Of a stretch of 64,000 nucleotides of DNA, positions 1 through 64,000 are shown piece after piece. The position numbers and the translations under genes are program-made. Position 1 is the stretch's first letter; every line of letters starts with the position of its first letter. This DNA comes from Syntrophales bacterium (GTDB taxonomy: Bacteria > Desulfobacterota > Syntrophia > Syntrophales > PHBD01). The notes under the pieces are model-generated. The model was not told the DNA's origin. It did no database searches and was given only the letters and a program-made list of their open reading frames with translations. The stretch lies in assembly GCA_963668175.1 (NCBI GenBank), contig OY764159.1, forward strand, positions 3,104,001 through 3,168,000, written 5' to 3'.

Positions 1-722
1 TCACGTACAACGAGCATCACGGTTTTGCCACTGTTCACAATTACGGCTGCACGTTCCGCTGTCCCACTTGCAGCTATAAGCTTCGCAGCGGCCCCGACGG
101 AAAGCCCGGCCGGGCTCATCCCAGACCCGGCCTGTTTCTGCGGACAGCGGAAATCAAAGAAACCCTTCGTGCCCTGCCCATCAGGAACCTCTATTTCATG
201 GGCGGAGAACCCACGGTCGCGAAGGATTTGCCCGAACTGCTGCGCTTCGCCAAGGAAGACCTCGGAATCAGGACGAAACTTGGCCATACCAACGGCAACG
301 GCATCCCCCTCGCCCATCTGGACGGGGCTAACGTCGGTCTCAAGGCGTGGGACGAGGAACTTCACAAGACCCTGACCGGCCGGGCGAAGGACTTTATCTT
401 TGATAACGTGGCCGCTGCATACGAAACGGGAATCGAACTCAAGATCAACATCGTTTATATTCCGGGGCTTGTGGATATCGAAGAGATCGAGGGCGTCGCC
501 TCCTGGATAGCCTCCCTTGACCGCGACATACCCTTTCATATCATGGGTTATATCCCCGTTCCCGGACAGCCCTACGAGCAGCCGACAGCGGAACAGATGG
601 CGAAGGCCGAACTTCGCTCCGGTCTGTATCTCCGGGATGTCGGGAGTTCCAGGCTTTCGCCGGGACAGGCCCTCGACTTGCCGGACAGGGACAGCCGTTT
701 TGCCGTTACCCGGGTCTTATAA
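1..722 (+). CDS. Radical SAM protein (PFL-activase-like fold), 5'-truncated by the window edge
   Basis: The frame of ORF 198..722 is open back to position 3 and reads ...HNYGCTFRCPTCSYK (CxxxCxxC), then GGEPT and HTNG motifs. The true start lies upstream of the window. Confidence 0.85.
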   Translation, partial: TYNEHHGFATVHNYGCTFRCPTCSYKLRSGPDGKPGRAHPRPGLFLRTAEIKETLRALPIRNLYFMGGEPTVAKDLPELLRFAKEDLGIRTKLGHTNGNGIPLAHLDGANVGLKAWDEELHKTLTGRAKDFIFDNVAAAYETGIELKINIVYIPGLVDIEEIEGVASWIASLDRDIPFHIMGYIPVPGQPYEQPTAEQMAKAELRSGLYLRDVGSSRLSPGQALDLPDRDSRFAVTRVL

Positions 723-724
723 CC

Positions 725-815
725 CATGCCGAATATCTCGCCACACTCGGGGCGGACTATTACGGCATCGACGACCTGAAAGCCGATCATCTGACGGACA
801 TCGTCCGGGCCAGGA
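725..815 (+). pseudogene. Possible remnant of the C-terminus of a Mg/Co-chelatase D-subunit vWA domain
   Basis: Intergenic frame reads HAEYLATLGADYYGIDDLKADHLTDIVRAR with no start codon or RBS. It resembles ChlD/BchD vWA C-termini as recalled; not searched. Confidence 0.35.
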
Positions 816-891
816 TAACGGACGCCGACGCCATGCTGGTCTGGAGCGGAAGCGGCTCCGTTTGGTCTCTGTCGATAGAAGGAACGATGCC

Positions 892-1731
892 TCACCGGGA
901 GTAAACGTGCCCCGCCAGTTCCTCCATGCCGGCAACGACCCGGGGACCGACACGGTACAGGGACTCGCTGACCGGGTAGACCCTTCCCTTCTTGACGGCG
1001 TCCAGCATGGACAGCTTTTTCAGCATGCCCTGCGCGGAGCCGCTCGTCATATAGCCTGTCCCGATGAAGATGACGTCGGGGTCGAGGCGAATGACCTCCT
1101 CGATGGAGAATTTAGGATACTGGACGGATGACCTGCCCGCAACATTCCGCAGGCCGAGGAGGCCGAACGCCTCGTCGATCAACGTTCCCGGCCCGGCCAC
1201 GACCAGGGGCTCGGGGTGAATGACGAACAGGACTCTGGTCTTGCCTGTCCTTTTGGCCGCCCGGTTTTTGGATGTCTGCGCGAATTGTGCGACACCTTTC
1301 TCTATCGCCCCGGCCCGCCTTTCGGCGGTCTCGGCCACATCCAGCGCTCTCCCGAGGTCCCGCACGGCGGAAGGCAGCTCCGAGAGCCGCCGCGCCCCGA
1401 AGACATACGTCCTGATGCCGAGCTTGTTCAGTCTCTCCCGGATATGGCCGGGATTCTTCTCCTTCGTCATGATCACCAGGTCGGGATGGACGGCGACGAT
1501 GGCTTCAAGAGACGGGCTGTCGTAGCCGCCGATCCTGGGCTTGGTTCTGGCACGGGGCGGCTCGTCGCAGTATTCCGTCACACCGACGATACGACTTTCC
1601 ATTCCCAAATCGTAAAGGATTTCCGTAACGCTGGGCGCAAGGGAGACAATCCTCTCCGGCGGCGCGGCCGGGGAGGGAGAAGCAAGAAAAAGACCGATAA
1701 CGGCAAGGATAAGACCCTGGATGAATTTCAT
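892..1731 (-). CDS. btuF: Cobalamin ABC transporter periplasmic binding protein
   Basis: Signal peptide, RIVSLAPSVTEIL...VGVTEYCDEP, SLEAIVAVHPDLV, YRVGPR; lies next to a B12-riboswitch-controlled transporter. Confidence 0.88.
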   Translation of the reverse strand: MKFIQGLILAVIGLFLASPSPAAPPERIVSLAPSVTEILYDLGMESRIVGVTEYCDEPPRARTKPRIGGYDSPSLEAIVAVHPDLVIMTKEKNPGHIRERLNKLGIRTYVFGARRLSELPSAVRDLGRALDVAETAERRAGAIEKGVAQFAQTSKNRAAKRTGKTRVLFVIHPEPLVVAGPGTLIDEAFGLLGLRNVAGRSSVQYPKFSIEEVIRLDPDVIFIGTGYMTSGSAQGMLKKLSMLDAVKKGRVYPVSESLYRVGPRVVAGMEELAGHVYSR

Positions 1732-1842
1732 ATCGATTATGCCATGTTCTGCCTTGAGCTAGACGTTCGGGACGTCCCTGTCAAGCAAAAAGAATGAAAA
1801 AACGATTGACAGGCCGTCGAAATGCACATATGAAAGCGTCAG

Positions 1843-1985
1843 GATGGATGTGTGGAAGTAGGGTGAAACGCCCTCGCTGCCCCGCAGCCGTAACGGGAAC
1901 GAAAGCCCATGATGTCACTGCCGCGAGCCAATCGCGGTGGGAAGGCGGGCAAGTAGGCCGCCCGGAGCCGGAAGACCTGTCCATC
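1843..1985 (+). ncRNA. Cobalamin riboswitch upstream of btuC
   Basis: GGAAG-tagggtgaaacgccct-CGCTGCCCCGCAGCCGTAA...GTCACTG...GGGAAGGC...GAGCCGGAAGACCTGTCC (B12 box); closing helix gatgga(1843-1848)/tccatc(1980-1985). TTGACA at 1806-1811 lies upstream. Confidence 0.9.
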
Positions 1986-2010
1986 TATAAGTCCTCGAGG
2001 GAGGAAAAAG

Positions 2011-3063
2011 ATGGCACGTTTCATTTCTGGGAACTCATTTTTCCATTCAAGTGTCACCCCGAAGAAGGTATTCGGCCTAAGCGCCCTTTTCCTTCTGATC
2101 TTCATTATCGTGGCGTGCGTATCGCTCTTCGTCGGATCGAGCGGCGCCGGGATTTCCCTGCTCATCGACGCCTTCTCCGGCCGCTGGACGCACGCCTGCG
2201 AGAGCCTTGCCGATTCCGAAAAGACCATTCTGCTATCCATACGGCTGCCGCGCATCCTGTTTGCAGGGATCGTCGGCGGAGCCCTTTCCGTCGCCGGCGT
2301 CGTCTTTCAGGCCCTCCTGAGGAACCCCCTCGCCGATCCTTACATCCTCGGCGTCTACGGCGGCGCCGCAGCCGGGGCCGTCACGGGAATCATGCTGGGC
2401 GCCGGCCTGTGGCCCTTCGGCGTTCCGGGCCTGGCCTTTCTCGGGGCCGTCCTGACCATCGTCTTCCTCTTCGCCTTCGCGAACCGCGGCACGGCGATGC
2501 CTTCCCATACGCTTCTTCTGACCGGCGTCGTCACGAACGCCTTCTTTTCCGCCGTCGTCATGTTCCTCATTACAATCAGCAAAAGCACGGAAATACACGG
2601 CATCATGTTCTGGCTCATGGGAGACCTGAGCATCGCCGACACCGGGGACATCCTCTTCGCAGGGGCGCTTCTCGCCGCAGGCTTCGTTATCATCTATTGC
2701 TTCGCCCGCCCCCTCAACCTGATCGTCACGGGCGAAGAGACCGCCATGCAGCTTGGCGTCCCCGTGGAACGGACCAAAGCGGCCCTTCTCATCGTTTCGT
2801 CCCTCATGACGGCCGCCGCCGTCTCCGTGAGCGGCATCATCGGCTTCGTCGGCCTGATCATCCCGCACCTGATGCGGATGATCGTCGGTCCGGACCACCG
2901 GTTGTTGCTGCCGGCAGCGGTTCTCTTCGGCGCCGCTTTTCTCGTGGCCGCCGATACGATCGCCAGGACGGCGATGGCCCCGGCCGAACTGCCGGTGGGC
3001 GTCGTCACGGCGCTGTGCGGAGCGCCATACTTCATCTATCTCTTACGGAAAAAGGGGTTCTGA
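2011..3063 (+). CDS. btuC: Cobalamin/iron-chelate ABC transporter permease (FecCD family)
   Basis: IRLPRI, QALLRNPLADPYILG, GIIGFVGLIIPH, ELPVGVVTALCGAPYF; RBS GGAGG. Confidence 0.93.
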   Translation: MARFISGNSFFHSSVTPKKVFGLSALFLLIFIIVACVSLFVGSSGAGISLLIDAFSGRWTHACESLADSEKTILLSIRLPRILFAGIVGGALSVAGVVFQALLRNPLADPYILGVYGGAAAGAVTGIMLGAGLWPFGVPGLAFLGAVLTIVFLFAFANRGTAMPSHTLLLTGVVTNAFFSAVVMFLITISKSTEIHGIMFWLMGDLSIADTGDILFAGALLAAGFVIIYCFARPLNLIVTGEETAMQLGVPVERTKAALLIVSSLMTAAAVSVSGIIGFVGLIIPHLMRMIVGPDHRLLLPAAVLFGAAFLVAADTIARTAMAPAELPVGVVTALCGAPYFIYLLRKKGF

Positions 3064-3065
3064 CG

Positions 3066-3896
3066 ATGGCCGTGCTCACCGTGGAAAACGTCTCTTTCCG
3101 ATACCGAAACGACTGGGTCCTCCATGACGTCTCTTTTACCGTCAATCCCGGGGAATTCATCGGCGTCCTGGGTCCCAACGGATCGGGCAAGACCACGCTG
3201 CTCAAGGTCATGGACGGCCTCCTCGAACCGCAGGAAGGTACGGTCATGATCGACGGGCGGCCGATCCGCAAAATGAGCCGGAACGAAGCGGCCCGAATCA
3301 TCGCCGTGGTGCCCCAGGACGCTGAGACGGTTTTTTCCTTCACGGTGGAGGAATTGGTTCTCATGGGCCGGTCGCCCCACCTGGGCATGATGAGCTTCGA
3401 GGGCAGCCGGGATTACCGCGTTGTCGCGCAGGCCCTGGAACTGACGGGTCTTTCCGGACTCGCCGGCCGCCGCCTCAATGCCCTGAGCGGCGGAGAACGC
3501 CAGCGGGTTCTGATCGCCAGAGCCCTGGCGCAGGAGCCCAAGATCCTTCTCCTCGACGAACCGACGGCCTTCCTGGACATCCGCCATCAGGTCGAGATCC
3601 TCGACCTGGCCGGAAACCTGAATAGGACGTCCGGCGTGTCCGTCGTCGCCATTACACACGACATCAATCTGGCGGCCTCCTACTGCAGCCGGATCGCCAT
3701 GCTGAAAGAGGGTTCCGTCCATTGCCTGGGGGCCCCCGAGGTCGTCATCACCGAGGAGCATATCCGCAGCGTTTACGGCATAGACGTTATCGTCGACAAA
3801 CACCCGGTGGCCGCGAGTCCGCGGGTCACCACGATTCGCTCATATCCTTCGGAGCAAGGAAGCCGGTTTGAGTCCGGCGCTGCCCCGCAACTGTAA
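3066..3896 (+). CDS. btuD: Cobalamin ABC transporter ATP-binding subunit
   Basis: C-terminal part of the 1794..3896 ORF; ATG at 3066 just after the btuC stop. Walker A GPNGSGKT, LSGGERQ, LLLDEPT, THD. Confidence 0.92.
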   Translation: MAVLTVENVSFRYRNDWVLHDVSFTVNPGEFIGVLGPNGSGKTTLLKVMDGLLEPQEGTVMIDGRPIRKMSRNEAARIIAVVPQDAETVFSFTVEELVLMGRSPHLGMMSFEGSRDYRVVAQALELTGLSGLAGRRLNALSGGERQRVLIARALAQEPKILLLDEPTAFLDIRHQVEILDLAGNLNRTSGVSVVAITHDINLAASYCSRIAMLKEGSVHCLGAPEVVITEEHIRSVYGIDVIVDKHPVAASPRVTTIRSYPSEQGSRFESGAAPQL

Positions 3897-3996
3897 GCGG
3901 AACGAAATCCGCAACGGCCACTGGCCGCCGCCAAGGCGGCCGGGAAGGCGCGGAGAGTAGGCGAAAAGCCGCGAGCCAGGAAACTTGTCCGGAGGA
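3845..3996 (+). ncRNA. Cobalamin riboswitch upstream of btuB, overlapping the btuD 3' end
   Basis: GGAAG-ccggtttgagtccgg-CGCTGCCCCGCAACTGTAA...GCCACTG...GGGAAGGC...GAGCCAGGAAACTTGTCC; 9-bp closing helix tccttcgga(3845-3853)/tccggagga(3988-3996). Confidence 0.92.
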
Positions 3997-4036
3997 AAAA
4001 ATAACTTATTTCCCGCGGGGGAAAGGAGAAAAACCT

Positions 4037-6130
4037 ATGAAGAAGAAAGCAGTAAGTTGTCTGGCCGTCGTCGTTGTATTCATGACGGCCGCCACCGGAA
4101 AAGGACTGGCCGCCGCCAACGACAAACAGGAAGAACCTGTGAGACTCGAGGAGATCGTCGTCACGGCGACCAAAACGGCGGAAAAGCGCAGCGATGTACC
4201 CAACGCCGTCGTCATCAAGGACAGGGAAGACATCCGCACTTCGGGGGCGAAATCCATCGGGGAATTGCTGGCCAATGAACCAGGCATCGACTGGCAGTCC
4301 TACGGCAATTACGGGGGAGCGCCGCAGGAAATCCATATCCGCGGCATGCAGGGCAAGGCGACGCAGGTCTTCGTGAACGGCGTCAACGTCAATTCGCCGT
4401 CTTTAGGTACGGCGGACGTGGGCAAATTCTCCATGGACAACATCGAGCGGATCGAGGTCGTGAAGGGATCGGGTTCCCTCCTTTACGGCTCCGGCGCCAT
4501 GGGCGGCACCGTCAACATCATGACCAGGCGGCCCAGCAGGGACAAGATGGACTTACGGGTGGAAACGGGCTACGGCTCGCAGAATACTTACCGCGTATCG
4601 GCCGAGCAGGGCATGTTCGTCGTGGGCGATCTCGGCTACTACATTACCGGCGGCCGCCGGGAAACGGACGGTTACCGAGATAACAGCTTTCTGCGGCAGA
4701 ACGACGCCTCGCTCAGGGTGGTCCTCGAGAAAGGAGAAAAACTGGACGTCAGCCTCTACGGCAGCCTGATCGACCGCTCCTACGGGATGCCCGGCGTCAA
4801 GCCGCCCGCCGGCACGCGGGACTATTATCGCGGAGCCGTCAGGTTCTATGACAGCGACTCGGCAACGCTCCTGAACCACAGCGAAGACAAGGACGGACAG
4901 GCCGTCGCCGAGATCAAGGGCAGGCCGGTGTCATGGCTCGGCTACGATCTCAAGGGCTACAACACCAAAATGACCAACTACAACTACGAACGCTATGCCT
5001 CCGACGGGACGGGGGCCGAGAACTGGGTGACCAACCGGGTCCTGGGAACGGACGGCCATCTGGAGATCCGTCCCTTCGAGGGCGCCGGTCTCCTTCTCGG
5101 CGGGGAATATAAGGATTTCTCCTGGAAAAACGAAGCTATCAGCCTGAACAGCAGCGGCGAACCCAAAACCGGCATCAAGACCGAAACCGAGGCCCATCTG
5201 TTCAGCAGCGGGACATTCGGAGAAATTCAGTACAGGCCGTTTAAATATGTCAAGGGGCTCGTCGGCCTGCGCCACGAAGACCATTCGGCCTTCGGCTCGG
5301 AGAACCTGCCGCTCTTCGGCCTCGTCGTCAACCCGCTTCCCACGACGGCCCTGAAGTTCAATCACGGCAAGCATTTCGAGGCTCCCACGCCGAACGACCT
5401 CTACTGGCCGGCCGACCCCTATACCAAGGGCAACGCCAACCTGAAACCGGAGATCGGGTGGCACACGGATGTCACGGCGGAGCAATCGTTCATGGACAAC
5501 AAGGTGTTCCTGACGGCGTCGTACTTCCACTGGAACGTGGACAATAAAATCCAGTGGGAACCGGATTCCAACGCAGTCTGGAGCCCGATCAACCTGGCCG
5601 GCTACAAGGCGGACGGGATCGAGGCGGGGATGAAGACCGGGCCTTTCTACAATCTGACGCTCTCCCTGGCCTTCACGTACCTGAAAGCGGAAGAGGAGAA
5701 CCGTCAATATACCCGTCAGGATTACGGCCCGCCGGCGGATTTCCGGTACACCATGGTCACGCGGAAGGCGACCATGACGCCCGAACGCCTGTTCAAGGGG
5801 GACCTGACCTACAAGAGCGACTTCGGGCTGACCGCGTCGGCGACGGTAAGGTTCACCGGCGACCGCGTCATGTATAATACGGTTAGCACGGCCTACCCCG
5901 ACACGAGGACCGTCCTGTATACCCTCGATTCTTACTGGACGGTGGATATGAAGGTCCAGCAGCGCCTTTACAAGCACTGGATTCTCTCGCTCTCCGGAAG
6001 CAACCTCCTGGACGCGGCCTACGACACGCACCTGACGACCTTCACCGACCAGATCACCTCCAGGTCGACCATGAGCGGATATCCGGGCGCGGGGAGAACC
6101 GTTTTTTGCAGCATCGCCTATGAATATTAG
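4037..6130 (+). CDS. btuB: TonB-dependent outer membrane receptor, corrinoid uptake
   Basis: Signal peptide, TonB box EEIVVTAT, plug motif IERIEVVKGSGSLLYGSGAMGGTVNI, NLKPE, C-terminal GRTV...YEY; directly downstream of a B12 riboswitch. Confidence 0.9.
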   Translation: MKKKAVSCLAVVVVFMTAATGKGLAAANDKQEEPVRLEEIVVTATKTAEKRSDVPNAVVIKDREDIRTSGAKSIGELLANEPGIDWQSYGNYGGAPQEIHIRGMQGKATQVFVNGVNVNSPSLGTADVGKFSMDNIERIEVVKGSGSLLYGSGAMGGTVNIMTRRPSRDKMDLRVETGYGSQNTYRVSAEQGMFVVGDLGYYITGGRRETDGYRDNSFLRQNDASLRVVLEKGEKLDVSLYGSLIDRSYGMPGVKPPAGTRDYYRGAVRFYDSDSATLLNHSEDKDGQAVAEIKGRPVSWLGYDLKGYNTKMTNYNYERYASDGTGAENWVTNRVLGTDGHLEIRPFEGAGLLLGGEYKDFSWKNEAISLNSSGEPKTGIKTETEAHLFSSGTFGEIQYRPFKYVKGLVGLRHEDHSAFGSENLPLFGLVVNPLPTTALKFNHGKHFEAPTPNDLYWPADPYTKGNANLKPEIGWHTDVTAEQSFMDNKVFLTASYFHWNVDNKIQWEPDSNAVWSPINLAGYKADGIEAGMKTGPFYNLTLSLAFTYLKAEEENRQYTRQDYGPPADFRYTMVTRKATMTPERLFKGDLTYKSDFGLTASATVRFTGDRVMYNTVSTAYPDTRTVLYTLDSYWTVDMKVQQRLYKHWILSLSGSNLLDAAYDTHLTTFTDQITSRSTMSGYPGAGRTVFCSIAYEY

Positions 6131-6180
6131 ACAACGCTTCATGATAAGCGGGCATGAGTCAATGTTTTAAGGAACTGTTC

Positions 6181-7029
6181 ATGACGAAACGATTTATCGC
6201 CTCCGTACTGATTTTCATAATGTCCCTTCCGGTTTTCGGCCGGGCGGAAAATATCCCCCTGGCCGAGAACCTCGGAGCGGAGGCCTTTATCGTCCGCGGC
6301 GTCAAAGACGGCTTATGGGAAAAGACCCTCTTCGTCCGCTTCGGCGAAGCGCGAAGGACCCTGTCGACTTACAGCGGTTTCATCGATGCGGCGGCGGTGA
6401 TCAACCACGCCGCCCATCCTTCCATATGGATCAAGGTGGGCACGGAGATGAAATCCGGCGGGGAAGACGGCGGCAAGGTCTATTTACGGACCGTCAAAAA
6501 GGCCGCCGCCGCGAGATTGGGAACGTCCGCCGACAGGATTGCGGAGATAGGTACCGCCGCCGACATGGACAATCTCGCTGTCGCCGTCAGGACGTTCGGC
6601 CCCATCACGGTCGGCGTCCTGGCGACGGCGGGGGCGAAAACCAATGCCCTCCGTGCCGGCGTCGACGAGGGGACCTTCGTGGAAGGGACCGAACCGGAAG
6701 GCACCGTCAATATCATCGTCCTCACGAACGCCAGGCTTACCGACGGCGCGATGGCGAGGGCCATCGTGACCGTCACCGAAGCCAAGACCGCCGCCTTCGA
6801 GGACCTGCGCGTCCCCAGCAGTTACACGAAAGGCGTACAGGCCACGGGAACGGGCACGGACAGCGTGATCGTCGTATCAGGAAAAACGGGGCCGGCGGTA
6901 ACGTATACGGGGGGACACAGCCGCATCGGCGAATGGATGGCCAAGGCGGTTTACGCGGCCGTAGTCGAGGCCCTGGAGAAGCAGAACGGATTCAGGAGGA
7001 GGCCGGCGCAAACCGCCGGGCAGCCGTGA
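6181..7029 (+). CDS. cbiZ: Adenosylcobinamide amidohydrolase with an apparent N-terminal signal peptide
   Basis: GTAADMDN, ATAGAKTNA, GTVNII, TVTEAKTAA, ATGTGTDS, YTGGHS motifs. Start chosen at MTKRF (alternative 6154). Confidence 0.88.
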   Translation: MTKRFIASVLIFIMSLPVFGRAENIPLAENLGAEAFIVRGVKDGLWEKTLFVRFGEARRTLSTYSGFIDAAAVINHAAHPSIWIKVGTEMKSGGEDGGKVYLRTVKKAAAARLGTSADRIAEIGTAADMDNLAVAVRTFGPITVGVLATAGAKTNALRAGVDEGTFVEGTEPEGTVNIIVLTNARLTDGAMARAIVTVTEAKTAAFEDLRVPSSYTKGVQATGTGTDSVIVVSGKTGPAVTYTGGHSRIGEWMAKAVYAAVVEALEKQNGFRRRPAQTAGQP

Positions 7030-7093
7030 TCCGTGCGGCCCGGCAACGCCATGCCGTTAAACGGCATTCCGGCGGGTCGGCCCGCCGCAGGGG

Positions 7094-7858
7094 GTGAAGA
7101 CCATGTATCTATGGCACAAAGAGGGATCGGGTATTCGTCGTGAAGTGACCGCGGCGGCAGCGCTCTCCGTCCTGGCCCATCTCGGGGCGGCCGTCCTGCT
7201 TTACGCCGCCGGGCCCCTATCCGGTTTATCCCTGATCGACAGCGACCCCAGGGTCATTCATGTGACCTGGGTGCATCCAGCCGATACGCCCATCCGCGAA
7301 GCCTCCCCTGTCCGGATCACGGAAAGACGCAGCGATCCACAGACGGCCCGCCTCCATCATCCCCCGAAGATACGGAAGATACAGGAACCGCAGCCCCAAT
7401 CCCCGGTCCGCCAAGAGACGGCGGAGGAGCCGCCTCGGCGTGCCGACACGGGGGTTACGGCCCACTTTACCGCGCCGGCTCCGCCGGCCGGGATACCGGG
7501 GCAGGCGAACAAGCAGGTTGCGGCGCTGTCGCACGGACCGAAGACGGACGGATCGTCCACCCCGGACCAAGCGGCCGTCGCCGCGAAACCGCGCTACGGC
7601 GAAAACGCCCGTCCGTACTATCCGTTGAGCGCCCGCTTGAGGGGGCACGAGGGCGTGGTCGTCATCTCGGCGGAAGTTCTCGCCGAGGGACGGGTGGGCG
7701 CCATGAAGATCAAGGCAAGCTCGGGTCATGACAGCCTCGATCAATCGGCGCTGGAGGCCGTGAAGCAATGGAAATTTGAACCTGGCAAGAGAATGGGGCG
7801 CCCTGTCGCCATGTGGGTGGACATACCCGTCCGATACGTCCTTGCCGGCAGGGATTAA
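7094..7858 (+). CDS. tonB: Energy transducer TonB
   Basis: N-terminal TM with SVLAH, Pro-rich linker, C-terminal YPLSARLRGHEG...SSGHDSLDQSALEAVKQWKFEP. Start is GTG 7094 or ATG 7103. Confidence 0.9.
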   Translation: MKTMYLWHKEGSGIRREVTAAAALSVLAHLGAAVLLYAAGPLSGLSLIDSDPRVIHVTWVHPADTPIREASPVRITERRSDPQTARLHHPPKIRKIQEPQPQSPVRQETAEEPPRRADTGVTAHFTAPAPPAGIPGQANKQVAALSHGPKTDGSSTPDQAAVAAKPRYGENARPYYPLSARLRGHEGVVVISAEVLAEGRVGAMKIKASSGHDSLDQSALEAVKQWKFEPGKRMGRPVAMWVDIPVRYVLAGRD

Positions 7859-7967
7859 CCTTCCGGCGATATATCTGCGGAACATCGGACCGCTTTCAAT
7901 CCCCGCTCTGCGAACCCGCCGGGAAGGATGCACCGGCCCCTGCCGCAGATCATGTGATACCCCCTTA

Positions 7968-8067
7968 CCCTCCTGATATGCTCAATCCTTGAAATACCTA
8001 CCCTTGAATGTGTCCAAGGCCCAAACCTTGATATGCCTAAACTTTAATATGCCTAAACCTTGATATG
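7968..8067. repeat. Short tandem array of ~16-bp units at the dinB 3' end
   Basis: aaaccttgatatgcct (8023-8038), aaactttaatatgcct (8039-8054), aaaccttgatatg (8055-8067), plus decayed copies at 7968-8015. Confidence 0.75.
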
Positions 8068-9360
8068 AAGGATCGGGAGCCCCAGGTGCCGTCTTTTGGT
8101 CTCGCCCGGCAGCAGCGTCTTTTCCCGCGCCGTGGGCTCGCCCCGCCTCCCCTTTCCCCGGACCTCGATGAGGTGCGAGGCGCCGAGATGGACGACGTGC
8201 TTGCCGAATTTCCGGCTCAGGGTATCCATGGCCGCGTAGGCGTCCTGGACCTTTTCGGCATGGAGGGGGTCCTCGAAGAGGGAATACTGGACGGTCGCGT
8301 CGGGGCAGAGGCCGAACAGAACGACGCCCGTCGACCGGTAGAGCTGGTCCGGCCGGAAGAGGTCCCGAAACAGTTCCCGAAGCAGCTCGGCCATCTCCAG
8401 GGGGCAGTTGGACGGGCGGTTGAGGCGCATCTCTGCGGCGGCCCCGCTGAAATTCTGCAGCCGCAGATAGGCCACGACCCCCTTCGCCGCAAGTTTGTAG
8501 CGCCTGGCCTTGATGCACGCCGATTCCAGATTCCTGAGAAGGTGGGCATAGAGATAGGCCTCGTCGGACGTCGGCGGGGCAAAGGTCTTCGTCTTGCTGA
8601 TGGTGGCGTAGGTCGTCTTCTCCTCCGGCGAGACGCGAAGGACCGACTCCCCCCGGAGCTCCCGCCAGATTTCCCGCCCCGGTTTCGTGAGGCGCTTATT
8701 GACCCGCTCTTCCGGCCACCGGGCGAAATCGAGGGCCGTCCGCACGCCCAGCTTGTTGAGGTAGCTCGTCGTCGCCGGGCCGATCCCCCAGACTTTGCCG
8801 ACGGGGATGTCGTTGAGATAGCGGGCGATCTCCCGACCACGGATGACGGTGAAACCCGCCGGCTTCCGCCACTTGGAGGCGAGCTTCGCCAGGACCTTGG
8901 TTAAGCTCAGGCCCACCGAGACGGTGATGCCCAACTCCCGCTCCACCGCCGCCTGCATCCGGCGGGCGATGGTCTCGTAGGAGGCGCGGAGGGCCCGGCG
9001 CATCCCCGTCAGGTTGCAAAAGGCCTCGTCGACGGAATACTCCTCCACGTCGGGCGTGAAGCGCCGCAGGATGGCGAAGAGACGCCGGGAAAAGAGGCTG
9101 TAGGTCTCGTAATCGGAGGGCAGGATGACAAGCTCCGGGCAGAGGCGCTTCGCCTCCCGCAGGGTGATGCCCCGCTTCACTCCCATCGCCTTCGCCGGGT
9201 AGCTGGCGCAGGCGATGATGCCTCGCTCGGCCCCGGTGACGATGGGCTTCCCCCGCAGATCCGGATGGATCACCTCCTCGCAGGACGTGAAGAAGGCGTC
9301 GGCGTCGATGTGGACGACGGCCGTCTGCAGGGAGGAGATGGTGAAAAACAGCTCGTTCAT
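8053..9360 (-). CDS. dinB: Y-family DNA polymerase IV
   Basis: HIDADAFF, ACASYPAKAMGV, YSVDEAF, KVLAKLAS, VWGIG; RBS AAGGAG. Confidence 0.93.
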   Translation of the reverse strand: MNELFFTISSLQTAVVHIDADAFFTSCEEVIHPDLRGKPIVTGAERGIIACASYPAKAMGVKRGITLREAKRLCPELVILPSDYETYSLFSRRLFAILRRFTPDVEEYSVDEAFCNLTGMRRALRASYETIARRMQAAVERELGITVSVGLSLTKVLAKLASKWRKPAGFTVIRGREIARYLNDIPVGKVWGIGPATTSYLNKLGVRTALDFARWPEERVNKRLTKPGREIWRELRGESVLRVSPEEKTTYATISKTKTFAPPTSDEAYLYAHLLRNLESACIKARRYKLAAKGVVAYLRLQNFSGAAAEMRLNRPSNCPLEMAELLRELFRDLFRPDQLYRSTGVVLFGLCPDATVQYSLFEDPLHAEKVQDAYAAMDTLSRKFGKHVVHLGASHLIEVRGKGRRGEPTAREKTLLPGETKRRHLGLPILHIKV

Positions 9361-9365
9361 GGCTC

Positions 9366-9395
9366 CTTTTATAGTACGATCGTACTACATGTCAA
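9366..9395 (-). promoter_or_regulatory. dinB promoter with a perfect 16-bp palindromic operator (candidate SOS box)
   Basis: Minus strand reads TTGACA-tgTAGTACGATCGTAC-TATAAA-aggagcc-ATG; palindrome TAGTACGATCGTACTA at 9372-9387. Confidence 0.7.
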
Positions 9396-9795
9396 GGGCC
9401 ATTTTCCTGTTCCCGCCGGACTGCATAAGACGGGATCAACGCCAGTCGCTTACGAAACGAAGCAACCACCGGCAATATTGAGATTCGATCAGGACATGCA
9501 AGTCTGTCTCGACAGCGAGGGTGACGACGATCATCCGTCGATACTGCTTCCTGTTAATAAAAACGGTTTAACCACTGACGTACAACCTTTCAAGCGGTAT
9601 TCCTTAATAACGCCAGCTCGTCTGTTGCCAATTCAGTCCATTTCAAGCCCCACCCTGATATTCTTGGTAATATTCTTAATAGTTGAAATACGCACTCATT
9701 ATGAGTAAGACTTATACACATTATAACTGACAAAGAGTCTCCACCTTGTTCGTCATGAAGGAACTTGATTCTATTGGTTGGGAGGATCATTATTT

Positions 9796-10467
9796 ATGTT
9801 CCAAGACAAACTGCTGAAACGGGCATTAGAGGCATATAATGGGAAACATGTGCTTAACATGGTACTTACGCAAGGCGAAAAGGCGTTAAAGCTCGGCGGC
9901 GAAATCAAGGATATGACCGTTTATTTCCAAGATATTGCCGGCTTCACCGAAATTTCCCAAGGCCTGTCTCCAGAGGATCTTGTCCATCTCATAATTGAGT
10001 ATCTCACCGTTATGACAAACACTGTCGAAAGTCATGAAGGCATCATTGATAAATACATGGGAGTCGCAATCATGGCCTTTTTCGGCGCCAATGATGAAAA
10101 GGATCATGCCGATAAAGCATGTGATTGTGCTTTAGCGGCTATTGAGCAAGCGAATTTATTGTCAAAACGCTGGAGTCAGAAGGGAATTCCTGATCTTAGA
10201 ATCACCGTAGGTGTTAATAGCGGAAAAGTAATTCTAGGTAACTTCGGCACATCTTTCAGATTTCAGTACACAATTCTCGGAGACCATGTGAACTTTGCTT
10301 CACGACTTGAAAAGGCGAATTTACATTACGGAACCGCTGCTTTGATTTCGGAATACACGACAGAAAAACTTTCTGATCAAACGCGCCTGAAGGAAGTAGA
10401 TTTGATTCGCGTAAAAGGGAAAACAGATCCCGTGAAGCTCTTTACTTTTAATAACATAAATCCATAG
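9796..10467 (+). CDS. Stand-alone class III adenylate/guanylate cyclase domain protein, AT-rich, second metal-binding Asp replaced by Val
   Basis: LGGE...TVYFQDIAGFT, DKYMGVAIMAFFG, YTILGDHVNFASRLE, IRVKGK; RBS GGGAGG. Confidence 0.88.
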   Translation: MFQDKLLKRALEAYNGKHVLNMVLTQGEKALKLGGEIKDMTVYFQDIAGFTEISQGLSPEDLVHLIIEYLTVMTNTVESHEGIIDKYMGVAIMAFFGANDEKDHADKACDCALAAIEQANLLSKRWSQKGIPDLRITVGVNSGKVILGNFGTSFRFQYTILGDHVNFASRLEKANLHYGTAALISEYTTEKLSDQTRLKEVDLIRVKGKTDPVKLFTFNNINP

Positions 10468-10665
10468 AATCGGCACAGCATTGCAAAGCTACGCTCCGGT
10501 CTCTATATCCCTTACTCTATTTCAAGTGGTAATCTTCATCTCTTACGCAATGGCAAAACTGATGACTCGTAGGCGAAACCTTCAAACCTCAAGTCCATTT
10601 GCCAGTATCTGTAAAATCAAGTATATATCGGACAGATTATTATCACTCATCCGGCTGGTGAAACG

Positions 10666-11304
10666 ATGTGCGGGCGATATGTCTTGGTTTCCGATTTATC
10701 CGTGATTGCGGAGGAGTTCGAGGTCGATATGGCCGCGGCGGCGCGCTGCGCTTATACGCCCTCCTGGGGCGTCTTCCCCGGCCAGGACGCGACCGCCGTC
10801 GTCCGGCGGGACGGCCGCAACGAACTCGTCTCGCTCCACTGGGGCCTCATCCCCGGTTGGGCCAGGGACCCGGCCATCGGCGGCAGGATGTTCAACGCCC
10901 GGGCGGAGACCGTGGAGACGAAGCCGAGCTTCCGCAGCGCCTTCAGGAAACGCCGGTGCCTGATCGCGGCCGACGGCTTCTACGAGTGGAAAACGGAAGG
11001 CCGGAAGAAGGTCCCGGCCTATTTCCACCTGAGATCGGGGCGGCCCTTCGGCTTTGCCGGCCTCTACGAGACCTGGCGGGGGCCGGATCAGACTGAAATC
11101 CATTCCTGTACGATCATAACGACGGAACCCAACGCCCTGATCCGGCCCATCCACGACCGGATGCCCGCGATCGTCCCCGGGGACCGGCAGCACGTATGGC
11201 TCGACGGCAGGATCGAAGACCCGAAAACACTGCTCCCGATCCTTGCGCCCTACCCTGCCGAAGCCATGGACTTCAAGTGGGGGCTGGGGCCTGCTTTCGC
11301 ATAA
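10666..11304 (+). CDS. SOS response-associated peptidase (SRAP/YedK/HMCES family)
   Basis: N-terminal MCGRY (catalytic Cys2), WGLIP, FNARAET, RRCLIAADGFYEW, IHDRMP. Confidence 0.95.
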   Translation: MCGRYVLVSDLSVIAEEFEVDMAAAARCAYTPSWGVFPGQDATAVVRRDGRNELVSLHWGLIPGWARDPAIGGRMFNARAETVETKPSFRSAFRKRRCLIAADGFYEWKTEGRKKVPAYFHLRSGRPFGFAGLYETWRGPDQTEIHSCTIITTEPNALIRPIHDRMPAIVPGDRQHVWLDGRIEDPKTLLPILAPYPAEAMDFKWGLGPAFA

Positions 11305-11424
11305 AGACCGCAGCGGCGTATTTCTCCTCGACAAACGAAGGACACGGCATTAAAATCCTATAGAATCTGCCCTCCGGGGCCGTTCTGTTTGCAAGCACAA
11401 GACCATCTCAAGGAGCCGTTTGCC

Positions 11425-12423
11425 GTGCCCGTTGTCGTCATCTTCATGACCCGTTCCCGGCTGGAGAATGCCGGCGTCGTCCTGCCGCCGGACTGGCAGG
11501 TCCGCTATCTGACGGCCGCAGGGGAAGCGGAGATCGTAGACGCCTTCCGGGATGCCGACTGCATCCTTTCCCTGGGCTCCGAGGGGGAAATCGGCGGCGG
11601 TCTCATGGACGTCTGCCGGAACCTGAAATTCATCCAGTGTTTCGGCTCCGGCTTCAACCAGGTGGACGCGGCGGCGGCCGAACGAAGGGGAATCGCCGTC
11701 GCCAATGCGCCCGGTCGGAATGCCGGGACGGTTGCCGAATTCACGATCGGCTGCATCATCGCCCTCCAGAGGCGCCTCGTCGAATCCGACGCCGCGGTCA
11801 AGGCGGGCCGCTACGCCGACTTCCGGCCGCAGGTCCTCAAGACGGGCCTGCAGGAGATCGGCGGCAGCCGGATCGGCCTTGTCGGTTTCGGTTACATCGG
11901 CCGGGAGGTGGCAAGGATAGCCTCCGTCCTCGGGGCGTCCGTTGTGTACCATACGAAGCGGCGTCAGCCTGCCGCCGTCGAGAAGGAATACAAGGTATCC
12001 CACCGGCACCTCGACGATCTCCTTGCCGAGAGCGACATCGTCAGCCTCCACGTACCCCTCAACGAGTCGACCCGGGGGATGATCGGCGCCCGGGAACTGG
12101 CCTTGATGAAGGCAGGAAGCCTTCTTGTGAACACGGCCCGCGGCCTCGTCGTCGATCAGACGGCTCTCGCGGCGGCCCTGGAATCCGGCCACCTCGGCGG
12201 GGCGGCCGTCGATACCTTCGACCCGGAGCCGCCCCCGGCGGACCATCCGCTGCTCTCGCTTTCCGCCGAGGCACAGCGCCGCCTTATCCTTTCAGCGCAT
12301 ACCGCCGGGCTCACCGTTCCGTCCTTCCGGCGTCTCCTCGACGCCTGCATCGACAACATCAAACGCGTGCTCGCCGGCGAGCCGCCGTTGAACCAGGTCA
12401 ACCGGACCGCGAACCGGCTCTGA
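11425..12423 (+). CDS. D-isomer-specific 2-hydroxyacid dehydrogenase family protein
   Basis: GLVGFGYIG Rossmann motif, VSLHVP, VNTARG, DTFDPEP, SAHTAG. GTG start chosen after RBS AAGGAG. Confidence 0.88.
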   Translation: MPVVVIFMTRSRLENAGVVLPPDWQVRYLTAAGEAEIVDAFRDADCILSLGSEGEIGGGLMDVCRNLKFIQCFGSGFNQVDAAAAERRGIAVANAPGRNAGTVAEFTIGCIIALQRRLVESDAAVKAGRYADFRPQVLKTGLQEIGGSRIGLVGFGYIGREVARIASVLGASVVYHTKRRQPAAVEKEYKVSHRHLDDLLAESDIVSLHVPLNESTRGMIGARELALMKAGSLLVNTARGLVVDQTALAAALESGHLGGAAVDTFDPEPPPADHPLLSLSAEAQRRLILSAHTAGLTVPSFRRLLDACIDNIKRVLAGEPPLNQVNRTANRL

Positions 12424-12460
12424 AAGCGACAAATTCCATATCATGACACAGGGGGATACG

Positions 12461-12823
12461 ATGACAAAGGCGATGATGTTTATACTGCTCGGTCTGGTGA
12501 CAGGTACGCTGAGCGGCCTGATCGGCATCGGCGGCGGAGTAATCCTGGTGCCCGCCCTGATTTTTATTTTCGGCTTCACGATCCACCAGGCCCAGGGAAC
12601 CACCCTGGCCCTCCTGGTCCCGCCCATCGGCATCCTGGCCGCCTGGACCTATTACCGCCAGGGTTATGTCGATCTGCCCGTCGCCGCCTACATCTGCCTT
12701 GGTTTTTTGGCGGGCGGCCTTCTCGGCGCCAAGATCGCCACGAGCATCCCCGGTCACCTGCTGGAAAGGATATTCGGCGTCGCGCTGCTCCTCATTTCGC
12801 TCCGGATGATCTTTTCCCGCTAG
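12461..12823 (+). CDS. Half-size TauE/SafE (TSUP) family membrane protein
   Basis: SGLIGIGGGVILVP, HQAQGTTLA, four hydrophobic segments. Confidence 0.85.
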   Translation: MTKAMMFILLGLVTGTLSGLIGIGGGVILVPALIFIFGFTIHQAQGTTLALLVPPIGILAAWTYYRQGYVDLPVAAYICLGFLAGGLLGAKIATSIPGHLLERIFGVALLLISLRMIFSR

Positions 12824-12853
12824 CGGAGCGGCCGGAGGCGGAGGGATTTTCCA

Positions 12854-12882
12854 TTGACAGGTCCATGCCTTGGGCGTACTAT
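12854..12882 (+). promoter_or_regulatory. Sigma70-type promoter for the flavoprotein/cytochrome genes
   Basis: TTGACA-17 bp-TACTAT. Confidence 0.65.
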
Positions 12883-13050
12883 TCCGGGACATGCGAGGCA
12901 TCGCACCAGGTTTTCGAACCATCGGCATCCTCCCTGGCGCCGGAAGCGGACGCAAACCCTCCGGAAAGAAATCCGTAATGAATCAGCCATCGCGGGATGC
13001 ATATTGCATGGAAATTATAGAGAGAAACAGATTCAGGAAGGAGGCAGTAA

Positions 13051-14676
13051 ATGTCTGAAGAAGCATCAGGAAAAGGGATCAGCAGGCGCGGCTTCATCAA
13101 GGCGACGGCGGCCGGCGCAGGTGCCGTGGCGGCCATGGGCCTGGGAGCGACACATGCGGAAGCGAAAATCAACGTCCCGAAGAAATGGGACCGGGAAGCG
13201 GACGTCGTCATTGTAGGATACGGCGGAGCCGGGGCCTGCGCCGCCATCGAGGCCCATGACGCAGGAGCCAAAGTGCTCATCCTGGAAAAATTGAAGGAAA
13301 GCGGAGGCAATACGGGTGTATCCGGCGGCGGCATCCTTTCGCCGGACAACGCGGAAGACGCTTACACCTATATCAGCGGCCTTTACGAATTCTCCCATTC
13401 GGACATGGACAAAGACCTGGTCAGGCTTTACGCCGACGAGTCCGTCAAAAATATCGAATGGGTCAAGTCCCTCAAACCGGGAACAGAATCCCTCATCTAC
13501 GGCGGCGCGGGATATCCCAAGGTGCCCGGCGCCAAATCGATGAAAAAGCACCAGATCGCCGGCGAAGGAAAAGGTTTGCAGGGCAGCTCGAAAAACCTCT
13601 GGAACCTCTTCGTCTATGCCGTCGAGGAAAAACGTAAGATCACCGTGCTTATGGAAACTCCCGCCCAGGAACTCGTCATGAACGCGAACGGCGAAATCGT
13701 CGGCGTCATCGCCAGCGAGAAAGGCAAGAAGATCGCCGTCCGGGCGAAGCGGGCCGTCATCATGACGCTGGGCGGCTACGAGTTTAACACGCAGGACCTC
13801 CAGAACTCCGTCAAGGGCTATCCCATTTATGCCCTGGGCAGCCCCGGCAACACGGGCGACGGCATCCGAATGGCCCAGAAGGTCGGCGCCGGCCTCTGGC
13901 ACATGAACGGTACGTCCTGCCCCCTGGGCATCAAGACGAAAGAGTTCGAGGCGGCCTTCCCCGCCGTGATCGGCACGCCGCGCCACATCATGGTGGACAA
14001 GCACGGCAGCCGTTTCGTCAACGAAAAGGCCGTGGAACTGCATGCGGGGCTCCTCGCGGTGGACCATTTCGACACCCACGCGCTGGAATATCCGCGGATA
14101 CCCTCCTACATCATCTTCGACGAAGTCGCCCGCAAGTCCGGCCCCATCACGGTCCTCGCCGGTATGGGCCATGCGGGCCGGCGGTACAAATGGAGCGGCG
14201 ACAACAGCAGGGAAATCGAAAAGGGCTGGATCCTGAAAGGAGACACGCTGGCGGAACTTGCCGGAAAAATCAAGACGATGAACAAGGAAACGCTGGAGAA
14301 GACGGTAGCCAAATGGAACGAGGACATCGCCAAGGGCGGCGATACGCTCTTCCACCGGCCGATCCGTTCGGGCGACCCGTCGAGTCCCGCCTATAAGGAA
14401 CTGGCCACGGCCCTCTGGTCGGCGCCGATCGACACGCCGCCGTTTTATGCCGTCGAACTTCATCCCGCGCTGCTCAACACCCAGGGCGGACCGAAACGCA
14501 ACACGCGGTCTCAGATGCTCGACGCCTTCGGAAAGCCGATTCCGCGGCTGTACTGCGCCGGAGAGTTCGGCTCCATGTGGGGCATTATTTATCAAGGTGC
14601 GGGTAACATCGGCGAATGCGTCGTTTTCGGCCGGATTGCCGGAAAGAACGCCGCCGCCGAGAAGCCCTGGAAATGA
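13051..14676 (+). CDS. Tat-exported FAD-dependent oxidoreductase (flavocytochrome c flavin subunit, FAD_binding_2 family)
   Basis: SRRGFIK Tat motif with AEA cleavage site, VVIVGYGGAG, GGNT, NTGDGIRMA, G.RFVNE, IPRLYCAGE. Confidence 0.9.
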   Translation: MSEEASGKGISRRGFIKATAAGAGAVAAMGLGATHAEAKINVPKKWDREADVVIVGYGGAGACAAIEAHDAGAKVLILEKLKESGGNTGVSGGGILSPDNAEDAYTYISGLYEFSHSDMDKDLVRLYADESVKNIEWVKSLKPGTESLIYGGAGYPKVPGAKSMKKHQIAGEGKGLQGSSKNLWNLFVYAVEEKRKITVLMETPAQELVMNANGEIVGVIASEKGKKIAVRAKRAVIMTLGGYEFNTQDLQNSVKGYPIYALGSPGNTGDGIRMAQKVGAGLWHMNGTSCPLGIKTKEFEAAFPAVIGTPRHIMVDKHGSRFVNEKAVELHAGLLAVDHFDTHALEYPRIPSYIIFDEVARKSGPITVLAGMGHAGRRYKWSGDNSREIEKGWILKGDTLAELAGKIKTMNKETLEKTVAKWNEDIAKGGDTLFHRPIRSGDPSSPAYKELATALWSAPIDTPPFYAVELHPALLNTQGGPKRNTRSQMLDAFGKPIPRLYCAGEFGSMWGIIYQGAGNIGECVVFGRIAGKNAAAEKPWK

Positions 14677-14700
14677 AAGTGACCCGTTTATGACTGAAAA

Positions 14701-14744
14701 CGGGGGACCGGTCCCATTGCGGGCCCGGTCCCCCGCCTGTTTTT
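14701..14744 (+). terminator. Strong GC hairpin between the flavoprotein and cytochrome genes
   Basis: cgggggaccgg(14701-14711)/ccggtcccccg(14725-14735), followed by cctgttttt. Could terminate or stabilise the transcript. Confidence 0.5.
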
Positions 14745-14763
14745 CCTTAAGGAGTATTTGGAT

Positions 14764-15144
14764 ATGAAAATGGAACATCCCCGATTCCGGAAGGCCGGCA
14801 TGGTCCTGGCAGCCGCTTGTGTTCTCCTGTTGACTGTCTTCTGGCAGGGTTCGTCTTACGGCGGTCCCGAAGAGAAAAAATTTCTCGCCGACCGGCACCA
14901 GGCCAAGGGCATTGCCTGCGCCTCCTGCCACAAGGAAAACCCGCCCAAGGCGGCGGTGCCCATGGCGGTCTGCCTCGGCTGCCACGGCTCGTACGAAAAA
15001 GTGGCCTCCAGAACGCTCAAGGCCTCGCCCAATCCCCACGCGTCCCATATGGGCGAACTGGCGTGCGAGAACTGCCACCACGCCCACAAGGCGTCGGCAA
15101 GCCAGTGCAATACGTGTCACGAGTTCAACATGAAGATGCGTTGA
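14764..15144 (+). CDS. Small periplasmic tetraheme cytochrome c
   Basis: Signal peptide; four CxxCH motifs (CASCH, CLGCH, CENCH, CNTCH); NPHASH motif like the flavocytochrome c3 heme domain. Confidence 0.92.
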   Translation: MKMEHPRFRKAGMVLAAACVLLLTVFWQGSSYGGPEEKKFLADRHQAKGIACASCHKENPPKAAVPMAVCLGCHGSYEKVASRTLKASPNPHASHMGELACENCHHAHKASASQCNTCHEFNMKMR

Positions 15145-15192
15145 TGCATGCCCCGCGTTTTTTGAACATAAAATCCTTTCGGGAAGGGAAGG

Positions 15193-15642
15193 ATGGATAA
15201 GATCGATTACCGGCGACTGACCTCGCCCTGCGGCCTGGACTGCTTCAATTGCCGGGCGTATCTCGCCTGCGGGGACCCGGACCTCCGGGCGGATATATCC
15301 TCCCGGCTCGGTTTGCCCGCCGATAAGGCCAAATGCGAAGGATGCCGGAATGCCGGCGGGGTCATCGCATTCCAGGGTGACTGCGAACCCTGCGCCGTTT
15401 TTCGCTGCACGGCGGACAAGAGGATTTCCTTCTGCTTCGAATGCGGCGACTTTCCCTGCGACCTGCTGCATCCTTACGCCGACCAGGCGTCCGTCCGCCC
15501 CCACAACACCAAACTCTTCAACCTCTGTCTGATCAGGAAGATGGGAATCGACCGGTGGGCGGCGGAAAAGGCGCGGGCGGTAAGGGAAACCTATTTCCTG
15601 GGCAGGCTCCGCGTCCACGCCGCCGACAAGGAGAAGCCTTAG
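15193..15642 (+). CDS. DUF3795-like cysteine-rich protein
   Basis: PCGLDCFNC, CEGCR, CAVFRC, FCFECGDFPC pattern. Confidence 0.8.
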   Translation: MDKIDYRRLTSPCGLDCFNCRAYLACGDPDLRADISSRLGLPADKAKCEGCRNAGGVIAFQGDCEPCAVFRCTADKRISFCFECGDFPCDLLHPYADQASVRPHNTKLFNLCLIRKMGIDRWAAEKARAVRETYFLGRLRVHAADKEKP

Positions 15643-15871
15643 GGAAACGCCCCGGCACCCGAGCTTGCGCGTGAATTCACGTCCCGCCTGGAAAGAATCT
15701 CTTACAATTTGAATATGTATGCATAACAGATAGATATATTTCACATAAATGCCGACATCCCGCCCGGAGGCATGCAAGACGGCCCAGGAAGGGGGGTAGG
15801 CTGCCGCCGGAAAAGTTCATCTGAAAAACCCCGGATGCAATAATTTAAAAAGAGGCGTATACTCGGTACCA

Positions 15872-17344
15872 ATGAGCAATCGGCAGGCGGACATGAGGGA
15901 CGAAGACAAGACCAGAGAAGAGCTCGTCCGGGAAATGGCGGAAATGCGCCGTTACATCGCCGGACTGGAAAAGACGGATGCCGATCACAGAAAAGCGGCT
16001 GAGGCGCTGATTGAATCGGAATGGAAATTCTCGGCCGCCTTCCGGTACAGCCCTGTCTCCATCGCCATGACGGCACCCTTCTCGGGCCGAATCATCGATG
16101 TCAACGACACTTTCCTCCAAGATATGGAATATACGAGGGAAGAGGTCATCGGTCGCACAACGATCGAACTGGGCATTTTCGCAGACATCGAAGACCGCTC
16201 CCGCCTCATCGACGAACTGAAGGCACAGAAATTCGTCTTCGGCTATGAGTGCCGCTTCCGGACGAAATCGGGCCGTATCCGCACAAGCATCTTGTCCATT
16301 ACGTTTTTACCGGTCAAAGGCGAAATCGTCCAGCTTTCCATCGGCATCGATATCACCGAACGCAAGCTGATGGAGGAGGCCCTCCGGGAGAGCGAAGAGA
16401 AATACCGGACGGTCGTGGAAAAAGCCAACGAGGCCATCGTCATCGCCCAGGACGGGAAACTGGCCTATGTGAACCCCAAGCTCGCCGCCGTTATGGGAGT
16501 CACCATTGAAGAACTCACCGGCATGCCCTTTGTGGAACTCATCCACCCGGACGACCGGGCCATGGTGATGGACTGCTACCGGCGGAGGCTCGACGGCGAG
16601 GATGTTCCCGATTGTTACGAATTCAGGGTAATGGGCAGGGAACACGAGCTCATCTGGTTTTATATTTCCGCCCAGAAAATCCTGTGGAACGGCAGGCCGG
16701 CGACGCTCAACCTGCTCACGGACATCACGGAACGGAAACGGGCGGAAGAGGCGCTCCGGGAGAGCGAAACGATGTTCCGAAACCTCTTCGAACAGCATGC
16801 CGCCATCAAGTTCATCATCGACCCGGACGACGGTTCCATCGTCGATGCCAACGCCCGGGCAGCGGAATTCTACGGCTGGACGCGGGACCAGTTCCGCCGG
16901 ATGAAGATTCAGGACATCAATATCCTGTCGCCCGAAGAAGTAAAACGGGAAATGGAAAACGCCAGGTCCAACAAACGCATTCATTTCGATTTCCGTCACA
17001 GGCTTGCGGATGGTTCCATCCGGGACGTGGAAGTCTACAGCAGCATGATCGATGCCAAGGGGAAAGCGCTCCTGCACTCCATCATTCACGACGTCACCGA
17101 GCGCAAGCGCCTGGAGAAAGAGCGGGAGGGGCTCATTGAGAGCCTCCGGAAGGCCCTTTCGGAAATCAAGCAATTGAGCGGGCTCCTGCCGATCTGCTCC
17201 TCCTGCAAGAAGATCCGCAACGACGAAGGGTATTGGGAACAACTGGAAATATACATCAAGAACCACTCGGACGCGGACTTCAGTCACGGCATATGCCCGG
17301 AATGCGTGGCCAGACTGTATCCCGACCTGAAAAAAGATCCGTGA
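15872..17344 (+). CDS. Triple PAS/PAC domain protein with C-terminal Cys/His motif domain
   Basis: Three segments ending D(I/V)TERK; C-terminal LLPICSSCKKIR...HGICPEC; no kinase or cyclase domain. Start is 15872 or 15893. Confidence 0.88.
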   Translation: MSNRQADMRDEDKTREELVREMAEMRRYIAGLEKTDADHRKAAEALIESEWKFSAAFRYSPVSIAMTAPFSGRIIDVNDTFLQDMEYTREEVIGRTTIELGIFADIEDRSRLIDELKAQKFVFGYECRFRTKSGRIRTSILSITFLPVKGEIVQLSIGIDITERKLMEEALRESEEKYRTVVEKANEAIVIAQDGKLAYVNPKLAAVMGVTIEELTGMPFVELIHPDDRAMVMDCYRRRLDGEDVPDCYEFRVMGREHELIWFYISAQKILWNGRPATLNLLTDITERKRAEEALRESETMFRNLFEQHAAIKFIIDPDDGSIVDANARAAEFYGWTRDQFRRMKIQDINILSPEEVKREMENARSNKRIHFDFRHRLADGSIRDVEVYSSMIDAKGKALLHSIIHDVTERKRLEKEREGLIESLRKALSEIKQLSGLLPICSSCKKIRNDEGYWEQLEIYIKNHSDADFSHGICPECVARLYPDLKKDP

Positions 17345-18606
17345 AGAAAACGTCTTCGGTACGGCCTATGATGACCCGGCGCACATTTTTACGGACATTG
17401 GCAAGGGTCGCCCCGGTTCTCGGCGGCGCGGGATTGATTCTTTCCGGTCCCTTCCGGAATTATCCCTGGCCTGTCGGACCCGAAGTCGCCTGGGGGGGCA
17501 CCGCCGCGGCCGACCTGCTCCGTTCGGCCCCGATGGCGCGATACTGGACATCCGCCGACTCGCCCGATGCCGATTGCCGTGCCTGCCATACCGATGCCGG
17601 CCGGATCAGAGGCCGGAAATACGTCCATAAGGACAGGATTGTCAAATGCCTCCTCTGCGCGCAGGCCTGTGTGATCGCCGAAGGCCGGCGGGGGAAGTGC
17701 CGCGTGCGGGTGAATGTCGGCGGCGAACTTAAAACGCTTTCTTACGGCCGCCCCGTCTCCATCCATACCGACCCGATCGAGAAGAAGCCCCTCTTCCATT
17801 ACCTGCCGGGATCGGAAGCCTTTTCACTCGCCACGGCAGGATGCCCCCTGCGCTGCAAATTCTGCCAGAACTGGCAGATATCCCAGGCCTCCCCCGAAGA
17901 CTTCGATACGCCCCTCACGCCGCCGTCCGGCATCGTCGGCTCCGCCCGGTCCGAAAAGGCGCCCGTCATCGCCTTTACATACAACGAGCCCACGGTCTTT
18001 ACCGAATACCTGACGGATATCGCCCGGGATGCCGGAAAACACGCCATCCGTTCCGTCCTGATCAGCTGCGGCTTCATGAACGAGGCGCCCCTTGCGGAAA
18101 TGTGCCGGGTGCTCGACGCCATCAAGATCGATCTCAAGGGCTTCAGCGAGGATTTTTACCGCAATGCCTGCGGGGCCGAACTCAAGCCCGTCCTCCGCAG
18201 CATCAAGCAGATCGCCAAAAGCCGCGTCCACCTGGAAATCGTCAACCTCGTCGTCCCGACGCTGAACGATTCGGACCGGATGATTTCCGGGCTCGTCGAT
18301 TGGGTCCTGGGCGAAGTCGGGCCCGACATCCCCGTTCATTTCACCCGCTTCCATCCGGACTATCAGCTCCTGAATCTCCCGCCCACGCCCGTCGCAACAC
18401 TTTCGAACGCCCGCGACCTGGCCCTCGCCAGGGGCATGCACTATCCCTACGTGGGGAACGTGCCGGGTCATCCCGGGAACCACACTTACTGCCCGAGCTG
18501 TAAAAAGATCGTGATCGAGCGCCAGGGGTTCTTCGTCACGGCGATGAACGTCAAGGACGGGCGCTGTAAATTCTGCCGGCGTAAAATCGCCGGCGTCTGG
18601 GCTTAG
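17341..18606 (+). CDS. amrS: AmmeMemoRadiSam system radical SAM enzyme with twin-arginine N-terminus
   Basis: CLLC..C...G.C cluster, DPIEKKPLFH, GCPLRCKFCQNWQISQ, FTYNEP, RFHPDY, YVGNV, TYCPSC...CKFC; TRRTFL. Start is GTG 17341 (overlaps upstream stop) or ATG 17368/17371. Confidence 0.92.
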   Translation: MKKTSSVRPMMTRRTFLRTLARVAPVLGGAGLILSGPFRNYPWPVGPEVAWGGTAAADLLRSAPMARYWTSADSPDADCRACHTDAGRIRGRKYVHKDRIVKCLLCAQACVIAEGRRGKCRVRVNVGGELKTLSYGRPVSIHTDPIEKKPLFHYLPGSEAFSLATAGCPLRCKFCQNWQISQASPEDFDTPLTPPSGIVGSARSEKAPVIAFTYNEPTVFTEYLTDIARDAGKHAIRSVLISCGFMNEAPLAEMCRVLDAIKIDLKGFSEDFYRNACGAELKPVLRSIKQIAKSRVHLEIVNLVVPTLNDSDRMISGLVDWVLGEVGPDIPVHFTRFHPDYQLLNLPPTPVATLSNARDLALARGMHYPYVGNVPGHPGNHTYCPSCKKIVIERQGFFVTAMNVKDGRCKFCRRKIAGVWA

Positions 18607-18618
18607 AAGGAGGATGCC

Positions 18619-20157
18619 ATGAAGACCATGCAATGGAGTCTGACGCTTTTGGCTGTCAGCCTTTGTTTCGCCGTGGCCTGCCGGGCCGACAAAACGAAGG
18701 ACGCATCCATCCGTGATCCGGTGGTCGCCGGCAAGTTCTATTCCGCCACCGCCGCCAAGCTTAGACTGGGCATCGAGAAATTCATGCAGGACGCCCTGCC
18801 CGCTAGGGTTGGAAATCCCGTCGCCATCGTTGTGCCCCACGCAGGCTATATCTATTCCGGCCAGATCTGCGCCGACGGGTTCCGCCAGGCGGCGAACGGC
18901 AAATACGATACCGTCGTCATCCTCGGAACGAATCATACGAACGGCTCATTCCGGAAGGTCTCCCTCTATCCGGGCGGCGGTTTCCGCACCCCCCTGGGGG
19001 ACGTGCCGGTGGACAGGGACATTGTTGCCGCCCTGATCGCGGCGGCTCCCGAGGATTGCGTTTCCGACAAATCGCTCCATGCATCGGAGCATTCCGTCGA
19101 GGTCATGGTGCCCTTTATCCAGGTCGTTTTTCCCAAGGCGAAGATCGTGCCCGCCGTTGTCGGGTCGTCCGATCCGGAAATCACGGCCCGCTTCGGCCGG
19201 GCCCTGGCCAAAGTTTTAAAGAACAAACGGGCTCTGATCGTTGCCAGTTCCGATCTTTCCCACTATCCGGCGGCGGACGCCGCCGCCGTTGTCGACCGCG
19301 AGACGCTGGCGGCCATAGCCGGATTCGACCCCGCCGCCTTCCGGAAGGTCGCCGGGGCACGACCGGCCAAGGCCGTTTCCGAACTCCACACGCGGGCCTG
19401 CGGCGAAGCCCCGATCCTCGCCGCCATGGAAGCCGCACGCGCCCTGGGCGCCGTTCGCGGCGAGGTGATCAGTTATGCCCATTCGGGAGATGTATCCGTC
19501 GGCGACCGCTCGCGGGTGGTCGGTTACGGCGCCGTCGCTTTTACAGCAGAAGCGAAAGGCAAAGACGGCGCAACGGCAGCAGTACCCGCGCCAGTCGCCT
19601 CATCCTCCCCTCTCCGGCCTGAGGACAAGAAAGCACTTCTGGCTTTTTCCCGGGAAACCCTGTCCCGCATCTTCCTTACGGACACGGTGCCCCTGGCGAG
19701 GGGCTTTACTCCTAACTTACGGGAAACGCGGGGCGTTTTCGTGACCCTCAAGAAGAAGGGAGAACTGCGGGGCTGTATCGGCCGCATCGTCGGCGACGGC
19801 CCCCTGGACGAACTGGTCGGCACCATGACGCTCCAGTCGGCCTTCAGCGACAGTCGCTTCGATCCGCTTGCCCCGGCGGAACTTAAGGAAATCGAGATCG
19901 AAATCTCCGTTCTGACGCCCCTCATGGAAGTGTCTTCTCCCGCCGCCATCGTCGCCGGCCGTGACGGCGTTCTGCTCATCAAAGGGCGCCATTCCGCGGT
20001 CTTCCTGCCGCAGGTGGCAACGGAACAGGGATGGAACAGGGAAGTAATGCTCGACCACCTCTGCCGCAAGGCCGGGCTTCCGCCGGGAAGCTGGAAGGAG
20101 GGGGCGCGCTTGCAGGTTTTTCAGGCGGATGTGTTCGGCGAATCGGATTTCAGATAA
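18619..20157 (+). CDS. amrB: AmmeMemoRadiSam protein B (MEMO1-like) fused to protein A (AMMECR1-like), with lipoprotein-type signal
   Basis: B: PHAGYIYSG, EHSVEV, SSDLSHY, ACG, VVGY. A: GVFVTL, LRGCIG, EISVLT, FLPQVA, LCRKAGL. N-terminus MKTMQWSLTLLAVSLCFAVA-C. Confidence 0.92.
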   Translation: MKTMQWSLTLLAVSLCFAVACRADKTKDASIRDPVVAGKFYSATAAKLRLGIEKFMQDALPARVGNPVAIVVPHAGYIYSGQICADGFRQAANGKYDTVVILGTNHTNGSFRKVSLYPGGGFRTPLGDVPVDRDIVAALIAAAPEDCVSDKSLHASEHSVEVMVPFIQVVFPKAKIVPAVVGSSDPEITARFGRALAKVLKNKRALIVASSDLSHYPAADAAAVVDRETLAAIAGFDPAAFRKVAGARPAKAVSELHTRACGEAPILAAMEAARALGAVRGEVISYAHSGDVSVGDRSRVVGYGAVAFTAEAKGKDGATAAVPAPVASSSPLRPEDKKALLAFSRETLSRIFLTDTVPLARGFTPNLRETRGVFVTLKKKGELRGCIGRIVGDGPLDELVGTMTLQSAFSDSRFDPLAPAELKEIEIEISVLTPLMEVSSPAAIVAGRDGVLLIKGRHSAVFLPQVATEQGWNREVMLDHLCRKAGLPPGSWKEGARLQVFQADVFGESDFR

Positions 20158-20300
20158 CCGGGACGAAGAAAAGGCCTTCGGGCTTGAGTTGTGCGGCAGG
20201 CCCGGTGCCTGACCGTTCGCCGCCATCCGCCTCCTTATACTATCCCTGCGGAAGCCGTCACCGGTTCCCGGGGTGTCCTCATGAAAATATGCGATAGACC

Positions 20301-22487
20301 ATGACGGTACCTCTTCTCTCCATCGGACTGATTTCGATCCTGGCCCAGGTCGTCATACTCCGGGAATTGAACGTCGCCCTCTACGGGATTGAGCTCGTCT
20401 ACCTTTTCGCGCTGGGCCTCTGGCTGCTCTGGACGGCGGCGGGGGCCGTGGCCGGCGGCTTTGTCCGCTCCCCGTCCCGACGGGATATGGCGGCCTTCTT
20501 CATCCTCTTCGGACTGATTCTTCCCGGCGATATCGTCTTCATCCGGGGCAGCCGTCTTCTTTTCGGCGGTATGTCCGGAACCTACCTGTCCTTTTTCCAG
20601 CAGCTCACCGTGGCCGCTCTCTCGCTTCTGCCGGCGGGCTTCCTGTCCGGCGTGCTTTTCCAATGGACGGCCAGGGCCTATATCGAACCTAACCGGACGC
20701 TGGCCGCCGCCTATGCCGTCGAGAGCGCCGGTGGACTCATCGGCGGCCTTTTGTCGACCCTCTTTCTATACGTCGGTCTCGCGAACCTCGGCATCGCCCT
20801 GGTTTGCTCACTCGTTGCCGCTCTCACACCCCTGGCGTTGACAGCCAGACAGCCGTCCGTTCTCGGCAAGGCCAGGAAACCGGTATTCCTGAAGCTGGCG
20901 GCCATTCTCCTGGCCTGCGCCAGCCTTGCCCTCCTTTGGCAATCGCCCAACCTGGACCGCAGGCTGAACCGCTGGAACCACCCGGACCTCCTGGAAAGCA
21001 ACGATTCCCCCTACGGCCGGATCACCATGACCCGCCTCCAGGACCAGGTCTCGGTCTTCGAAAACGACGCCCTCGCCTTCGAAACGGAAGGGACCGAGGC
21101 CGAAGCCTTCTGCCATTTGGCGGCCCTCCAGCATCGGAACCCGCGGGAAATCCTCATCCTGGGGGGCGGCATCGAAGGGCTCGTCCGGGAGGCGCTGAAA
21201 CACCGGCCGCAACGGATCGACTATGTCGAACTGAATCCCGTACTCCTCGATCTCGTAACCCGCCACCTCCCCCAGGACATCGGAGCGTCCCTGAAGGCGC
21301 CCAACGTCAGGACCACGGTCGCCGATCCCCGGCGATACCTCCGGACAAGCGGCACCTACGACCTTATCCTCGTCGGCATGCCGGAGCCGGCGTCGGGCCA
21401 GGCCAACCGCTTTTACACGCGGGAGTTCTTCGTCCAATGCGCGGCAAAGCTGAAGCCGGGCGGCATCCTGGCCTTCCGTCTCCGCACGGCGGAGAACCTC
21501 TGGCCCCTGCCCCTCGTTCGCCGGAATGCAAGCATCTACCGCGCACTCCAGGCCGTCTTTCCCCATGTCCTCTTCCTGCCGGGAACGACGAACATCGTAA
21601 CCGCCTCGCGCGCGGCCCTGCCGGATGCGCCGGAGGTCATGTCCGGCCGCCTGCAGGAACGGAGAATCGCGACGCGGCTCGTATCGGCAAACTATATCCG
21701 GTATCTCTTCACCAACGACCGATTCGCCGCCATCCGGGACCTGCTTCAAAAGGGAACGGCGCCGCCCAACACGGACATAAGGCCCGTCTGCTACCAGTAC
21801 GCCTTCGTAATCTGGCTTTCCAAATTCTTCCCCGGCCTCACCCAGGCGGACCCGACCGCCATTATCGACAAGGGACTTTTTCATTCGCCCTTCGTGTGGT
21901 TTGCGGGATTGGCCCTTCCCGTTCTCTTTCTTCTCAGCCGCCTGCGGCCCGGCTTCCGCCGCCTCCTCCTTGTCGCGGTATCCGGTTTTCTCGGTATGGT
22001 CGCAGAGACGGTCCTCATTCTCTACTACCAGGTCAAATACGGGGTCCTCTACCGGGACATCGGCCTTCTCCTCATGAGCTTCATGGCGGGACTGGCCCTC
22101 GGGGCCCTGGCGATGAACCGCCTGATGGACCGGCCGTTCGGCGGACTCAAGAAGCCGCGCAGGTACGGCGCAGCGACGCTCGCCGGCTTCGCCCTCCTCT
22201 GCGCGTATCTGGCCTGGACCGTCTCCGGCAGTGCCGCCGCGGGACTGGTGCATACATCCATCTTGCTCTTTTCGGCAGGACTTTTCGTCGCGGCGATCTT
22301 CTCCTACGCGGCCCTCCATGAAATCGAAGACCAGACCCGGATCATCGGCCCGTTCTATGCCGCAGACCTCGCAGGCGGATGCATGGGCTCGCTCATGGCC
22401 AGCCTGGTCTTTATTCCATTGACCGGCATGGATACGTCGGCAATGGGAATGCTCTTTCTTGCCGTTCTTTCGGTATTGCTGATCTAG
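20301..22487 (+). CDS. Polytopic membrane protein with a central spermidine-synthase-like SAM-binding domain
   Basis: About 7 N-terminal TMs, SPYGRI, LILGGGIEG, YVELNP, ADPRRY, NRFYTREFF, LKPGG, then a C-terminal TM block with YAADLAG. Confidence 0.82.
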   Translation: MTVPLLSIGLISILAQVVILRELNVALYGIELVYLFALGLWLLWTAAGAVAGGFVRSPSRRDMAAFFILFGLILPGDIVFIRGSRLLFGGMSGTYLSFFQQLTVAALSLLPAGFLSGVLFQWTARAYIEPNRTLAAAYAVESAGGLIGGLLSTLFLYVGLANLGIALVCSLVAALTPLALTARQPSVLGKARKPVFLKLAAILLACASLALLWQSPNLDRRLNRWNHPDLLESNDSPYGRITMTRLQDQVSVFENDALAFETEGTEAEAFCHLAALQHRNPREILILGGGIEGLVREALKHRPQRIDYVELNPVLLDLVTRHLPQDIGASLKAPNVRTTVADPRRYLRTSGTYDLILVGMPEPASGQANRFYTREFFVQCAAKLKPGGILAFRLRTAENLWPLPLVRRNASIYRALQAVFPHVLFLPGTTNIVTASRAALPDAPEVMSGRLQERRIATRLVSANYIRYLFTNDRFAAIRDLLQKGTAPPNTDIRPVCYQYAFVIWLSKFFPGLTQADPTAIIDKGLFHSPFVWFAGLALPVLFLLSRLRPGFRRLLLVAVSGFLGMVAETVLILYYQVKYGVLYRDIGLLLMSFMAGLALGALAMNRLMDRPFGGLKKPRRYGAATLAGFALLCAYLAWTVSGSAAAGLVHTSILLFSAGLFVAAIFSYAALHEIEDQTRIIGPFYAADLAGGCMGSLMASLVFIPLTGMDTSAMGMLFLAVLSVLLI

Positions 22488-22638
22488 AGAGGCGCCGGGT
22501 CGAACCGCGCCCCTGACGCCGCCTTTAACCGGGTTTGATAATCGTTTGGCTTTCTTTCTTCCTCTTATCTGGTATGATGATTACAAGTACATTTACAATC
22601 CGGACGGGGACTTTTCTTTTGGCGGAGAACGGAAGACC

Positions 22639-23421
22639 ATGGACCGATTCCCGGAAAAGCAGGTGACGATAGACTTCTTTAAGGCCGTATGGCCTGCATT
22701 TGCCGCTCAGGCCGTCATTCTGCTCGTCCCATTGTTTTTCCAGGAGTTCTCTCTTCAATCCGGAACCAGGTCGGTCTGGATGGTCATCTTTCGCTTCCTG
22801 CGTCTTTCGGTCTTCCTGCTCGTGCCGATCCTGTTCCTACGCAGGATTCTCGCTCTCGCCGGTTCCCTGTTTCAGATCGGCGCACGGGAGCTGGTCCAGA
22901 TTCGGCAGGAAAGCATGGAGAAGATATCGCCTCTCAAAAACTGGCTGCTCAGGCCGCTCCAGGGAATCGGCGTTTCCATGCTCGTCGCGACAAAATTGAT
23001 CGTGCTTCTGGAGATATACAGCGGCGAAGGTATTGCGGCATCCGTCTTCCTGCCCCCGCCGATGTTCAGCCTGCAGAGATTTTTCGTGACGGCCGCCATG
23101 GCCTTCGCCGTTTCCTTGGTGCTGTCCTCTCTGTGGACCCTGGAGGACCTCGGCATTCGCTTGTATAACCGGAAAACCCGTGAAATCCGGAAGATCGGCA
23201 AATACTTCGGCCTGATCCTTCCTCTTGTTCTCGGGTTCTACGGACTGATGAGTCTTTCCCATACCCACGCCACGGCCATGGCCATACGATACTTCATAAT
23301 GATGGCCATGATCCTTTATCCGCCGTTTCTGATCCTCAACGTTTTTCATGCCTTTTATATCAACAGAAACGAAAACCGTCTGCTTACAGTCCTGCGTGTG
23401 AAAGCGAAAATGGCCCTCTAA
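22639..23421 (+). CDS. Hypothetical multi-pass membrane protein
   Basis: About six hydrophobic segments; ATG after GGAG; no recognised motif. Confidence 0.7.
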   Translation: MDRFPEKQVTIDFFKAVWPAFAAQAVILLVPLFFQEFSLQSGTRSVWMVIFRFLRLSVFLLVPILFLRRILALAGSLFQIGARELVQIRQESMEKISPLKNWLLRPLQGIGVSMLVATKLIVLLEIYSGEGIAASVFLPPPMFSLQRFFVTAAMAFAVSLVLSSLWTLEDLGIRLYNRKTREIRKIGKYFGLILPLVLGFYGLMSLSHTHATAMAIRYFIMMAMILYPPFLILNVFHAFYINRNENRLLTVLRVKAKMAL

Positions 23422-23695
23422 TTGTCAGCGAGGAAATACTCCGCCCGCCTGCCAAACGGCTTTCTTTAAAAAAGCCTCCCGGTTCGTGCCGGAAGACGGT
23501 CGAGCGGTCAACGTTCTGCACATTGACGCCGAACTGCAGCCGGAAGTCCGTCGCTGCCGCCTTCCTGAAGGCGTTACACGGTTATTCGCCGTTCTTGAAT
23601 TAAAGTCAGAAATTCATACCTCCCGGATCAAAATGTGTTAGTATCGAATCGGAAGGACCCCATAAGGCGGCCAAGACAAAGGGGATAAGAACTCT

Positions 23696-24379
23696 GTGAA
23701 AACAACCGTTTTTCTAATGTCGTTGATTCTTCTCACCCTGTTGGGATGCGCGGGAAACATCCGGAACATATCGGCCGCCTACGATCCGGCCGAATCGGTC
23801 ATTGTAGGCCATATCCAGACTGTCCCCATCCTATGGGACTTTATCCTCTACGACGAGAAGAACCATCGGGAGAACTCCGTCGAAATCGCCGGACCCGGTT
23901 ACGGCCTGACCAAGGCCGGCCAACTCCAGAACCGGGGCTATATCTTCAAGATGATCCGCGCCGGCTCGTACATGCTCCGTCTTCGGAAAGTGAGCGGCGG
24001 CGATTACGCATACGACGATATCCTGCGCTTCGATATTCCGCCGGGGACATTGATCTATTTCGGCACAATCAAAGTTGTGGTCGACCAGGTCATGATGGAT
24101 CCATCCGGATCGCGCCCAGGCGGCCGCAGCCAGGCGCCCCTGATGTTCAGGTACCGCTTCGTCGGCGCCGATGAGGACGATACGCTGCAGCAGTTTGCGA
24201 AGCAGTACCCCGGGATTTACGAGGCCTACAAGTCGCGCATCGTCCGCATCCAGTCCCACTCCCCTTCGCGCCGCCCCAAGGAGTATATTTATCTTCCCGC
24301 CGCGCCGTCCCTGGCCTCTCTGACCTTGAGACCTCGGGGATCGGGCGCGCCGCATATCGCCAAGGAGGTTTCACCATGA
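23696..24379 (+). CDS. Hypothetical lipoprotein
   Basis: MKTTVFLMSLILLTLLG-C lipobox; its stop overlaps the next start (ATGA). Confidence 0.75.
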   Translation: MKTTVFLMSLILLTLLGCAGNIRNISAAYDPAESVIVGHIQTVPILWDFILYDEKNHRENSVEIAGPGYGLTKAGQLQNRGYIFKMIRAGSYMLRLRKVSGGDYAYDDILRFDIPPGTLIYFGTIKVVVDQVMMDPSGSRPGGRSQAPLMFRYRFVGADEDDTLQQFAKQYPGIYEAYKSRIVRIQSHSPSRRPKEYIYLPAAPSLASLTLRPRGSGAPHIAKEVSP

Positions 24380-24687
24380 TCTGCATGCTCGTTGAAGTCC
24401 ATATCAAACCCACGGCCATCGACGAATTCCTCGAACTGATGACGTACGATGCGACCGTCTCCGTGCGCGACGAACCCGGCTGCCTGCGTTTCGATATCAT
24501 GAGGGACAACGACGATCCCTGTAATTTCTTCTTCTCCGAGGTTTACCGGGACGAGGCCGCACGGCTGGCCCACCGTGAGACGCCGCATTTCGCCATGTGG
24601 ATGAAATTCGCCGCCGGAGGCCTGGACCGCGAGCCCGTCCGGCATGCCACGACGGTCGTCCATCCGCCGGATGAAGCGTGGCGGTGA
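24376..24687 (+). CDS. Antibiotic biosynthesis monooxygenase (ABM/LsrG-like) family protein
   Basis: EPGCLRFD, EVYRDEAA, HRETPHF; RBS AAGGAGG. Confidence 0.9.
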   Translation: MICMLVEVHIKPTAIDEFLELMTYDATVSVRDEPGCLRFDIMRDNDDPCNFFFSEVYRDEAARLAHRETPHFAMWMKFAAGGLDREPVRHATTVVHPPDEAWR

Positions 24688-24795
24688 TGCAACAGCCTGT
24701 CATCGTCTATCCAGGCGATAACTGTCCAGTCGCAACGTGAGTTTTGAAGCAGGTTGAGACATTTTTTTACCCAAGCGAAGAAAGGGGGATTGCAG

Positions 24796-26082
24796 ATGGC
24801 TGACCGTATCGTACACACCGCAAAAATGGCCTGGGTGCTGGACCCGAACGAACCCATGCAAGGTCCCGTTGCCGACGGAGGCACGATTGTGGCCCGCGTA
24901 TCGCCCGGCTGCTGGGGAGCGATGATTACACCCGATTATGCCAGCGGCCACGAAGTAACCCATCCCATCGCCGTTGCCGGAGCGGAGATCGGCGACAGCG
25001 TCGCGCTCAAGATCCGGAAGATCAATATCCTGTCTCTGGCCACGACGTCGGGGACCGACAGCTTCATCGAAGGGCACTTCGTCGGCGACCCGTTCGTCGC
25101 CAAACAGTGTCCCGGCTGCGGACTGATCAACCCGAAGACGTACCTGGAAGGCGTCGGCGAAGACGCCGTCCGCTGCGCGGCCTGCAAGACCGCCGTCAAG
25201 CCGTTTCACCTGGACAACGGCTATACCATGCTCTTCAATGCCGACAGGACCGTCGGCGTCACCGTCCCGCCGGAGATGTCCAATGAGATTGCCCGCCAGT
25301 CCCAGTATTTCAGCGCCCTGCCGCCCGGATCGTGCCAGTATTCCTCCAATCTCCTGGCGAAAGGCGACCTTCCCGGTGTCCTCGCACGGGTCCGCCCCAT
25401 GGTGGGCAACATCGGGTCCTGTCCGTCGGTGGCCCTCCCGTCTTCGCATAATGCCGGCGATTTCGGCTCCTTCTTGATCAACGCCCCCCATAAATACGCC
25501 CTGACGCCGGACCAGCTCCTCAAGCGCACGGACGGCCACATGGACATCAACGAGGTGGGCGAAGGGGCGGCGGTCATCGTCCCGGTGAAAGTCGCCCGGG
25601 CGGGGATATACGTGGGCGACGTCCACGCCATGATGGGCGACGGCGAGGTGGCGGGCCATACTACGGACGTCTCCGCCGAAGTCATTATCACCGTCGGCGT
25701 GATCAAGGGACTCGCCATAGACGGCCCCGTCGTTTTGCCTCGTCCCGAAGACCTGCCGTACCTGGCGCGGCCCTATACTGCGGCGGAAAGGGACGAAGCA
25801 GGCCGGTTCACCCGGAGTTACGGATTCCCCGTCGAGACCGACGCCTATCCGCTGCAGGTGGTGGGGTCCGGTTCTGACCTGAACGCGGCAACGGCCAACG
25901 GACTCACACGAATGGCGAACCTCACGGGTCTTTCGCTTGCGGAAGTGAAGAACCGGGCCACGATCACGGGGGACATCCAGATCGGGCGGCTGCCGGGGAT
26001 CGTGCAGGTGACGATGCTTGCCCCCGCTGCGGTTCTTAAAAAGTTAAATCTCCTGGACCTTTACCGGGAACAGTATTCCTGA
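24796..26082 (+). CDS. Acetamidase/formamidase family protein
   Basis: GHEVTHPIAVAGAEIGD, DGHMDINEV, GDVHAMMGDGE; CPGC...CAAC insert. Confidence 0.88.
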   Translation: MADRIVHTAKMAWVLDPNEPMQGPVADGGTIVARVSPGCWGAMITPDYASGHEVTHPIAVAGAEIGDSVALKIRKINILSLATTSGTDSFIEGHFVGDPFVAKQCPGCGLINPKTYLEGVGEDAVRCAACKTAVKPFHLDNGYTMLFNADRTVGVTVPPEMSNEIARQSQYFSALPPGSCQYSSNLLAKGDLPGVLARVRPMVGNIGSCPSVALPSSHNAGDFGSFLINAPHKYALTPDQLLKRTDGHMDINEVGEGAAVIVPVKVARAGIYVGDVHAMMGDGEVAGHTTDVSAEVIITVGVIKGLAIDGPVVLPRPEDLPYLARPYTAAERDEAGRFTRSYGFPVETDAYPLQVVGSGSDLNAATANGLTRMANLTGLSLAEVKNRATITGDIQIGRLPGIVQVTMLAPAAVLKKLNLLDLYREQYS

Positions 26083-26095
26083 CGGAAACGATCAT

Positions 26096-26140
26096 GGGGC
26101 GCTCCCGGCGTCCGATTCGCCGGGACCGCCCCCTTTCCTT
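26096..26140 (+). terminator. Putative intrinsic terminator
   Basis: ggggcgctcccggcg / cgccgggaccgcccc hairpin followed by tttcctt. Confidence 0.5.
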
Positions 26141-26210
26141 CCACCGAATGATGCTCCGGTTATGGTTCCTCGGAACGTGTCCGCTAATCGCCGACCACTA
26201 TAAATATCCT

Positions 26211-26239
26211 TTGACATTCTAGAATATATATTCTAGTAT
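26211..26239 (+). promoter_or_regulatory. tetR promoter with a perfect 18-bp palindromic operator
   Basis: TTGACA(26211)-17 bp-TAGTAT(26234); CTAGAATATATATTCTAG at 26219-26236. Confidence 0.8.
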
Positions 26240-26249
26240 ATATTCATCT

Positions 26250-26831
26250 ATGGGACGACTTGCCCGTTTCACAAACGATCAATTCATCGATGCGGCCATG
26301 AAAATCGCGGCCGAGGAGGGACCGGCGGCGGTAACGGTTGCCGCCGTGGCCCGCGAGATCGGCGCGCCCGTCGGGTCCGTCTATCACCGGTTTCTCTCAC
26401 GCGACGTTCTGCTCGCCGAGGTGTGGATCAAGATCGTCGCCGCTTTTCAGGAGGCCTTTCTCATACTCCTGGAAAACGGCAAGGGGCTTGAGGCGGCCCT
26501 GCACACACCGCGCTGGGTGCGGCAGCATCCCGCCGAGGCCCGGATCATCCTCCTCTACCGGCGGGAAGAACTGGTAGCCGGAGACTGGCCTGCGGACCTG
26601 AAATCGAGGGCGCTGGACCTCAAGCGCCGTCTCGACGACGGCATCGTCGCCTTCGCCGCAGCGGCCTTCGGCCGCGCCGGCCGCGAAGAGATTGAAAGGA
26701 CGGTCTTCGCCCTCGTCGACGTACCGTACGGCGCCGTCATCCGCTACATCAGGCAGGGCAGGAAACCGCCCCGCGAGATCGACGGATTCATCAGGCAGAC
26801 CTATACAGCCATCATGCGTGCGGAAGAATAG
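26250..26831 (+). CDS. TetR/AcrR family transcriptional regulator
   Basis: VTVAAVAREIGAPVGSVYHRF helix-turn-helix. Confidence 0.92.
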   Translation: MGRLARFTNDQFIDAAMKIAAEEGPAAVTVAAVAREIGAPVGSVYHRFLSRDVLLAEVWIKIVAAFQEAFLILLENGKGLEAALHTPRWVRQHPAEARIILLYRREELVAGDWPADLKSRALDLKRRLDDGIVAFAAAAFGRAGREEIERTVFALVDVPYGAVIRYIRQGRKPPREIDGFIRQTYTAIMRAEE

Positions 26832-26928
26832 AGGCCGAAAGCGCGGCGAAGATCGACAATACATACGGCCTCCGCCGGGGGACGACTCCGGCCCGCATAT
26901 TTCACTGCCGCCGAAAGGGGAACGAAAC

Positions 26929-27768
26929 ATGGGACTGCTTCTCGGCGATCGCCTGCCGGACAAAATCTTCCGTTACTTTCAGACAGAGTCGATGACCGGC
27001 GTGGCCTCGACAGTCGATCGGGACGGTTTTCCCCGCGGCGCGCCCATGGGCCTGTTCCATGCCCTCGATGAAAAGCACATATTGATGGCGGCGCAAAAGG
27101 ATTCGGCCACCTTCAAAAACGCCGTCCGCAACGGCACGGTGGCGCTCAGCTTCATTGTCGGCGGCGGTACGTCCTTCTCCATCCAGGGGCATGCGCAGCT
27201 GTTCAAGAAAGCGATGGTTTCAAACGACTTGTTCGGATCTCTCTTCATCGAGATCGAATCGTTCAAGAGCGACATGGACATGGCGATTGAAGTCATCGTC
27301 AACCCGATTGTCGTAAAATCCGCCCTGCCCGGCTGGCCGGAGATGATCGCCGGTCTTCTTTCCGAACTTCGCAGCCATACGCTGAAGGAAGCGCTCAAAT
27401 CCCTCGATGTCATCCCCAACCCGCTTTTCATCGTCAGGCGCAAGCAGATCGAGACGCGGCGCCGGATACTGGACAGCATCCAGGGGCGGAGGATCGATGT
27501 GTCGTATCAGTGGCTCCTGTGGGATTACAACGGCATCGGAGGTGCGGAAGACTGGAAGGACTGCGTCGCCCTGCTCGGCGCGGGCAACACCCTGTTCATT
27601 TACGACGGCAACGGCGACCTCAAGTTCAGCCGCCCGTTGGACCGGTTCATGTTCAAGGCCTTCGAGGAGCTCATCATGATCTCCTGGTTCGACGACGAGA
27701 TGGACAAGATCTACTACAGCCTGGAAATCCCGGTGAAGCTCGACTTCACGAAACTGGCCGGATTGTGA
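26929..27768 (+). CDS. Pyridoxamine 5'-phosphate oxidase-like (split-barrel) domain fused to an unrecognised C-terminal domain
   Basis: ASTVDRDGFPRGAP, SATFKNAVRNGTVAL; about 120 extra C-terminal residues; RBS AAGGGG. Confidence 0.7.
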   Translation: MGLLLGDRLPDKIFRYFQTESMTGVASTVDRDGFPRGAPMGLFHALDEKHILMAAQKDSATFKNAVRNGTVALSFIVGGGTSFSIQGHAQLFKKAMVSNDLFGSLFIEIESFKSDMDMAIEVIVNPIVVKSALPGWPEMIAGLLSELRSHTLKEALKSLDVIPNPLFIVRRKQIETRRRILDSIQGRRIDVSYQWLLWDYNGIGGAEDWKDCVALLGAGNTLFIYDGNGDLKFSRPLDRFMFKAFEELIMISWFDDEMDKIYYSLEIPVKLDFTKLAGL

Positions 27769-27856
27769 TCTCCCGACCGGCCCGTCATGACAACGGCCGA
27801 GGTCCGTCGCACGCCGGCAAGTCCTCCCCGCATCCCTTCAATTGACGAGAGAAGAA

Positions 27857-28921
27857 TTACGTCCCCGCAATCTCTCTGATGACTTCCACGAAACAGTCCA
27901 TCTCCGCATCGGTGCCGATGGAGACGCGGATGTAGTTCTCGGTTTTCGGATTCGTGAAGTGGCGGACGAGGATGCCCTTTTCCCTGAGCCCGAGAAACAG
28001 ATCGTTGCCGGGAATGCGGGCAGCGGCGACAAAGACGAAATTGGCCCGGGAGGGAATCACCGTGAAGCCCATCGCGGCAAGCTCCGCCGACACGCGTTCG
28101 CGGGTCATCACGATCTTTTCCGTCGTCTCGCGGAAACAGGCGTCGTCCCGTATCGCCTCGACGGCCCCGGCCTGGGCCAGGCGGTCGACGGTGTATGAGT
28201 TGATCGAATCCCGGACCCGTGCGAGCCCCTCGATCAGTTCCGAGCCGCCCAGGGCGTACCCCAGCCGCAGGCCCGCGAGGGACCGCGACTTGGACATCGT
28301 CTTGACTACGAGGAGATTCGGGTGGGAGGCGATCAGCCGCACGGAGGATTCGCCGCCGAAGTCCACATACGCTTCGTCGACGACGACCACGCGGTTTTCG
28401 TTCTCTTTGAGGATCGCTTCTATCTCTTCCCGCGGTATCCCCCTGCCGCTCGGGGCGTTCGGATTGGCGATCAGGATGCCGCCGTTGTCCTGTTTGTAGT
28501 CTTTCGCATCAATATTAAAAGTCTCATCTACGGGAACCGGACGGTACGGTATACCGAAGAAATCGGCATAGACGGGGTAGAAGCTGTAGGTGACTTCGGC
28601 GAAGAGGATCGGCTTGCCCGCCGGCTCGAAGAAGGCGGGAAAGGCAAAGGCCAAAATCTCGTCGGAGCCGTTGCCGACGAAGACCTGCTCCTTCGCAAGG
28701 CCGTAATAATCGGCGATCGTCTCCCTTAACTCGGAGGCCTGCGGGTCCGGGTAGAGGCGCAGGCTTTCGCCTGCCGCGTTCCTGATCGCGGCGACCACGC
28801 GGGGCGACGGCGGATAGGGATTCTCGTTCGTGTTCAGCTTGATGTACTGCCGGTCCCGGGGCTGTTCGCCGGGAACGTAAGGCTTGATGTTCCTGACCTT
28901 GCTGCTCCAGTATCTGCTCAT
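27857..28921 (-). CDS. hisC: Histidinol-phosphate aminotransferase
   Basis: PYVPGEQP, KLNTNENPY, GNGSDE, NPNAPSG, DEAY, TMSKSRSLAGLRLG (PLP lysine). Confidence 0.92.
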   Translation of the reverse strand: MSRYWSSKVRNIKPYVPGEQPRDRQYIKLNTNENPYPPSPRVVAAIRNAAGESLRLYPDPQASELRETIADYYGLAKEQVFVGNGSDEILAFAFPAFFEPAGKPILFAEVTYSFYPVYADFFGIPYRPVPVDETFNIDAKDYKQDNGGILIANPNAPSGRGIPREEIEAILKENENRVVVVDEAYVDFGGESSVRLIASHPNLLVVKTMSKSRSLAGLRLGYALGGSELIEGLARVRDSINSYTVDRLAQAGAVEAIRDDACFRETTEKIVMTRERVSAELAAMGFTVIPSRANFVFVAAARIPGNDLFLGLREKGILVRHFTNPKTENYIRVSIGTDAEMDCFVEVIREIAGT

Positions 28922-29230
28922 GGCATGCCCTTTTTCGATCGATTCGTCACGCAACATACAGGATATCATCCGGAGTTTCCAGCACAATTGCTCGAAAAAG
29001 ACAAATTGGCTGGATATCGGGCACGCCCGAAAGCCTTCGATAGAAAGCATTTGCCGAGCAAGGGGCGGAAACATCCCCATCCTTTTCTTGACAACACTGT
29101 ATACATGATTACTCTAATGGCAATATCCGGCGTGTGAAATCCATGCGCGACCCTCTCTCCCGCTGTAGATGTATAAGCCGGAAAGAATAAGATCTCGACT
29201 TTGGCCATATAACGAATTTCAGGAGATGCA

Positions 29231-29674
29231 ATGGAGGAACGTATACTCGAAGAGATGAAGGCCCTTCTCAGGGGGAAGGATTTTTGCGTCCTCGCGACCG
29301 TTTCGGAGGACGGCCCCCATTGCTCGCTCATGTCCTACGCAACCGACGACGATGCCAGAGAATTGTACATGATTACTCACCGACAAACGAAGAAATACAG
29401 GAACCTCACGAAAAACGGAAGAGTGAGCCTCCTGATCGATTCAAGAGGCGAGGATGAGGGTGCGATCAAAGCGATGACCATAAGCGGCGACTACAGGAAG
29501 TTTGAAAGCGAAAGCCTCAGGAAACGTGCCGTGGAAAGGCTCCTGACCAGGCATCCCGGACTCAAACCGTTCACCGGTGACGCCGATGCCGAGGTCTTCG
29601 CAGTGAGGGTCCGTTCGTTTCAACTGCTGGAAGGCATATCTGACGCCCATTATGCCGTCGTCGATCCGGATTAA
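29231..29674 (+). CDS. Pyridoxamine 5'-phosphate oxidase family FMN-binding protein
   Basis: CVLATV...PHCSLM, TKKYRNL...VSLLIDSR; RBS AGGAG. Confidence 0.85.
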   Translation: MEERILEEMKALLRGKDFCVLATVSEDGPHCSLMSYATDDDARELYMITHRQTKKYRNLTKNGRVSLLIDSRGEDEGAIKAMTISGDYRKFESESLRKRAVERLLTRHPGLKPFTGDADAEVFAVRVRSFQLLEGISDAHYAVVDPD

Positions 29675-29779
29675 GTTTCACCTGTGACGGGACAGGGCCG
29701 CGCAAAAGACTAGTTTTCCCTGTTATCCGATAGTATAATACCGTCGACTTCAGATTCTCCTGAGCAAAAGGTTAAAACA

Positions 29780-30391
29780 ATGTCTACACAACTCACCGTC
29801 TTCACGGACTACATCTGACCCTGGTGCTATTTCATTACCGGGCGTATTGAAAAATTGCGTGAACATTTCGAAATCGATATCCGCTGGACGGCCTTTCCCC
29901 TCAACTCCGATATCCCCGATGAAGGCCTCCCCCTGGCGGAACTCTATGCGAGAAAAGGCATCGATATCGTCGAGGCGACAGCCCGCCAGCGGCGAGCGGC
30001 GGCCGAACTGGGCCTGCCTTTCGGGGAACGGAAATACTCCTACAACAGCAGGAAAGCCGCCGAGCTCGGCAAATGGGCGGAAGAGAAGGGACAGGGGGAT
30101 GTTTTCGTCAACGCCCTCTTCCGCGCCTATTTCGCCGACGACAGGAACATCGGCCTCGTTGAAGTCCTTGCCGACATTGCGAACGCTCTGGGACTTCCCG
30201 CCGCGGAGGCGGAAACAGTCCTGAACAAAGGAACATACAAGAAAGCCGTCGACGACGACTGGGCGCTCTCGCGGAGGCTCGGTGTCACGGCCGTCCCGAC
30301 CTTCGTTTTCGGCGGGCGGGCCGTCGTCGGGGCACAGCCCTACGAGACGCTGGAAAAATTTCTCCTCGCCGGCGGGGTCAAGAAAAGATAA
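29780..30391 (+). CDS. DsbA/FrnE-like thioredoxin-fold selenoprotein (UxxC, in-frame TGA at 29816-29818)
   Basis: Reading from ATG 29780: MSTQLTVFTDYI-U-PWCYF, in frame with ORF 29855..30391 (ALFRAYF, GVTAVPTF cis-Pro loop, GAQPYE). Confidence 0.9.
29830..29852 (+). promoter_or_regulatory. Candidate bacterial SECIS hairpin
   Basis: tttcattac-CGGGC-gtattgaaa stem-loop (one mismatch); G-containing loop begins 21 nt after the UGA. Confidence 0.65.
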
Positions 30392-30724
30392 GGGATGTCT
30401 TGCGATATATTTGCCCATTCAGGGTCGAAATCATGAGGCACGCCGGGACAGCTTTTAAACATAGATAGTCGTCACGACTTGTTCAACGGCTTTCCGCATT
30501 GCTTCACCCTTATTCCAATGCCATGCAGGCCGGAGGCCTCCGCACGCCCCGCCCTGCCTGCCATCCTGTCGGTGGTCGCGGGCAGATCGTGTCCATCCCG
30601 AACGGACATGTCCGTCATCGCCAGACACTTTTCCGACCCGCCGCCAACCTCATGGGAATATCCTGCCGTCTGCAAACATTTCACTTCCCACGCATATTAT
30701 CCGGGATGACCCTTCTCCGATCCA

Positions 30725-30740
30725 TGGCACAAAACTTGAT
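30725..30740 (+). promoter_or_regulatory. Possible sigma54 (-24/-12) promoter
   Basis: TGGCAC-aaaac-TTGAT; one mismatch to TGGCAC-N5-TTGC at the -12 C. Confidence 0.45.
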
Positions 30741-30922
30741 TTGTTCCTTTTGGTATGGCACCCGGGAGTCGAGGGATACGTCCGGCGGCACCGGCCAGAT
30801 CCGCTGAATACTAGTCATTTCTTGAGGTTACAGGAAAAAGCTCCTCGCAACATGCCGTCATTCTTCAGGATCCGTCGTTCAGAGGGAGGATAACCGACAA
30901 GGATTTCGGGAGGAGAACGAAG

Positions 30923-31291
30923 ATGTCGTCAACATCGAGGATGGCGAAGCGTATGTTCGCTTCGCTTATTTCCGTCCTGCTCTCTATTTTGCCGGGCTGT
31001 TCGTCCGGCTCCAGGACCATCGTTCTGACACCGCCCGCCAAGTACGTTATGCTGGGAGCGGCGAAAGGCAAAGGCAGCGGCGCCATAGGCATCCTCAACC
31101 CGGTCTATCATTTCATTCCCGTCGGCATCAATTCCCGGGTTGAAACCGCGTATGAAAACGCCTTAAAAAGCGTACCCGGGGCCACGTCCCTTATTGACGT
31201 CACCTACCAGGAAAACTGGTTCTGGATTGTCGTTGGAACGACACGCACGGTCACCATCACCGGGCAGGCGATCAAGGAGATCAAGGAGTGA
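30923..31291 (+). CDS. Small hypothetical lipoprotein (paralog 1)
   Basis: LPG-C lipobox; FIPVGINSRVETAY...WFWIVVGT; RBS GGAGGAG. Confidence 0.8.
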   Translation: MSSTSRMAKRMFASLISVLLSILPGCSSGSRTIVLTPPAKYVMLGAAKGKGSGAIGILNPVYHFIPVGINSRVETAYENALKSVPGATSLIDVTYQENWFWIVVGTTRTVTITGQAIKEIKE

Positions 31292-31644
31292 CGCCGTCGA
31301 AGCATCTTTCCCTATTGCCGGTGATGGCCGCCCTGCTTCTTGTCCTGGCCTGCACCGGAACGCCGATCCGGTTCGGCGGCCGTCTGCCCAATTTCGACCC
31401 CGATCGCGTCGATTTCAGCCGCGGCCGGGAGATTTCGGCCTCCGCCAGCGGCTTCCAACTCCTCTGCATCATCCCCATCGCCGTCAACAGCCGCCATGAA
31501 ACGGCCTACCGCGAACTGCTGAAAAAGGCCGGCGGCGATTACCTCACGAACATCCGCATCGAGGAAGCCTGGACCTACGGCCTCGTCGGCACGATTTTCA
31601 CGACGACTATCACGTCGACGGCCTTCCCGCACAGAACAGATTGA
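31288..31644 (+). CDS. Small hypothetical lipoprotein (paralog 2)
   Basis: VLA-C lipobox; IIPIAVNSRHETAY...WTYGLVGT; GTGA overlap with paralog 1. Confidence 0.8.
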   Translation: MTPSKHLSLLPVMAALLLVLACTGTPIRFGGRLPNFDPDRVDFSRGREISASASGFQLLCIIPIAVNSRHETAYRELLKKAGGDYLTNIRIEEAWTYGLVGTIFTTTITSTAFPHRTD

Positions 31645-31904
31645 CCGTGTTTCTCTTTCCGCATACGACAAGCCCCCTGCGCACGGCCGGGACGATTTGG
31701 GTACGCTGAACGGCGGCCGGGCGTTCAAACACACCTTTCCAACCCCTTTCCCTTGACGGCGGGACTGTTATTCATATATACATTTTAGCGATTTGGGTAA
31801 TGCCGATTACGGAGGACATTGCAGCGAAAGGAAGACTGCGGATGTCGTCTCCGCCCTTGACAGTTCCCGGTCCGATAAGTCCCTGAAACAATCATAGGAA
31901 CACA

Positions 31905-33293
31905 TTGAAAGATTTCACGGAAGGCCGCATCTCGCGGCACCTTATAAGCTTCACGGCGCCCCTGATGCTCGGCAATGTGCTGCTGTCCGTCTACGGCATC
32001 ATCAACCTGATCTGGGTCGGCCGGCTCCTGGGACACACGGCCGTGGCGGCCGTTTCCGCCTCCCTGCCGATCATCACGCTGATGCCCGCTTTTCTCATCG
32101 GCCTCGGCATGGCGACGAACGTCCTCATCGCCCAGGCCTTCGGCCGCAAGGACACGGCCCTCCTCCGAAAAATCCTCGCGAATTCCTTCTTCACATCCAT
32201 GGCGTTCTGCCTGGTAATCTCCGCCGTCGCCCTCGTGCTGCGCCGCCGGCTGCTCGTCTGGGTCCATGCACCCCTGGAGATCATGGACATGGCCGAATCC
32301 TACCTGACCATCATCATGGCGACGATGCTCTTCCAGTTCTTCGTCAACTGGATGACCGGCATGCTCCGTGGCCTCGGGGACGCCAAAACGGTGGTGAAGA
32401 TCCTTCTTCTACTCACGATCCTCAACATATCGCTGGTTCCGCTGTGCATCCGCGGCTTCGGCCCCGTTCCCCCCCTGGGCGTCGCCGGCGCGGCCTGGGG
32501 GTCGGCCCTGGCGGCCATGGGGACCTGCTTTATCGGCTACGCTTACCTTATGCGGCGCAATCCTTATGTCGATATGCACACCTGGGATTACAGCCTCGAC
32601 TGGCGCATCATCCGCGAGGTGTTCGTCATCGGCATACCCGCTTCAATGCAGATGATGCTGGTCTCCCTGGCGGGGGTGGTCATCCTCTCCCTGGTGAACC
32701 GGTACGGCACGGACGTAACCGCCGCCTTCGGCATCGGCCTCCAGATCGACATGCTCGCGACCATTCCCTTCATGTCTATCGGCATGGCGGCGACCTCCAT
32801 CGCCGGCCAGAACCTGGGCGCGCAGAAGATCGACCGCGTTTTTCAGACCCTGCGCACATCGGTCTCCATCGGGTTGATCATCGCCCTGACGATTACCGTC
32901 GTGCTGAAGCTATTCCCCGAGTACATCGGCGCCATCTTCCTCGAAGCCTCGGCCGAACACACCAACGTGCTGCACCTCGTCGCCGGGTACTACTATTGGA
33001 TGGCCTTCGTCTTCCCTCCGTTCGCGATCATTTTCGCCATCCAGGGCGTGCTGCGCAGTTCGGGCGACACCGTGGCCCTGCTGGGCCTTTCGTTCATCGC
33101 CCTCTTCATCCTCCGCATCCCGCTGGCCTATGCGCTGGCCGGCCCGGGCGGCTTCCGGCAGGACGGCATCTGGATGGCGATGCCCCTGAGCAGCGGCATC
33201 GCCGTCGTCTTTAATTGGCTTTACTATCGCTACGGTCCCTGGAAGCAGAAGCGCATCCTGGCGGATCCCAGACCGGTGGCGCCGGAAAACTGA
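31905..33293 (+). CDS. MATE family efflux transporter
   Basis: DFTEG.I...L..F..P, LRGLGDAKT, LGVAGAAW, GQNLGA; about 12 TMs; TTG start. Confidence 0.93.
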   Translation: MKDFTEGRISRHLISFTAPLMLGNVLLSVYGIINLIWVGRLLGHTAVAAVSASLPIITLMPAFLIGLGMATNVLIAQAFGRKDTALLRKILANSFFTSMAFCLVISAVALVLRRRLLVWVHAPLEIMDMAESYLTIIMATMLFQFFVNWMTGMLRGLGDAKTVVKILLLLTILNISLVPLCIRGFGPVPPLGVAGAAWGSALAAMGTCFIGYAYLMRRNPYVDMHTWDYSLDWRIIREVFVIGIPASMQMMLVSLAGVVILSLVNRYGTDVTAAFGIGLQIDMLATIPFMSIGMAATSIAGQNLGAQKIDRVFQTLRTSVSIGLIIALTITVVLKLFPEYIGAIFLEASAEHTNVLHLVAGYYYWMAFVFPPFAIIFAIQGVLRSSGDTVALLGLSFIALFILRIPLAYALAGPGGFRQDGIWMAMPLSSGIAVVFNWLYYRYGPWKQKRILADPRPVAPEN

Positions 33294-33395
33294 AAAGCCG
33301 CACCTTCATGCGGCCGGCGGACAGACTTCTGCGACCAGACACGCCTTCTCTTCGCCGATTCCGGTGCGTCTCCGTGTCAAAGCAAATTATTAAAA

Positions 33396-33872
33396 CTATC
33401 GGTAGGTTTTTTTAAGGGCGATCCGGATGGCCCAGCCGTTGTCCAGCCTGTACGTCTTGAGGACCGGCCCGGCGGCCGGGTTGTAGGCGGTAAGCGATGT
33501 CCCGCCCGTCGCGGTGTCGAGCTCGACGAGGAAATCGGCGGAGGGGCCGCCGCTGTAACGGACGGTCTCGCGGATCACCGGCGGCAGGCCAGCACGCGGT
33601 TCCCAGTTGACCTGGATGAACCCTTCCTCGCGGTCGCCCGTGAGCCCGTCGAAGACGGGGCGGTGGATGCGGGCCGTGTATGCGCCGTGATCGACGGTTT
33701 CCCTCACCTCGCCCCCGGTGTAGCGCGCGGAAACGCTGATCCCCGTCGCGGAGACGAGTTTGGCCGCGAAGTAGCGCTGCCCCATGAACGTCCCCACGGC
33801 CACGATGAGCGCCAGCACGGCGGCGGTATACCCGAGGACGGCCTTGATTCTGTTCGCGCCTTTCGTCGTCAT
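33396..33872 (-). CDS. Hypothetical protein with N-terminal membrane anchor
   Basis: One TM, then a soluble domain; ATGA overlap with the upstream ferredoxin gene. Confidence 0.75.
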   Translation of the reverse strand: MTTKGANRIKAVLGYTAAVLALIVAVGTFMGQRYFAAKLVSATGISVSARYTGGEVRETVDHGAYTARIHRPVFDGLTGDREEGFIQVNWEPRAGLPPVIRETVRYSGGPSADFLVELDTATGGTSLTAYNPAAGPVLKTYRLDNGWAIRIALKKTYR

Positions 33873-35044
33873 GCCGTAAACCACCCTCCCGTCGTCACAA
33901 GCCGCATGATCCTGACCAGCGTATCCTGAATGCTTCCCCCCGCCATGGTCGCGAGGAAGAGAAACGCCGGATAGATGAAGAGCAGGCGCGAGGCCATATT
34001 ACCCCTGGGCGGCGTGCCTTTCACATGATAGGCGATGGCCTGCTTCGGACATTCGTCGATGCACTTGCCGCACTTGACGCAGGTCATGCGCGTCTTTCCT
34101 TCCTTGATGGTCTCCTTGTCGATGGAGAAGGTCGGGCAGACTTTTTCGCACCGCCCGCACTTCACGCAGGCCTCCCTGTCGATACGCACGTCAAAGGGGG
34201 TGACCTTGTTCGTGAAGGACTGGAAAGCGCCGAAGGGGCAGAAGAGGCCGCACTGGATGCGCCGCCGCGTCAGTATGGGCAGTACGATCACGAGGCCGAC
34301 GAAGAGCGAGACGAAGATGACCGTCTGGATCAGGATCATGACAGATGTAATCTGGGCGAATTCCGTCACCGTCTTGAAGGGGCAGAGCCATTGGCAGTAC
34401 ACCGGGGCGAGATAGGCGGCCGAGGCCAGCATGACCGCGAAGAGAAGCGCGAAAGGGAAGTAGCGCCACTTCGGATTGATCGTCTTGATCGCGGGTTTTT
34501 TGAGGACGCGCGAGAAGGCCTCGTCCCAGCCGCCGAAGAAGCAGACCCAGCCGCAGAATCCCCGGCCGATGGCGAAGGACGATCCGATCCACAGCACCAG
34601 CATCGAGGCGATGGCGGCGTACGCGCCCAGCATCGTTCCCGGAAAGATGACGGTGCGGCTGAAGGCCAGGGGGATGGCGGTCATGGGGATGACGATATGG
34701 CAGAACGGCGTCTTGCATTCGAGGATGTTCGCCTCCGACAGGCCCATGCTGCCGCGCACTTCGATATAGTGGGATACGAACGACGCGGAGAGGCAGACGG
34801 CGAAGATCGAGAAAAGGACCGCCCGGTAGCGGTCGGTCTTCCCCGTGCGCATCATGAGGAAGAAGAGGCCGTTGAAAAAAACAAAGGTGATAATCAGGGC
34901 CGCCAGCCTCTTCGGGTCGGCGGGGATTTTCCCGCCCGAGAGCATCGTGAAGGTCAGGAGCATCATCGGCGCCGTTGCGGCCAGGGCCCAGGCGAGGCCC
35001 GTCTGTCCCGCGCGGGGAGCGGTTATCGCGGCTGTTTCGGTCAT
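33869..35044 (-). CDS. Membrane-bound 4Fe-4S protein (NapH/MauN-like)
   Basis: Multiple TMs, CGWVCFFG, CQWLCP, CGLFCPFG, and two CxxCxxCxxxCP motifs; ATGA overlap with the upstream gene. Confidence 0.88.
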   Translation of the reverse strand: MTETAAITAPRAGQTGLAWALAATAPMMLLTFTMLSGGKIPADPKRLAALIITFVFFNGLFFLMMRTGKTDRYRAVLFSIFAVCLSASFVSHYIEVRGSMGLSEANILECKTPFCHIVIPMTAIPLAFSRTVIFPGTMLGAYAAIASMLVLWIGSSFAIGRGFCGWVCFFGGWDEAFSRVLKKPAIKTINPKWRYFPFALLFAVMLASAAYLAPVYCQWLCPFKTVTEFAQITSVMILIQTVIFVSLFVGLVIVLPILTRRRIQCGLFCPFGAFQSFTNKVTPFDVRIDREACVKCGRCEKVCPTFSIDKETIKEGKTRMTCVKCGKCIDECPKQAIAYHVKGTPPRGNMASRLLFIYPAFLFLATMAGGSIQDTLVRIMRLVTTGGWFTA

Positions 35045-35679
35045 GCGCGGACTATAACACCAATCGCGAGCATCAGGCCAGTGTAAAAATAGTAGACGCC
35101 CATGATGCCCGCCGCCATCTTCCCGACGGTCGCCAGGACCTTGGCGCGCCGCGCAGCCCCGACGAGGGGAAAAGGGACGAAGAAGACGGACGTCCCGAGG
35201 AAGAAGAGAAAGAAGAATGTCAGGGTTTTGAGAAGGTTCGCCTCGGCGGCGGCGTTGCCGAAGGCAAGAAGAAAGGGCGGGCAGAAGTTGAGGCCGGTGA
35301 AGAGGCCGAGGGCCGCGGGCATCAGGGCGGGCCACCGCTCGCCGAATTTTCCCAGGCGGCTTTCCGCCTTTTCAGCGGCGCATCCCCCGCCGACGCGGAA
35401 GAAGCAGTAGAGGACGAGGAGCGCGGCCAGGACCATGTCCGCGCCGCCGATGACGGCCTCCCGCCAGAGGAGGGATTCGGGAAGCACGATCCGGCCGACG
35501 GACCAGGCCAGGACGCCGAAGAGGAGATACCCCAGGAGCCGCCCGGCAAGGAACCGGGTGACGAGGGAGGCGTTGCTCCGTATCCCCGCGCCCTCGCCCA
35601 GAAGATACGGGAGGAGCACCGGGGCGCAGTAGGCGATGCAGACGGCGCCGTTGCTGATGCCGAGGAGAAAGGCCTGCAC
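35041..35679 (-). CDS. DsbD_2/TauE-like membrane protein
   Basis: CIAYCAP, GRLLGY, GLNFCPPF, FFLGTS; six TMs. Confidence 0.8.
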   Translation of the reverse strand: MQAFLLGISNGAVCIAYCAPVLLPYLLGEGAGIRSNASLVTRFLAGRLLGYLLFGVLAWSVGRIVLPESLLWREAVIGGADMVLAALLVLYCFFRVGGGCAAEKAESRLGKFGERWPALMPAALGLFTGLNFCPPFLLAFGNAAAEANLLKTLTFFFLFFLGTSVFFVPFPLVGAARRAKVLATVGKMAAGIMGVYYFYTGLMLAIGVIVRA

Positions 35680-35947
35680 GGTCTTCTTTCCTTTCGTTCA
35701 GGGAGATGCGCCGCAATCATAGCCCCGTTCGCCGGAAAAGTCATGTTGAAAGAGATTGCCGCGCCCTGCAGCCGTTACAGGCTCAAATTCGACTGATATA
35801 GAAATTCCCCGAAATTCGGATTGGACGGCCGGACGGAATCCTGTATAATATGAAGATGATCGGGCCGGAGATCGGAACGCCGCCGCACGCGCGGGCGTTC
35901 CGTCCCGGATCGAAGCCTTCGCCAATCTCTCTATCGGGGGAAACGAT

Positions 35948-36736
35948 ATGCGCCTTAACGTTACGATAGCGGCGGTTCTCTTGCTGCTCGCCGGCTGCGC
36001 GCCGGCCCCCTACGTCTTTCCGGATCGGGCCCTCGTCGACAGGGACGTCGTCGCGGATGCCGTCGCCACCCAGAAGCAGATAGACGCCCAGGGCGAAAAG
36101 GACCCGCCGCAGGGCGCGTCCTGGTTTGCGGTGATCGAGGGGCCCTCCCCCGTTATCGTCACGGCCCCCCATGCGGCGATGACGTTCCGCGAGAGGACGG
36201 CCCGTTTCTCCGACGGCGGCGGCACGGCGGCGCTGGCGAAGGCCCTGAACAGGGTCGCCGGGGCGACCGTCCTTTACACCACCTATGCCGGCCCGTCCGA
36301 CCCGGACTATTACGACGACAACGAATTCAAGCGCACCCTGGACAAGCTCATCGACGAACGCAAGCCAGTGCTGGTGCTCGATATCCACGGGAGCCACGCC
36401 TACTGCCCCTACGACGTGGACATGGGCACGATGTTCGGCAAGTCCCTCATGGGGAACGAAGCCGCCGCCGCGCGGCTGGCGGAAACGCTGAAGAAAGAGG
36501 GCATCCTGAACATCTCTTATAACTTCTCAAGCGCGGGCGACCGCGACACGATCGCCAAATTCGCCTCGCAGCGGAACGTCCCCGCCATCCAGTTAGAAAT
36601 CAACCGCACGTGGCTGACGCCCGCGCAGAGCGACCTTGCCGCCCACCGCTTCGCCCAGCTTCTCCAGGCTCTGGCGCGCTACATCGAGGCCGAAAAGTCC
36701 GAAGCCCCCGCCATGCTGCTTGAAGAAGCACGCTGA
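35948..36736 (+). CDS. Lipoprotein, N-formylglutamate amidohydrolase-like Zn hydrolase
   Basis: LAG-C lipobox; TAPH, LDIHG, DVDMGT, IQLEIN. Confidence 0.78.
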   Translation: MRLNVTIAAVLLLLAGCAPAPYVFPDRALVDRDVVADAVATQKQIDAQGEKDPPQGASWFAVIEGPSPVIVTAPHAAMTFRERTARFSDGGGTAALAKALNRVAGATVLYTTYAGPSDPDYYDDNEFKRTLDKLIDERKPVLVLDIHGSHAYCPYDVDMGTMFGKSLMGNEAAAARLAETLKKEGILNISYNFSSAGDRDTIAKFASQRNVPAIQLEINRTWLTPAQSDLAAHRFAQLLQALARYIEAEKSEAPAMLLEEAR

Positions 36737-36976
36737 TACTTACGGCCCTGCCCTGTTCTGCTTCGCCCCGCCCTGCTTCACCGCCCGGCCGGATGCAGCG
36801 GACAGATCGCACCCCCGCCCCCACCACGCAGCAACGCCACGATCTCCCCCGTGCTCAGGCTATATTCTTAATATATTGTGGATATAAAATCCGAATCGTG
36901 CTAGGAAGCTGCTATACGAAAAATACGTAAACCCGTTCCATCCCGCAACCCCAAGCCGGAGGGAAATATGGACCAA

Positions 36977-37021
36977 CTGAAAACCCCGATTCTGTGAAGA
37001 AGGCGGGGTTTTCAGCGTTTA
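36977..37021 (+). terminator. Perfect 12-bp inverted repeat at the left edge of the AT-rich island
   Basis: ctgaaaaccccg(36977-36988)/cggggttttcag(37004-37015). Confidence 0.55.
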
Positions 37022-37147
37022 TCAAATTAATAAGATTTAACAAATCGAATATATATCCACCAATTTACCTATAAATGCTGTGGAATATTAATGTAGTAAC
37101 TTACTTAAATCTTTGTTATTAGAAATGATTTAGCGGAATATTTTTCA

Positions 37148-40100
37148 ATGAAAAAGATACCCTCCAAAATGCCCAAAAGACCGCAAGCACATAGAATTGG
37201 TGACCGTGCAGTTAAAGAATTTAAACAAAAAAGTTCTGACTTCTGGGCTATTACAGAATCTGAAAACGATTACGGATGGGACTTAATCATTACAATTAGT
37301 GAATCTGAAGAAGTTAAAGACGATTTCTTCGTTCAAGTCAAAGGCTCTAATTCACCAGACTATATTAATAATCAGAAGTATATCAGCGTGAATCTCAACG
37401 GGAGTACGGTAAACTGGCTGTTGTCTAAGCCTATGCCAACAATGCTATGCATATGTGACACTTCTAAAAAGGGTAAACCAGTCTTTTATACTTGGATTCA
37501 AGAAGATATAAAGAGGATTGCCAAAAATAACCCAAAATGGGAAGAACAGGAGAATTTGGTATTTCATATACTTGTCTCCGAAGAATTATGCGAAGAAAAC
37601 TATAGTCAAATTGAAACTTATGTAAAAGAGTTTTATGAAAACTTAAAAATATCAGCTGCAATTGGAGATATATTACGACCGAGTTTCGGTTACAAAGGCA
37701 ACACTGCCCTTTCAGCCTACACGCAAGAAACAGAACAACATCTTCTTGAAAATATTCCTACTTCTATGAAGGAAACCGGTATCTTTGATGTTTCCGCAAA
37801 CAAGGTACATGGAAGTCGGTTACATGTCCTGTCAGCTCTTGATCAAAAGCTCTTCAAGGAAATCAAAAAATCATCAGAAGCTTTAAAGGAAATGAGATCG
37901 GATAAGGCTAGAGAAATCATCTCGGAGATTGAGGAAGAAATTAAATTAGCCTCACATGTTATCCAAGCACGATTTCATAACAACCTAGGAGTATTGTATT
38001 TACAATCTAGGTCTGAAGAAATGGCTTTGAGAGCATTTCGAAAGGCCAACAAGTTATGTCCCAATGATTTAAAATATCAAACAAATATTTTGATGACAGA
38101 ATACATTCTTCTGACAAAAAGTTCAGATAAAACAAAAGAAGTTTTAATTGGAAGTAATTGGCATAAAAAACTAAATAAAATATTTTCCAAAGATCGTGAA
38201 TTCGCAGGCATTGTTCGTCTGAAGGCAATATCAATTGGCAAAGAAATAAATGCTCAAGCAGCTGAAGACTATATCAGGGCCCAGAAAGTATGGAAAGAAG
38301 AACCAATCGCCGCGCGGTGTGAATTGGCAGATCTTTACAAGGACGAAGGTGATTGGGATAATGCGATAAGGGTACTCAAAGAAGTTGAACAACAAGCGAT
38401 GGGACTTGATGGCTTATACTGGAACTTATACGGAATCTGTATGCTACAAAAAGCATTAGGAGGCATCGGATGGCACGCGTTGAAAGGTATTCACGGGACA
38501 GGACCGAGTCAATTAAATATCAATGACTTAAAGAAATCCGAACAATGCTTGATTAAATCATGCAAGGAATTTGAACAAGTCGGTTTTCCACCACTATCAA
38601 GTATACCAATTATCAATCTCGTAGCCGTTCAGCGTATATTGGGCCACGCACATGACGCTGAGCAATATTGCAGGTCCTTTTTGAGGAAATACCCGAATCA
38701 CGCGGGCGTGGCTGGCGCTATAGCCACATGCGCGATAATGAAAGATGATTTTTCTACAGCTACAACATATTCAAAAATAGCTTATGAGGCGCAGCAAGAT
38801 GATTCATTAGCTTACCGAAACTACATGCTCTGTCTATTCTTATCAGATGACGCAGATGCGCTCATAGAATTGATACTCAAACGGCAAAAGATAGGCTTTT
38901 CAGATTCTAAGGAAAAATCAATATCATTATCTCTTTATGCAACTGCACTCAATGAAATCGGCCGCATTGATGATGCAAAAAAACAAATTAACATCATGAA
39001 GACAAACCCAGAAATGCTCGATGATGCATTCGTGGCTGAAGCGGCTATAGCGCGTAGCAATGGGATGTCAAGAAAAGAAATCAAGCAAATATTTATAGAA
39101 GCTTTAAATTCTAATCCGAAAAGCTCAATTCTTTTAACACATTATTTCGATTGCCTTGCCCCGTCGGAACCCGATGACTCCGGAGAACTCATTAATATTA
39201 TTTCACTCTTAGCAAATAATCGACAACTGTCGCCGTTAGAAGCTTATACTCTCGGCATTTGTTATATGACACTCAATAACGCAGAAAAAGCACTTGAAAT
39301 CTTCGGAAAAGGCAGCGAGAGGTTTCCGGAAGAGAGTAGATTCTTATATGGACAGGCAAGGGCTTTATCACTGCTCGGTAATGATGAGGAAGCTTATTCT
39401 GTTTTGAAGAAATATTTCGATTTAGGGAAAAAGGATTATGCTGTTATAAAAAATTTAGCCATAATGGCGATGGAGACGGGAAGACTTAATGAAGCAATCA
39501 ATTTATTTCAAAAAGCAATTTTAAAATCTCAGAATGCCGATGAACGCGGCGATCTTCATAATCAGTTGTGGGAACTTAAAAGAAGGCGAGGTGATCCGTC
39601 GAAAGAAGTAATACGTCATATTATTGAATATGGCAAAACAACCGGTAATAACCCTGAAAAAGAAGCTCGCTTTCTTATAATGGCTCTTCTATCACCATAT
39701 GGTGAAACGGATGAAGAAGAAAAAGATTGGAATAATGAAATTAGAAGGAGAATTAAGAATTTTTCACAAAATCATCCACGGTTTCCTGTGTTCACTACTT
39801 TTGATATTCCATCAAATCTTTCAAGTGAAGAGTTGGGAAATTACATAATGGCTCAAATCGCCGCAGTGATGCTTCCCAGACAACTTGCTACTGCGCCTTT
39901 GGAGATTGCAACTCGTTCAGTTCCATTTCCTCTGGTTTTCAGAGCTCATTTATTACCTTCTTATGGATCAACATTTAGTTATTGGTCTCATTGCATTTCA
40001 TCAAAAGAATTTTCATCGGCAATACATATCTTTGGTGATTTTAACTCATTAGCGCGAGAAATAGATTATTCATCGAAAACATCCACTATATGTATTGATT

Positions 40101-41254
40101 TGACGGCGCTTCTAACTCTTGCAGAACTAAATCTTCTGAGTCTATTAAAAAATAGATTTTCATTAGTAGTGATCACACGTGGCACGAAAAGATCTATCGA
40201 ACATCAATTATTTCGAGCAGAACCTCCACATCCACTGGCTGTTAAAATCGAAAGATGGAGGCAAGAAAATCGGTCGATCATTCGGATAAGAAATATTCCA
40301 GAAAGCGAAGGACTCGATAAAAATGATCCTGAAACTTACAGAGATTATGTAAGGGATCGAAGTGGCATTTTCCTGAGAAAAGAACCCCCCGTTAATATTT
40401 TAATTGGAGATGGTGTAGGCGAGAGCCTCCTGCTTGCGAATCAGTTAAACATACCTCTTTATTCAGACGAATCCTATATCAGGAATTTGGGCTATGATAA
40501 TTATAGAGTCAAATGTCTATCGACTATCTCGCTCATAAGAAAATTGAGAAATGAAAAGATAATCTCAATACATGATGAAACGATAATCTTCTGTGAAATG
40601 ATAAGGAAAAATTTCAGAGTTGTTCCTTTTGATAAGGATCATTTAAATTCCTCTCTTGAATTTTTATTAACGAAAATGACGAAGGAAAAGAAATTATTAC
40701 CTGGAAAACAAGCGCTATTGGACGATGAGAACCTTGGACTTCTATTGAAACAATTCGGTGATCCATTTTTTAATGAAGCATGGCTAGTGAAGATAGCAGT
40801 ATCCTGGTGGTTATCTATGATAGAAGAAAATACTATCAATGATAATATTCTGACATACTGTATCGAGTATCCAAGTTATGCTTTGTCGATGAGGCATACA
40901 GGATATGCTATTATGAAAGGTTTCAAGAAGAATGAGCAAGAAAATAGACTCGCCCATATTTTTGCGTATTTCTTAGTCCAGACATGCGAACTCGTACAGC
41001 CTCCTATTCGCAAGGTATGGTCATATATAAAAACTTGTTGCGAACAAATATTTTCTTCCAATCAAAAAAAATACACGACAACGCTTTTCGAAATATTGCC
41101 ACGATGGATTTCTTCTGAATTAAACAATAACAGAACTATTAATAACGATGTTAAGTTGTTTAGATTCTTTTTAATTTCAAGTTCCTTTCCTGAAGGAGAT
41201 AGATCACAATTCGATGAAATAGTTAAGAAATATCCCCCCGCATTTATGTCATAA
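37148..41254 (+). CDS. DUF4365-like PD-(D/E)xK nuclease + TPR repeats + C-terminal PIN-like domain; candidate defence protein
   Basis: ENDYGWDL...FFVQVKG; TPR helices (FHNNLGVLY, AYTLGICY, LYGQARAL, IKNLAIMA); ICIDLTALLTL...GESLLLA...LYSDE. AT-rich: one hand-counted line is 35% GC versus 72% for one line of the flanking gene. Confidence 0.8.
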   Translation: MKKIPSKMPKRPQAHRIGDRAVKEFKQKSSDFWAITESENDYGWDLIITISESEEVKDDFFVQVKGSNSPDYINNQKYISVNLNGSTVNWLLSKPMPTMLCICDTSKKGKPVFYTWIQEDIKRIAKNNPKWEEQENLVFHILVSEELCEENYSQIETYVKEFYENLKISAAIGDILRPSFGYKGNTALSAYTQETEQHLLENIPTSMKETGIFDVSANKVHGSRLHVLSALDQKLFKEIKKSSEALKEMRSDKAREIISEIEEEIKLASHVIQARFHNNLGVLYLQSRSEEMALRAFRKANKLCPNDLKYQTNILMTEYILLTKSSDKTKEVLIGSNWHKKLNKIFSKDREFAGIVRLKAISIGKEINAQAAEDYIRAQKVWKEEPIAARCELADLYKDEGDWDNAIRVLKEVEQQAMGLDGLYWNLYGICMLQKALGGIGWHALKGIHGTGPSQLNINDLKKSEQCLIKSCKEFEQVGFPPLSSIPIINLVAVQRILGHAHDAEQYCRSFLRKYPNHAGVAGAIATCAIMKDDFSTATTYSKIAYEAQQDDSLAYRNYMLCLFLSDDADALIELILKRQKIGFSDSKEKSISLSLYATALNEIGRIDDAKKQINIMKTNPEMLDDAFVAEAAIARSNGMSRKEIKQIFIEALNSNPKSSILLTHYFDCLAPSEPDDSGELINIISLLANNRQLSPLEAYTLGICYMTLNNAEKALEIFGKGSERFPEESRFLYGQARALSLLGNDEEAYSVLKKYFDLGKKDYAVIKNLAIMAMETGRLNEAINLFQKAILKSQNADERGDLHNQLWELKRRRGDPSKEVIRHIIEYGKTTGNNPEKEARFLIMALLSPYGETDEEEKDWNNEIRRRIKNFSQNHPRFPVFTTFDIPSNLSSEELGNYIMAQIAAVMLPRQLATAPLEIATRSVPFPLVFRAHLLPSYGSTFSYWSHCISSKEFSSAIHIFGDFNSLAREIDYSSKTSTICIDLTALLTLAELNLLSLLKNRFSLVVITRGTKRSIEHQLFRAEPPHPLAVKIERWRQENRSIIRIRNIPESEGLDKNDPETYRDYVRDRSGIFLRKEPPVNILIGDGVGESLLLANQLNIPLYSDESYIRNLGYDNYRVKCLSTISLIRKLRNEKIISIHDETIIFCEMIRKNFRVVPFDKDHLNSSLEFLLTKMTKEKKLLPGKQALLDDENLGLLLKQFGDPFFNEAWLVKIAVSWWLSMIEENTINDNILTYCIEYPSYALSMRHTGYAIMKGFKKNEQENRLAHIFAYFLVQTCELVQPPIRKVWSYIKTCCEQIFSSNQKKYTTTLFEILPRWISSELNNNRTINNDVKLFRFFLISSSFPEGDRSQFDEIVKKYPPAFMS

Positions 41255-41401
41255 TAATAGGCATTATTTATGTTCTATCTTCTCTTTCCGGATTAATATG
41301 TCATTCGTATAAATAGCACCCAGAAACAATCAACCTTCTTGCCTAGAACGCTATCGTAAATAATTTTTCCGGCATGATTTACCTTGTGGCTTTTCCTACC
41401 G

Positions 41402-42625
41402 CTACACTTCCGGCAGCCCTTTCACCGCCGTAAAGAATTTTCTGAACGGCTGGTAGATGTCTTTCGCGAGGGTTTGGCGGGCGGGGTCCCGGCTTTGCCG
41501 CCAGGCCGCAAGCGCTTCTCCGGCGGTGCTCGCGGCTTTCGCAGATTCAACATACGTCGCCGCCGCAACGGCGGGCCTGTCGTTTCCGTCCAGCAGTTTT
41601 TCAAACCTGCCGCTTATATCGTCGAAGTAATCCTTTAAATCCTTTCCTTCGATCTTTTCGGGCGGCCGGTCCGTCCGGTCGACCTCGACGCTTTTGATCT
41701 CGCCCGGCGCTGCGCTTGCAAAGGCCGCCAGCACCGGGATGACGGCGTCGAGCACGCCCGGCAAGAGCCCTGCGGACTCCAGGCTGACGGCGATCCTGTC
41801 CGGGCTTTTCTGGACGATGTACCGGTCCCCCAAGGTTTGGGACAGAGCCCGCTCGACGGGGAAGAGGTGCCCCCAGCGTCCGTTGGCGAACACGACGGCG
41901 ATCTGCTCGCGCCGCTTGCTTTTCAGGTCGGCCAGATAGGCGACGACCGCTCTCCCGTTCGCCTTGACAAGCTCCGGGGGAACGTTGACCAGGGGGTTGC
42001 CGTACATTTCGATGGTGACGATGTCCGTGAGGTTGCCGATTTCCAGCGGAAGCTCCGCAAGTCGGTTCTTGGGGAGGCGGAGCCTGTTGAGATTCGTGAG
42101 CCTGCCGAACTCCGGCGGCAGCGCCTCGATCCGGTTCGTGCCGAGGTCGAGCTCGATGAGCTTCGTGAGATTCCCGATCTCCGGCGGAACGGTTTCGATC
42201 CGGTTATAGCCGAGGTGAAGCCCCGTGAGGTTTGCGAGGTTGCCGATCTCCGTCGGGATCGCCTCGATATGGTTGTTGTTGAGGTAAAGCGCCGTCAGCT
42301 TTTCGAGGCCGCCGATCTCGGGCGGGATCGTCCCGATCCGGTTGTTGCCCAGATCCAGCACGGCAAGATTTTTGAGGCCGCCCAACTCCTTCGGAATCGC
42401 CTCGATATGGTTCCCGCCCAGGTACAGGTCGGTCAGGTTCTTAAGATTCGCGATTTCCGGAGGGATCGCCGTAATCGTGTTCCAGCCGAGCTTGAGGGTC
42501 GTCAGCTGCGTGAGCGCGCACAGCTCCGCCGGGAATTCCGTCAACTGCTGGCCGTAAAGGGATATGGCCGTCGCCCCTTCGCTGCGGGCCTTGTCGATTA
42601 GTTCGAGAAGATCTTTTTTCTCCAC
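41402..42625 (-). CDS. Leucine-rich repeat protein with unrecognised C-terminal domain
   Basis: Eight 23-residue repeats of the IxxIPPEIGxLxxLxxLxLxxNx type plus a GNPLxxxPPE cap; GTG start. Confidence 0.9.
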   Translation of the reverse strand: MEKKDLLELIDKARSEGATAISLYGQQLTEFPAELCALTQLTTLKLGWNTITAIPPEIANLKNLTDLYLGGNHIEAIPKELGGLKNLAVLDLGNNRIGTIPPEIGGLEKLTALYLNNNHIEAIPTEIGNLANLTGLHLGYNRIETVPPEIGNLTKLIELDLGTNRIEALPPEFGRLTNLNRLRLPKNRLAELPLEIGNLTDIVTIEMYGNPLVNVPPELVKANGRAVVAYLADLKSKRREQIAVVFANGRWGHLFPVERALSQTLGDRYIVQKSPDRIAVSLESAGLLPGVLDAVIPVLAAFASAAPGEIKSVEVDRTDRPPEKIEGKDLKDYFDDISGRFEKLLDGNDRPAVAAATYVESAKAASTAGEALAAWRQSRDPARQTLAKDIYQPFRKFFTAVKGLPEV

Positions 42626-42795
42626 GCTTTACCTTCAATATATCCGGCGTTCGTCTCTTCCGGCAGCGCGGGCGAAATTAACCGACCGCGGCAGGTATCT
42701 CCCGGTCGAAAATAATAGGCCACAGCCCGGCGGAATGCAAACGGTTTCCGCATGCCCGCCGGGTCGCTTCTCGCAACCGGCCGGAAAAAAACAAC

Positions 42796-43371
42796 CTATC
42801 TGCACAGAATGTAATCCCGAACGGCGGGATCGTCGATGACCTGCCGCGTCACCGTATGAATGGCGTAAGCCGCCGCAGTGATACCGCTTATCGCATTATC
42901 CCTGGACTCGTAAGATTTGCTGAAATTCTTCTCCGGGATCGCCACGTTCATCTTATAATAACTTCCGAAGCTCCAGACTCCGGAGACGGACTTAATGTCC
43001 GACAAACTTATCCGGATAACCTTCGAAGATTTGACATCGCTGCGGATATTGCTCCGCTCGTAATTCTTCGCCATGTACAGGGCGACACTGTCCATCAAGT
43101 CCTTGGGAATGATACTGTTGGTAAAGGGCGGTTGTTCGATCGCGTCAAAGTCGTCCGTGCGCGTTTCCGCATTCTCTATCCTTACCGTCGGCGGCTCCTT
43201 GCATTTCGACAGGGAAGAAAGGTCTTGCACCTTCAGATTGTAACTTTTGTACAAATCGTCGATATCCAGCGTCTCGCTGATCGCCTTCGTGAAATGTTGC
43301 GCACAGCCTTGCAGAGAACAGAACAACAGAACGACAAACATACCGAATCCCATCTTGAAAAAAGGTTTCAT
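42796..43371 (-). CDS. Hypothetical lipoprotein (paralog B)
   Basis: LQG-C lipobox; ends YAIHTVTRQVIDDPAVRDYILCR. Confidence 0.8.
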   Translation of the reverse strand: MKPFFKMGFGMFVVLLFCSLQGCAQHFTKAISETLDIDDLYKSYNLKVQDLSSLSKCKEPPTVRIENAETRTDDFDAIEQPPFTNSIIPKDLMDSVALYMAKNYERSNIRSDVKSSKVIRISLSDIKSVSGVWSFGSYYKMNVAIPEKNFSKSYESRDNAISGITAAAYAIHTVTRQVIDDPAVRDYILCR

Positions 43372-43422
43372 CTTTATCCCCCCATTAAATATTGTTCGTA
43401 TGAACTCCGAATATGCTCGGCC

Positions 43423-44001
43423 TCACCTGCAAAGGATATAATCCTGGATGACCGGGTCGTTGATGACCTGCCACGTTGCGTCGTGGACCGCATAGACCAG
43501 CGCCCAATAAAGGTCCCCGGACGACTGCGACGCATAAAACGTGAACGTCTGCTGTTTTTCCGGGAGGAACACGTCGAGCTCGAGGTTGGCCGTGCTGTTG
43601 AACTTGAAGGCGCTGTTGGGGATTCCCTCGACTTTCCTGATGGATATCCGGAGCGTCTTCTTCGACTGCGGATTGTTCAGCACCCGGCATTGCCGGTAAT
43701 TGTCCCCGAGGAAATTGACGATGTGGCCCGTCAGTTCCCGCGGATTCTGCAGCCAGGACGGGCTGTACACCGCGCCGGGTACGATGTTGACGTCCTTGTC
43801 GGCCGTCTCGGCATTGACGAGATTGACGGCGACCTCGTCCGCGCATTTCGCTTTCTCCTTCAGGTTCGGGGGCTGCGTTCCGAACAGGTAACGTACTTCG
43901 GATGGACGCATGCTCCTGTTGACGTCCTCCTTGAAAGTCCTCTGAGCGCCGCAACCGGCCAGCATGACGATGCACAATACGAACAGAGACAGCTTTTTCA
44001 T
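43423..44001 (-). CDS. Hypothetical lipoprotein (paralog A)
   Basis: MKKLSLFVLCIVMLAG-C; ends YAVHDATWQVINDPVIQDYILCR. Confidence 0.8.
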   Translation of the reverse strand: MKKLSLFVLCIVMLAGCGAQRTFKEDVNRSMRPSEVRYLFGTQPPNLKEKAKCADEVAVNLVNAETADKDVNIVPGAVYSPSWLQNPRELTGHIVNFLGDNYRQCRVLNNPQSKKTLRISIRKVEGIPNSAFKFNSTANLELDVFLPEKQQTFTFYASQSSGDLYWALVYAVHDATWQVINDPVIQDYILCR

Positions 44002-44343
44002 TTTCCCCCCCATGAATGCGTTAGGAAATCCTATATCTTCCCCGCCGGTCCGAAAACGGCCGACGGGTCTTCCTTCGATGACTGTTTGACACTATTGCGT
44101 ATATATGCATGAAAAACGGAGCCAAGTAAAAGGTAATTTTCCATATTTACCGATATTACAGCGATGTATTATCATTTATTACAATTCATATCGTTACACT
44201 ATATTGACACTTGCTGCATTTTATGTTCTCTGTCGATTAAACTTATATTTTTTGGGCAGTTTCGATTGCGCGTCGCGTCACGGACGGCAGGGATTTCCTG
44301 TTCGATGATCATTTAACACTTCAACATTCCAGCGGGGGGCGGC

Positions 44344-45081
44344 ATGAAAAAGCGAATATGGATTGTTTTATTATCTCTTGGCCTGCTTTTAACATTATCT
44401 GCGAGCGCTATGGCGGACGAAAAACCCAAGTCCGGCGATTCGCTCGGCCTCTACATCGCGGCCACCGGCGGCGTCACCTTCCCGTCGACCATGTCTACAT
44501 CGATCATCAACACCACGTCGGGTGGCATCATTTTGGACAGGGATATAACCCTGAATTCGGGCTGGTTTGCGGGCGCCAAACTCGGCTGGCAGACATCGTT
44601 CACGAAAAAATGGCTGGCGATCGAAGCGGAATACAATCATGCGGAGAATACCTTCGACTCGGGAACGCCCTATAGCACTTCGGGTATCGATTATAACTAC
44701 GACGGCAAGGTCAAAATCGATTCGGGCATGCTGAACCTCATCGGCCGCTATCCGGAAGGCAAAATCCATCCTTATATCGGCGCCGGCGCGGGGTATGCCA
44801 GCATTCAGCTCGACGAAATCCGCCGCTCGTTTGTCGGCATCACCGTTCGTAATATGGCAGGCGGCTCCAAAGGCGTTTTTGCCTATCAGTTCATGTGCGG
44901 CTTCGATTTCGAACTCACGGACCATATCTACATGGGCGTCGGCTACAAATACTTCATAGCCAACAAGGCCCAATTCGACACGACGATTACTTCACCCTAT
45001 TCAACTTCTTCCGACCCGGGAACGGTCGAAGTGGACTACAAGGCCCACGTTATCGCCTTCACCGTCGGATTCATGTTTTAA
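44344..45081 (+). CDS. Outer membrane beta-barrel protein (OmpA-membrane/opacity-like)
   Basis: Signal peptide, IHPYIGAGAGY, FAYQ, VGYKYF, terminal Phe (VGFMF). Confidence 0.88.
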   Translation: MKKRIWIVLLSLGLLLTLSASAMADEKPKSGDSLGLYIAATGGVTFPSTMSTSIINTTSGGIILDRDITLNSGWFAGAKLGWQTSFTKKWLAIEAEYNHAENTFDSGTPYSTSGIDYNYDGKVKIDSGMLNLIGRYPEGKIHPYIGAGAGYASIQLDEIRRSFVGITVRNMAGGSKGVFAYQFMCGFDFELTDHIYMGVGYKYFIANKAQFDTTITSPYSTSSDPGTVEVDYKAHVIAFTVGFMF

Positions 45082-45103
45082 CTTTCCGCCCGTTGACTTC
45101 ACA

Positions 45104-45133
45104 GGAGCCCTCCCCCGGGAGGGCTCTTTCTTT
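45104..45133 (+). terminator. Intrinsic terminator
   Basis: gagccctcc-cccg-ggagggctc followed by tttcttt. Confidence 0.75.
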
Positions 45134-45295
45134 ATCGAGCAACCGGCAAATCAGGAATCCCGCATCCGACGGCTCCTGCCCGCGTCCTCCGGGCTCGTAA
45201 GCGGCATCGCGATATATCCATTGTTTGAGATTTTCCCGATCCTCCGAAGGCCGCCGCCTGTCTCTCATCTATAGTGAATATTTTTTCCTTTTCCA

Positions 45296-45324
45296 TTGAC
45301 ACATAAAGCCGCCGATTTTAAAAT
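45296..45324 (+). promoter_or_regulatory. Sigma70-type promoter
   Basis: TTGACA-17 bp-TAAAAT upstream of the cytochrome gene. Confidence 0.65.
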
Positions 45325-45403
45325 CATACTTATCAAGGCTTGTTTTCAGTCCGTATCGATTCCTTAACGCCCCATCGACCCACCGCAACGAAAGGAGCAC
45401 TCG

Positions 45404-45793
45404 ATGAAAAAGACGATCGCCCTGCTGTCCATCGCCATCTTTGCAACGACCATCCTGGCCTTCGCCGCCGAGGACGCCAAACAAGAACTGCGTCCGGCCC
45501 AGAAAGCGATGCGGGCCCGTTCCGCCTGGCTGGCGGCCATGAACAAGAACCTTGCGGCCAAAGATTATGCGGCCGTTTCCAAGGATGCCAAGGCCCTGTC
45601 GGAGCAGACCAAGAAGGCCGGCGACGGCCTTGCCAACCCTCTCGCCAAAGAGCTGACCCTGGCTATTTCGTCGCTGGCGGAGGAGGCCGCCGCTGCCGCC
45701 GACAAGAAGGACGGCAAGACCGTCCAGGCAAAACTGGACGGGATCAAGGGCAAGTGCGGCGAGTGCCACGCCAAGATCCGCGACAAGAAATAG
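45404..45793 (+). CDS. Class II (four-helix bundle, c'/c556-like) monoheme cytochrome c
   Basis: Signal peptide AFA, helical Ala/Lys-rich body, single C-terminal CGECH. Confidence 0.85.
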   Translation: MKKTIALLSIAIFATTILAFAAEDAKQELRPAQKAMRARSAWLAAMNKNLAAKDYAAVSKDAKALSEQTKKAGDGLANPLAKELTLAISSLAEEAAAAADKKDGKTVQAKLDGIKGKCGECHAKIRDKK

Positions 45794-45926
45794 CGTCGAC
45801 CGCATTTGACGCATCATGCCGATGAGGCCGCAGTGTGCATATACACTTACGGCCTCATCGTGTTCATTTTTTCACTTCGCTGCCGCCATTTGCGCTGTCA
45901 ACCCATTTCGGCGCGCCACCCGGCAC

Positions 45927-45955
45927 TTGACACAAATCCAACTGGCTGTTAAGAT
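45927..45955 (+). promoter_or_regulatory. Sigma70-type promoter
   Basis: TTGACA-17 bp-TAAGAT upstream of the ankyrin gene. Confidence 0.6.
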
Positions 45956-45992
45956 TACTCTATCCAATGTTCATGTATCCTGTGAGGTGACG

Positions 45993-48287
45993 ATGAGACG
46001 AGGGTTGTTGTATGCGGCCATGATTCCTATCCTTTTCTGGTGCATTCTTGCGGCTGCTGCTGGTGCGACGGACCGTCTGCCGCCGCCTGATTTTCCGCTC
46101 ATGGAGGCGGTCAAAAAGGGCGACGCCAAGAACGTCCGGAGCCTCCTTGAAAGCGCATCTTTTAATAAGGCCGATATAGACAGGAAGGGTATAAGCGGCG
46201 AAACGGCCCTCACCGTCGCCGCCGGGGACGGCAACCTTGAAATCGTTCAGCTTCTCGTGGAACACGGCGCCGCGGTCGATGCGGGGAAAGACGGAGCAAG
46301 AACGCCGCTGATCGAGGCTTCCGGCCAGGGATACGTCAAGATCGTCCAATACCTCATCGAAAAAGGCGCCGACGTCAACGCGAGGGGCGGCGGCATTACG
46401 GCTCTCCTTGCGGCGAGCCGCAACGACGTCTTCCCTTTCAAACCCAAAGGCAACAGGAAGCGGACGATGGCGGCTCTCCTTTCGGCCGGCGCGGATGTCA
46501 ACGTACAGGACGAATCGTGGATGAAGACAGGCCGGACGCCCCTCATGTTCGCCGTAACGCAGGGGGATGCCGCCGCGGTGCAGAGCTTCCTCGCCAAAGG
46601 TGCGAAACTCGATGTAAAAGACAGCAACGGTGACACGGCCATGGCCATCGCCAAGGAGGCCCGGCTTGAATATATCGTATCGCTTCTCGAAAAGGCGGAG
46701 AAGGGACCTATTGAAGCGCCGCCCGCCGGCCCCGAACTGCCGCCTATCTTCGATGCCGTCAGGGAAAACAGTCTGAGCAAAGTGAAAGCCCTCCTCAAGG
46801 GCGGAGAGGATGTCGACCGGCGGACCCCCAGCGGCAGCACGCCGCTGATGTTTGCGGCGGACGGCGGCAATGCGGAAATCGCCCGGTATCTCATAAAAGA
46901 AGGCGCCGACGTCAATGCCGGAAACGGCATGAACAACACGGCGCTCATCTTCGCGGCGACCAAGGGCCATGCCAACATTGCGGCCGATCTCCTGCGGAAG
47001 AAGGCGGACGTCAACGCCCGGAACCTAAGCCGCGGCGACGCCCTGATCTATGCCGTGATCCATAACAAGGCCGACGTCGTCCGCATCCTTTTGAAGAGCG
47101 GCGCCGATATCGACCGCACCTATGACGACGGCAAGACGGCCCTCATCGCGGCCGTGGCCGAAGGCAACGAGGGTATCGCCCGCCAACTCATCGCCCGCGG
47201 GGCGGAAATCGATGCGGCCGACAGGAACGGCGTCACCGCCCTGATGGTCGCCTCCATCAAAGGCCAAGCGGAAATGGTCGATGCGTTCATTAAGGCCGGG
47301 GCGGATGTCCATATCAAGGACAAAAACGGGGAGACGGCCCTGGACAAGGCCGTGGCGGCCAACAGGCTCCCGATCGTCAAGAGACTGGCAGACGCGGCCG
47401 GACGCACCGGCCGGGAGCAGGCCCTCTTCGCCGCCGCCGGCAACGGCAACATGGAGATCGTCAAGCTTCTTCTGACCCGAGGCGTGGACGTGAACTCCGC
47501 AGGGCCCGGCGGGGAAACGCTCCTGATGCGGGCGGCCGCGGCGGACGACGACATGGTGAAGTATCTCGTCGGAAAGCACGCGGATGTCAACAGCCGCGAC
47601 TACGAAGGGAACACCGCCCTCATCAAAGCGGCAGGTTCTTTCTACAGCACCGCCGGCGTGACGGTCAGGTATCTCCTGGAGAACAGCGCCGATCCCAACG
47701 CGGCAAACAAGGACGGCGAGACGGCCCTGATCCTGGCGGCGAAAAGGGGCCGCATGGTTATGGCGGAAATGCTTCTCGACAAGAACGCTGCCGTCTTCCC
47801 GAAAGACAAGGCGGGCAAGACGGCCCTTGTCTATGCCATGGAAGGGGGCTATAACGACATCGCGGCTCGCCTGACCAAAGCAGGCGCAGCCAGAGATTAT
47901 AAGGGGATGAAATGGTCCGCTTTCGTCTCGAAGCAGAAGGAGCCGTTTATCAAGGTCGTGGACAATGCACAGGAATGGCATGCCCTCTGGAGCCGCGCCC
48001 TCGAAAAAACCGCGCCGGACATCGATTTCGACAAGTACGTTGTGGCCTGTGTCTTCCTGGGTTACTACGCAAAGTGGCTTTACGCCATCAACATCGGCGA
48101 ACCCGTCATGGAGGACGGCCGGATGGTCGTGCCCTACGGCCTTTTAGATATTGAATTGCGGCTTTCCGGCCCCTTCGAGGCCTCCGGGCAGTACGCCATG
48201 AAGGTCCTGGAGAAAAAACCGGGCGTATCGTACGTCGTGGAAGAGCGGCCTGCGCGGACTCGGCGGCACCCTCCGGCGCTCCGTTGA
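45993..48287 (+). CDS. Exported ankyrin repeat protein with PrcB_C-like C-terminal domain
   Basis: Signal peptide; about 17-18 GxT(A/P)L...GADVN repeats; tail EWHALW...APDIDFDKYVVACVFLG; RBS GAGGTG. Confidence 0.88.
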   Translation: MRRGLLYAAMIPILFWCILAAAAGATDRLPPPDFPLMEAVKKGDAKNVRSLLESASFNKADIDRKGISGETALTVAAGDGNLEIVQLLVEHGAAVDAGKDGARTPLIEASGQGYVKIVQYLIEKGADVNARGGGITALLAASRNDVFPFKPKGNRKRTMAALLSAGADVNVQDESWMKTGRTPLMFAVTQGDAAAVQSFLAKGAKLDVKDSNGDTAMAIAKEARLEYIVSLLEKAEKGPIEAPPAGPELPPIFDAVRENSLSKVKALLKGGEDVDRRTPSGSTPLMFAADGGNAEIARYLIKEGADVNAGNGMNNTALIFAATKGHANIAADLLRKKADVNARNLSRGDALIYAVIHNKADVVRILLKSGADIDRTYDDGKTALIAAVAEGNEGIARQLIARGAEIDAADRNGVTALMVASIKGQAEMVDAFIKAGADVHIKDKNGETALDKAVAANRLPIVKRLADAAGRTGREQALFAAAGNGNMEIVKLLLTRGVDVNSAGPGGETLLMRAAAADDDMVKYLVGKHADVNSRDYEGNTALIKAAGSFYSTAGVTVRYLLENSADPNAANKDGETALILAAKRGRMVMAEMLLDKNAAVFPKDKAGKTALVYAMEGGYNDIAARLTKAGAARDYKGMKWSAFVSKQKEPFIKVVDNAQEWHALWSRALEKTAPDIDFDKYVVACVFLGYYAKWLYAINIGEPVMEDGRMVVPYGLLDIELRLSGPFEASGQYAMKVLEKKPGVSYVVEERPARTRRHPPALR

Positions 48288-48420
48288 TCCATCCCCGGAT
48301 CATAAGCGGCGATGGCTCGTCGTTATGGCGGTGTTTGAATGAAGCCCATACGGGTCAATACTCCTCCGGAATACATCCGGCAGGATACGATATGAAAAGA
48401 TAACACGAGGAGATCAATCT

Positions 48421-48846
48421 ATGCATCTATCAGACAAGTCTTACACCGGCACCGCCGTCAGTCTTGCCGTCTGCCTGTTCCTGTTTGCCGGCATGCCCCT
48501 GAAGACCGCCGCAGCGGCAGAGGCGGCATCCGCCGAAAGTTCGCGGAACCCGATAGTCGAAGCGAAAAAGACCTTTGACGTCGAGATGAAGAAAGCCAAA
48601 ACCGCCTTCCTGGAAGCAATCAGACAGGCCCGGAGGGATTACCGCGAGGCGGTGCGGAAGGCCAGGGAAGATTTGCAGAACACGAAAGAATCTTCTTCGG
48701 ACAAGGCGAAGGAGTTGCGGCAAAGCAGCAACGACGCGATCAAGACGGCCAAGGAAGATATGAAGAAGGCGCAGCAATCGGCCAAGGAAGAATGGGAGAA
48801 GGCCAAGGCGGAAGCCAAAAGGAAATTCGACAGCGCTATAAAGTGA
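48421..48846 (+). CDS. Exported charged alpha-helical hypothetical protein
   Basis: Signal peptide then Ala/Lys/Glu-rich amphipathic repeats with roughly 11-residue spacing; RBS GAGGAG. Confidence 0.75.
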   Translation: MHLSDKSYTGTAVSLAVCLFLFAGMPLKTAAAAEAASAESSRNPIVEAKKTFDVEMKKAKTAFLEAIRQARRDYREAVRKAREDLQNTKESSSDKAKELRQSSNDAIKTAKEDMKKAQQSAKEEWEKAKAEAKRKFDSAIK

Positions 48847-49053
48847 TTCCGCGATTTCTCTATCGGTTTTGAGGCATCTAGGATCACGGTAAGACGTTGA
48901 GATTATTCAGCGATCGTCAGAGACATATAGTGACTTTGTTTTACGATTCGCCGACATCCGGGATAACTGATAACTGTCACTCTCAGCTACACGAAGAATC
49001 GGCCGGGAATCGTTTCATGTCATGGTCCACTGCTCTAGTATTAATGCTGGAAA

Positions 49054-50010
49054 TCAACCATAAGCAGGCGATTGCTGCTGTTTCTCAAGGTTACCAATGG
49101 CAGCCCTGATCATGGGATACAGCGTGAGATCCATTCTATGACGGTCGTGAAGCGTTCTCAATCGAACGAGAGCTTCCGGGAAGGACCGTTGAAGTGTGAT
49201 ACAGTAGCCCACTCCGATTTCTAACTGGTCTTCATGGTTGCTGTACAATTGGCACAGGCAGTGCCAGTCGTCGATCGCCATGTTAATTATTTCATGGTAA
49301 CGATTCTGTTGATCCGCAAGCCCCCTATCAATCGCTCCAACGATGTCCTCGGCGGTCGTTGTGCCGGATAACTCTATGATAGGAGGTAAATCCCTAAAGT
49401 TCATACGCCGCAACAACGACACGAGGTGGCCCCTTGCTTCCGGCGCCAGCATCAAATACTCCTCCGCAACCGCCCTGGAATAGTATGCGATATAGGATGT
49501 GTATTTCGTTTCGAATAGTTCTTCCACTTTTGCTTCCGTGAACTCCGGCACTTTATAGTTTTTTATATTATCTAAACTTGAGGCGATCTCATTCGTTACG
49601 GTTTGTTTCAGAGTCTGGAAATGGTTTTCAAGAGAATCTTTACCCGAATTTATCGATTCCGTTACCTTATCATCCATGATGGAGAAACGATTCTCTATGT
49701 TTCTGATAGTTTCAATTTCTCTTGTTATAAATTCTCTTTGATTCTTTGCCGCGCTGTTGCCTGTAATGGCAATACCGATACTAAATGCACTAACAATAAA
49801 TGTCATGAAGAAACCGTAGACCGTTATCGTATTGTCGAGACGCTTAATAGCGAGTTCAAAGAACTTTTCATTGGTCAGATTAGCCTTTTCGTTGGCTGTC
49901 CTGGCAGGCGGGTCGATCAATCCACGGTCAGCGCATGAGGAACTGATGCAATACAATAAGGACAGGAAACATATAAAACCAGTTAAAAAACATATATATC
50001 TCGGCATCAT
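49054..50010 (-). CDS. Hypothetical membrane-anchored coiled-coil protein
   Basis: N-terminal hydrophobic segment, second TM (VYGFFMTFIVSAFSIGIAI), then helical/coiled-coil region; overlaps the receiver gene stop. Confidence 0.72.
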   Translation of the reverse strand: MMPRYICFLTGFICFLSLLYCISSSCADRGLIDPPARTANEKANLTNEKFFELAIKRLDNTITVYGFFMTFIVSAFSIGIAITGNSAAKNQREFITREIETIRNIENRFSIMDDKVTESINSGKDSLENHFQTLKQTVTNEIASSLDNIKNYKVPEFTEAKVEELFETKYTSYIAYYSRAVAEEYLMLAPEARGHLVSLLRRMNFRDLPPIIELSGTTTAEDIVGAIDRGLADQQNRYHEIINMAIDDWHCLCQLYSNHEDQLEIGVGYCITLQRSFPEALVRLRTLHDRHRMDLTLYPMIRAAIGNLEKQQQSPAYG

Positions 50011-50552
50011 GGTATTTTTTTCTCCAGTCTGTCGAAGGCTATGCGCAAGCTATCTTTATTCATATCCCTTTTGCATAGATGAAAAATTCTCGGGACACCA
50101 TGTGCATCCCGCAATTTTCTTTCTATCACATCATACCTCTGTCGATATAACGGCTTTTCCGTCACCGTCAGGAAAAGAACCAGCGGTGGCGGCGACCATG
50201 TCCAATTGACAGTAACGTCTTCGCTGTCCGGCCCTCTCATTTGGAGAATCACCCTCTCATAGAAGACCAGTCCCGCGTCGGTGCCGTTCCCTTCCGTACG
50301 AAACAGCAATTCTTTATCGCCCTCGTGCCATTCCCGGGGAGATGCAACGAGAGGCGTGCCCATCATCATGACGTCCAGGATAAGCCCAAACCTTCCAAGC
50401 CTATTCGGATCCTTTTTCTTTATCTCGACAAGAAAGGTTGTAAATCTGGCGATATTCGAAAATACGTCTATTATTCTTACACCAAGATCTCCTAGTGTCT
50501 TTTTTGTGCCTTCAACCGTTGATTGTTGATCCTCCAGCCAAAGCCATTCCAT
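50007..50552 (-). CDS. Divergent stand-alone receiver (REC) domain protein
   Basis: WLWLEDQ, LILDVMM, LFLT, HLCK conserved positions with two long insertions; RBS AAGGAGGT. Confidence 0.75.
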   Translation of the reverse strand: MEWLWLEDQQSTVEGTKKTLGDLGVRIIDVFSNIARFTTFLVEIKKKDPNRLGRFGLILDVMMMGTPLVASPREWHEGDKELLFRTEGNGTDAGLVFYERVILQMRGPDSEDVTVNWTWSPPPLVLFLTVTEKPLYRQRYDVIERKLRDAHGVPRIFHLCKRDMNKDSLRIAFDRLEKKIP

Positions 50553-50569
50553 ACAACCGCACCTCCTTG

Positions 50570-53500
50570 TCATGAATCCCATGGATTTTCTTCTCTCTCC
50601 AACCATGCAGGGTATTCTAACAAAAAGGAAAAGATGGACCATCGGGGGTCCTTCGTCTTCCTATAGTCGAGACACAAATCGCCGCCGAAGGAACGGGCTC
50701 TCTTCCGGGCAATGAACAGCCCAAGCCCTTCGCCCTTATCATCTTGGCCTTGGAGATTGGAGTGGCATCGCGCTCCGGCGTCAAATACTTTCTCAGGCGC
50801 GGTTGTCGCTTCTTCATTCAGAGCAACGCCCGTGTTTGTGATCGTTATCTCGCGATGCGCCGCGCTGGAATGCGCCGTGATCTCAAGTGCCGTTCCCCTT
50901 TTTGCGTATTTTACAATGTTATCAACTAAATTTTTGAATATTTCCCTCAACGTCAAATCGGGAAGCCAGATGTCGGCGGGATAGATATCCAATTCAAGAA
51001 TCCTGATTCCCGCCTCTTTCAGGTCTTCCTCCCTCGACTTCAGAGCGGACGTCAAAACGGAGCGGATATCAATGCGTTTTCGCATGGGGCCATGAAGAGA
51101 AAAGGTGAACATATAGGCCAATAGGGGATGCTCATCATCCATTATATTGAGTTCTTCAATTTTATTTGAAGTGATGAATCGAAGCAACGCGTTTCCCAAC
51201 TTGATGTTACTTGAAATGTCAATCAAGTTTTTTCGTAACTCAGGGGTTAGATGCTGTTTTATTCTCTTTTGGAGAAGTTCGACATTCTGCTGGATGCCTA
51301 GGAACGCCAGATCCACATCGTGTGCGATTACGCGGCGTATCGTGGCCATCTTCCTGTTCAGGGCGTTGTAATGCATGACGATCTCGGTGATCTCCTGCCC
51401 CAGGTACACGACAGCATCCTGAAATTCCTTGGAGTATTCAATCCCTTTCATGCGATCGTGAATCACGAGCAGGCCGAACGGTCTTTGCTCCATATCCACC
51501 ATTTTGACCTGGATGCAGGATCTGTAGCCTGCCGCTGAAAGACCATGCAAGGCCGTGCCGGTAAGGGAGGACACGTCTGAAATGATCCATAATGGGTTGC
51601 TTCTTTTCAGTATCTCGGTGAAGAAGCGATCGCTGCCGGAAACCTCCATGTCATACTGTAACAAATTGTCCTGTATGTTGATGCTCTTTCCTATTAAGAC
51701 CAACTCACGCTCCTCGGACAAGCGCCACAAGGATACGCCGCCGGCGCCGAAGAGAACGGCTGTCTCCTCCGCGATTTCTTCGTAAAATGCCCGATCACGG
51801 CCTGTTTTGATTGCCTCTCCGAGGATTTCATTGAGCCTTTTATGGGCGGCCGTCAGCTTGGACTCGAAGAGTTCGGGCGCATAGGTGTCCACGAAGTTGA
51901 TGACACTCAGCCTGTCCAGGATGGAGAACTGGCACGGTTTTTCGGTCGATAGACATAAGACACCGTGTTTCCGTCCCTGATAGATGATAGGGGAGATCAA
52001 ATAGTCGCCATCCTTTTTAAACCAATGGGACCAGTCCCGAAGATTTATGAAAGTTTGGTCGATAAGATGGGCAAGGGGTTTGAATGTTTCATCGCATATA
52101 TAACGGGAGATGAACGTCTCATCATCCAGACACTGGTATAAGGGATTATTGATCCTCTGAGATTCATTTCCTCCTTCTGTTTTCATAAACGATGCAACAT
52201 CCAGCCATATAGCGTCATTTCTGGCCGGTTTCATCCCCCTGGGAAACACGTTCGATATATCCATCACGGCGGGGATGAGAATGTTAGCGGGGCCGTCGTA
52301 TTTGAAGTACGTCACGCGATCTGCCAGAGTGAGTTGCAGCGACGCAACTGCCAGTTCTTCATACCGCCGCTGGGCGTCTTCGATTGGAACGCCTTGAAGT
52401 TTATGGTGGATCTGCTGGGAGTAGGTCCGCTTGAAGTGGGACCTGTTCATCATTCCCTTTTCCCTGTGCAGCTTGTGAAAGCTCTCCAGTTCCTTCCTGG
52501 CATCATTCCATAACTTTTCATACTTCTCTCTATTATCTTCCGTAACGTCCTCATCGTCATATTCGATCGTTACGTGATCCAAGTTTTCTTCATGCTTTTC
52601 TTTCTTCGTGATTGCCGTGCGGAACTGATAGAGGTCGTCCTTATGATTGAAGGTCCAAACCGATGACGCAACGTGGTTTAGCCTTGGTTCGGGAGAGAGG
52701 CGTACGCTGATGTGGACGGTATACGGTTTATTCTTTTCATCTTTCTCTTGCTTATCTTTAGAAAACGGTTTTTTCCAATAACTCTTTATTTCTGTTTTCT
52801 TAATGTCGTCATGGAGTGCTTTGATTTTAGCTGAATACTTCCGAAATAACGGGGCCGTATAGTCGCAATGTAAGAACAGGAGCCACTCGACGAGATTTCG
52901 CCATTCGGAAGAGGAAAACGCAGCAATGCTTCTATTATATTGCTTCTCCAAGAGAGTCAGGTCAGTGATGACAGTACTCGCGATTAAGGTTTTTTTCGTG
53001 AGGATATCCTGATTCACCAAGGAATGCATTCGGAGACTGTTGATCAGATGGACTGTATCCTCGTAAGACAATATTTCATTCTTTTTGATTTGCTTGAGAA
53101 TAGCCAGGATATTGCGTTCCATACGAAACGAATGCGAGCCGGCTTCTGTGGGGTCCAAGGACTCTGCGGTCCACACATGCCCCACCACCCAGTATCCGTC
53201 CATGGTGCCGAACCCCTGCCGGATAGGCAATATCATCTCCTTGAGACCGATGGGGTTCAGCAATGCTTGCTGTTCATTTTTATTGTTAATAGGGTTCAGT
53301 AATTCTTGCTGTTCATTTATATTATTAAAGCTTGCTATCGCTCTCAAGTAGTGCAGCGTCATGTAGGATGAAATAGGGGGGTATATTTTCTTGACGGCTT
53401 GGAAGAGCGGGTTCGGAATGCTGAGGGGAGTCTGCCAAATGGCATTGTTCAAGGCATCTTTTGTTATTGGAGTATATCCCTTTTTCTGAAAAGATTTCGG

Positions 53501-53746
53501 CACGTTTTCAGGATAGAACCAGTATAGTAGGTCATCTCCGATGCTCTCTTCCAGGGGTTTCTCAGGATGGCCTCGATCGATCAGCGCTTTGAGTTTTTGA
53601 ATGGGGGCACCTGCTTCTTCCCATATACGCAAAACGGCATCCAGTGCGTCGTAATTGATTAAACGGAATGAGCAGTTCAGAAAGAAAGACAGGGACCGCT
53701 GTGTATGAAGCAGGCGCTTCTTCTCATCCGGGCTCAAGCTCGCCAC
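50570..53746 (-). CDS. Cytoplasmic multi-sensor histidine kinase (PocR-like + 2 GAF-like + HATPase_c)
   Basis: GLKEMILPI...GYWVVGHV; LISPIIYQGRKHGVLCL; PFGLLVIH; IAHD; NLVDNIVKY, ITNTG, GEGLGLFIA; no TM. Confidence 0.8.
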   Translation of the reverse strand: MASLSPDEKKRLLHTQRSLSFFLNCSFRLINYDALDAVLRIWEEAGAPIQKLKALIDRGHPEKPLEESIGDDLLYWFYPENVPKSFQKKGYTPITKDALNNAIWQTPLSIPNPLFQAVKKIYPPISSYMTLHYLRAIASFNNINEQQELLNPINNKNEQQALLNPIGLKEMILPIRQGFGTMDGYWVVGHVWTAESLDPTEAGSHSFRMERNILAILKQIKKNEILSYEDTVHLINSLRMHSLVNQDILTKKTLIASTVITDLTLLEKQYNRSIAAFSSSEWRNLVEWLLFLHCDYTAPLFRKYSAKIKALHDDIKKTEIKSYWKKPFSKDKQEKDEKNKPYTVHISVRLSPEPRLNHVASSVWTFNHKDDLYQFRTAITKKEKHEENLDHVTIEYDDEDVTEDNREKYEKLWNDARKELESFHKLHREKGMMNRSHFKRTYSQQIHHKLQGVPIEDAQRRYEELAVASLQLTLADRVTYFKYDGPANILIPAVMDISNVFPRGMKPARNDAIWLDVASFMKTEGGNESQRINNPLYQCLDDETFISRYICDETFKPLAHLIDQTFINLRDWSHWFKKDGDYLISPIIYQGRKHGVLCLSTEKPCQFSILDRLSVINFVDTYAPELFESKLTAAHKRLNEILGEAIKTGRDRAFYEEIAEETAVLFGAGGVSLWRLSEERELVLIGKSINIQDNLLQYDMEVSGSDRFFTEILKRSNPLWIISDVSSLTGTALHGLSAAGYRSCIQVKMVDMEQRPFGLLVIHDRMKGIEYSKEFQDAVVYLGQEITEIVMHYNALNRKMATIRRVIAHDVDLAFLGIQQNVELLQKRIKQHLTPELRKNLIDISSNIKLGNALLRFITSNKIEELNIMDDEHPLLAYMFTFSLHGPMRKRIDIRSVLTSALKSREEDLKEAGIRILELDIYPADIWLPDLTLREIFKNLVDNIVKYAKRGTALEITAHSSAAHREITITNTGVALNEEATTAPEKVFDAGARCHSNLQGQDDKGEGLGLFIARKRARSFGGDLCLDYRKTKDPRWSIFSFLLEYPAWLEREENPWDS
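53249..53326 (-). repeat. In-frame 39-bp tandem duplication inside the kinase gene
   Basis: Encodes NNINEQQELLNPI / NNKNEQQALLNPI. Confidence 0.85.
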
Positions 53747-54155
53747 AGGATCGACCTCCGTACTTTTATAAGGATATTATTTCTATATCATTGACATTTA
53801 ACAATTGCAAGAATTTAATTCAAATTATAAATATAGAATATAATGATTATAATTTCCGATGAAATAAACCTAAAATATGTTTACCATAATTAATGAATGT
53901 ACGCTTAAAGGACGTTGACAGACTTTTATACTTCTATTTTTTCGAAAAACTTCAGTGCAAATCAAATTACTGTTGACAATGTTGGAAAATGCTGATTTGT
54001 GCATTTTGGTCAGGGATGCGGCGTTTTACATTGCATAATGTGTGCGTCAAAGAGAAGAATTTTCATCTACCTCTTTATATTTGTGTTGACATTAGTTTTC
54101 GTCTGTATGTGAACCGGCCCTAAATGCTTCTTGACATTTTATTTTCGGTCCTGTA

Positions 54156-54169
54156 GTTGTATATACAAC
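54156..54169. promoter_or_regulatory. Palindromic operator 1 (likely MarR site)
   Basis: GTTGTATATACAAC, downstream of TTGACA at 54131-54136; identical copy at 54675. Confidence 0.82.
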
Positions 54170-54198
54170 GTATTGACTTCTTCGCAGGACGGAACCCT

Positions 54199-54657
54199 AT
54201 GAATAAACCGGCAGACACGATGGGCCTTGTCAAGATCCGGGCCAACGAATGCATTGCCGTCCGCGTCCGGCTCCTGAGCCGTATGGTGACCCATATCTAC
54301 GACTCCGCCATGAAACCCTACGGCGTGAAGCTGAACCAGATGACCATCCTTTCTCTCGTCTACCTGACCGGAGAGACCGGCTTCGAGGCCCTGGGCCGGA
54401 GACTCAAGATAGAGAAGTCGACGGCAAGCCGGAACGTCGAGCGCCTGAAGAAGGCAGGCTGGCTTACTGTGACGCAGGACAGCGACGATAAACGGAAGAT
54501 TCTCAGGATTACGCCGGCGGGAGAGCGGTTGCTTGCGGATGTCCACGAGGCCTGGGAGAACGCCCAGAAACAGGCGGCAGAACTCCTGGGAAGGGAAGGC
54601 GCGGCCGCCGTCTGTCTGACGGCCGACGAGATATGGCGGAAAGACCGGAGGGGATAG
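54199..54657 (+). CDS. MarR family transcriptional regulator
   Basis: NQMTIL, EKSTASRNVERLKKAGWL, DKRKILRITPAG. Confidence 0.92.
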   Translation: MNKPADTMGLVKIRANECIAVRVRLLSRMVTHIYDSAMKPYGVKLNQMTILSLVYLTGETGFEALGRRLKIEKSTASRNVERLKKAGWLTVTQDSDDKRKILRITPAGERLLADVHEAWENAQKQAAELLGREGAAAVCLTADEIWRKDRRG

Positions 54658-54674
54658 TTTTTTTTACGGATTAA

Positions 54675-54688
54675 GTTGTATATACAAC
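54675..54688. promoter_or_regulatory. Palindromic operator 2 (identical to 54156-54169)
   Basis: GTTGTATATACAAC just upstream of the RBS GGAGG of the next gene. Confidence 0.82.
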
Positions 54689-54710
54689 ATACGAACCATG
54701 GAGGATAATC

Positions 54711-55505
54711 ATGAAGCAACGTATCAGGCAATTCGCCCTGGATTACGGCGTGGACGATGTGGGCATCGCGGCGGCCGCCGATTATCGGAGCGTGCGTTCC
54801 CCGAAACTTGAAACGATCATGCCCGGCGTCAAGTCGATGGTCGTCATGGCCTTCAAGGAGCCGTCCAGCTGCGAGAGCGCCAACCCCCAGGTCGCCATGA
54901 GCGGCCGGCTGGACCTCATGTCTTTTTCGCGGTCCTGCAACTACAAGATGGTCCGCTTCCTGGAGAAGGAATTCGACGCGAAGGCGATGGCCGCCCCCGT
55001 CTCCTATCCCCTGGAGATGGGCGAGAAGACCATGGGCCTCGTCGGCGACGTGTCGCTCCGTCATGCGGCGGTGGCGGCAGGCATCGGGTCCTTCGGAAGA
55101 AACAATCTCGTCCTTCATCCGAAGTACGGTTCCCGCATTCTCTTTACGGCCGTCCTCACCGATCTAGCCATGGATTCCGACGCCCCATACGACAAGGACC
55201 TTTGCACCGACTGCAATCTCTGCGTCGAAAAATGCCCCGCCGGGGCCCTGGATGAAGAAGGCAAGACCGACACGCTCAAATGCCTCCGGAACTCGCAACC
55301 TCACGGCATCGGCGCGAGCATACGTTTCTGGTCCAAGTATGCCGATGCCCCGCCTGAAGAGAAAAAGGCCATGGTCCGTGATGTGGAATTCTGGAAGATG
55401 TACCAGGCAGGCTTCATCGGTTTTCAGTACTTCTGTTGGAACTGCATGACGTCCTGTCCGGCGGGCCGGAAGAAAGCCGCCAAAACAGGCAAGGCATCCC
55501 AATGA
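54711..55505 (+). CDS. Epoxyqueuosine-reductase/reductive-dehalogenase-like 2[4Fe-4S] protein
   Basis: SLRHAAVAAGIGSFGRNNL..HPKYGSR...AVLTD, CTDCNLCVEKCP, LKC...CWNCMTSCP. Confidence 0.85.
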   Translation: MKQRIRQFALDYGVDDVGIAAAADYRSVRSPKLETIMPGVKSMVVMAFKEPSSCESANPQVAMSGRLDLMSFSRSCNYKMVRFLEKEFDAKAMAAPVSYPLEMGEKTMGLVGDVSLRHAAVAAGIGSFGRNNLVLHPKYGSRILFTAVLTDLAMDSDAPYDKDLCTDCNLCVEKCPAGALDEEGKTDTLKCLRNSQPHGIGASIRFWSKYADAPPEEKKAMVRDVEFWKMYQAGFIGFQYFCWNCMTSCPAGRKKAAKTGKASQ

Positions 55506-55559
55506 TCCGTGGGATGTCGGGTTGCCGCAGGAAGAACGCCCTGCCCTTCAGTCCTGTCC

Positions 55560-56972
55560 CTATTTTCGTGCAGGCGTATCGGGGATTTTGGCGCCCAGCG
55601 ACTTGACCAGTCGCTGAAAGTTCTCGTCGGCATACAGAATCCTGCCGGCGGCATCCCCCAGGCGGTCGATCTGGTCCTCCGACAATCTCAGGGACGTGGG
55701 AATCTTGTGGAAATATTCCCGTTCGTCCTTGTCCGGCAGGGCTTCGAAGGTCACGTGGATGATGTAGAATTCGATGGGGACGATGCCCTTGGTCTTGTCA
55801 AGGTAGGTCCAGTCCCGGGCATAGCGGTGCAGCAGCTCGATCGTCTCGAAGTTATATTTATTGACCATGATCGTCGACGAGGCATCGAGAATCATCGCGA
55901 GCCCCGGTATCTCCTTCAGAAGCCGCCAGCTGGACGTTTCCTGCGTCTGGGCGTCGACGATGAGGAACACCACCTTCTCTGTTTTGTCGAATCCAGTCTC
56001 CTTGAGAAGATCGCGCGCATCGCCCCGGATCATCATGGCTTCCAGCGGACCCCGAACGCCCAGATTGTCCGACACCCCGCCGTCCACAAGGTAGATATAC
56101 GGTTTCGTCTGGGGATTCATGTATGTGTTGAGGCGTACCGCGTTGTAGTAAACGCGGCTTGCCATGTCGGGTTTTTCCAGGGCCTTCCGCATCCACTCGG
56201 GATGTTCGGCGCTGCGGCATTGTCCCGCATAATTCTTGAGGGCGATGGGCGAAAAAGCCCCGGGAAAAGCGGCGGAAGCGGCTACGGCACGGGCAACGGG
56301 AAATTGATCGTAGTCGGAACACAGAAGCGAAAACAACCCGGGTGAGAAGCTGAAGATAAAACCGTCCGCCACGTCCGTGGCCATGATCAGCACGGCCGGG
56401 CCGTCCCCCCGGGCCAGGTCGCCAAGAGTGGCGCCGTGGAACAGGTTAGCGTCGTAGTATTCCGCCGCCAGGTCGCTGCGGCCGTAAAAGGGCGACCCGA
56501 TCGCAAACCAGTTGATGGGATTGAACAGACGCCAGAGCAGCGCCGACTGATAGTCCTGCGTCAGGAAATTCTCCCGGTAGTCTTTGAAGATGCTTTTACC
56601 GTGCAGGCCGTAATAGGCCGCCGTAAAACTGCCGCCCGAGACGCTGGAGATGAGATCGACTTCGTCGAGGAGCGTATGTCGTCCTCTGTTGGCGTCCGTT
56701 TGGAGCGGGTCCGGCGGCATCTCGATCCGTTCCAGGGCCTCCAATACGCCGTAGGAAAGGGCCGCGGCCCTGCTGCCTCCGCCGGAAAACGTCAGAAAGA
56801 AGAGGAGCGACGGGGACCGGTCGCGGGCGATGATCTTCGCAAGAACGGGGTCCGCTGGACCGCGCTGCGGCGGAGCGGAGGTCTTGGGGTTGAGGGGAAA
56901 TTGGGCGGTGCATCCCGCAAGAAGAAGGATGCCGATAAAGACGGAAAGAAGTACCGATGCCTTGCAAGGCAT
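55560..56972 (-). CDS. Patatin-like phospholipase family lipoprotein
   Basis: LAG-C lipobox, FSGGGSRAAA, SSVSGGS, ASAAFP, VDGGVSDN. Confidence 0.9.
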   Translation of the reverse strand: MPCKASVLLSVFIGILLLAGCTAQFPLNPKTSAPPQRGPADPVLAKIIARDRSPSLLFFLTFSGGGSRAAALSYGVLEALERIEMPPDPLQTDANRGRHTLLDEVDLISSVSGGSFTAAYYGLHGKSIFKDYRENFLTQDYQSALLWRLFNPINWFAIGSPFYGRSDLAAEYYDANLFHGATLGDLARGDGPAVLIMATDVADGFIFSFSPGLFSLLCSDYDQFPVARAVAASAAFPGAFSPIALKNYAGQCRSAEHPEWMRKALEKPDMASRVYYNAVRLNTYMNPQTKPYIYLVDGGVSDNLGVRGPLEAMMIRGDARDLLKETGFDKTEKVVFLIVDAQTQETSSWRLLKEIPGLAMILDASSTIMVNKYNFETIELLHRYARDWTYLDKTKGIVPIEFYIIHVTFEALPDKDEREYFHKIPTSLRLSEDQIDRLGDAAGRILYADENFQRLVKSLGAKIPDTPARK

Positions 56973-57278
56973 TGCACCGTTCTTGTGTCGGCGGGGCTGC
57001 GTCTGTCTTCGGAACATACCGCCACTCCTTGACGGTCCGCTTGAAGGGCATCGGCCCGGACGAGTATGCACAGCGTTGCATCCTCCCGCATCTTGCCATC
57101 ACCGGCACTCAGGCGGGCACGGCTGAGCATTCACGCCGGTGCGGGCGGCAGGTCATTCCGGTATTGTCGACACGGACCTGTTCCGGACGGCCCCCGCCCT
57201 TTTCGCTTCGCAAGGAATTCACAGCGTCGAACGGATGGCAGACAAACCGAATCAATGGGGCTCCCCGTTCGGCGCCGT

Positions 57279-57548
57279 TCACTGTCTCTTGAGACCAGAG
57301 AGAAAAGTCTCCATCATGTGATAGCCCTGGTCGATCTTTTCCTTGAACTCGTTACGGTTTCGCTTGCTGGTCTCCACCCATTCGTAGATAGTCTTCTTTT
57401 CACCCTCCTGAACCAGCTGGTTCCGCTCAAGCCAAGCGGCCATAACCTTCTCCGTCTCCTCCTGCATCAAGGCCATGACCGTGTAAGTCCTTTCAAAGAC
57501 CATCTTGTTGAAATCGATCATTATCTTCATGACATGGATCGGATCCAC
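57279..57548 (-). CDS. Small phasin-like helical protein
   Basis: MIDFNKMVFERTY...QEETEK pattern; GTG after RBS AAGGAG. Confidence 0.65.
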   Translation of the reverse strand: MDPIHVMKIMIDFNKMVFERTYTVMALMQEETEKVMAAWLERNQLVQEGEKKTIYEWVETSKRNRNEFKEKIDQGYHMMETFLSGLKRQ

Positions 57549-57625
57549 GGCATCTAGCTCCTTTCCTGTGTTTCTATGGTTTGTTCTTCCGCTACCGATT
57601 ACAGGGCTTCCGGAACGGCATGGAC

Positions 57626-59032
57626 TCACACCCCGCCGCCCAGAACCTTGTAAAGCGTCACGCGGTTCGTTATCCGAACCAATTGCAGAGAGATCAGCGC
57701 CTGCTGCGCGCTGTACAGCGACCTCTGGGCGTCCAGAACGGAGAGGTAGCTGTCGATCCCTTTGACGTATCGAGCCGTCGAAAGGCGGTATGTCACCGCG
57801 ACGGCGTCGACCAGCGACTGTTGCGCCGCTATCTGATTATCCACGGTCCCCTGCATGGCGAGCGCGTCCGCCACTTCCCTGAACGCCGTCTGGATCGCTT
57901 TCTCGTATTGGGCGATCACAAGATCCTTCTGCACCTTGCTCAAATCGTATGCCGCCCAGACACGGGCGTCGAAAATCGGCATCACGATCTGCGGCGCAAA
58001 GCTCCACGTATCCTGACCGGCCTTGAAGAGGTTCGAAAGATCGGAACTGGCCGTGCCGATATACGTCGTGAGCGAAATACGGGGAAAGAAGGCCGCCCGT
58101 GCAGCGCCGATATTGGCGTTGGCCTCTTTGAGCCGGTGCTCCGCCGCCATCATGTCGGGTCGTCGCAGAAGTTGATCGGACGAAAGTCCCGCTGCAACCT
58201 CTTTCGGCGGCGTCACGGATGCCAGCGTCTCGGGCAGAATGTCCGAAGGCACAGTCGAGCCGACGAGCAGGTTCAGGGCGTTTTCGTCCTGGGCGACCAA
58301 CCGCACATTCTTCGCGACATCGACGCGCGCCGCATCGACCTGGCTTTGCGATCTCTTGAGGTCCAGATCGGACGTGAGGCCCACATCGTAACGCTTCTTG
58401 ATCAGCTTATAGGAGGCCTCTTGCGTTTCCAGCGTCGAGGACGAAAGCTTGAGACTCTCCCGGTCCGCCGCCAGCGTGAGATAAGCGTTGGCCACTGCGG
58501 ACACGAGCACAAGCTGCGCGCTGCGGCGTTCCTCATCCGTGGCGAGATATTCTTCCAGGGCGGCATCCTTCAGGCTCCGCAGCCTCCCGAAAAAATCGAT
58601 CTCCCAGGAACTGACGCCCAGGCTGACGCTGTACTGGGACGAAGTGCCGGCGACGCCGGTGTAGGATAGGTCGGCGGGGACACGGGTCCTGTTGGCATTT
58701 CCAGCCGCATCGATCGCGGGGAACAGTTCCGCCCTCTGGATGCCGTACAGCGCCCGGGCCTTTTCGACATTGAGGACCGCAAGCCGCAAATCGCGGTTGT
58801 TTTCCAGGGCCAAGGCGACGACTTTCTGCAGGCGTCCGTCGGGAAAGACGTCCCGCCATACGAGATCCGCCGGAGCCGGGGCACCTGCCTGCGGCTTCGC
58901 CTCCCCATAAGCCTTTCCCGTCGGCCACGCCGCAGGAACGGGAGACGCGGGCCTCTCGAATTTCGGGGCCATGGTGCAACCGGCGACAAGTACGGCGATT
59001 ACGGCCAGAATCAGTATTGATTTTCGGGTCAT
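57626..59032 (-). CDS. RND efflux outer membrane factor lipoprotein (OprM/NodT family)
   Basis: VAG-C lipobox, ALENNRDLR, WEIDFFGR, RRPD, GAARAAFFPRISLT, LYKVLGGG. Start is ATG 59032 or GTG 59041. Confidence 0.95.
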   Translation of the reverse strand: MTRKSILILAVIAVLVAGCTMAPKFERPASPVPAAWPTGKAYGEAKPQAGAPAPADLVWRDVFPDGRLQKVVALALENNRDLRLAVLNVEKARALYGIQRAELFPAIDAAGNANRTRVPADLSYTGVAGTSSQYSVSLGVSSWEIDFFGRLRSLKDAALEEYLATDEERRSAQLVLVSAVANAYLTLAADRESLKLSSSTLETQEASYKLIKKRYDVGLTSDLDLKRSQSQVDAARVDVAKNVRLVAQDENALNLLVGSTVPSDILPETLASVTPPKEVAAGLSSDQLLRRPDMMAAEHRLKEANANIGAARAAFFPRISLTTYIGTASSDLSNLFKAGQDTWSFAPQIVMPIFDARVWAAYDLSKVQKDLVIAQYEKAIQTAFREVADALAMQGTVDNQIAAQQSLVDAVAVTYRLSTARYVKGIDSYLSVLDAQRSLYSAQQALISLQLVRITNRVTLYKVLGGGV

Positions 59033-59033
59033 A

Positions 59034-62000
59034 TTATTCACCCCCGGGAGTATTCATAAGGGCGGCCTCGGCCGCTTCTTTTCGCTTACGGCGCCGCTCC
59101 GAAAGCGTTTCGATCATCACGTAGAAGAGCGGCGCGAAGATGACGACCAGGACGGTGGCGGTAATCATCCCGCCCAGGACGCCCGTGCCGATGGCATTCT
59201 GGGCCCCTGCCCCGGCGCCCGTCGTGATGGCCAGAGGCAGAACGCCGAAACCGAAGGCAAGGGACGTCATGACGATCGGACGAAACCTCAGTTTCGCCCC
59301 TTCCAGCGTCGCATCGATCAGGCTCATACCGCTTTTGACGCCTTCCTTCGCGAACTGGACGATCAGAATCGCGTTCTTGGTTGTGAGGCCCAGGGTGGTC
59401 AGAAGACCGATCTGGAAGTAGACGTCGTTGGTCAGCCCTCTCAGACTGGAGGCAATGACGCCGCCGATCACCCCGAGGGGGAGAGCCATGAGGATCGATA
59501 TCGGAATGGGCCAGCTTTCATAAAGCGCCGCCAGACAGAGAAAGATCACGAAAATGGAAAATGCGTAAAGAAGAGGCGCCTGGGAGCTCGCCATCCGCTC
59601 CTGGTAGGAAACACCCTGCCAGTCGAAGCCGATGCCCTGCGGCAGCTTTCTCACGAAGTTTTCCATCTCCTGCATGGCCTCGCCGGAGCTTCGCCCGTGG
59701 ACAGCCTCACCCACGATATTGAGGGAGGGAAAGCCGTTGAAGCGCTCAAGTTTCGGGGAACCGGACGACCAGCGACCGGTGGCGAAAGACGAGAACTGGA
59801 CCATCTTGCCCGCGTTGTTGCGAACGTGCAGCTTTTCCAAATCGGTGGGCAGCATGCGGTAGGGGGCATCCGCCTGTGCGTAGACCCGCTTCACACGTCC
59901 TCCCTGGATGAAGTCGTTGACGTAGGCACTGCCGAACATCGCCGCGATCGTGTTATGGATCGAACTGATCGGCACGCCGAGGGCGCCCGCCTTCTCCCAA
60001 TCCACTTCGATTCGGTATTCGGGAACGTCTTCCAGTCCGTTGGGCCGGACCTTCGTCAGGATCGGGTCCTTGAAGGCCATACCGAGAAGCATGTTGCGCG
60101 CCGCCATCAGTTTCTCGTGTCCCAGTCCGCCGCGGTCCAGGAGCTGGAAATCGAATCCCTTGGACTGCCCCAGTTCCGGAACCGCCGGGGGAGCGAACGC
60201 AAAGACCATCGCATTTCTGATCTGGGAAAATTCCCGCATGGCTCTCATGGCCACTGCGGTCACTTTCATATCCGACCGGGGCCGCAGATTCCAATCTCTG
60301 AGTTTAACGAATGCGAGGCCCGCATTCTGTCCGCGGCCGGACCAGTTGACGCCCGAGACGGTGAAAACAGACTCGACGGCACCTTTTTCTTTTTCGAGGA
60401 AATAATTTCTGACCCGCTCCATGACCTTATCGGTCTGCTCCAGGGTGGAGTTTCCGGGCAGAAGGGCCTGTACCAGCATGGTTCCCTGGTCTTCGTCCGG
60501 GAGATAGGCCGTGGGCATCCGCATGAAGAGCACGCCCATGAGCGCCACAATCACCAGGAACACGATGAGATACCTTTTCTTCCGGGTGAGCGAATGCCCG
60601 ACTAATTTCACGTAGAGTTCCCTCGTCCGGAAAAATTTACGGTCGAACCAGCGGAAGAACGGCCGCATAAAAGAGATCGCACTGTCCGCCGGCTCGTGAC
60701 CCGCAGGCACCGGCTTGAGCAGGGACGCACAGAGGACCGGCGTCAGGATCAACGCCACAAAGACGGAAAGCATCATGGAGGAAATGATCGTAATCGAAAA
60801 CTGGCGGTAGATGACGCCGGTGGAGCCGGGGAAGAAGGCCATGGGGCCGAATACCGCCGAGAGCACCAGACCGATGCCGATCAGGGCGCTCGTGATCTGG
60901 TCCATGGACTTGCGGGTCGCTTCCCTGGGCGAGAGGCCCTCCTCGGCCATGATGCGCTCCACGTTTTCCACGACGACGATGGCATCGTCCACGAGGAGTC
61001 CGATTGCCAGGACCATGGCGAACATGGTCAGCATGTTGATGGAGAAACCGAAGAAACCGAGAACGGCAAACGTACCCAGGAGCACGACCGGCACGGCGAT
61101 TGTCGGAATGAGGGTCGCGCGCATGTTGCCCATAAAAAGGTACATGACGATGAAGACGAGGAAAATGGCTTCGAAGAGGGTCTTCACGACCTCGCTGATC
61201 GCCACGCGAATGAACGGCGTGGTATCATAAGGGTAGATGACCTTCATTCCAGGCGGAAAGAAATGGCTCATCTCGGCCATTTTCGCCCGGACGTTCTCGG
61301 CCGTCTGCAAGGCGTTGGCCCCGGCGGCCTGCCGGATCGCCAGGCCCGCAGCCGGTTTCCCGTTGAAATATCCCTGGATGTCGTAGGCTTCGGTACCCAG
61401 TTCCGTCCGTCCCACGTCCTTGACACGGATGATGGAGCCGTCCGGGTTCGTGCGGATGGGGATATTGGCAAACTCTTCCGGCGTCTTGAGCATGCTCTGC
61501 ACGATGATCGCGGCATTCAGGCGCTGTCCCTTGACCGCCGGCGTCCCACCGAACTGTCCGGCCGACACCTCCACGTTGTATTTCTGGACGGCGGCGATGA
61601 CATCCGCGATCGTCAGCTGGTAATCCGTGAGTTTGTCGGGATTCAGCCAGAGCCGCATGGAATACTGGCTGCCGAAGATTTCCACTTCGCCCACGCCGGG
61701 TACACGGGACAGGATTTTCTCGAGGCTGGACTGGGCATAATCGCGCAGATCGTTGCCGTCCATGGACCCGTCTTCAGAGATCAAGCCGATGACCATCAAA
61801 TAGTTGCGCGTGCTCTTGCTCACCTTGACGCCCTGCTGTTGCACTACCTGCGGCAGGCTCGCCATGGCGAGTTGGAGTTTGTTCTGGACCTGGGTCCAGG
61901 CCATGTCCGGATCGGTCCCGGCGACAAAGGTCAGCTCGATGCGTGCCGAGCCGGAAGAATCGCTCGTCGCGGAGAGATAAAGCATCTTGTCGAAGCCCGT

Positions 62001-62210
62001 CATCTTCTGCTCGATGATCTGGGTGACGCTGTTTTCGACCGTCTCCGCCGAAGCGCCCGGATAATAGGCGGTGATCGCGATGGAAGGCGGAGCGATCGGA
62101 GGATATTGCGATATAGGCAAATTGTAAATGGAAAGCGCCCCCAACGCCATCATGATGATGGCGATGACCCAGGCAAATACGGGACGCTCCAGAAAGAATC
62201 TCGATAGCAT
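59034..62210 (-). CDS. acrB: RND (HAE1) multidrug efflux permease, AcrB/MexB-like
   Basis: FFLERPVFAWVIAI, GLLVDDAIVVVENVER, KNAILIV, RFRPIVMTS. Confidence 0.96.
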   Translation of the reverse strand: MLSRFFLERPVFAWVIAIIMMALGALSIYNLPISQYPPIAPPSIAITAYYPGASAETVENSVTQIIEQKMTGFDKMLYLSATSDSSGSARIELTFVAGTDPDMAWTQVQNKLQLAMASLPQVVQQQGVKVSKSTRNYLMVIGLISEDGSMDGNDLRDYAQSSLEKILSRVPGVGEVEIFGSQYSMRLWLNPDKLTDYQLTIADVIAAVQKYNVEVSAGQFGGTPAVKGQRLNAAIIVQSMLKTPEEFANIPIRTNPDGSIIRVKDVGRTELGTEAYDIQGYFNGKPAAGLAIRQAAGANALQTAENVRAKMAEMSHFFPPGMKVIYPYDTTPFIRVAISEVVKTLFEAIFLVFIVMYLFMGNMRATLIPTIAVPVVLLGTFAVLGFFGFSINMLTMFAMVLAIGLLVDDAIVVVENVERIMAEEGLSPREATRKSMDQITSALIGIGLVLSAVFGPMAFFPGSTGVIYRQFSITIISSMMLSVFVALILTPVLCASLLKPVPAGHEPADSAISFMRPFFRWFDRKFFRTRELYVKLVGHSLTRKKRYLIVFLVIVALMGVLFMRMPTAYLPDEDQGTMLVQALLPGNSTLEQTDKVMERVRNYFLEKEKGAVESVFTVSGVNWSGRGQNAGLAFVKLRDWNLRPRSDMKVTAVAMRAMREFSQIRNAMVFAFAPPAVPELGQSKGFDFQLLDRGGLGHEKLMAARNMLLGMAFKDPILTKVRPNGLEDVPEYRIEVDWEKAGALGVPISSIHNTIAAMFGSAYVNDFIQGGRVKRVYAQADAPYRMLPTDLEKLHVRNNAGKMVQFSSFATGRWSSGSPKLERFNGFPSLNIVGEAVHGRSSGEAMQEMENFVRKLPQGIGFDWQGVSYQERMASSQAPLLYAFSIFVIFLCLAALYESWPIPISILMALPLGVIGGVIASSLRGLTNDVYFQIGLLTTLGLTTKNAILIVQFAKEGVKSGMSLIDATLEGAKLRFRPIVMTSLAFGFGVLPLAITTGAGAGAQNAIGTGVLGGMITATVLVVIFAPLFYVMIETLSERRRKRKEAAEAALMNTPGGE

Positions 62211-62223
62211 TGATTACCCTCCG

Positions 62224-63510
62224 TCAATTCGCTTTGGCGGCGGGTGTGCCTGCCGCAGGAGCCGCCGTAGTCGCCGCGGCCTTGGCGGGCAACTCTTTCG
62301 GTGCATTCGGTGTCGTCGATGCGGTCGCCGGAGGCGCCGCCTGGGAGGGAGCATCCTTACCGCCCGCCGGTTCAACAAAAGGAACGGCCTTGACGGGAAC
62401 ACCCGGCCTCACCTTCTGCAGCCCTTCGACAATCACTTTGTCGCCGGCCGCCAGTCCTGCCGTAACGAGCCATTTGTCAGCAACGGCGCGTTCAAGGGTG
62501 AGCATCTTGATTGCGACTTTGTTTTCAGCGTCCACGACCAAACAGAGCGGATTGCCCTTTGTATCACGCGACACGGCCTGCTGGGGGACCAGAATGGCCT
62601 TGTCGTTGATCCCTTCCTCCACCACGGCGCGTACGAACATGCCCGGAAGGAGGACTTTCTTCGAGTTGGGAATGATGACCCGGAGCGTAACCGCCCCGGT
62701 CGTCTGATCGACCGTAATATCGCGGAATTGCAGTTCCCCTTCGAGGGGATAACGGGTATTGTCTTCCAGGTACAGGGTGACCTTGTTTTTCGCGCCTCCG
62801 CTTCGCTTAAGGCGTCCGTCCGCCAGGCGTCGCTGGAGACGCAGCATCTCCGTCGTGGACTGCGGAACATCAACGTACATGGGGTCAATCTGCTGGATCG
62901 AAGCCAGGGCCGTCGGTTGGGAGGCCGTCACCAGGGCGCCTTCGGTAACAGAGGACCGGCCGATGCGTCCCGAGATTGGGGCCGTAACCTTCGTGTATCT
63001 CATATTGATCTGTGCCGTATCGACGGATGCCTTCCAGTACTGGATGTCGGCCTCATTCTGCTTCAGGGCCGCGGCGGCATCGTCGTAGTCCTGCTGGCTG
63101 ACCGCCTTGTCTACGAGAAGGTCCTTGATACGTTCGGCTTTCAACCGGATGGCCGACAGGTTGGCCTCGGACTTGCTCAACGCGGCCTTTGCATTGTCCA
63201 GTGCTGCCTGGAACGGTGCCGGATCGATCTGGAAGAGCACCTGGCCCTCCTTCACGTCGGAACCCTCCGTAAACAGGCGTCTTTGAATGATGCCGCCTAC
63301 CTGGGGACGGATCTCCGCTACGAGTTTGGGGCTCGTCCGGCCGACCAATTCCGTTGTAATCACGATCTGTTCCGGCTTCACCGTCACCACGGAGACTTCC
63401 GGCGGTCCTGCTTGAGGCGCAGCGCCTTGCCTGCCGCAGCCGGCGAAGATCAAGATCGTGGCCAAAACGCCTGCGCAGACCATGAGTTCGAATTTTTTAC
63501 CGATTTTCAT
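62224..63510 (-). CDS. acrA: RND efflux periplasmic adaptor, AcrA/MexA-like
   Basis: FAG-C lipobox, AEIRPQVGGII, LFQIDP, APISGRIG, LLPGMFV. Confidence 0.95.
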   Translation of the reverse strand: MKIGKKFELMVCAGVLATILIFAGCGRQGAAPQAGPPEVSVVTVKPEQIVITTELVGRTSPKLVAEIRPQVGGIIQRRLFTEGSDVKEGQVLFQIDPAPFQAALDNAKAALSKSEANLSAIRLKAERIKDLLVDKAVSQQDYDDAAAALKQNEADIQYWKASVDTAQINMRYTKVTAPISGRIGRSSVTEGALVTASQPTALASIQQIDPMYVDVPQSTTEMLRLQRRLADGRLKRSGGAKNKVTLYLEDNTRYPLEGELQFRDITVDQTTGAVTLRVIIPNSKKVLLPGMFVRAVVEEGINDKAILVPQQAVSRDTKGNPLCLVVDAENKVAIKMLTLERAVADKWLVTAGLAAGDKVIVEGLQKVRPGVPVKAVPFVEPAGGKDAPSQAAPPATASTTPNAPKELPAKAAATTAAPAAGTPAAKAN

Positions 63511-63560
63511 GCAACACCTCTGGAGTTTGATATCGTCTTAAAACCGCTCCGCCCCGTACG

Positions 63561-63576
63561 GAGTGAACGGTCATTC
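63561..63576. promoter_or_regulatory. Imperfect palindrome, candidate TetR operator for the efflux operon
   Basis: GAGTGAACGGTCATTC (12 of 16 positions self-complementary) between the tetR stop and the acrA start. Confidence 0.6.
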
Positions 63577-63608
63577 TGTTTATTCTAATAGGATTTCGCT
63601 GGCTTCCC

Positions 63609-64000
63609 CTACCTCTTGATGCCGTCCCAGCAGGCCTCGATGGTCTTTGCGATCGTATCGTCGTCAAGTCGGATCAGGGCCAGGATGTGGTCCCGGGCCA
63701 AGGAAACGAGAGGCATGATGGTCAACGCCGCCATGGCATAATGTGGAAGGTCTTTCAAAATCTGTTGATCGACGCCCTGCTCAAATATTTCCCTGAAAAC
63801 ATCCCGCTGCCTGTTCTTTTCCATCAGCTTGTCCCGCCGGCAGTCAACGCCGTATGGAGATTGGAAATACTGCTCAATGAACCGGAAATGAAGGGGGTTG
63901 TCGAGAAAATACCGGAGAAGCCTTTCGCACAAAAAGATGAAACGCTCCCTCATGGGTTTGTTGTCCATGTACCCTTCCGTGATAGCCGCAGTGATCTTGT
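63609..64000 (-). CDS. TetR family regulator, C-terminal part (5'-truncated by the window edge)
   Basis: Frame is open to the window end (KITAAITEGYMDNK...); FRFIEQYFQSPYG...ACWDGIKR tail; sits upstream of an RND operon. Confidence 0.8.
   Translation of the reverse strand, partial: KITAAITEGYMDNKPMRERFIFLCERLLRYFLDNPLHFRFIEQYFQSPYGVDCRRDKLMEKNRQRDVFREIFEQGVDQQILKDLPHYAMAALTIMPLVSLARDHILALIRLDDDTIAKTIEACWDGIKR

Follow-up and report, generated by a model that had tools for sequence, protein, structure and literature searches.

The window, a 64,000-nucleotide stretch of contig OY764159.1 from a Syntrophales bacterium, appears to encode an exported variant of the AmmeMemoRadiSam system with a dedicated membrane partner; as a whole explanation, we put the probability of this reading slightly above even, at roughly 0.55. 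The gene set, the export signals and the membrane architecture that an earlier note had reported for this DNA are real, with small corrections. The predicted export and partnership of AmrS, an AmrB-AmrA fusion and a membrane protein are well supported by sequence conservation and structure modeling. An extracytoplasmic location, as the note had proposed, agrees with a Tat-type and a Sec-type signal, an asymmetry of basic residues in the membrane protein, a CxxCH linker in AmrS, and relatives in which an anchor, FMN_bind and AmrS follow one another in one chain. Its claim of a coupling to the membrane gene likewise fits adjacency in varying order and strand, a predicted complex, and gene fusions. 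The window exceeds the cut-offs of all three AmmeMemoRadiSam families (TIGR04337, TIGR04336 and TIGR04335) with adjacent genes, and B is joined to A in one protein, an arrangement that many prokaryotes share. Unlike the known system, its components all carry export signals and are joined by a fourth partner. We found no description of an exported AmmeMemoRadiSam or radical SAM system in the literature searched.

Export signals on AmrS and AmrB-AmrA

AmrS, the AmmeMemoRadiSam radical SAM enzyme (17368..18606, + strand, 412 amino acids), was recognized in profile searches by TIGR04337 (360.2 bits against a cut-off of 220) and PF04055 (54.1 bits). Its CxxxCxxC cluster motif (C159/C163/C166; 17842..17865, +) is invariant in a 35-sequence alignment (A1). 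The note had begun the gene at GTG 17341; this start is less likely, and the N-termini and lengths of homologues (mostly 396–415 amino acids among the 120 best) point to ATG 17368 (MMTRRTFL...) as most likely the true start.

Residues 1–28 (17368..17451, +) form a candidate Tat-type signal, T-R-R-T-F-L-R and then a moderately hydrophobic stretch, matching the S/T-R-R-x-F-L-K-type motif ahead of such a stretch that marks Tat substrates. The twin-arginine motif TRRTFL described before is thus present, and it is also kept: RRx[FGAVML][LIVMF] occurs within the first 60 residues of 116 of the 120 closest homologues, nearly always 2–3 residues past the Met. A strict RR rule was passed by 32 of 150 representatives (50% identity), with approximately seven more by eye, and an RR-type N-terminus was seen at 36 of 80 loci from many phyla. 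The Tat-signal profile PF10518 gave no match to AmrS at E ≤ 0.001, nor did any NCBIfam model match residues 1–91 at E ≤ 0.01; such models are very short. Tat transports folded, cofactor-loaded proteins, so a conserved twin-arginine signal would export AmrS in its folded state and already loaded with Fe-S clusters. The signal shows no clear AxA site for cleavage and may therefore be retained as a membrane anchor. In both respects, a twin-arginine motif ahead of a cofactor domain and a signal that may remain as an anchor, AmrS resembles Fe-S Tat substrates such as hydrogenase small subunits and Rieske proteins. The literature searched named no radical SAM enzyme as a Tat substrate; the radical SAM protein mentioned in PMC10924467 is only the product of a neighboring gene.

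The linker between signal and core carries C-x-x-C-H (residues 70–74) and His87 (17575..17628, +). Of 120 homologues, 81 have CxxCH followed by a His 8–18 residues further on; the 39 without it are mostly shorter (35 of 396–399 amino acids, with others of 401, 409 and 506). Residues 70–74 have the form of the CxxCH haem-attachment motif of c-type cytochromes, here in a putatively exported segment, and together with His87 they are possibly a bis-His haem c site, haem binding being suggested by the motif. It would be uncommon for a Tat substrate to have haem attached.

Thirteen nucleotides downstream of AmrS lies the second gene (18619..20157, +, 512 amino acids), a fusion of MEMO-like AmrB (residues 32–308; TIGR04336, 251.6 bits against a cut-off of 26; PF01875, 210.5 bits) and AMMECR1-type AmrA (residues 339–506; TIGR04335, 162.2 bits against 99; PF01871, 166.7 bits). 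A strong Shine-Dalgarno sequence, GAAGGAGGA (18606..18614, +), overlaps the AmrS stop codon and ends 4 nt ahead of ATG 18619. Residues 1–21 (18619..18681, +), ending in A-V-A-C, make up a predicted Sec-type signal peptide; the N-terminus is hydrophobic in 110 of 120 homologues, the other ten being truncated gene calls. Of the signal peptide and lipobox previously assigned here, the signal held up and the lipobox did not hold as a universal feature: a loose pattern fits 99 of 120 homologues, the Cys is absent from at least three full-length ones (P0126, P0174 and P0217), and, compared with [LVI][ASTVI][GAS]C, the A-V-A-C of the window has Ala at position –3. Since the Cys is not universal, the signal could be cleaved by either signal peptidase, and it may be cut at the lipobox by signal peptidase II or a few residues further on by signal peptidase I.

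Could both signals be gene-calling artefacts, with the true starts downstream, for example at ATG 17533 for AmrS? The TIGR04337 alignment starts only at residue 96 of the long AmrS translation, and ATG 17368 has no strong Shine-Dalgarno sequence upstream. However, ATG 17533 has none either, and the fusion has a strong one at its start. The AmrS extension is moreover conserved at the protein level among homologues of 65–92% identity, is alignable across phyla, and in nearly all of them has its Met just ahead of the RR. Because the two signals are conserved as protein across hundreds of homologues from many phyla, they exceed chance, and we regard the artefact explanation as very improbable indeed.

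The membrane protein and its predicted complex with AmrS

The third gene encodes a 728-amino-acid membrane protein. The note had read it as approximately seven transmembrane segments, a Rossmann domain and a second membrane block, and AlphaFold2 gave seven helices, a SpeE fold and seven helices (pLDDT 89.5, pTM 0.89). The N-terminal block (residues 1–213; 20301..20939, +) has modeled helices at 2–26, 32–52, 60–89, 98–128, 134–158, 162–182 and 195–213, and its Q16/R21/E31 motif is invariant in alignment A3. The C-terminal block (residues 526–728 and the stop codon; 21876..22487, +), which was also modeled alone (pLDDT 90.3), has an apparently MFS-half-like fold. Among its listed Foldseek matches, MFS-type transporters as judged from their names, TMq was 0.39–0.69 and E only 0.04–0.14, with none at E ≤ 0.001; MFS_1 stayed below threshold (E = 0.053). 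NF037959, "fused MFS/spermidine synthase", scored 46.2 bits against a cut-off of 40, and relatives from other phyla scored 50.9–68.4 bits. With its apparently MFS-half-like membrane block, the protein resembles this family and PRK03612-type membrane SpeE. NF037959 is named without a function or a partner, and no paper using its name was found; the protein in the window differs in that adjacency, fusion and a complex model tie it to a putatively exported AmrS. The models suggest that the two halves of the 14-helix protein resemble the two halves of an MFS transporter, and strongly indicate that the SpeE-like domain, of an adenosyl-binding type, is inserted between them, with one extra helix on each side carrying it to the outer face.

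The basic loops on which an outside placement of the Rossmann domain had been argued by the positive-inside rule (RSPSRR, ARAY...NR and RQPSVLGKARK) are present at residues 53–62, 121–132 and 181–192. In 32 diverse homologues, K+R averaged 16.7 on the side of the N-terminus versus 4.1 on the side of the domain, and none of the 32 departed from this direction, in agreement with that placement. A TonB-dependent receptor is also encoded within the window and indicates an outer membrane.

The N-terminal segments might instead be anchors or NarG-type vestigial Tat motifs; the chemistry would then run on the cytoplasmic side of the membrane, and a cytoplasmic MFS central loop would hold the SpeE-like domain. 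The central loop of MFS proteins is cytoplasmic as a rule, SAM and reductant are cytoplasmic, and a simple hydropathy pick gave only six N-terminal helices. Against this, AlphaFold2 placed seven helices on each side; the domain lies on the low-charge side in every homologue compared, including by the independent C-terminal block (loop K+R counts of 4/2/6/0/1/0); AmrS has CxxCH in its linker; and most homologues of the fusion begin with a Sec signal of the ordinary, cleavable type. We therefore consider a cytoplasmic arrangement improbable.

The SpeE-like Rossmann domain (residues 214–525; 20940..21875, +), predicted to lie at the periplasmic face, matched PF01564 at residues 266–391 (65.9 bits) and PDB 1uir by sequence (E = 6.2e-20); its Foldseek TM-scores to SpeE and thermospermine synthase structures were 0.74–0.79 (target-normalized). 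It shares with SpeE (PDB 1uir and 1inl) the fold, the G-rich motif and two acidic residues, E310 (nearly invariant in alignment A3) and D342 (invariant), which we take to contact ribose and adenine. By contrast, it sits between two seven-helix blocks, is predicted to face outward, and does not reach the SpeE equivalog cut-offs (TIGR00417, 79.1 versus 249.55; NF002956, 105.9 versus 472). When aligned to 1uir and 1inl, the domain has G-M-P-E-P in place of D-x-x-D-P and G-G-G-I-E where an Asp follows GGG, D-x-x-D-P and that Asp presumably being the catalytic residues of SpeE. The first Asp is Gly here and N/G/D/H/K across the family; the second acidic residue is kept, most members having D and the window protein E; Ile-Glu replaces the Asp that follows GGG.

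When AmrS was modeled with its membrane partner, the two were joined at the SpeE-like domain with an ipSAE of 0.88, versus 0.01 for the best control; this mark was reached by 116 of 157 solved complexes and by 2 of 215 mismatched pairs. The runs had at least 78% of contacts in common, with a partner pLDDT of at least 90. AmrS contributed a conserved face, including residues 130–136 and 168–175 next to the cluster motif. Two observations count against our reading: on AmrS, the interface takes in residues, the DPIEKKP motif among them, that every AmrS conserves, and on the SpeE side the interface residues show lower conservation than the remainder of the domain (0.19 versus 0.30, 20 distant homologues). 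In the structure model, the AmrS core sits directly on the SpeE-like domain.

A contact of this kind need not mean that the membrane protein supplies SAM. The SpeE-like domain could be a transferase on the same periplasmic substrate, or the protein target or scaffold of an activase-like AmrS, and SAM could pass through Tat, a carrier of folded, cofactor-loaded proteins, while already bound to AmrS, and be regenerated in each cycle. After TIGR04337, the next-best family matches of AmrS are glycyl-radical activating enzymes, whose substrates are proteins; the predicted interface lies on the conserved AmrS face, as it would for a protein substrate; and of the two acidic positions in the SpeE motif, the second is preserved in the family consensus. 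Nevertheless, the first catalytic Asp is not conserved, the equivalog cut-offs are missed widely, and a transporter-like body of 12+2 helices is hard to explain in a mere scaffold. We judge this version of an exported system to be rather unlikely.

Recurrence of the gene set and electron-transfer modules in relatives

We surveyed 80 AmrS loci from many phyla, counting the membrane gene within 10 kb. AmrS had an N-terminal export-type signal at 55 loci (36 RR, 9 KR/RK and 10 hydrophobic), and AmrB/A had one at 27 of the 40 loci with AmrB/A by script, plus L069 by eye. Signal-bearing AmrS and AmrB, as the note had proposed to test, co-occur with the SpeE-like membrane gene: it was present at 33 of 80 loci, in varying order and strand, at 29 of 55 loci with an AmrS signal versus 4 of 25 without, and at 0 of 21 loci lacking a signal on both AmrS and AmrB/A. 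All seven complete signal-less AmrB/A pair with a signal-less AmrS. The Fisher test gave p = 0.005 for the association across the 80 loci, a value that overstates the evidence since only two independent contrasts lie on well-supported branches of the AmrS tree. A single 65-row group (SH-aLRT 87) accounts for most of the association, so its cases are not independent events. The survey strongly indicates that the same gene set recurs in many phyla.

At 10 loci the AmrS N-terminus is Sec-like or an anchor rather than Tat-like. Sec export would deliver unfolded protein without Fe-S clusters, and these loci are for that reason hard to reconcile with Fe-S loading. The four loci that have the membrane gene but no AmrS signal (L008, L026, L051 and L055) encode an AmrS of 324–327 amino acids beside an exported AmrB-A, and in P0497 a cytoplasmic-type AmrS is fused to a flavodoxin-FAD-NAD reductase; both speak for chemistry at the cytoplasmic face. 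Against it stand P0368 and P0376, each with a single N-terminal anchor, FMN_bind and AmrS, and no helix between FMN_bind and AmrS.

Further relatives combine AmrS with FMN_bind and Fer4_5 (P0371, P0377 and P0390, the last also with DsbD_2), NapH-type modules are fused to AmrS in some, and DsbD_2 genes adjoin AmrS at eight loci. The SpeE-like protein of L055 (1314 amino acids) has RnfG-like and NapH/NosR-like parts, both under curated cut-offs. The same set of modules, namely FMN_bind (flavinylated by ApbE), NapH/NosR-like and DsbD-like, is tied to extracytosolic redox enzymes in PMC8238504; neither "radical" nor PF04055 occurs in the main text of that paper. The AmrS of the window differs from these relatives in having no such module, only the CxxCH linker.

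A possible periplasmic mechanism and its meaning

How might an exported AmrS work? It would cross the membrane folded by its twin-arginine signal, Fe-S clusters in place, and the AmrB-AmrA fusion would be exported by a Sec or lipoprotein signal. The transporter-like part of the membrane protein may translocate SAM or a similar adenosyl-sulfonium compound, and the SpeE-like domain, its first catalytic Asp lost, may keep this compound beside AmrS instead of making polyamines. AmrS could receive electrons from periplasmic carriers, through the haem c-like CxxCH + His linker module in the clade of the window and through fused or adjacent FMN_bind, NapH/NosR-like or DsbD_2 modules in other lineages. 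The substrate would be a periplasmic or envelope molecule, or AmrA/AmrB itself, and not RNA. We offer only tentatively the full picture of a periplasmic radical SAM enzyme docked on an MFS-type SAM exporter or presenter, reduced through haem c or flavin, and modifying an envelope or extracellular substrate with MEMO-AMMECR1. To our knowledge, neither SAM nor a low-potential reductant has been reported from the periplasm, which counts against export.

The cytoplasm is where SAM, Fe-S assembly and low-potential electrons occur, and radical SAM enzymes are for this reason regarded as cytoplasmic. Our results suggest radical SAM chemistry in the periplasm, for which we know of no earlier demonstration; if the clade is truly exported, cells have a route that supplies SAM and electrons to the periplasm. 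The putatively exported AmrS clade is widespread, has its own membrane partner, and is linked to modules of extracytosolic redox enzymes as described in PMC8238504. Export would also leave fewer candidate functions for MEMO and AMMECR1, with RNA excludable as a substrate in this clade. As far as we know, these two proteins are conserved up to humans and their chemistry is unknown. If the periplasmic reading is true, it would yield a first clue to what the MEMO/AMMECR1 pair does, and likewise for the "fused MFS/spermidine synthase" family.

Export signals on the three-gene set

Three co-directional genes at 17341-22487 on the plus strand encode the radical SAM enzyme AmrS, an AmrB-A fusion, and a SpeE-like membrane protein. 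In profile searches, AmrS scored 360.2 bits against TIGR04337 (cut-off 220), and the 512-aa fusion matched both protein B (MEMO-like, TIGR04336, 251.6 bits) and protein A (AMMECR1, TIGR04335, 162.2 bits). The strong Shine-Dalgarno sequence of the fusion overlaps the AmrS stop codon.

We compared AmrS with its best 120 homologues (65–92% identity, mostly 396–415 aa), whose named sources, in NCBI and nr, are Syntrophaceae, Smithella or Deltaproteobacteria; the JGI rows are labelled only 'pyruvate formate lyase activating enzyme'. The twin-arginine signal that the earlier note had read in AmrS is kept in this set, with the motif and a hydrophobic stretch falling within the first 60 residues of 116 homologues, and in nearly all of these the motif lies 2–3 residues after the initiating Met. 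Because this spacing is shared among the homologues, AmrS most likely starts at ATG 17368 and not, as first assumed, at GTG 17341. A downstream start at ATG 17533 was ruled out since the N-terminal extension is conserved at the protein level; the TIGR04337 match begins as late as residue 96 of the longest AmrS translation. A Tat-signal profile search of AmrS gave no match. For the fusion, the proposed signal peptide stood, with a hydrophobic N-terminus in 110 of its best 120 homologues and truncated gene calls in the other 10. The proposed lipobox did not hold as a universal feature: a loose lipobox pattern fits 99 of the 120, and the Cys is missing at its place from three full-length homologues, hence the signal may instead be cut by signal peptidase I a few residues further on.

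Upstream on the same strand, a possible regulator of the operon is encoded at 15872-17344, ending 24 nt ahead of AmrS. This PAS-only protein has three PAS domains, no kinase domain and, at its end, a tail rich in Cys and His (C-x-x-C ... H ... C-x-x-C). Downstream, the plus-strand gene at 22546-23421 lies in a lower-G+C stretch and encodes a protein of 291 aa, predicted to have six helices. It matched no family in Pfam or NCBIfam and has no counterpart in any of 80 AmrS loci (see below), so we rejected it as a fourth member of the set. A TonB-dependent receptor with a Plug and a beta-barrel (4037-6130, plus strand) indicates that both an outer membrane and a periplasm are present in the organism. 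Elsewhere in the window, a stretch at ~36000-54000 is low in G+C (0.385–0.555 versus ~0.6) and encodes a 1368-aa DUF4365-TPR-PIN protein, a leucine-rich-repeat protein, an 823-aa ankyrin-repeat protein and a 1058-aa HATPase_c protein. It has the look of an acquired island and may be a system for conflict or defence; no tRNA was found in the 64,000-nt window.

In a 2007 paper (PMC2034487), AMMECR1 was proposed to modify RNA in concert with a radical SAM protein and a dioxygenase-like protein encoded nearby; RNA modification, as put there, does not fit the exported gene set of the window.

The membrane protein and its predicted contact with AmrS

The 728-aa membrane protein contains a PF01564 spermidine-synthase-type domain at residues 266–391 (65.9 bits). 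It passes the NCBIfam cut-off for the subfamily 'fused MFS/spermidine synthase' (46.2 bits, cut-off 40) and misses all SpeE equivalog cut-offs of NCBIfam widely. AlphaFold2, supplied with an alignment of 32 sequences (20–87% identity), returned a confident model (pLDDT 89.5, pTM 0.89) in which a SpeE fold is flanked by seven helices on either side, which bears out the transmembrane block, Rossmann-type domain and second transmembrane block described previously. In this 14-helix layout, loops on the N-terminal side carry a mean of 16.7 Lys+Arg versus 4.1 on the domain side, the domain itself excluded, and the direction of the asymmetry is identical in 32/32 sequences. Loop counts in the C-terminal block of the window protein are 4/2/6/0/1/0. 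Given this asymmetry, the SpeE-like domain is predicted by the positive-inside rule to face outward, in agreement with the earlier placement.

The matches listed by Foldseek for the whole model were SpeE and thermospermine synthase structures only (target-normalised TM-score 0.74–0.79), and the C-terminal block was therefore modelled separately (pLDDT 90.3). Foldseek then gave MFS-type transporters among all matches listed, a class that we take from the names of the PDB entries, at TM-scores of at most 0.69 and E-values of only 0.04–0.14. Pfam matches to the two helix blocks were all sub-threshold (MFS_1, E = 0.053; DUF3325, 26.4 bits versus a cut-off of 26.8). The central loop of MFS transporters is normally cytoplasmic. 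The protein is best read as an MFS-like body whose central loop has been swapped for a helix, an outward-facing domain and a helix.

Compared with SpeE of Thermus and Thermotoga, the SpeE-like domain retains a G-rich motif as well as two acidic residues, E310 and D342. By contrast, Gly replaces the first Asp of the catalytic motif, at a position that varies within the family; the second Asp is Glu in the window protein and Asp in most relatives; and the Asp that follows GGG in SpeE is displaced. With the roles that we presume for these residues, the changes make a standard aminopropyltransferase unlikely, and the retained acidic residues suggest that an adenosyl compound is probably still bound.

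We modelled residues 214–525 of the membrane protein with residues 86–412 of AmrS in three runs, using our own alignments. The pair scored 0.88 in the three runs versus 0.01 for the best control, with at least 78% of contacts common to the runs and partner pLDDT of at least 90. The mark was reached by 116/157 solved complexes and 2/215 mismatched pairs, counts that are only a rough guide when own alignments are used. To our knowledge there is no solved complex of SpeE with a radical SAM enzyme, hence template recall is unlikely. The model supports binding of AmrS to the SpeE-like domain; the predicted interface includes AmrS residues 130–136, 338–344 and 365–367 and, on the domain side, residues 246–265 and 459–474. 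Interface conservation gave a mixed result. AmrS interface positions are conserved somewhat above the rest of the protein (0.60 versus 0.44), include residues conserved in all AmrS, and comprise four that are peculiar to the exported group (H133, A155, P366 and G367). However, signal-less AmrS show the same bias (0.45 versus 0.36), and on the domain side conservation is lower at the interface than elsewhere in the domain (0.19 versus 0.30); the complex model is therefore not strengthened by this test.

A membrane protein of this kind might bring SAM across the membrane and present it to AmrS, which would then act on a substrate in the envelope. In the main rival reading the set is likewise exported, but the SpeE-like domain would be an enzyme, a scaffold or a target, with SAM passing through Tat as a bound cofactor.

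Candidate sources of electrons

If AmrS works outside the cytoplasm, its electron might come from haem or flavin modules. In the window clade, a C-x-x-C-H motif (C70 and C73 in AmrS) with a further His 13 residues on lies in the AmrS linker that joins signal to core. The pattern is found in 81 of the best 120 homologues and missing from shorter forms; a putative bis-His haem c is a reasonable reading of it. At a distance of two genes upstream of the operon, the stretch 13051-15144 (plus strand) encodes a Tat-signal FAD flavoprotein (FAD_binding_2, 156 bits; TAT_signal weak, E = 0.0032), then a small cytochrome c3-type protein (Cytochrom_c3_2, 67.7 bits). They look like a periplasmic flavocytochrome pair, which could be a periplasmic electron donor.

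Long AmrS relatives carry redox domains above Pfam cut-offs: DsbD_2 in P0362, P0372 and P0390; FMN_bind in P0368, P0371, P0377 and P0390; and NapH-type Fer4_5 in P0371, P0377 and P0390. In P0368 and P0376, a single N-terminal helix is followed by an FMN_bind-type region with a D-x-V-S-G-A-T flavinylation-type motif (called by Pfam for P0368, by the motif alone for P0376) and then by AmrS, with no intervening helix. In the systems covered by a survey, flavinylation of FMN_bind domains is extracytoplasmic (PMC8238504), which places the AmrS domains of both proteins outside as well. A model in which AmrS chemistry takes place at the cytoplasmic face holds only if four lines of evidence all mislead, namely helix count, charge asymmetry, Sec signal and FMN fusions. 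Helix picks in five multi-helix AmrS fusions were not consistent in parity. Dual Sec/Tat insertion of these five was considered and dropped, since no clear internal twin-arginine motif lies just before the last helix; in P0362 an RR follows the helix.

DsbD_2 genes adjoin AmrS in 8/80 loci, twice together with FMN_bind and Fer4_5. In nine loci (L006, L015, L016, L023, L024, L028, L029, L045 and L069), a protein of ~340 aa lies directly upstream of an RR-type AmrS; most copies have a twin-arginine signal by eye, and the scanned copies, L015 and L045, match DUF362. This DUF362-type protein is absent from the window. Two loci encode giant SpeE-like membrane proteins, of 1314 aa (L055:7185-11126) and 1281 aa (L051:16453-20295), and the former has C-terminal RnfG-like FMN and NapH/NosR-like parts at the domain level, below curated cut-offs. 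The AmrS of both loci is signal-less and 325–327 aa long.

P0497, in which AmrS is fused to a flavodoxin-FAD-NAD reductase, shows a cytoplasmic variant of electron supply. Many representatives are AmrS-AMMECR1-MEMO single-chain fusions of 835–1152 aa (for example P0379, P0405 and P0412). Together with P0497, these fusions confirm that the triad is a functional unit.

Distribution across AmrS loci

A strict RR-plus-hydrophobic rule was satisfied by 32 of the 150 best AmrS cluster representatives at 50% identity, and by about 7 more by eye. Inteins (Intein_splicing) interrupt the homologues P0424, P0452 and P0492 immediately ahead of the match to the radical SAM domain, with LAGLIDADG additionally in P0424 and P0452. 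We scanned one genome per species with a smaller AmrS alignment, as the alignment of 35 AmrS was too diverse for the scan. This yielded at least 600 stretches. Confirmation succeeded for 599 of the 600 listed, and we kept the best 80 loci, which were read with profiles from window homologues and rule-based classing of N-termini. They span Acidobacteriota, Omnitrophota, Bacteroidota, Planctomycetota, Nitrospirota, Myxococcota, archaea and others. The AmrS N-terminus has an RR signal in 36/80, a KR or RK variant in 9/80, a Sec-like or anchor-like hydrophobic segment in 10/80, and none of these in 25/80. AmrB/A was found in 40 of the 80, with a signal in 27 by script and in L069 by eye, and 4 run off the edge of the locus. 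Seven AmrB/A are complete yet signal-less, and all of these are paired with signal-less AmrS.

Among the best 80 loci, the 14-helix SpeE-like gene accompanies 29/55 signal-bearing AmrS versus 4/25 others (29/41 versus 4/15 where at least 3 kb was present on both sides or the gene was found), and it occurs in 0/21 loci without a signal on either AmrS or AmrB/A. The four exceptions (L008, L026, L051 and L055) have a short AmrS that begins at the first Cys motif, beside a signal-peptide AmrB-A. The proposed co-occurrence of export signals with the membrane gene is seen in these counts, but the cases are not independent on the tree. In a tree of 81 AmrS cores, one group of 65 rows (SH-aLRT 87) takes in the signal-bearing forms as well as all 34 rows that have the membrane gene, and the 16 rows outside it have neither. 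Because the cases share this one group, a Fisher p of 0.005 overstates the evidence for the association. Signal state requires six changes on the tree, only two of them being forced by well-supported branches; an independent-contrast test of signal against membrane gene had no power, with only 2 contrasts on such branches.

Two observations are unaccounted for, namely the four signal-less AmrS loci and the ten loci with Sec-like AmrS N-termini. The latter remain unexplained because Sec export would strip Fe-S clusters. Among the full-text papers searched, which come mostly from outside subscription journals, we found no description of an exported radical SAM enzyme, an exported AmmeMemoRadiSam set or the MFS/SpeE fusion; the radical SAM protein mentioned in PMC10924467 is a neighbouring gene.

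Export of the triad in the window, and its partnership with an MFS-like membrane protein bearing a SpeE domain, are well supported, and we regard the set as an exported variant of AmmeMemoRadiSam. In some loci the membrane gene is upstream, in others downstream or on the opposite strand, so its adjacency has outlived rearrangement. The gene set is old and widely inherited, rather than a product of repeated convergence.

Follow-up and report, generated by a model that had tools for sequence, protein, structure and literature searches.

The window analysed here, a stretch of DNA taken at its full length of 64 kb, carries on its forward strand an open reading frame (37148..41254) that starts with ATG and encodes a 1368-aa DUF4365-TPR-PIN protein, denoted P0001. 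An earlier sequence-only reading had singled out an AT-rich gene of this length, and the reading frame is indeed real, spanning 4.1 kb without interruption and with all catalytic residues intact. Its GC content is 0.37 (GC3, 0.32), against ~0.62 in the flanks, and the adjoining genes have GC contents of 0.61-0.67 and GC3 values of 0.67-0.87. The gene is the only one inside a low-GC islet of ~4.5 kb (36850..41390), at the edges of which the GC content in 100-nt windows drops from 0.73 to 0.24-0.41 and regains 0.60 at 41400. A homologue from Nitrospiraceae also departs from its surroundings (0.40 versus 0.53-0.58) and, judging from the composition in these two cases, the gene is horizontally acquired. 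The islet is without an integrase, no direct repeats flanking it were found, the 64-kb window contains no tRNA genes, and neither the islet nor its flanks hold a plausible candidate for a small partner ORF. An Rfam scan of positions 36000-42000 recovered no family at E up to 1, promoter-like sites were not in excess (17 versus a mean of 13.9 in shuffled sequence), and a terminator scan likewise gave no excess over shuffled sequence.

The 23 neighbouring ORFs scanned against Pfam include MatE, Fe-S, LRR, outer-membrane barrel and ankyrin proteins. Across 11 ORFs of the window, PADLOC recognized a PycC-like cyclase, located 27 kb away, as the sole convincing defence gene, the one other match being a weak one to ZorA/MotA (E 2.5e-4). 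Thus, the defence-island setting that the sequence-only reading had proposed to look for is not seen in the window, and PADLOC returned no match for P0001 itself, having no model for this architecture. At the level of annotation, it is an ordinary candidate for a defence gene obtained by horizontal transfer.

Relatives of P0001 are rare: 19 were recovered among 5.8 billion clustered proteins, mostly full-length and with 22-49% identity, the majority from metagenomes and several of delta-proteobacterial lineage. A profile search with an 8-row alignment identified four related genome loci, the neighbours of which differ from each other and from those in the window, indicating a mostly stand-alone gene. 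Clear defence neighbours are present in one of these four loci; one homologue is placed between AbiLi/AbiLii and a large methyltransferase. Distant relatives reside on plasmids, next to recombinases and transposases, and a tblastn search of plasmids with P0001 matched N-terminal stretches only, in two records; tblastn against phage genomes produced no match. The literature consulted yielded no experiment on P0001 or on any relative of the DUF4365 type.

The N-terminal region of P0001 (residues 12-176; 37181..37675, forward strand) is a predicted DUF4365/DREN-type PD-(D/E)xK nuclease. The restriction-fold motif recognized previously by eye, DYGWD at residue 41 and VQVK at residue 62, lies within a Pfam DUF4365 match that clears the cut-off (residues 28-155, E 1.1e-8, 35.7 bits versus 24.3), and 16 of the 17 aligned family members match DUF4365 as well (best E 5.1e-16). 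The AF2 model of the domain begins with helix 13-28, followed by strands 33-37, 46-52, 55-67, 71-73 and 78-84 and helix 85-93; the second half comprises strands 98-104 and 112-116, helix 117-127, strand 136-142 and helix 149-176. The catalytic stretch D41..D45..Q63-x-K65 (37268..37342, forward strand) is invariant at three positions in the non-gap rows of a 50-row alignment (D45, 46/46; Q63 and K65, 48/48 each), and their equivalents in the NbaSPARDA DREN domain are D41, Q60 and K62, as given in PMC12205087. A PDB sequence search with residues 1-270 gave no matches. When four copies of residues 1-176 were modelled together, the ipSAE was 0.90 (0.89, 0.91 and 0.90 in the runs; best control, 0.00), to be read against a calibration that used two copies and other alignments, in which 20 of 30 proteins solved as pairs and 1 of 23 solved as single chains attained the mark. 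At least 88% of the contacts were common to the runs, and the partner pLDDT was at least 87. The symmetric contacts fall on helix 1 and strands 1-2, both named as DREN tetramer interfaces in the structural account of SPARDA; the predicted tetramer may, however, be a memory of the solved SPARDA structures.

A linker modelled with low confidence and containing a small beta-hairpin (residues 177-229; 37676..37834, forward strand; AF2 pLDDT 50-70, strands 213-218 and 222-227) joins the nuclease to the rest of the protein and is its least conserved segment, with a mean pairwise identity of 0.32. It is followed by a continuous TPR-like helical solenoid of ~650 residues (230-875; 37835..39772, forward strand), which AF2 builds from ~32 consecutive helices without any beta-rich domain. 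The long TPR-like middle suspected from the sequence alone is borne out by matches to several TPR families of Pfam within residues 274-800 and by Foldseek searches with the model of residues 1-1000, which retrieved the TPR superhelices of Ctr9, Ski3, IFT-A and OGT (E down to 6e-13). NCBIfam likewise found TPR families only and no NTPase in the protein; the Walker A pattern [AG]xxxxGK[ST], already noted as missing, is absent, and neither Pfam nor PADLOC reports an NTPase family. The TPR region was judged no more variable than the nuclease domains (mean pairwise identity, 0.36-0.40 versus 0.44-0.45), and a search by pairwise identity along the protein did not find a hypervariable sensor region; hence, nothing points to a rapidly evolving surface for sensing.

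The solenoid leads into a pre-PIN module (residues 876-979; 39773..40084, forward strand), for which AF2 predicts a hairpin (878-883), a long helix (893-922) and short helices, and which is homologous to the segment connecting GreA/B-C to PIN in canonical proteins of the TPR-GreA/B-C-PIN (TGP) conflict system. Next is a TGP-type PIN domain (residues 980-1125; 40085..40522, forward strand) with a variable insert at ~1049-1085 and an alternating beta/alpha pattern in the AF2 model. The C-terminal signature that had suggested a PIN domain, namely, IDLTALLTL at residue 983, GES at 1091 and LYSDE at 1104, is thus confirmed as being of the TGP type, although the Pfam match of P0001 to PF20698 (residues 983-1115, E 5.8e-6) scores 27.0 bits, 0.8 bit below the cut-off of 27.8. 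The same family is matched by 16 of 17 relatives (best E 1.5e-11) and, at the sequence level, the combined DUF4365 and PF20698 matches across relatives are far beyond chance. The acidic set of the PIN domain consists of D984, E1092 and D1107, and a 56-row alignment shows conservation of D984 (55/56), T1013 (52/56), E/D1092 (49/56), D1107 (55/56) and E/D1108 (56/56). A PDB sequence search with the PIN region yielded chance-level matches only (E at least 0.17). The protein ends with an all-helical domain (residues 1126-1368; 40523..41251, forward strand), mostly modelled with pLDDT >90, which matches no Pfam family, shares its first part with canonical TGP proteins, and in the ESM Atlas (residues 1120-1368) resembles unnamed clusters only (best score 0.89). 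Foldseek with the 781-1368 model found nothing at E up to 1e-3. Accordingly, of the structural comparisons suggested earlier, the TPR superhelices were recovered, but neither PIN nor restriction-enzyme structures: both models returned helical-repeat proteins only and, because both queries are multi-domain, the searches are uninformative on the nuclease folds.

The sequence-only reading could not discern a GreA/B-C-like beta domain in P0001, a suspicion now backed by five independent tests. In an hhalign comparison, P0001 is collinear with canonical TGP proteins (PF20698 E as low as 4e-25) over 929 columns (probability 100%, E 1.2e-51), and the GreA/B-C block of the canonical protein P0124 (residues 753-826, ~75 residues) falls opposite a gap at residues 851-860. 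A MAFFT alignment of 20 proteins places the gap at the same position, which in P0001 is occupied by a short acidic loop (39698..39727, forward strand) with helices on either side in both AF2 models (1-1000 and 781-1368). PF01272 is absent among the 25 most-matched Pfam families of 17 members; of 12 comparison proteins, 5 match it weakly, none of them with DUF4365. An HMM of the GreA/B-C block matched 7 of the 232 proteins compared, none from the family of P0001, and an hhalign comparison of this block with the family returned a probability of 1.6%, versus 100% for the positive control. By all these sequence and model comparisons, the GreA/B-C domain is absent, which makes it unlikely that this protein docks in the RNA polymerase secondary channel.

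The TGP system was described computationally by Kaur, Iyer, Burroughs and Aravind (eLife 2021; PMC8195603), who proposed that the canonical proteins dock in the RNA polymerase secondary channel so that PIN cuts the transcript, and who named REase among the effector classes. P0001 resembles these proteins in being encoded by a stand-alone gene and in combining a variable N-terminal effector, a TPR array, a PF20698 PIN and a helical tail, but has a loop of ~10 residues instead of GreA/B-C. The experimentally tested member, Agp of the Bab/Agp pair from E. coli ECOR25, reportedly defends E. coli against phage T5, and this defence is abolished by mutations in GreA/B-C; the PIN mutation D762N destabilized the protein, leaving its catalytic role unproven (bioRxiv 10.1101/2024.11.07.622273). 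Unlike P0001, which carries a DUF4365 nuclease as effector and has no adjacent partner gene, Agp is described as having an amyloid motif and a Bell-domain partner.

Describing P0001 as possibly an uncharacterised variant, as was done initially, overstates its novelty: the source data of Kaur et al. (2021; PMC8195603) contain three rows with the same written architecture, REase+TPR+PIN, including NLD36189.1 (1360 aa), from a deltaproteobacterial Desulfatiglans sp. MAG. NLD36189.1 is close to P0001 in both length and lineage and, judging solely by its length, taxon and architecture, probably belongs to the P0001 family. The text of the article does not take up this form (PMC8195603). By sequence comparison, P0001 is a rare but already catalogued form of the predicted TGP defence family. 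The same source data label DUF4365 proteins of ~1310-1330 aa from Pseudomonas, Paraburkholderia and Cupriavidus as REase+TPR+GreAB-C+PIN (PMC8195603). This group, which matches a C-terminal query at 22-29% identity, shares with P0001 the DUF4365, TPR and PF20698 PIN regions and the helical module 801-983, but forms a separate clade. The GreA/B-C block was found in none of 101 of these proteins, nor in any of nine sampled earlier, which disagrees with the published GreAB-C label.

Elsewhere, DUF4365 serves as an immune effector, namely, the DREN nuclease of the short prokaryotic Argonaute system SPARDA, where it is part of a DREN-APAZ protein and, by the published account, gains its activity in a D2 tetramer, the monomer being inactive (PMC12205087). 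The nuclease of P0001 belongs to the same family, has the same D...QxK centre, and its predicted tetramer would use the same elements, helix 1 and strands 1-2. However, P0001 has no APAZ domain and no Argonaute partner among the 23 neighbouring ORFs scanned, which rules out membership in SPARDA, and assembly would have to depend on the TPR-PIN body rather than on a guide-target filament. With Avs/STAND receptors, which pair TPR sensors with N-terminal nucleases, P0001 has in common the effector nuclease and the repeat sensor in one chain, but lacks a P-loop NTPase module, and membership is ruled out. A VapBC-type toxin-antitoxin is also ruled out, given that the PIN domain lies inside a 1368-aa protein and no credible small ORF flanks the gene.

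The best explanation, to which we assign a probability of roughly 0.55, is that P0001 is the product of a stand-alone, horizontally acquired conflict gene, likely anti-phage or anti-plasmid, that acts through abortive infection. Under the proposed switch, the resting protein would be inert, its lone DREN domain being inactive as in SPARDA; an infection-derived ligand would be bound by the TPR solenoid and cause self-association, bringing the N-terminal DREN domains into a D2 tetramer that would degrade DNA indiscriminately and abort the infection, and the PIN domain would cut RNA as a first or parallel output. Such an NTPase-independent sensor with two nuclease outputs, inferred already from the sequence alone, is consistent with the conservation of catalytic residues in the two nucleases. 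Alternatively, P0001 could work as its canonical relatives are thought to, engaging a hijacked RNA polymerase via a different surface, in the TPR or pre-PIN region, with PIN cutting the transcript and the N-terminal nuclease serving as a back-up suicide effector. Collinearity of the rest of the protein with canonical TGP proteins, the model of Kaur et al. (2021; PMC8195603) and the loss of Agp defence upon GreA/B-C mutation (bioRxiv 10.1101/2024.11.07.622273) would favour this scheme, but the sole domain known to bind the polymerase is lacking and nothing similar occurs in residues 801-980, so that we consider it improbable. Equally doubtful is a single-effector arrangement, in which DREN kills and PIN together with the C-terminal module forms an RNA-binding sensor or an autoinhibitory or assembly module: although the PIN domain, the C-terminal domain and the last solenoid helices are modelled as one rigid, confident unit (pTM 0.87) and the unstable Agp D762N mutant leaves catalysis by PIN unproven (bioRxiv 10.1101/2024.11.07.622273), the acidic PIN residues are retained in 49 to 56 of 56 sequences, implying catalysis or metal binding.

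PADLOC's lack of a model and the presence of defence neighbours in just one of the four related loci were counted against the immune reading. Together with the absence of defence neighbours from the window, they would be expected if P0001 were a selfish, addiction-type nuclease or a TPR-scaffolded nucleic-acid processing enzyme that is mobile by chance. Yet the patchy distribution of so rare a protein, its foreign composition, the lack of conserved neighbours, its homology to a validated defence family and the use of DUF4365 elsewhere as an immune effector (PMC12205087) make a non-immune role more improbable still. That the gene is a non-functional leftover of horizontal transfer, as its strongly deviant composition and the lack of an obvious promoter might suggest, is very hard to reconcile with the unbroken frame, the intact catalytic residues and the full-length conservation with relatives.

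To our knowledge, no mechanism other than RNA polymerase docking has been proposed for TGP systems. A conserved natural form that lacks GreA/B-C alone therefore provides a convenient way to find out which parts of the protein sense infection: if DUF4365 forms defend without this domain, the TPR-PIN body would have to be the sensor in those forms, the label published for the largest effector class would need correcting, and the assembly-gated DREN switch would reach beyond Argonaute systems. Tentatively, and with considerable doubt, we extend the proposal to the whole DUF4365 branch of TGP, including the much larger ~1320-aa group, which might then be RNA-polymerase-free and consist of single-chain, ATP-independent pattern-recognition receptors, in which a ligand bound by the TPR solenoid would cause assembly and thereby activate a DREN tetramer along with a PIN RNase. 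Were this so, the branch would have arrived convergently, and without Argonaute, at an equivalent of the filament switch in SPARDA.

An inverted repeat with perfectly matching 12-bp arms around a loop of 15 nt lies at the islet's left edge (36977..37015); it matches no Rfam family and is possibly a terminator or a boundary element.

P0001, the protein encoded by the AT-rich gene at 37148..41254 (+), belongs to the REase+TPR+PIN form of the TPR-GreA/B-C-PIN (TGP) superfamily, a form that has already been catalogued computationally. The TGP system was defined by computational analysis (Kaur, Iyer, Burroughs and Aravind; PMC8195603) as a constant core of TPR, GreA/B-C and PIN domains following one of 13 effector domains, including REase, and is mostly encoded by stand-alone genes; in the proposed mode of action, GreA/B-C docks on the hijacked RNA polymerase and PIN cuts the transcript. 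In source-data file 1 of that study, where most rows give the architecture string twice, TPR+PIN occurs 359 times, X+PIN 118 times, REase+PIN 18 times and REase+TPR+PIN 6 times. The last string comes from three rows, namely, NLD36189.1 (1360 aa, Desulfatiglans sp. MAG), PCJ29538.1 (1292 aa) and WP_179833445.1 (1241 aa), so that the architecture of P0001, which the sequence-only reading had considered a possibly uncharacterised variant, is already on record. No discussion of this form was found in the accessible text of the article (PMC8195603), and our literature search, which covered DUF4365 papers at the record level, retrieved no experimental study of a DUF4365-type TGP protein.

The ORF starts with ATG and, by ORF calling and translation, encodes 1368 aa. 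Its composition is foreign, with a GC content of 0.37 and GC3 of 0.32 versus 0.61-0.67 and 0.67-0.87, respectively, in the adjacent genes, which bears out the original description of a gene far richer in AT than its neighbours; likewise, all the motifs quoted from the translation are found at the positions assigned to them, and the apparent lack of a Walker A motif was confirmed by a motif scan. The gene is the only one inside a low-GC islet extending from ~36850 to ~41390. An inverted repeat (36977-37015; perfect over 12 bp, 15-nt loop) is located at the left edge of the islet and may represent a terminator or a boundary element. No direct repeats bordering the islet were found, no Rfam family matched at the islet, and no tRNA is present in the 64-kb window.

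Pfam places a DUF4365 domain, scoring over its cut-off, at residues 28-155 (E 1.1e-8) and numerous TPR families within the 274-800 region, and assigns residues 983-1115 to PF20698, the 'PIN domain associated with the TPR-GreAB-C-PIN system' (E 5.8e-6), with 27.0 bits, 0.8 bit below the cut-off. Among NCBIfam profiles, only TPR families matched. AlphaFold2 modelling, with family alignments as the input, covered residues 781-1368 (pLDDT 92.0, pTM 0.87) and 1-1000 (pLDDT 86.8, pTM 0.66). In the two models, a poorly defined linker (residues 177-229) is followed by an unbroken helical solenoid (230 to 875), a small hairpin with helices (876-979), a PIN-like domain of alternating beta/alpha structure with a disordered insert (980-1125) and a confidently predicted all-helical domain that extends to the C-terminus. 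The earlier reading of the protein as DUF4365 + TPR + PIN is confirmed by Pfam, AlphaFold2 and the catalytic residues. Of the checks proposed with it, the Foldseek search supported the scaffold, retrieving TPR superhelices such as Ctr9, Ski3, IFT-A and OGT, but matched no nuclease fold with the whole models, so that the nuclease folds are assigned from profile matches together with the secondary structure and the catalytic residues; the PADLOC search yielded no match to P0001.

The GreA/B-C domain is absent from P0001. Five weakly matching relatives (P0117, P0120, P0124, P0126 and P0109) are canonical TGP proteins, with strong matches to PF20698 and weak matches to PF01272 (GreA_GreB) that end ~110-120 residues N-terminal to the PIN domain. 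In a profile-profile comparison, seven canonical-type proteins and the 17-member P0001 family are collinear over 929 columns (probability 100%, E 1.2e-51), and the sole break in collinearity is the GreA/B-C block of P0124 (residues 753-826), which is opposite a gap at P0001 residues 851-860; the same clean gap appears in a MAFFT alignment of 20 sequences. An HMM of this block, built from five sequences only, had only 7 matches among 232 proteins analysed, namely, the 5 training sequences, P0125 and P0103, none of which is in the P0001 family. With hhalign, the block aligned to the family with a probability of 1.6%, compared to 100% for the positive control. Neither AlphaFold2 model contains a beta-rich domain, and helices lie on each side of the 851-860 loop. 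Taken together, the alignment gaps, block HMM, hhalign and predicted helices establish the absence of the beta domain that could not be seen in the initial inspection. P0001 combines two intact nuclease centres with a giant TPR solenoid, and has neither an NTPase nor a GreA/B-C domain; canonical TGP proteins share the collinear TPR...PIN layout but add GreA/B-C.

A larger group of DUF4365 proteins of ~1320 aa (P0020, P0118, P0121, P0122 and P0127-P0232) was also searched for this domain. The block HMM matched none of 101 such proteins at E<1, hhalign with 12 of the 101 gave a probability of 0.1%, the block was found in 0 of 9 proteins from a separate sample, and PF01272 did not match the scanned members of the group. 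Such proteins are written as REase+TPR+GreAB-C+PIN in the source data of Kaur et al. (PMC8195603), where WP_082055264.1 and WP_041475188.1 also carry this string. P0174, from the ~1320-aa group, agrees in species, length and name with a row so written (Cupriavidus basilensis, 1329 aa) and, by this likeness rather than by accession, could be the same protein. The published GreAB-C label may be too generous for the ~1320-aa DUF4365 class.

Among 5.8 billion clustered proteins, a word-indexed search retrieved 19 relatives of P0001, most of them full-length (1263-1447 aa, 22-49% identity), the named ones being from Deltaproteobacteria or Desulfobacterales MAGs. HMMER with residues 801-1368 on 1.84 billion representatives found 111 proteins at E<=1e-3, including 61 at E<=1e-30. 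DUF4365 and PF20698 were each detected in 16 of 17 aligned family members, and the mean pairwise identity per segment (0.32-0.45) is even over the whole chain. One relative, P0004 (1447 aa), has ~80 extra residues N-terminal to DUF4365, and PF03144 is in its precomputed Pfam list in the database; this extension may represent either a small domain fused to the protein or a start codon called wrongly.

The catalytic positions of both nuclease domains are almost invariant. In a 50-row family alignment (A5), D45 is kept in 46/46 non-gap rows, and Q63 and K65 in 48/48 each; in a 56-row alignment (A2), D984 and D1107 are each kept in 55, T1013 in 52, E/D1092 in 49 and E/D1108 in all 56 rows. Two rival explanations, namely, an inert remnant and a PIN domain with a regulatory instead of a catalytic role, are to be weighed against this conservation. 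The N-terminal DUF4365 domain is of the same family as the DREN nuclease of SPARDA, whose catalytic residues are D41, Q60 and K62 and which shows no activity as a monomer but is active when assembled into a D2 tetramer through helix1-helix1 and strand1/2-strand1/2 interfaces (PMC12205087). A four-copy model of P0001 residues 1-176 reached an ipSAE of 0.90 (0.89, 0.91 and 0.90 in individual runs; best control, 0.00), to be read against a mark that was reached by 20 of 30 pair-solved and 1 of 23 single-chain-solved proteins in a calibration with two copies, not four. The runs have at least 88% of contacts in common, with partner pLDDT of at least 87, and the symmetric contacts involve helix 1 (residues 16-31) and strands 1-2 (34-49). 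The model favours self-association of this region and may mirror the solved SPARDA tetramer.

By analogy with SPARDA and repeat-based immune sensors, the TPR body would bind an infection-derived ligand and self-associate, the DREN domains might subsequently assemble into a tetramer with DNA-degrading activity, and the PIN domain would cut RNA. The tested TGP protein, Agp, the partner of Bab in E. coli ECOR25, guards against T5, and its defence is abolished by GreA/B-C mutations (bioRxiv 10.1101/2024.11.07.622273). Docking of P0001 on the polymerase via another surface is a rival to ligand-driven self-association, and P0001 is chiefly valuable as a natural test case without GreA/B-C. An immune role is probable, with a non-immune role as the alternative, and the genomic context bears on both.

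Upstream of the gene, Pfam identifies a MatE transporter, an Fe-S protein and an FGase-like protein, and downstream, a leucine-rich-repeat (LRR) protein, an outer-membrane barrel and an ankyrin protein; no defence genes adjoin it in the window. The genome collection yielded only four related loci. In a Desulfobacteraceae MAG (L001), the homologue lies between an AbiLi/AbiLii pair (19-1745; E 1.6e-74 and 3.6e-31) and a large methyltransferase of 735 aa that is similar to HmaB or PglX (6392-8599), surroundings that constitute a small defence island. Defence neighbours, for which enrichment around homologues had been proposed as a check, are seen at this one of the four loci, but not at the other three, in Zixibacteria and Nitrospiraceae MAGs and an unclassified bacterium, nor beside the P0001 gene in the window. 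The Nitrospiraceae homologue is also low in GC (0.40 versus 0.53-0.58). A distant relative, a 1286-aa DUF4365-TPR protein, adjoins a tyrosine recombinase on an Enterobacter kobei plasmid (L007 8992-12852), and another, a 1015-aa TPR+PIN protein without DUF4365, is encoded next to IS66 and a DEAD/DEAH helicase on Pseudomonas aeruginosa plasmids of ~500 kb (L006 9127-12174). No relative was found in the phage genomes searched.

PADLOC analysis of 11 window ORFs yielded one good match, a PycC-like cyclase 27 kb from the P0001 gene, and a weak ZorA/MotA-like one. The cyclase is the product of a second low-GC lone gene (9778-10467 (+), 229 aa, GC 0.42 versus ~0.65 in the flanks), a class III nucleotidyl cyclase (PADLOC PycC, the Pycsar cyclase, E 4.2e-30; Pfam Guanylate_cyc, E 8.8e-23) flanked by DinB-like polymerase and SRAP genes, with no adjoining effector gene. 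Just downstream of the P0001 gene are those for the 407-aa LRR protein (41402-42625 (-)) and the 823-aa ankyrin-repeat protein (45816-48287 (+); Ank_2, E 1.3e-100). Leucine-rich and ankyrin repeats are usually regarded as eukaryotic, which makes these genes notable in a bacterial genome of ~62% GC. Lower GC also characterizes 49054-50010 (-) (0.44), which matched no Pfam family, and 50570-53746 (-) (0.48), which encodes a 1058-aa GAF and HATPase_c protein.
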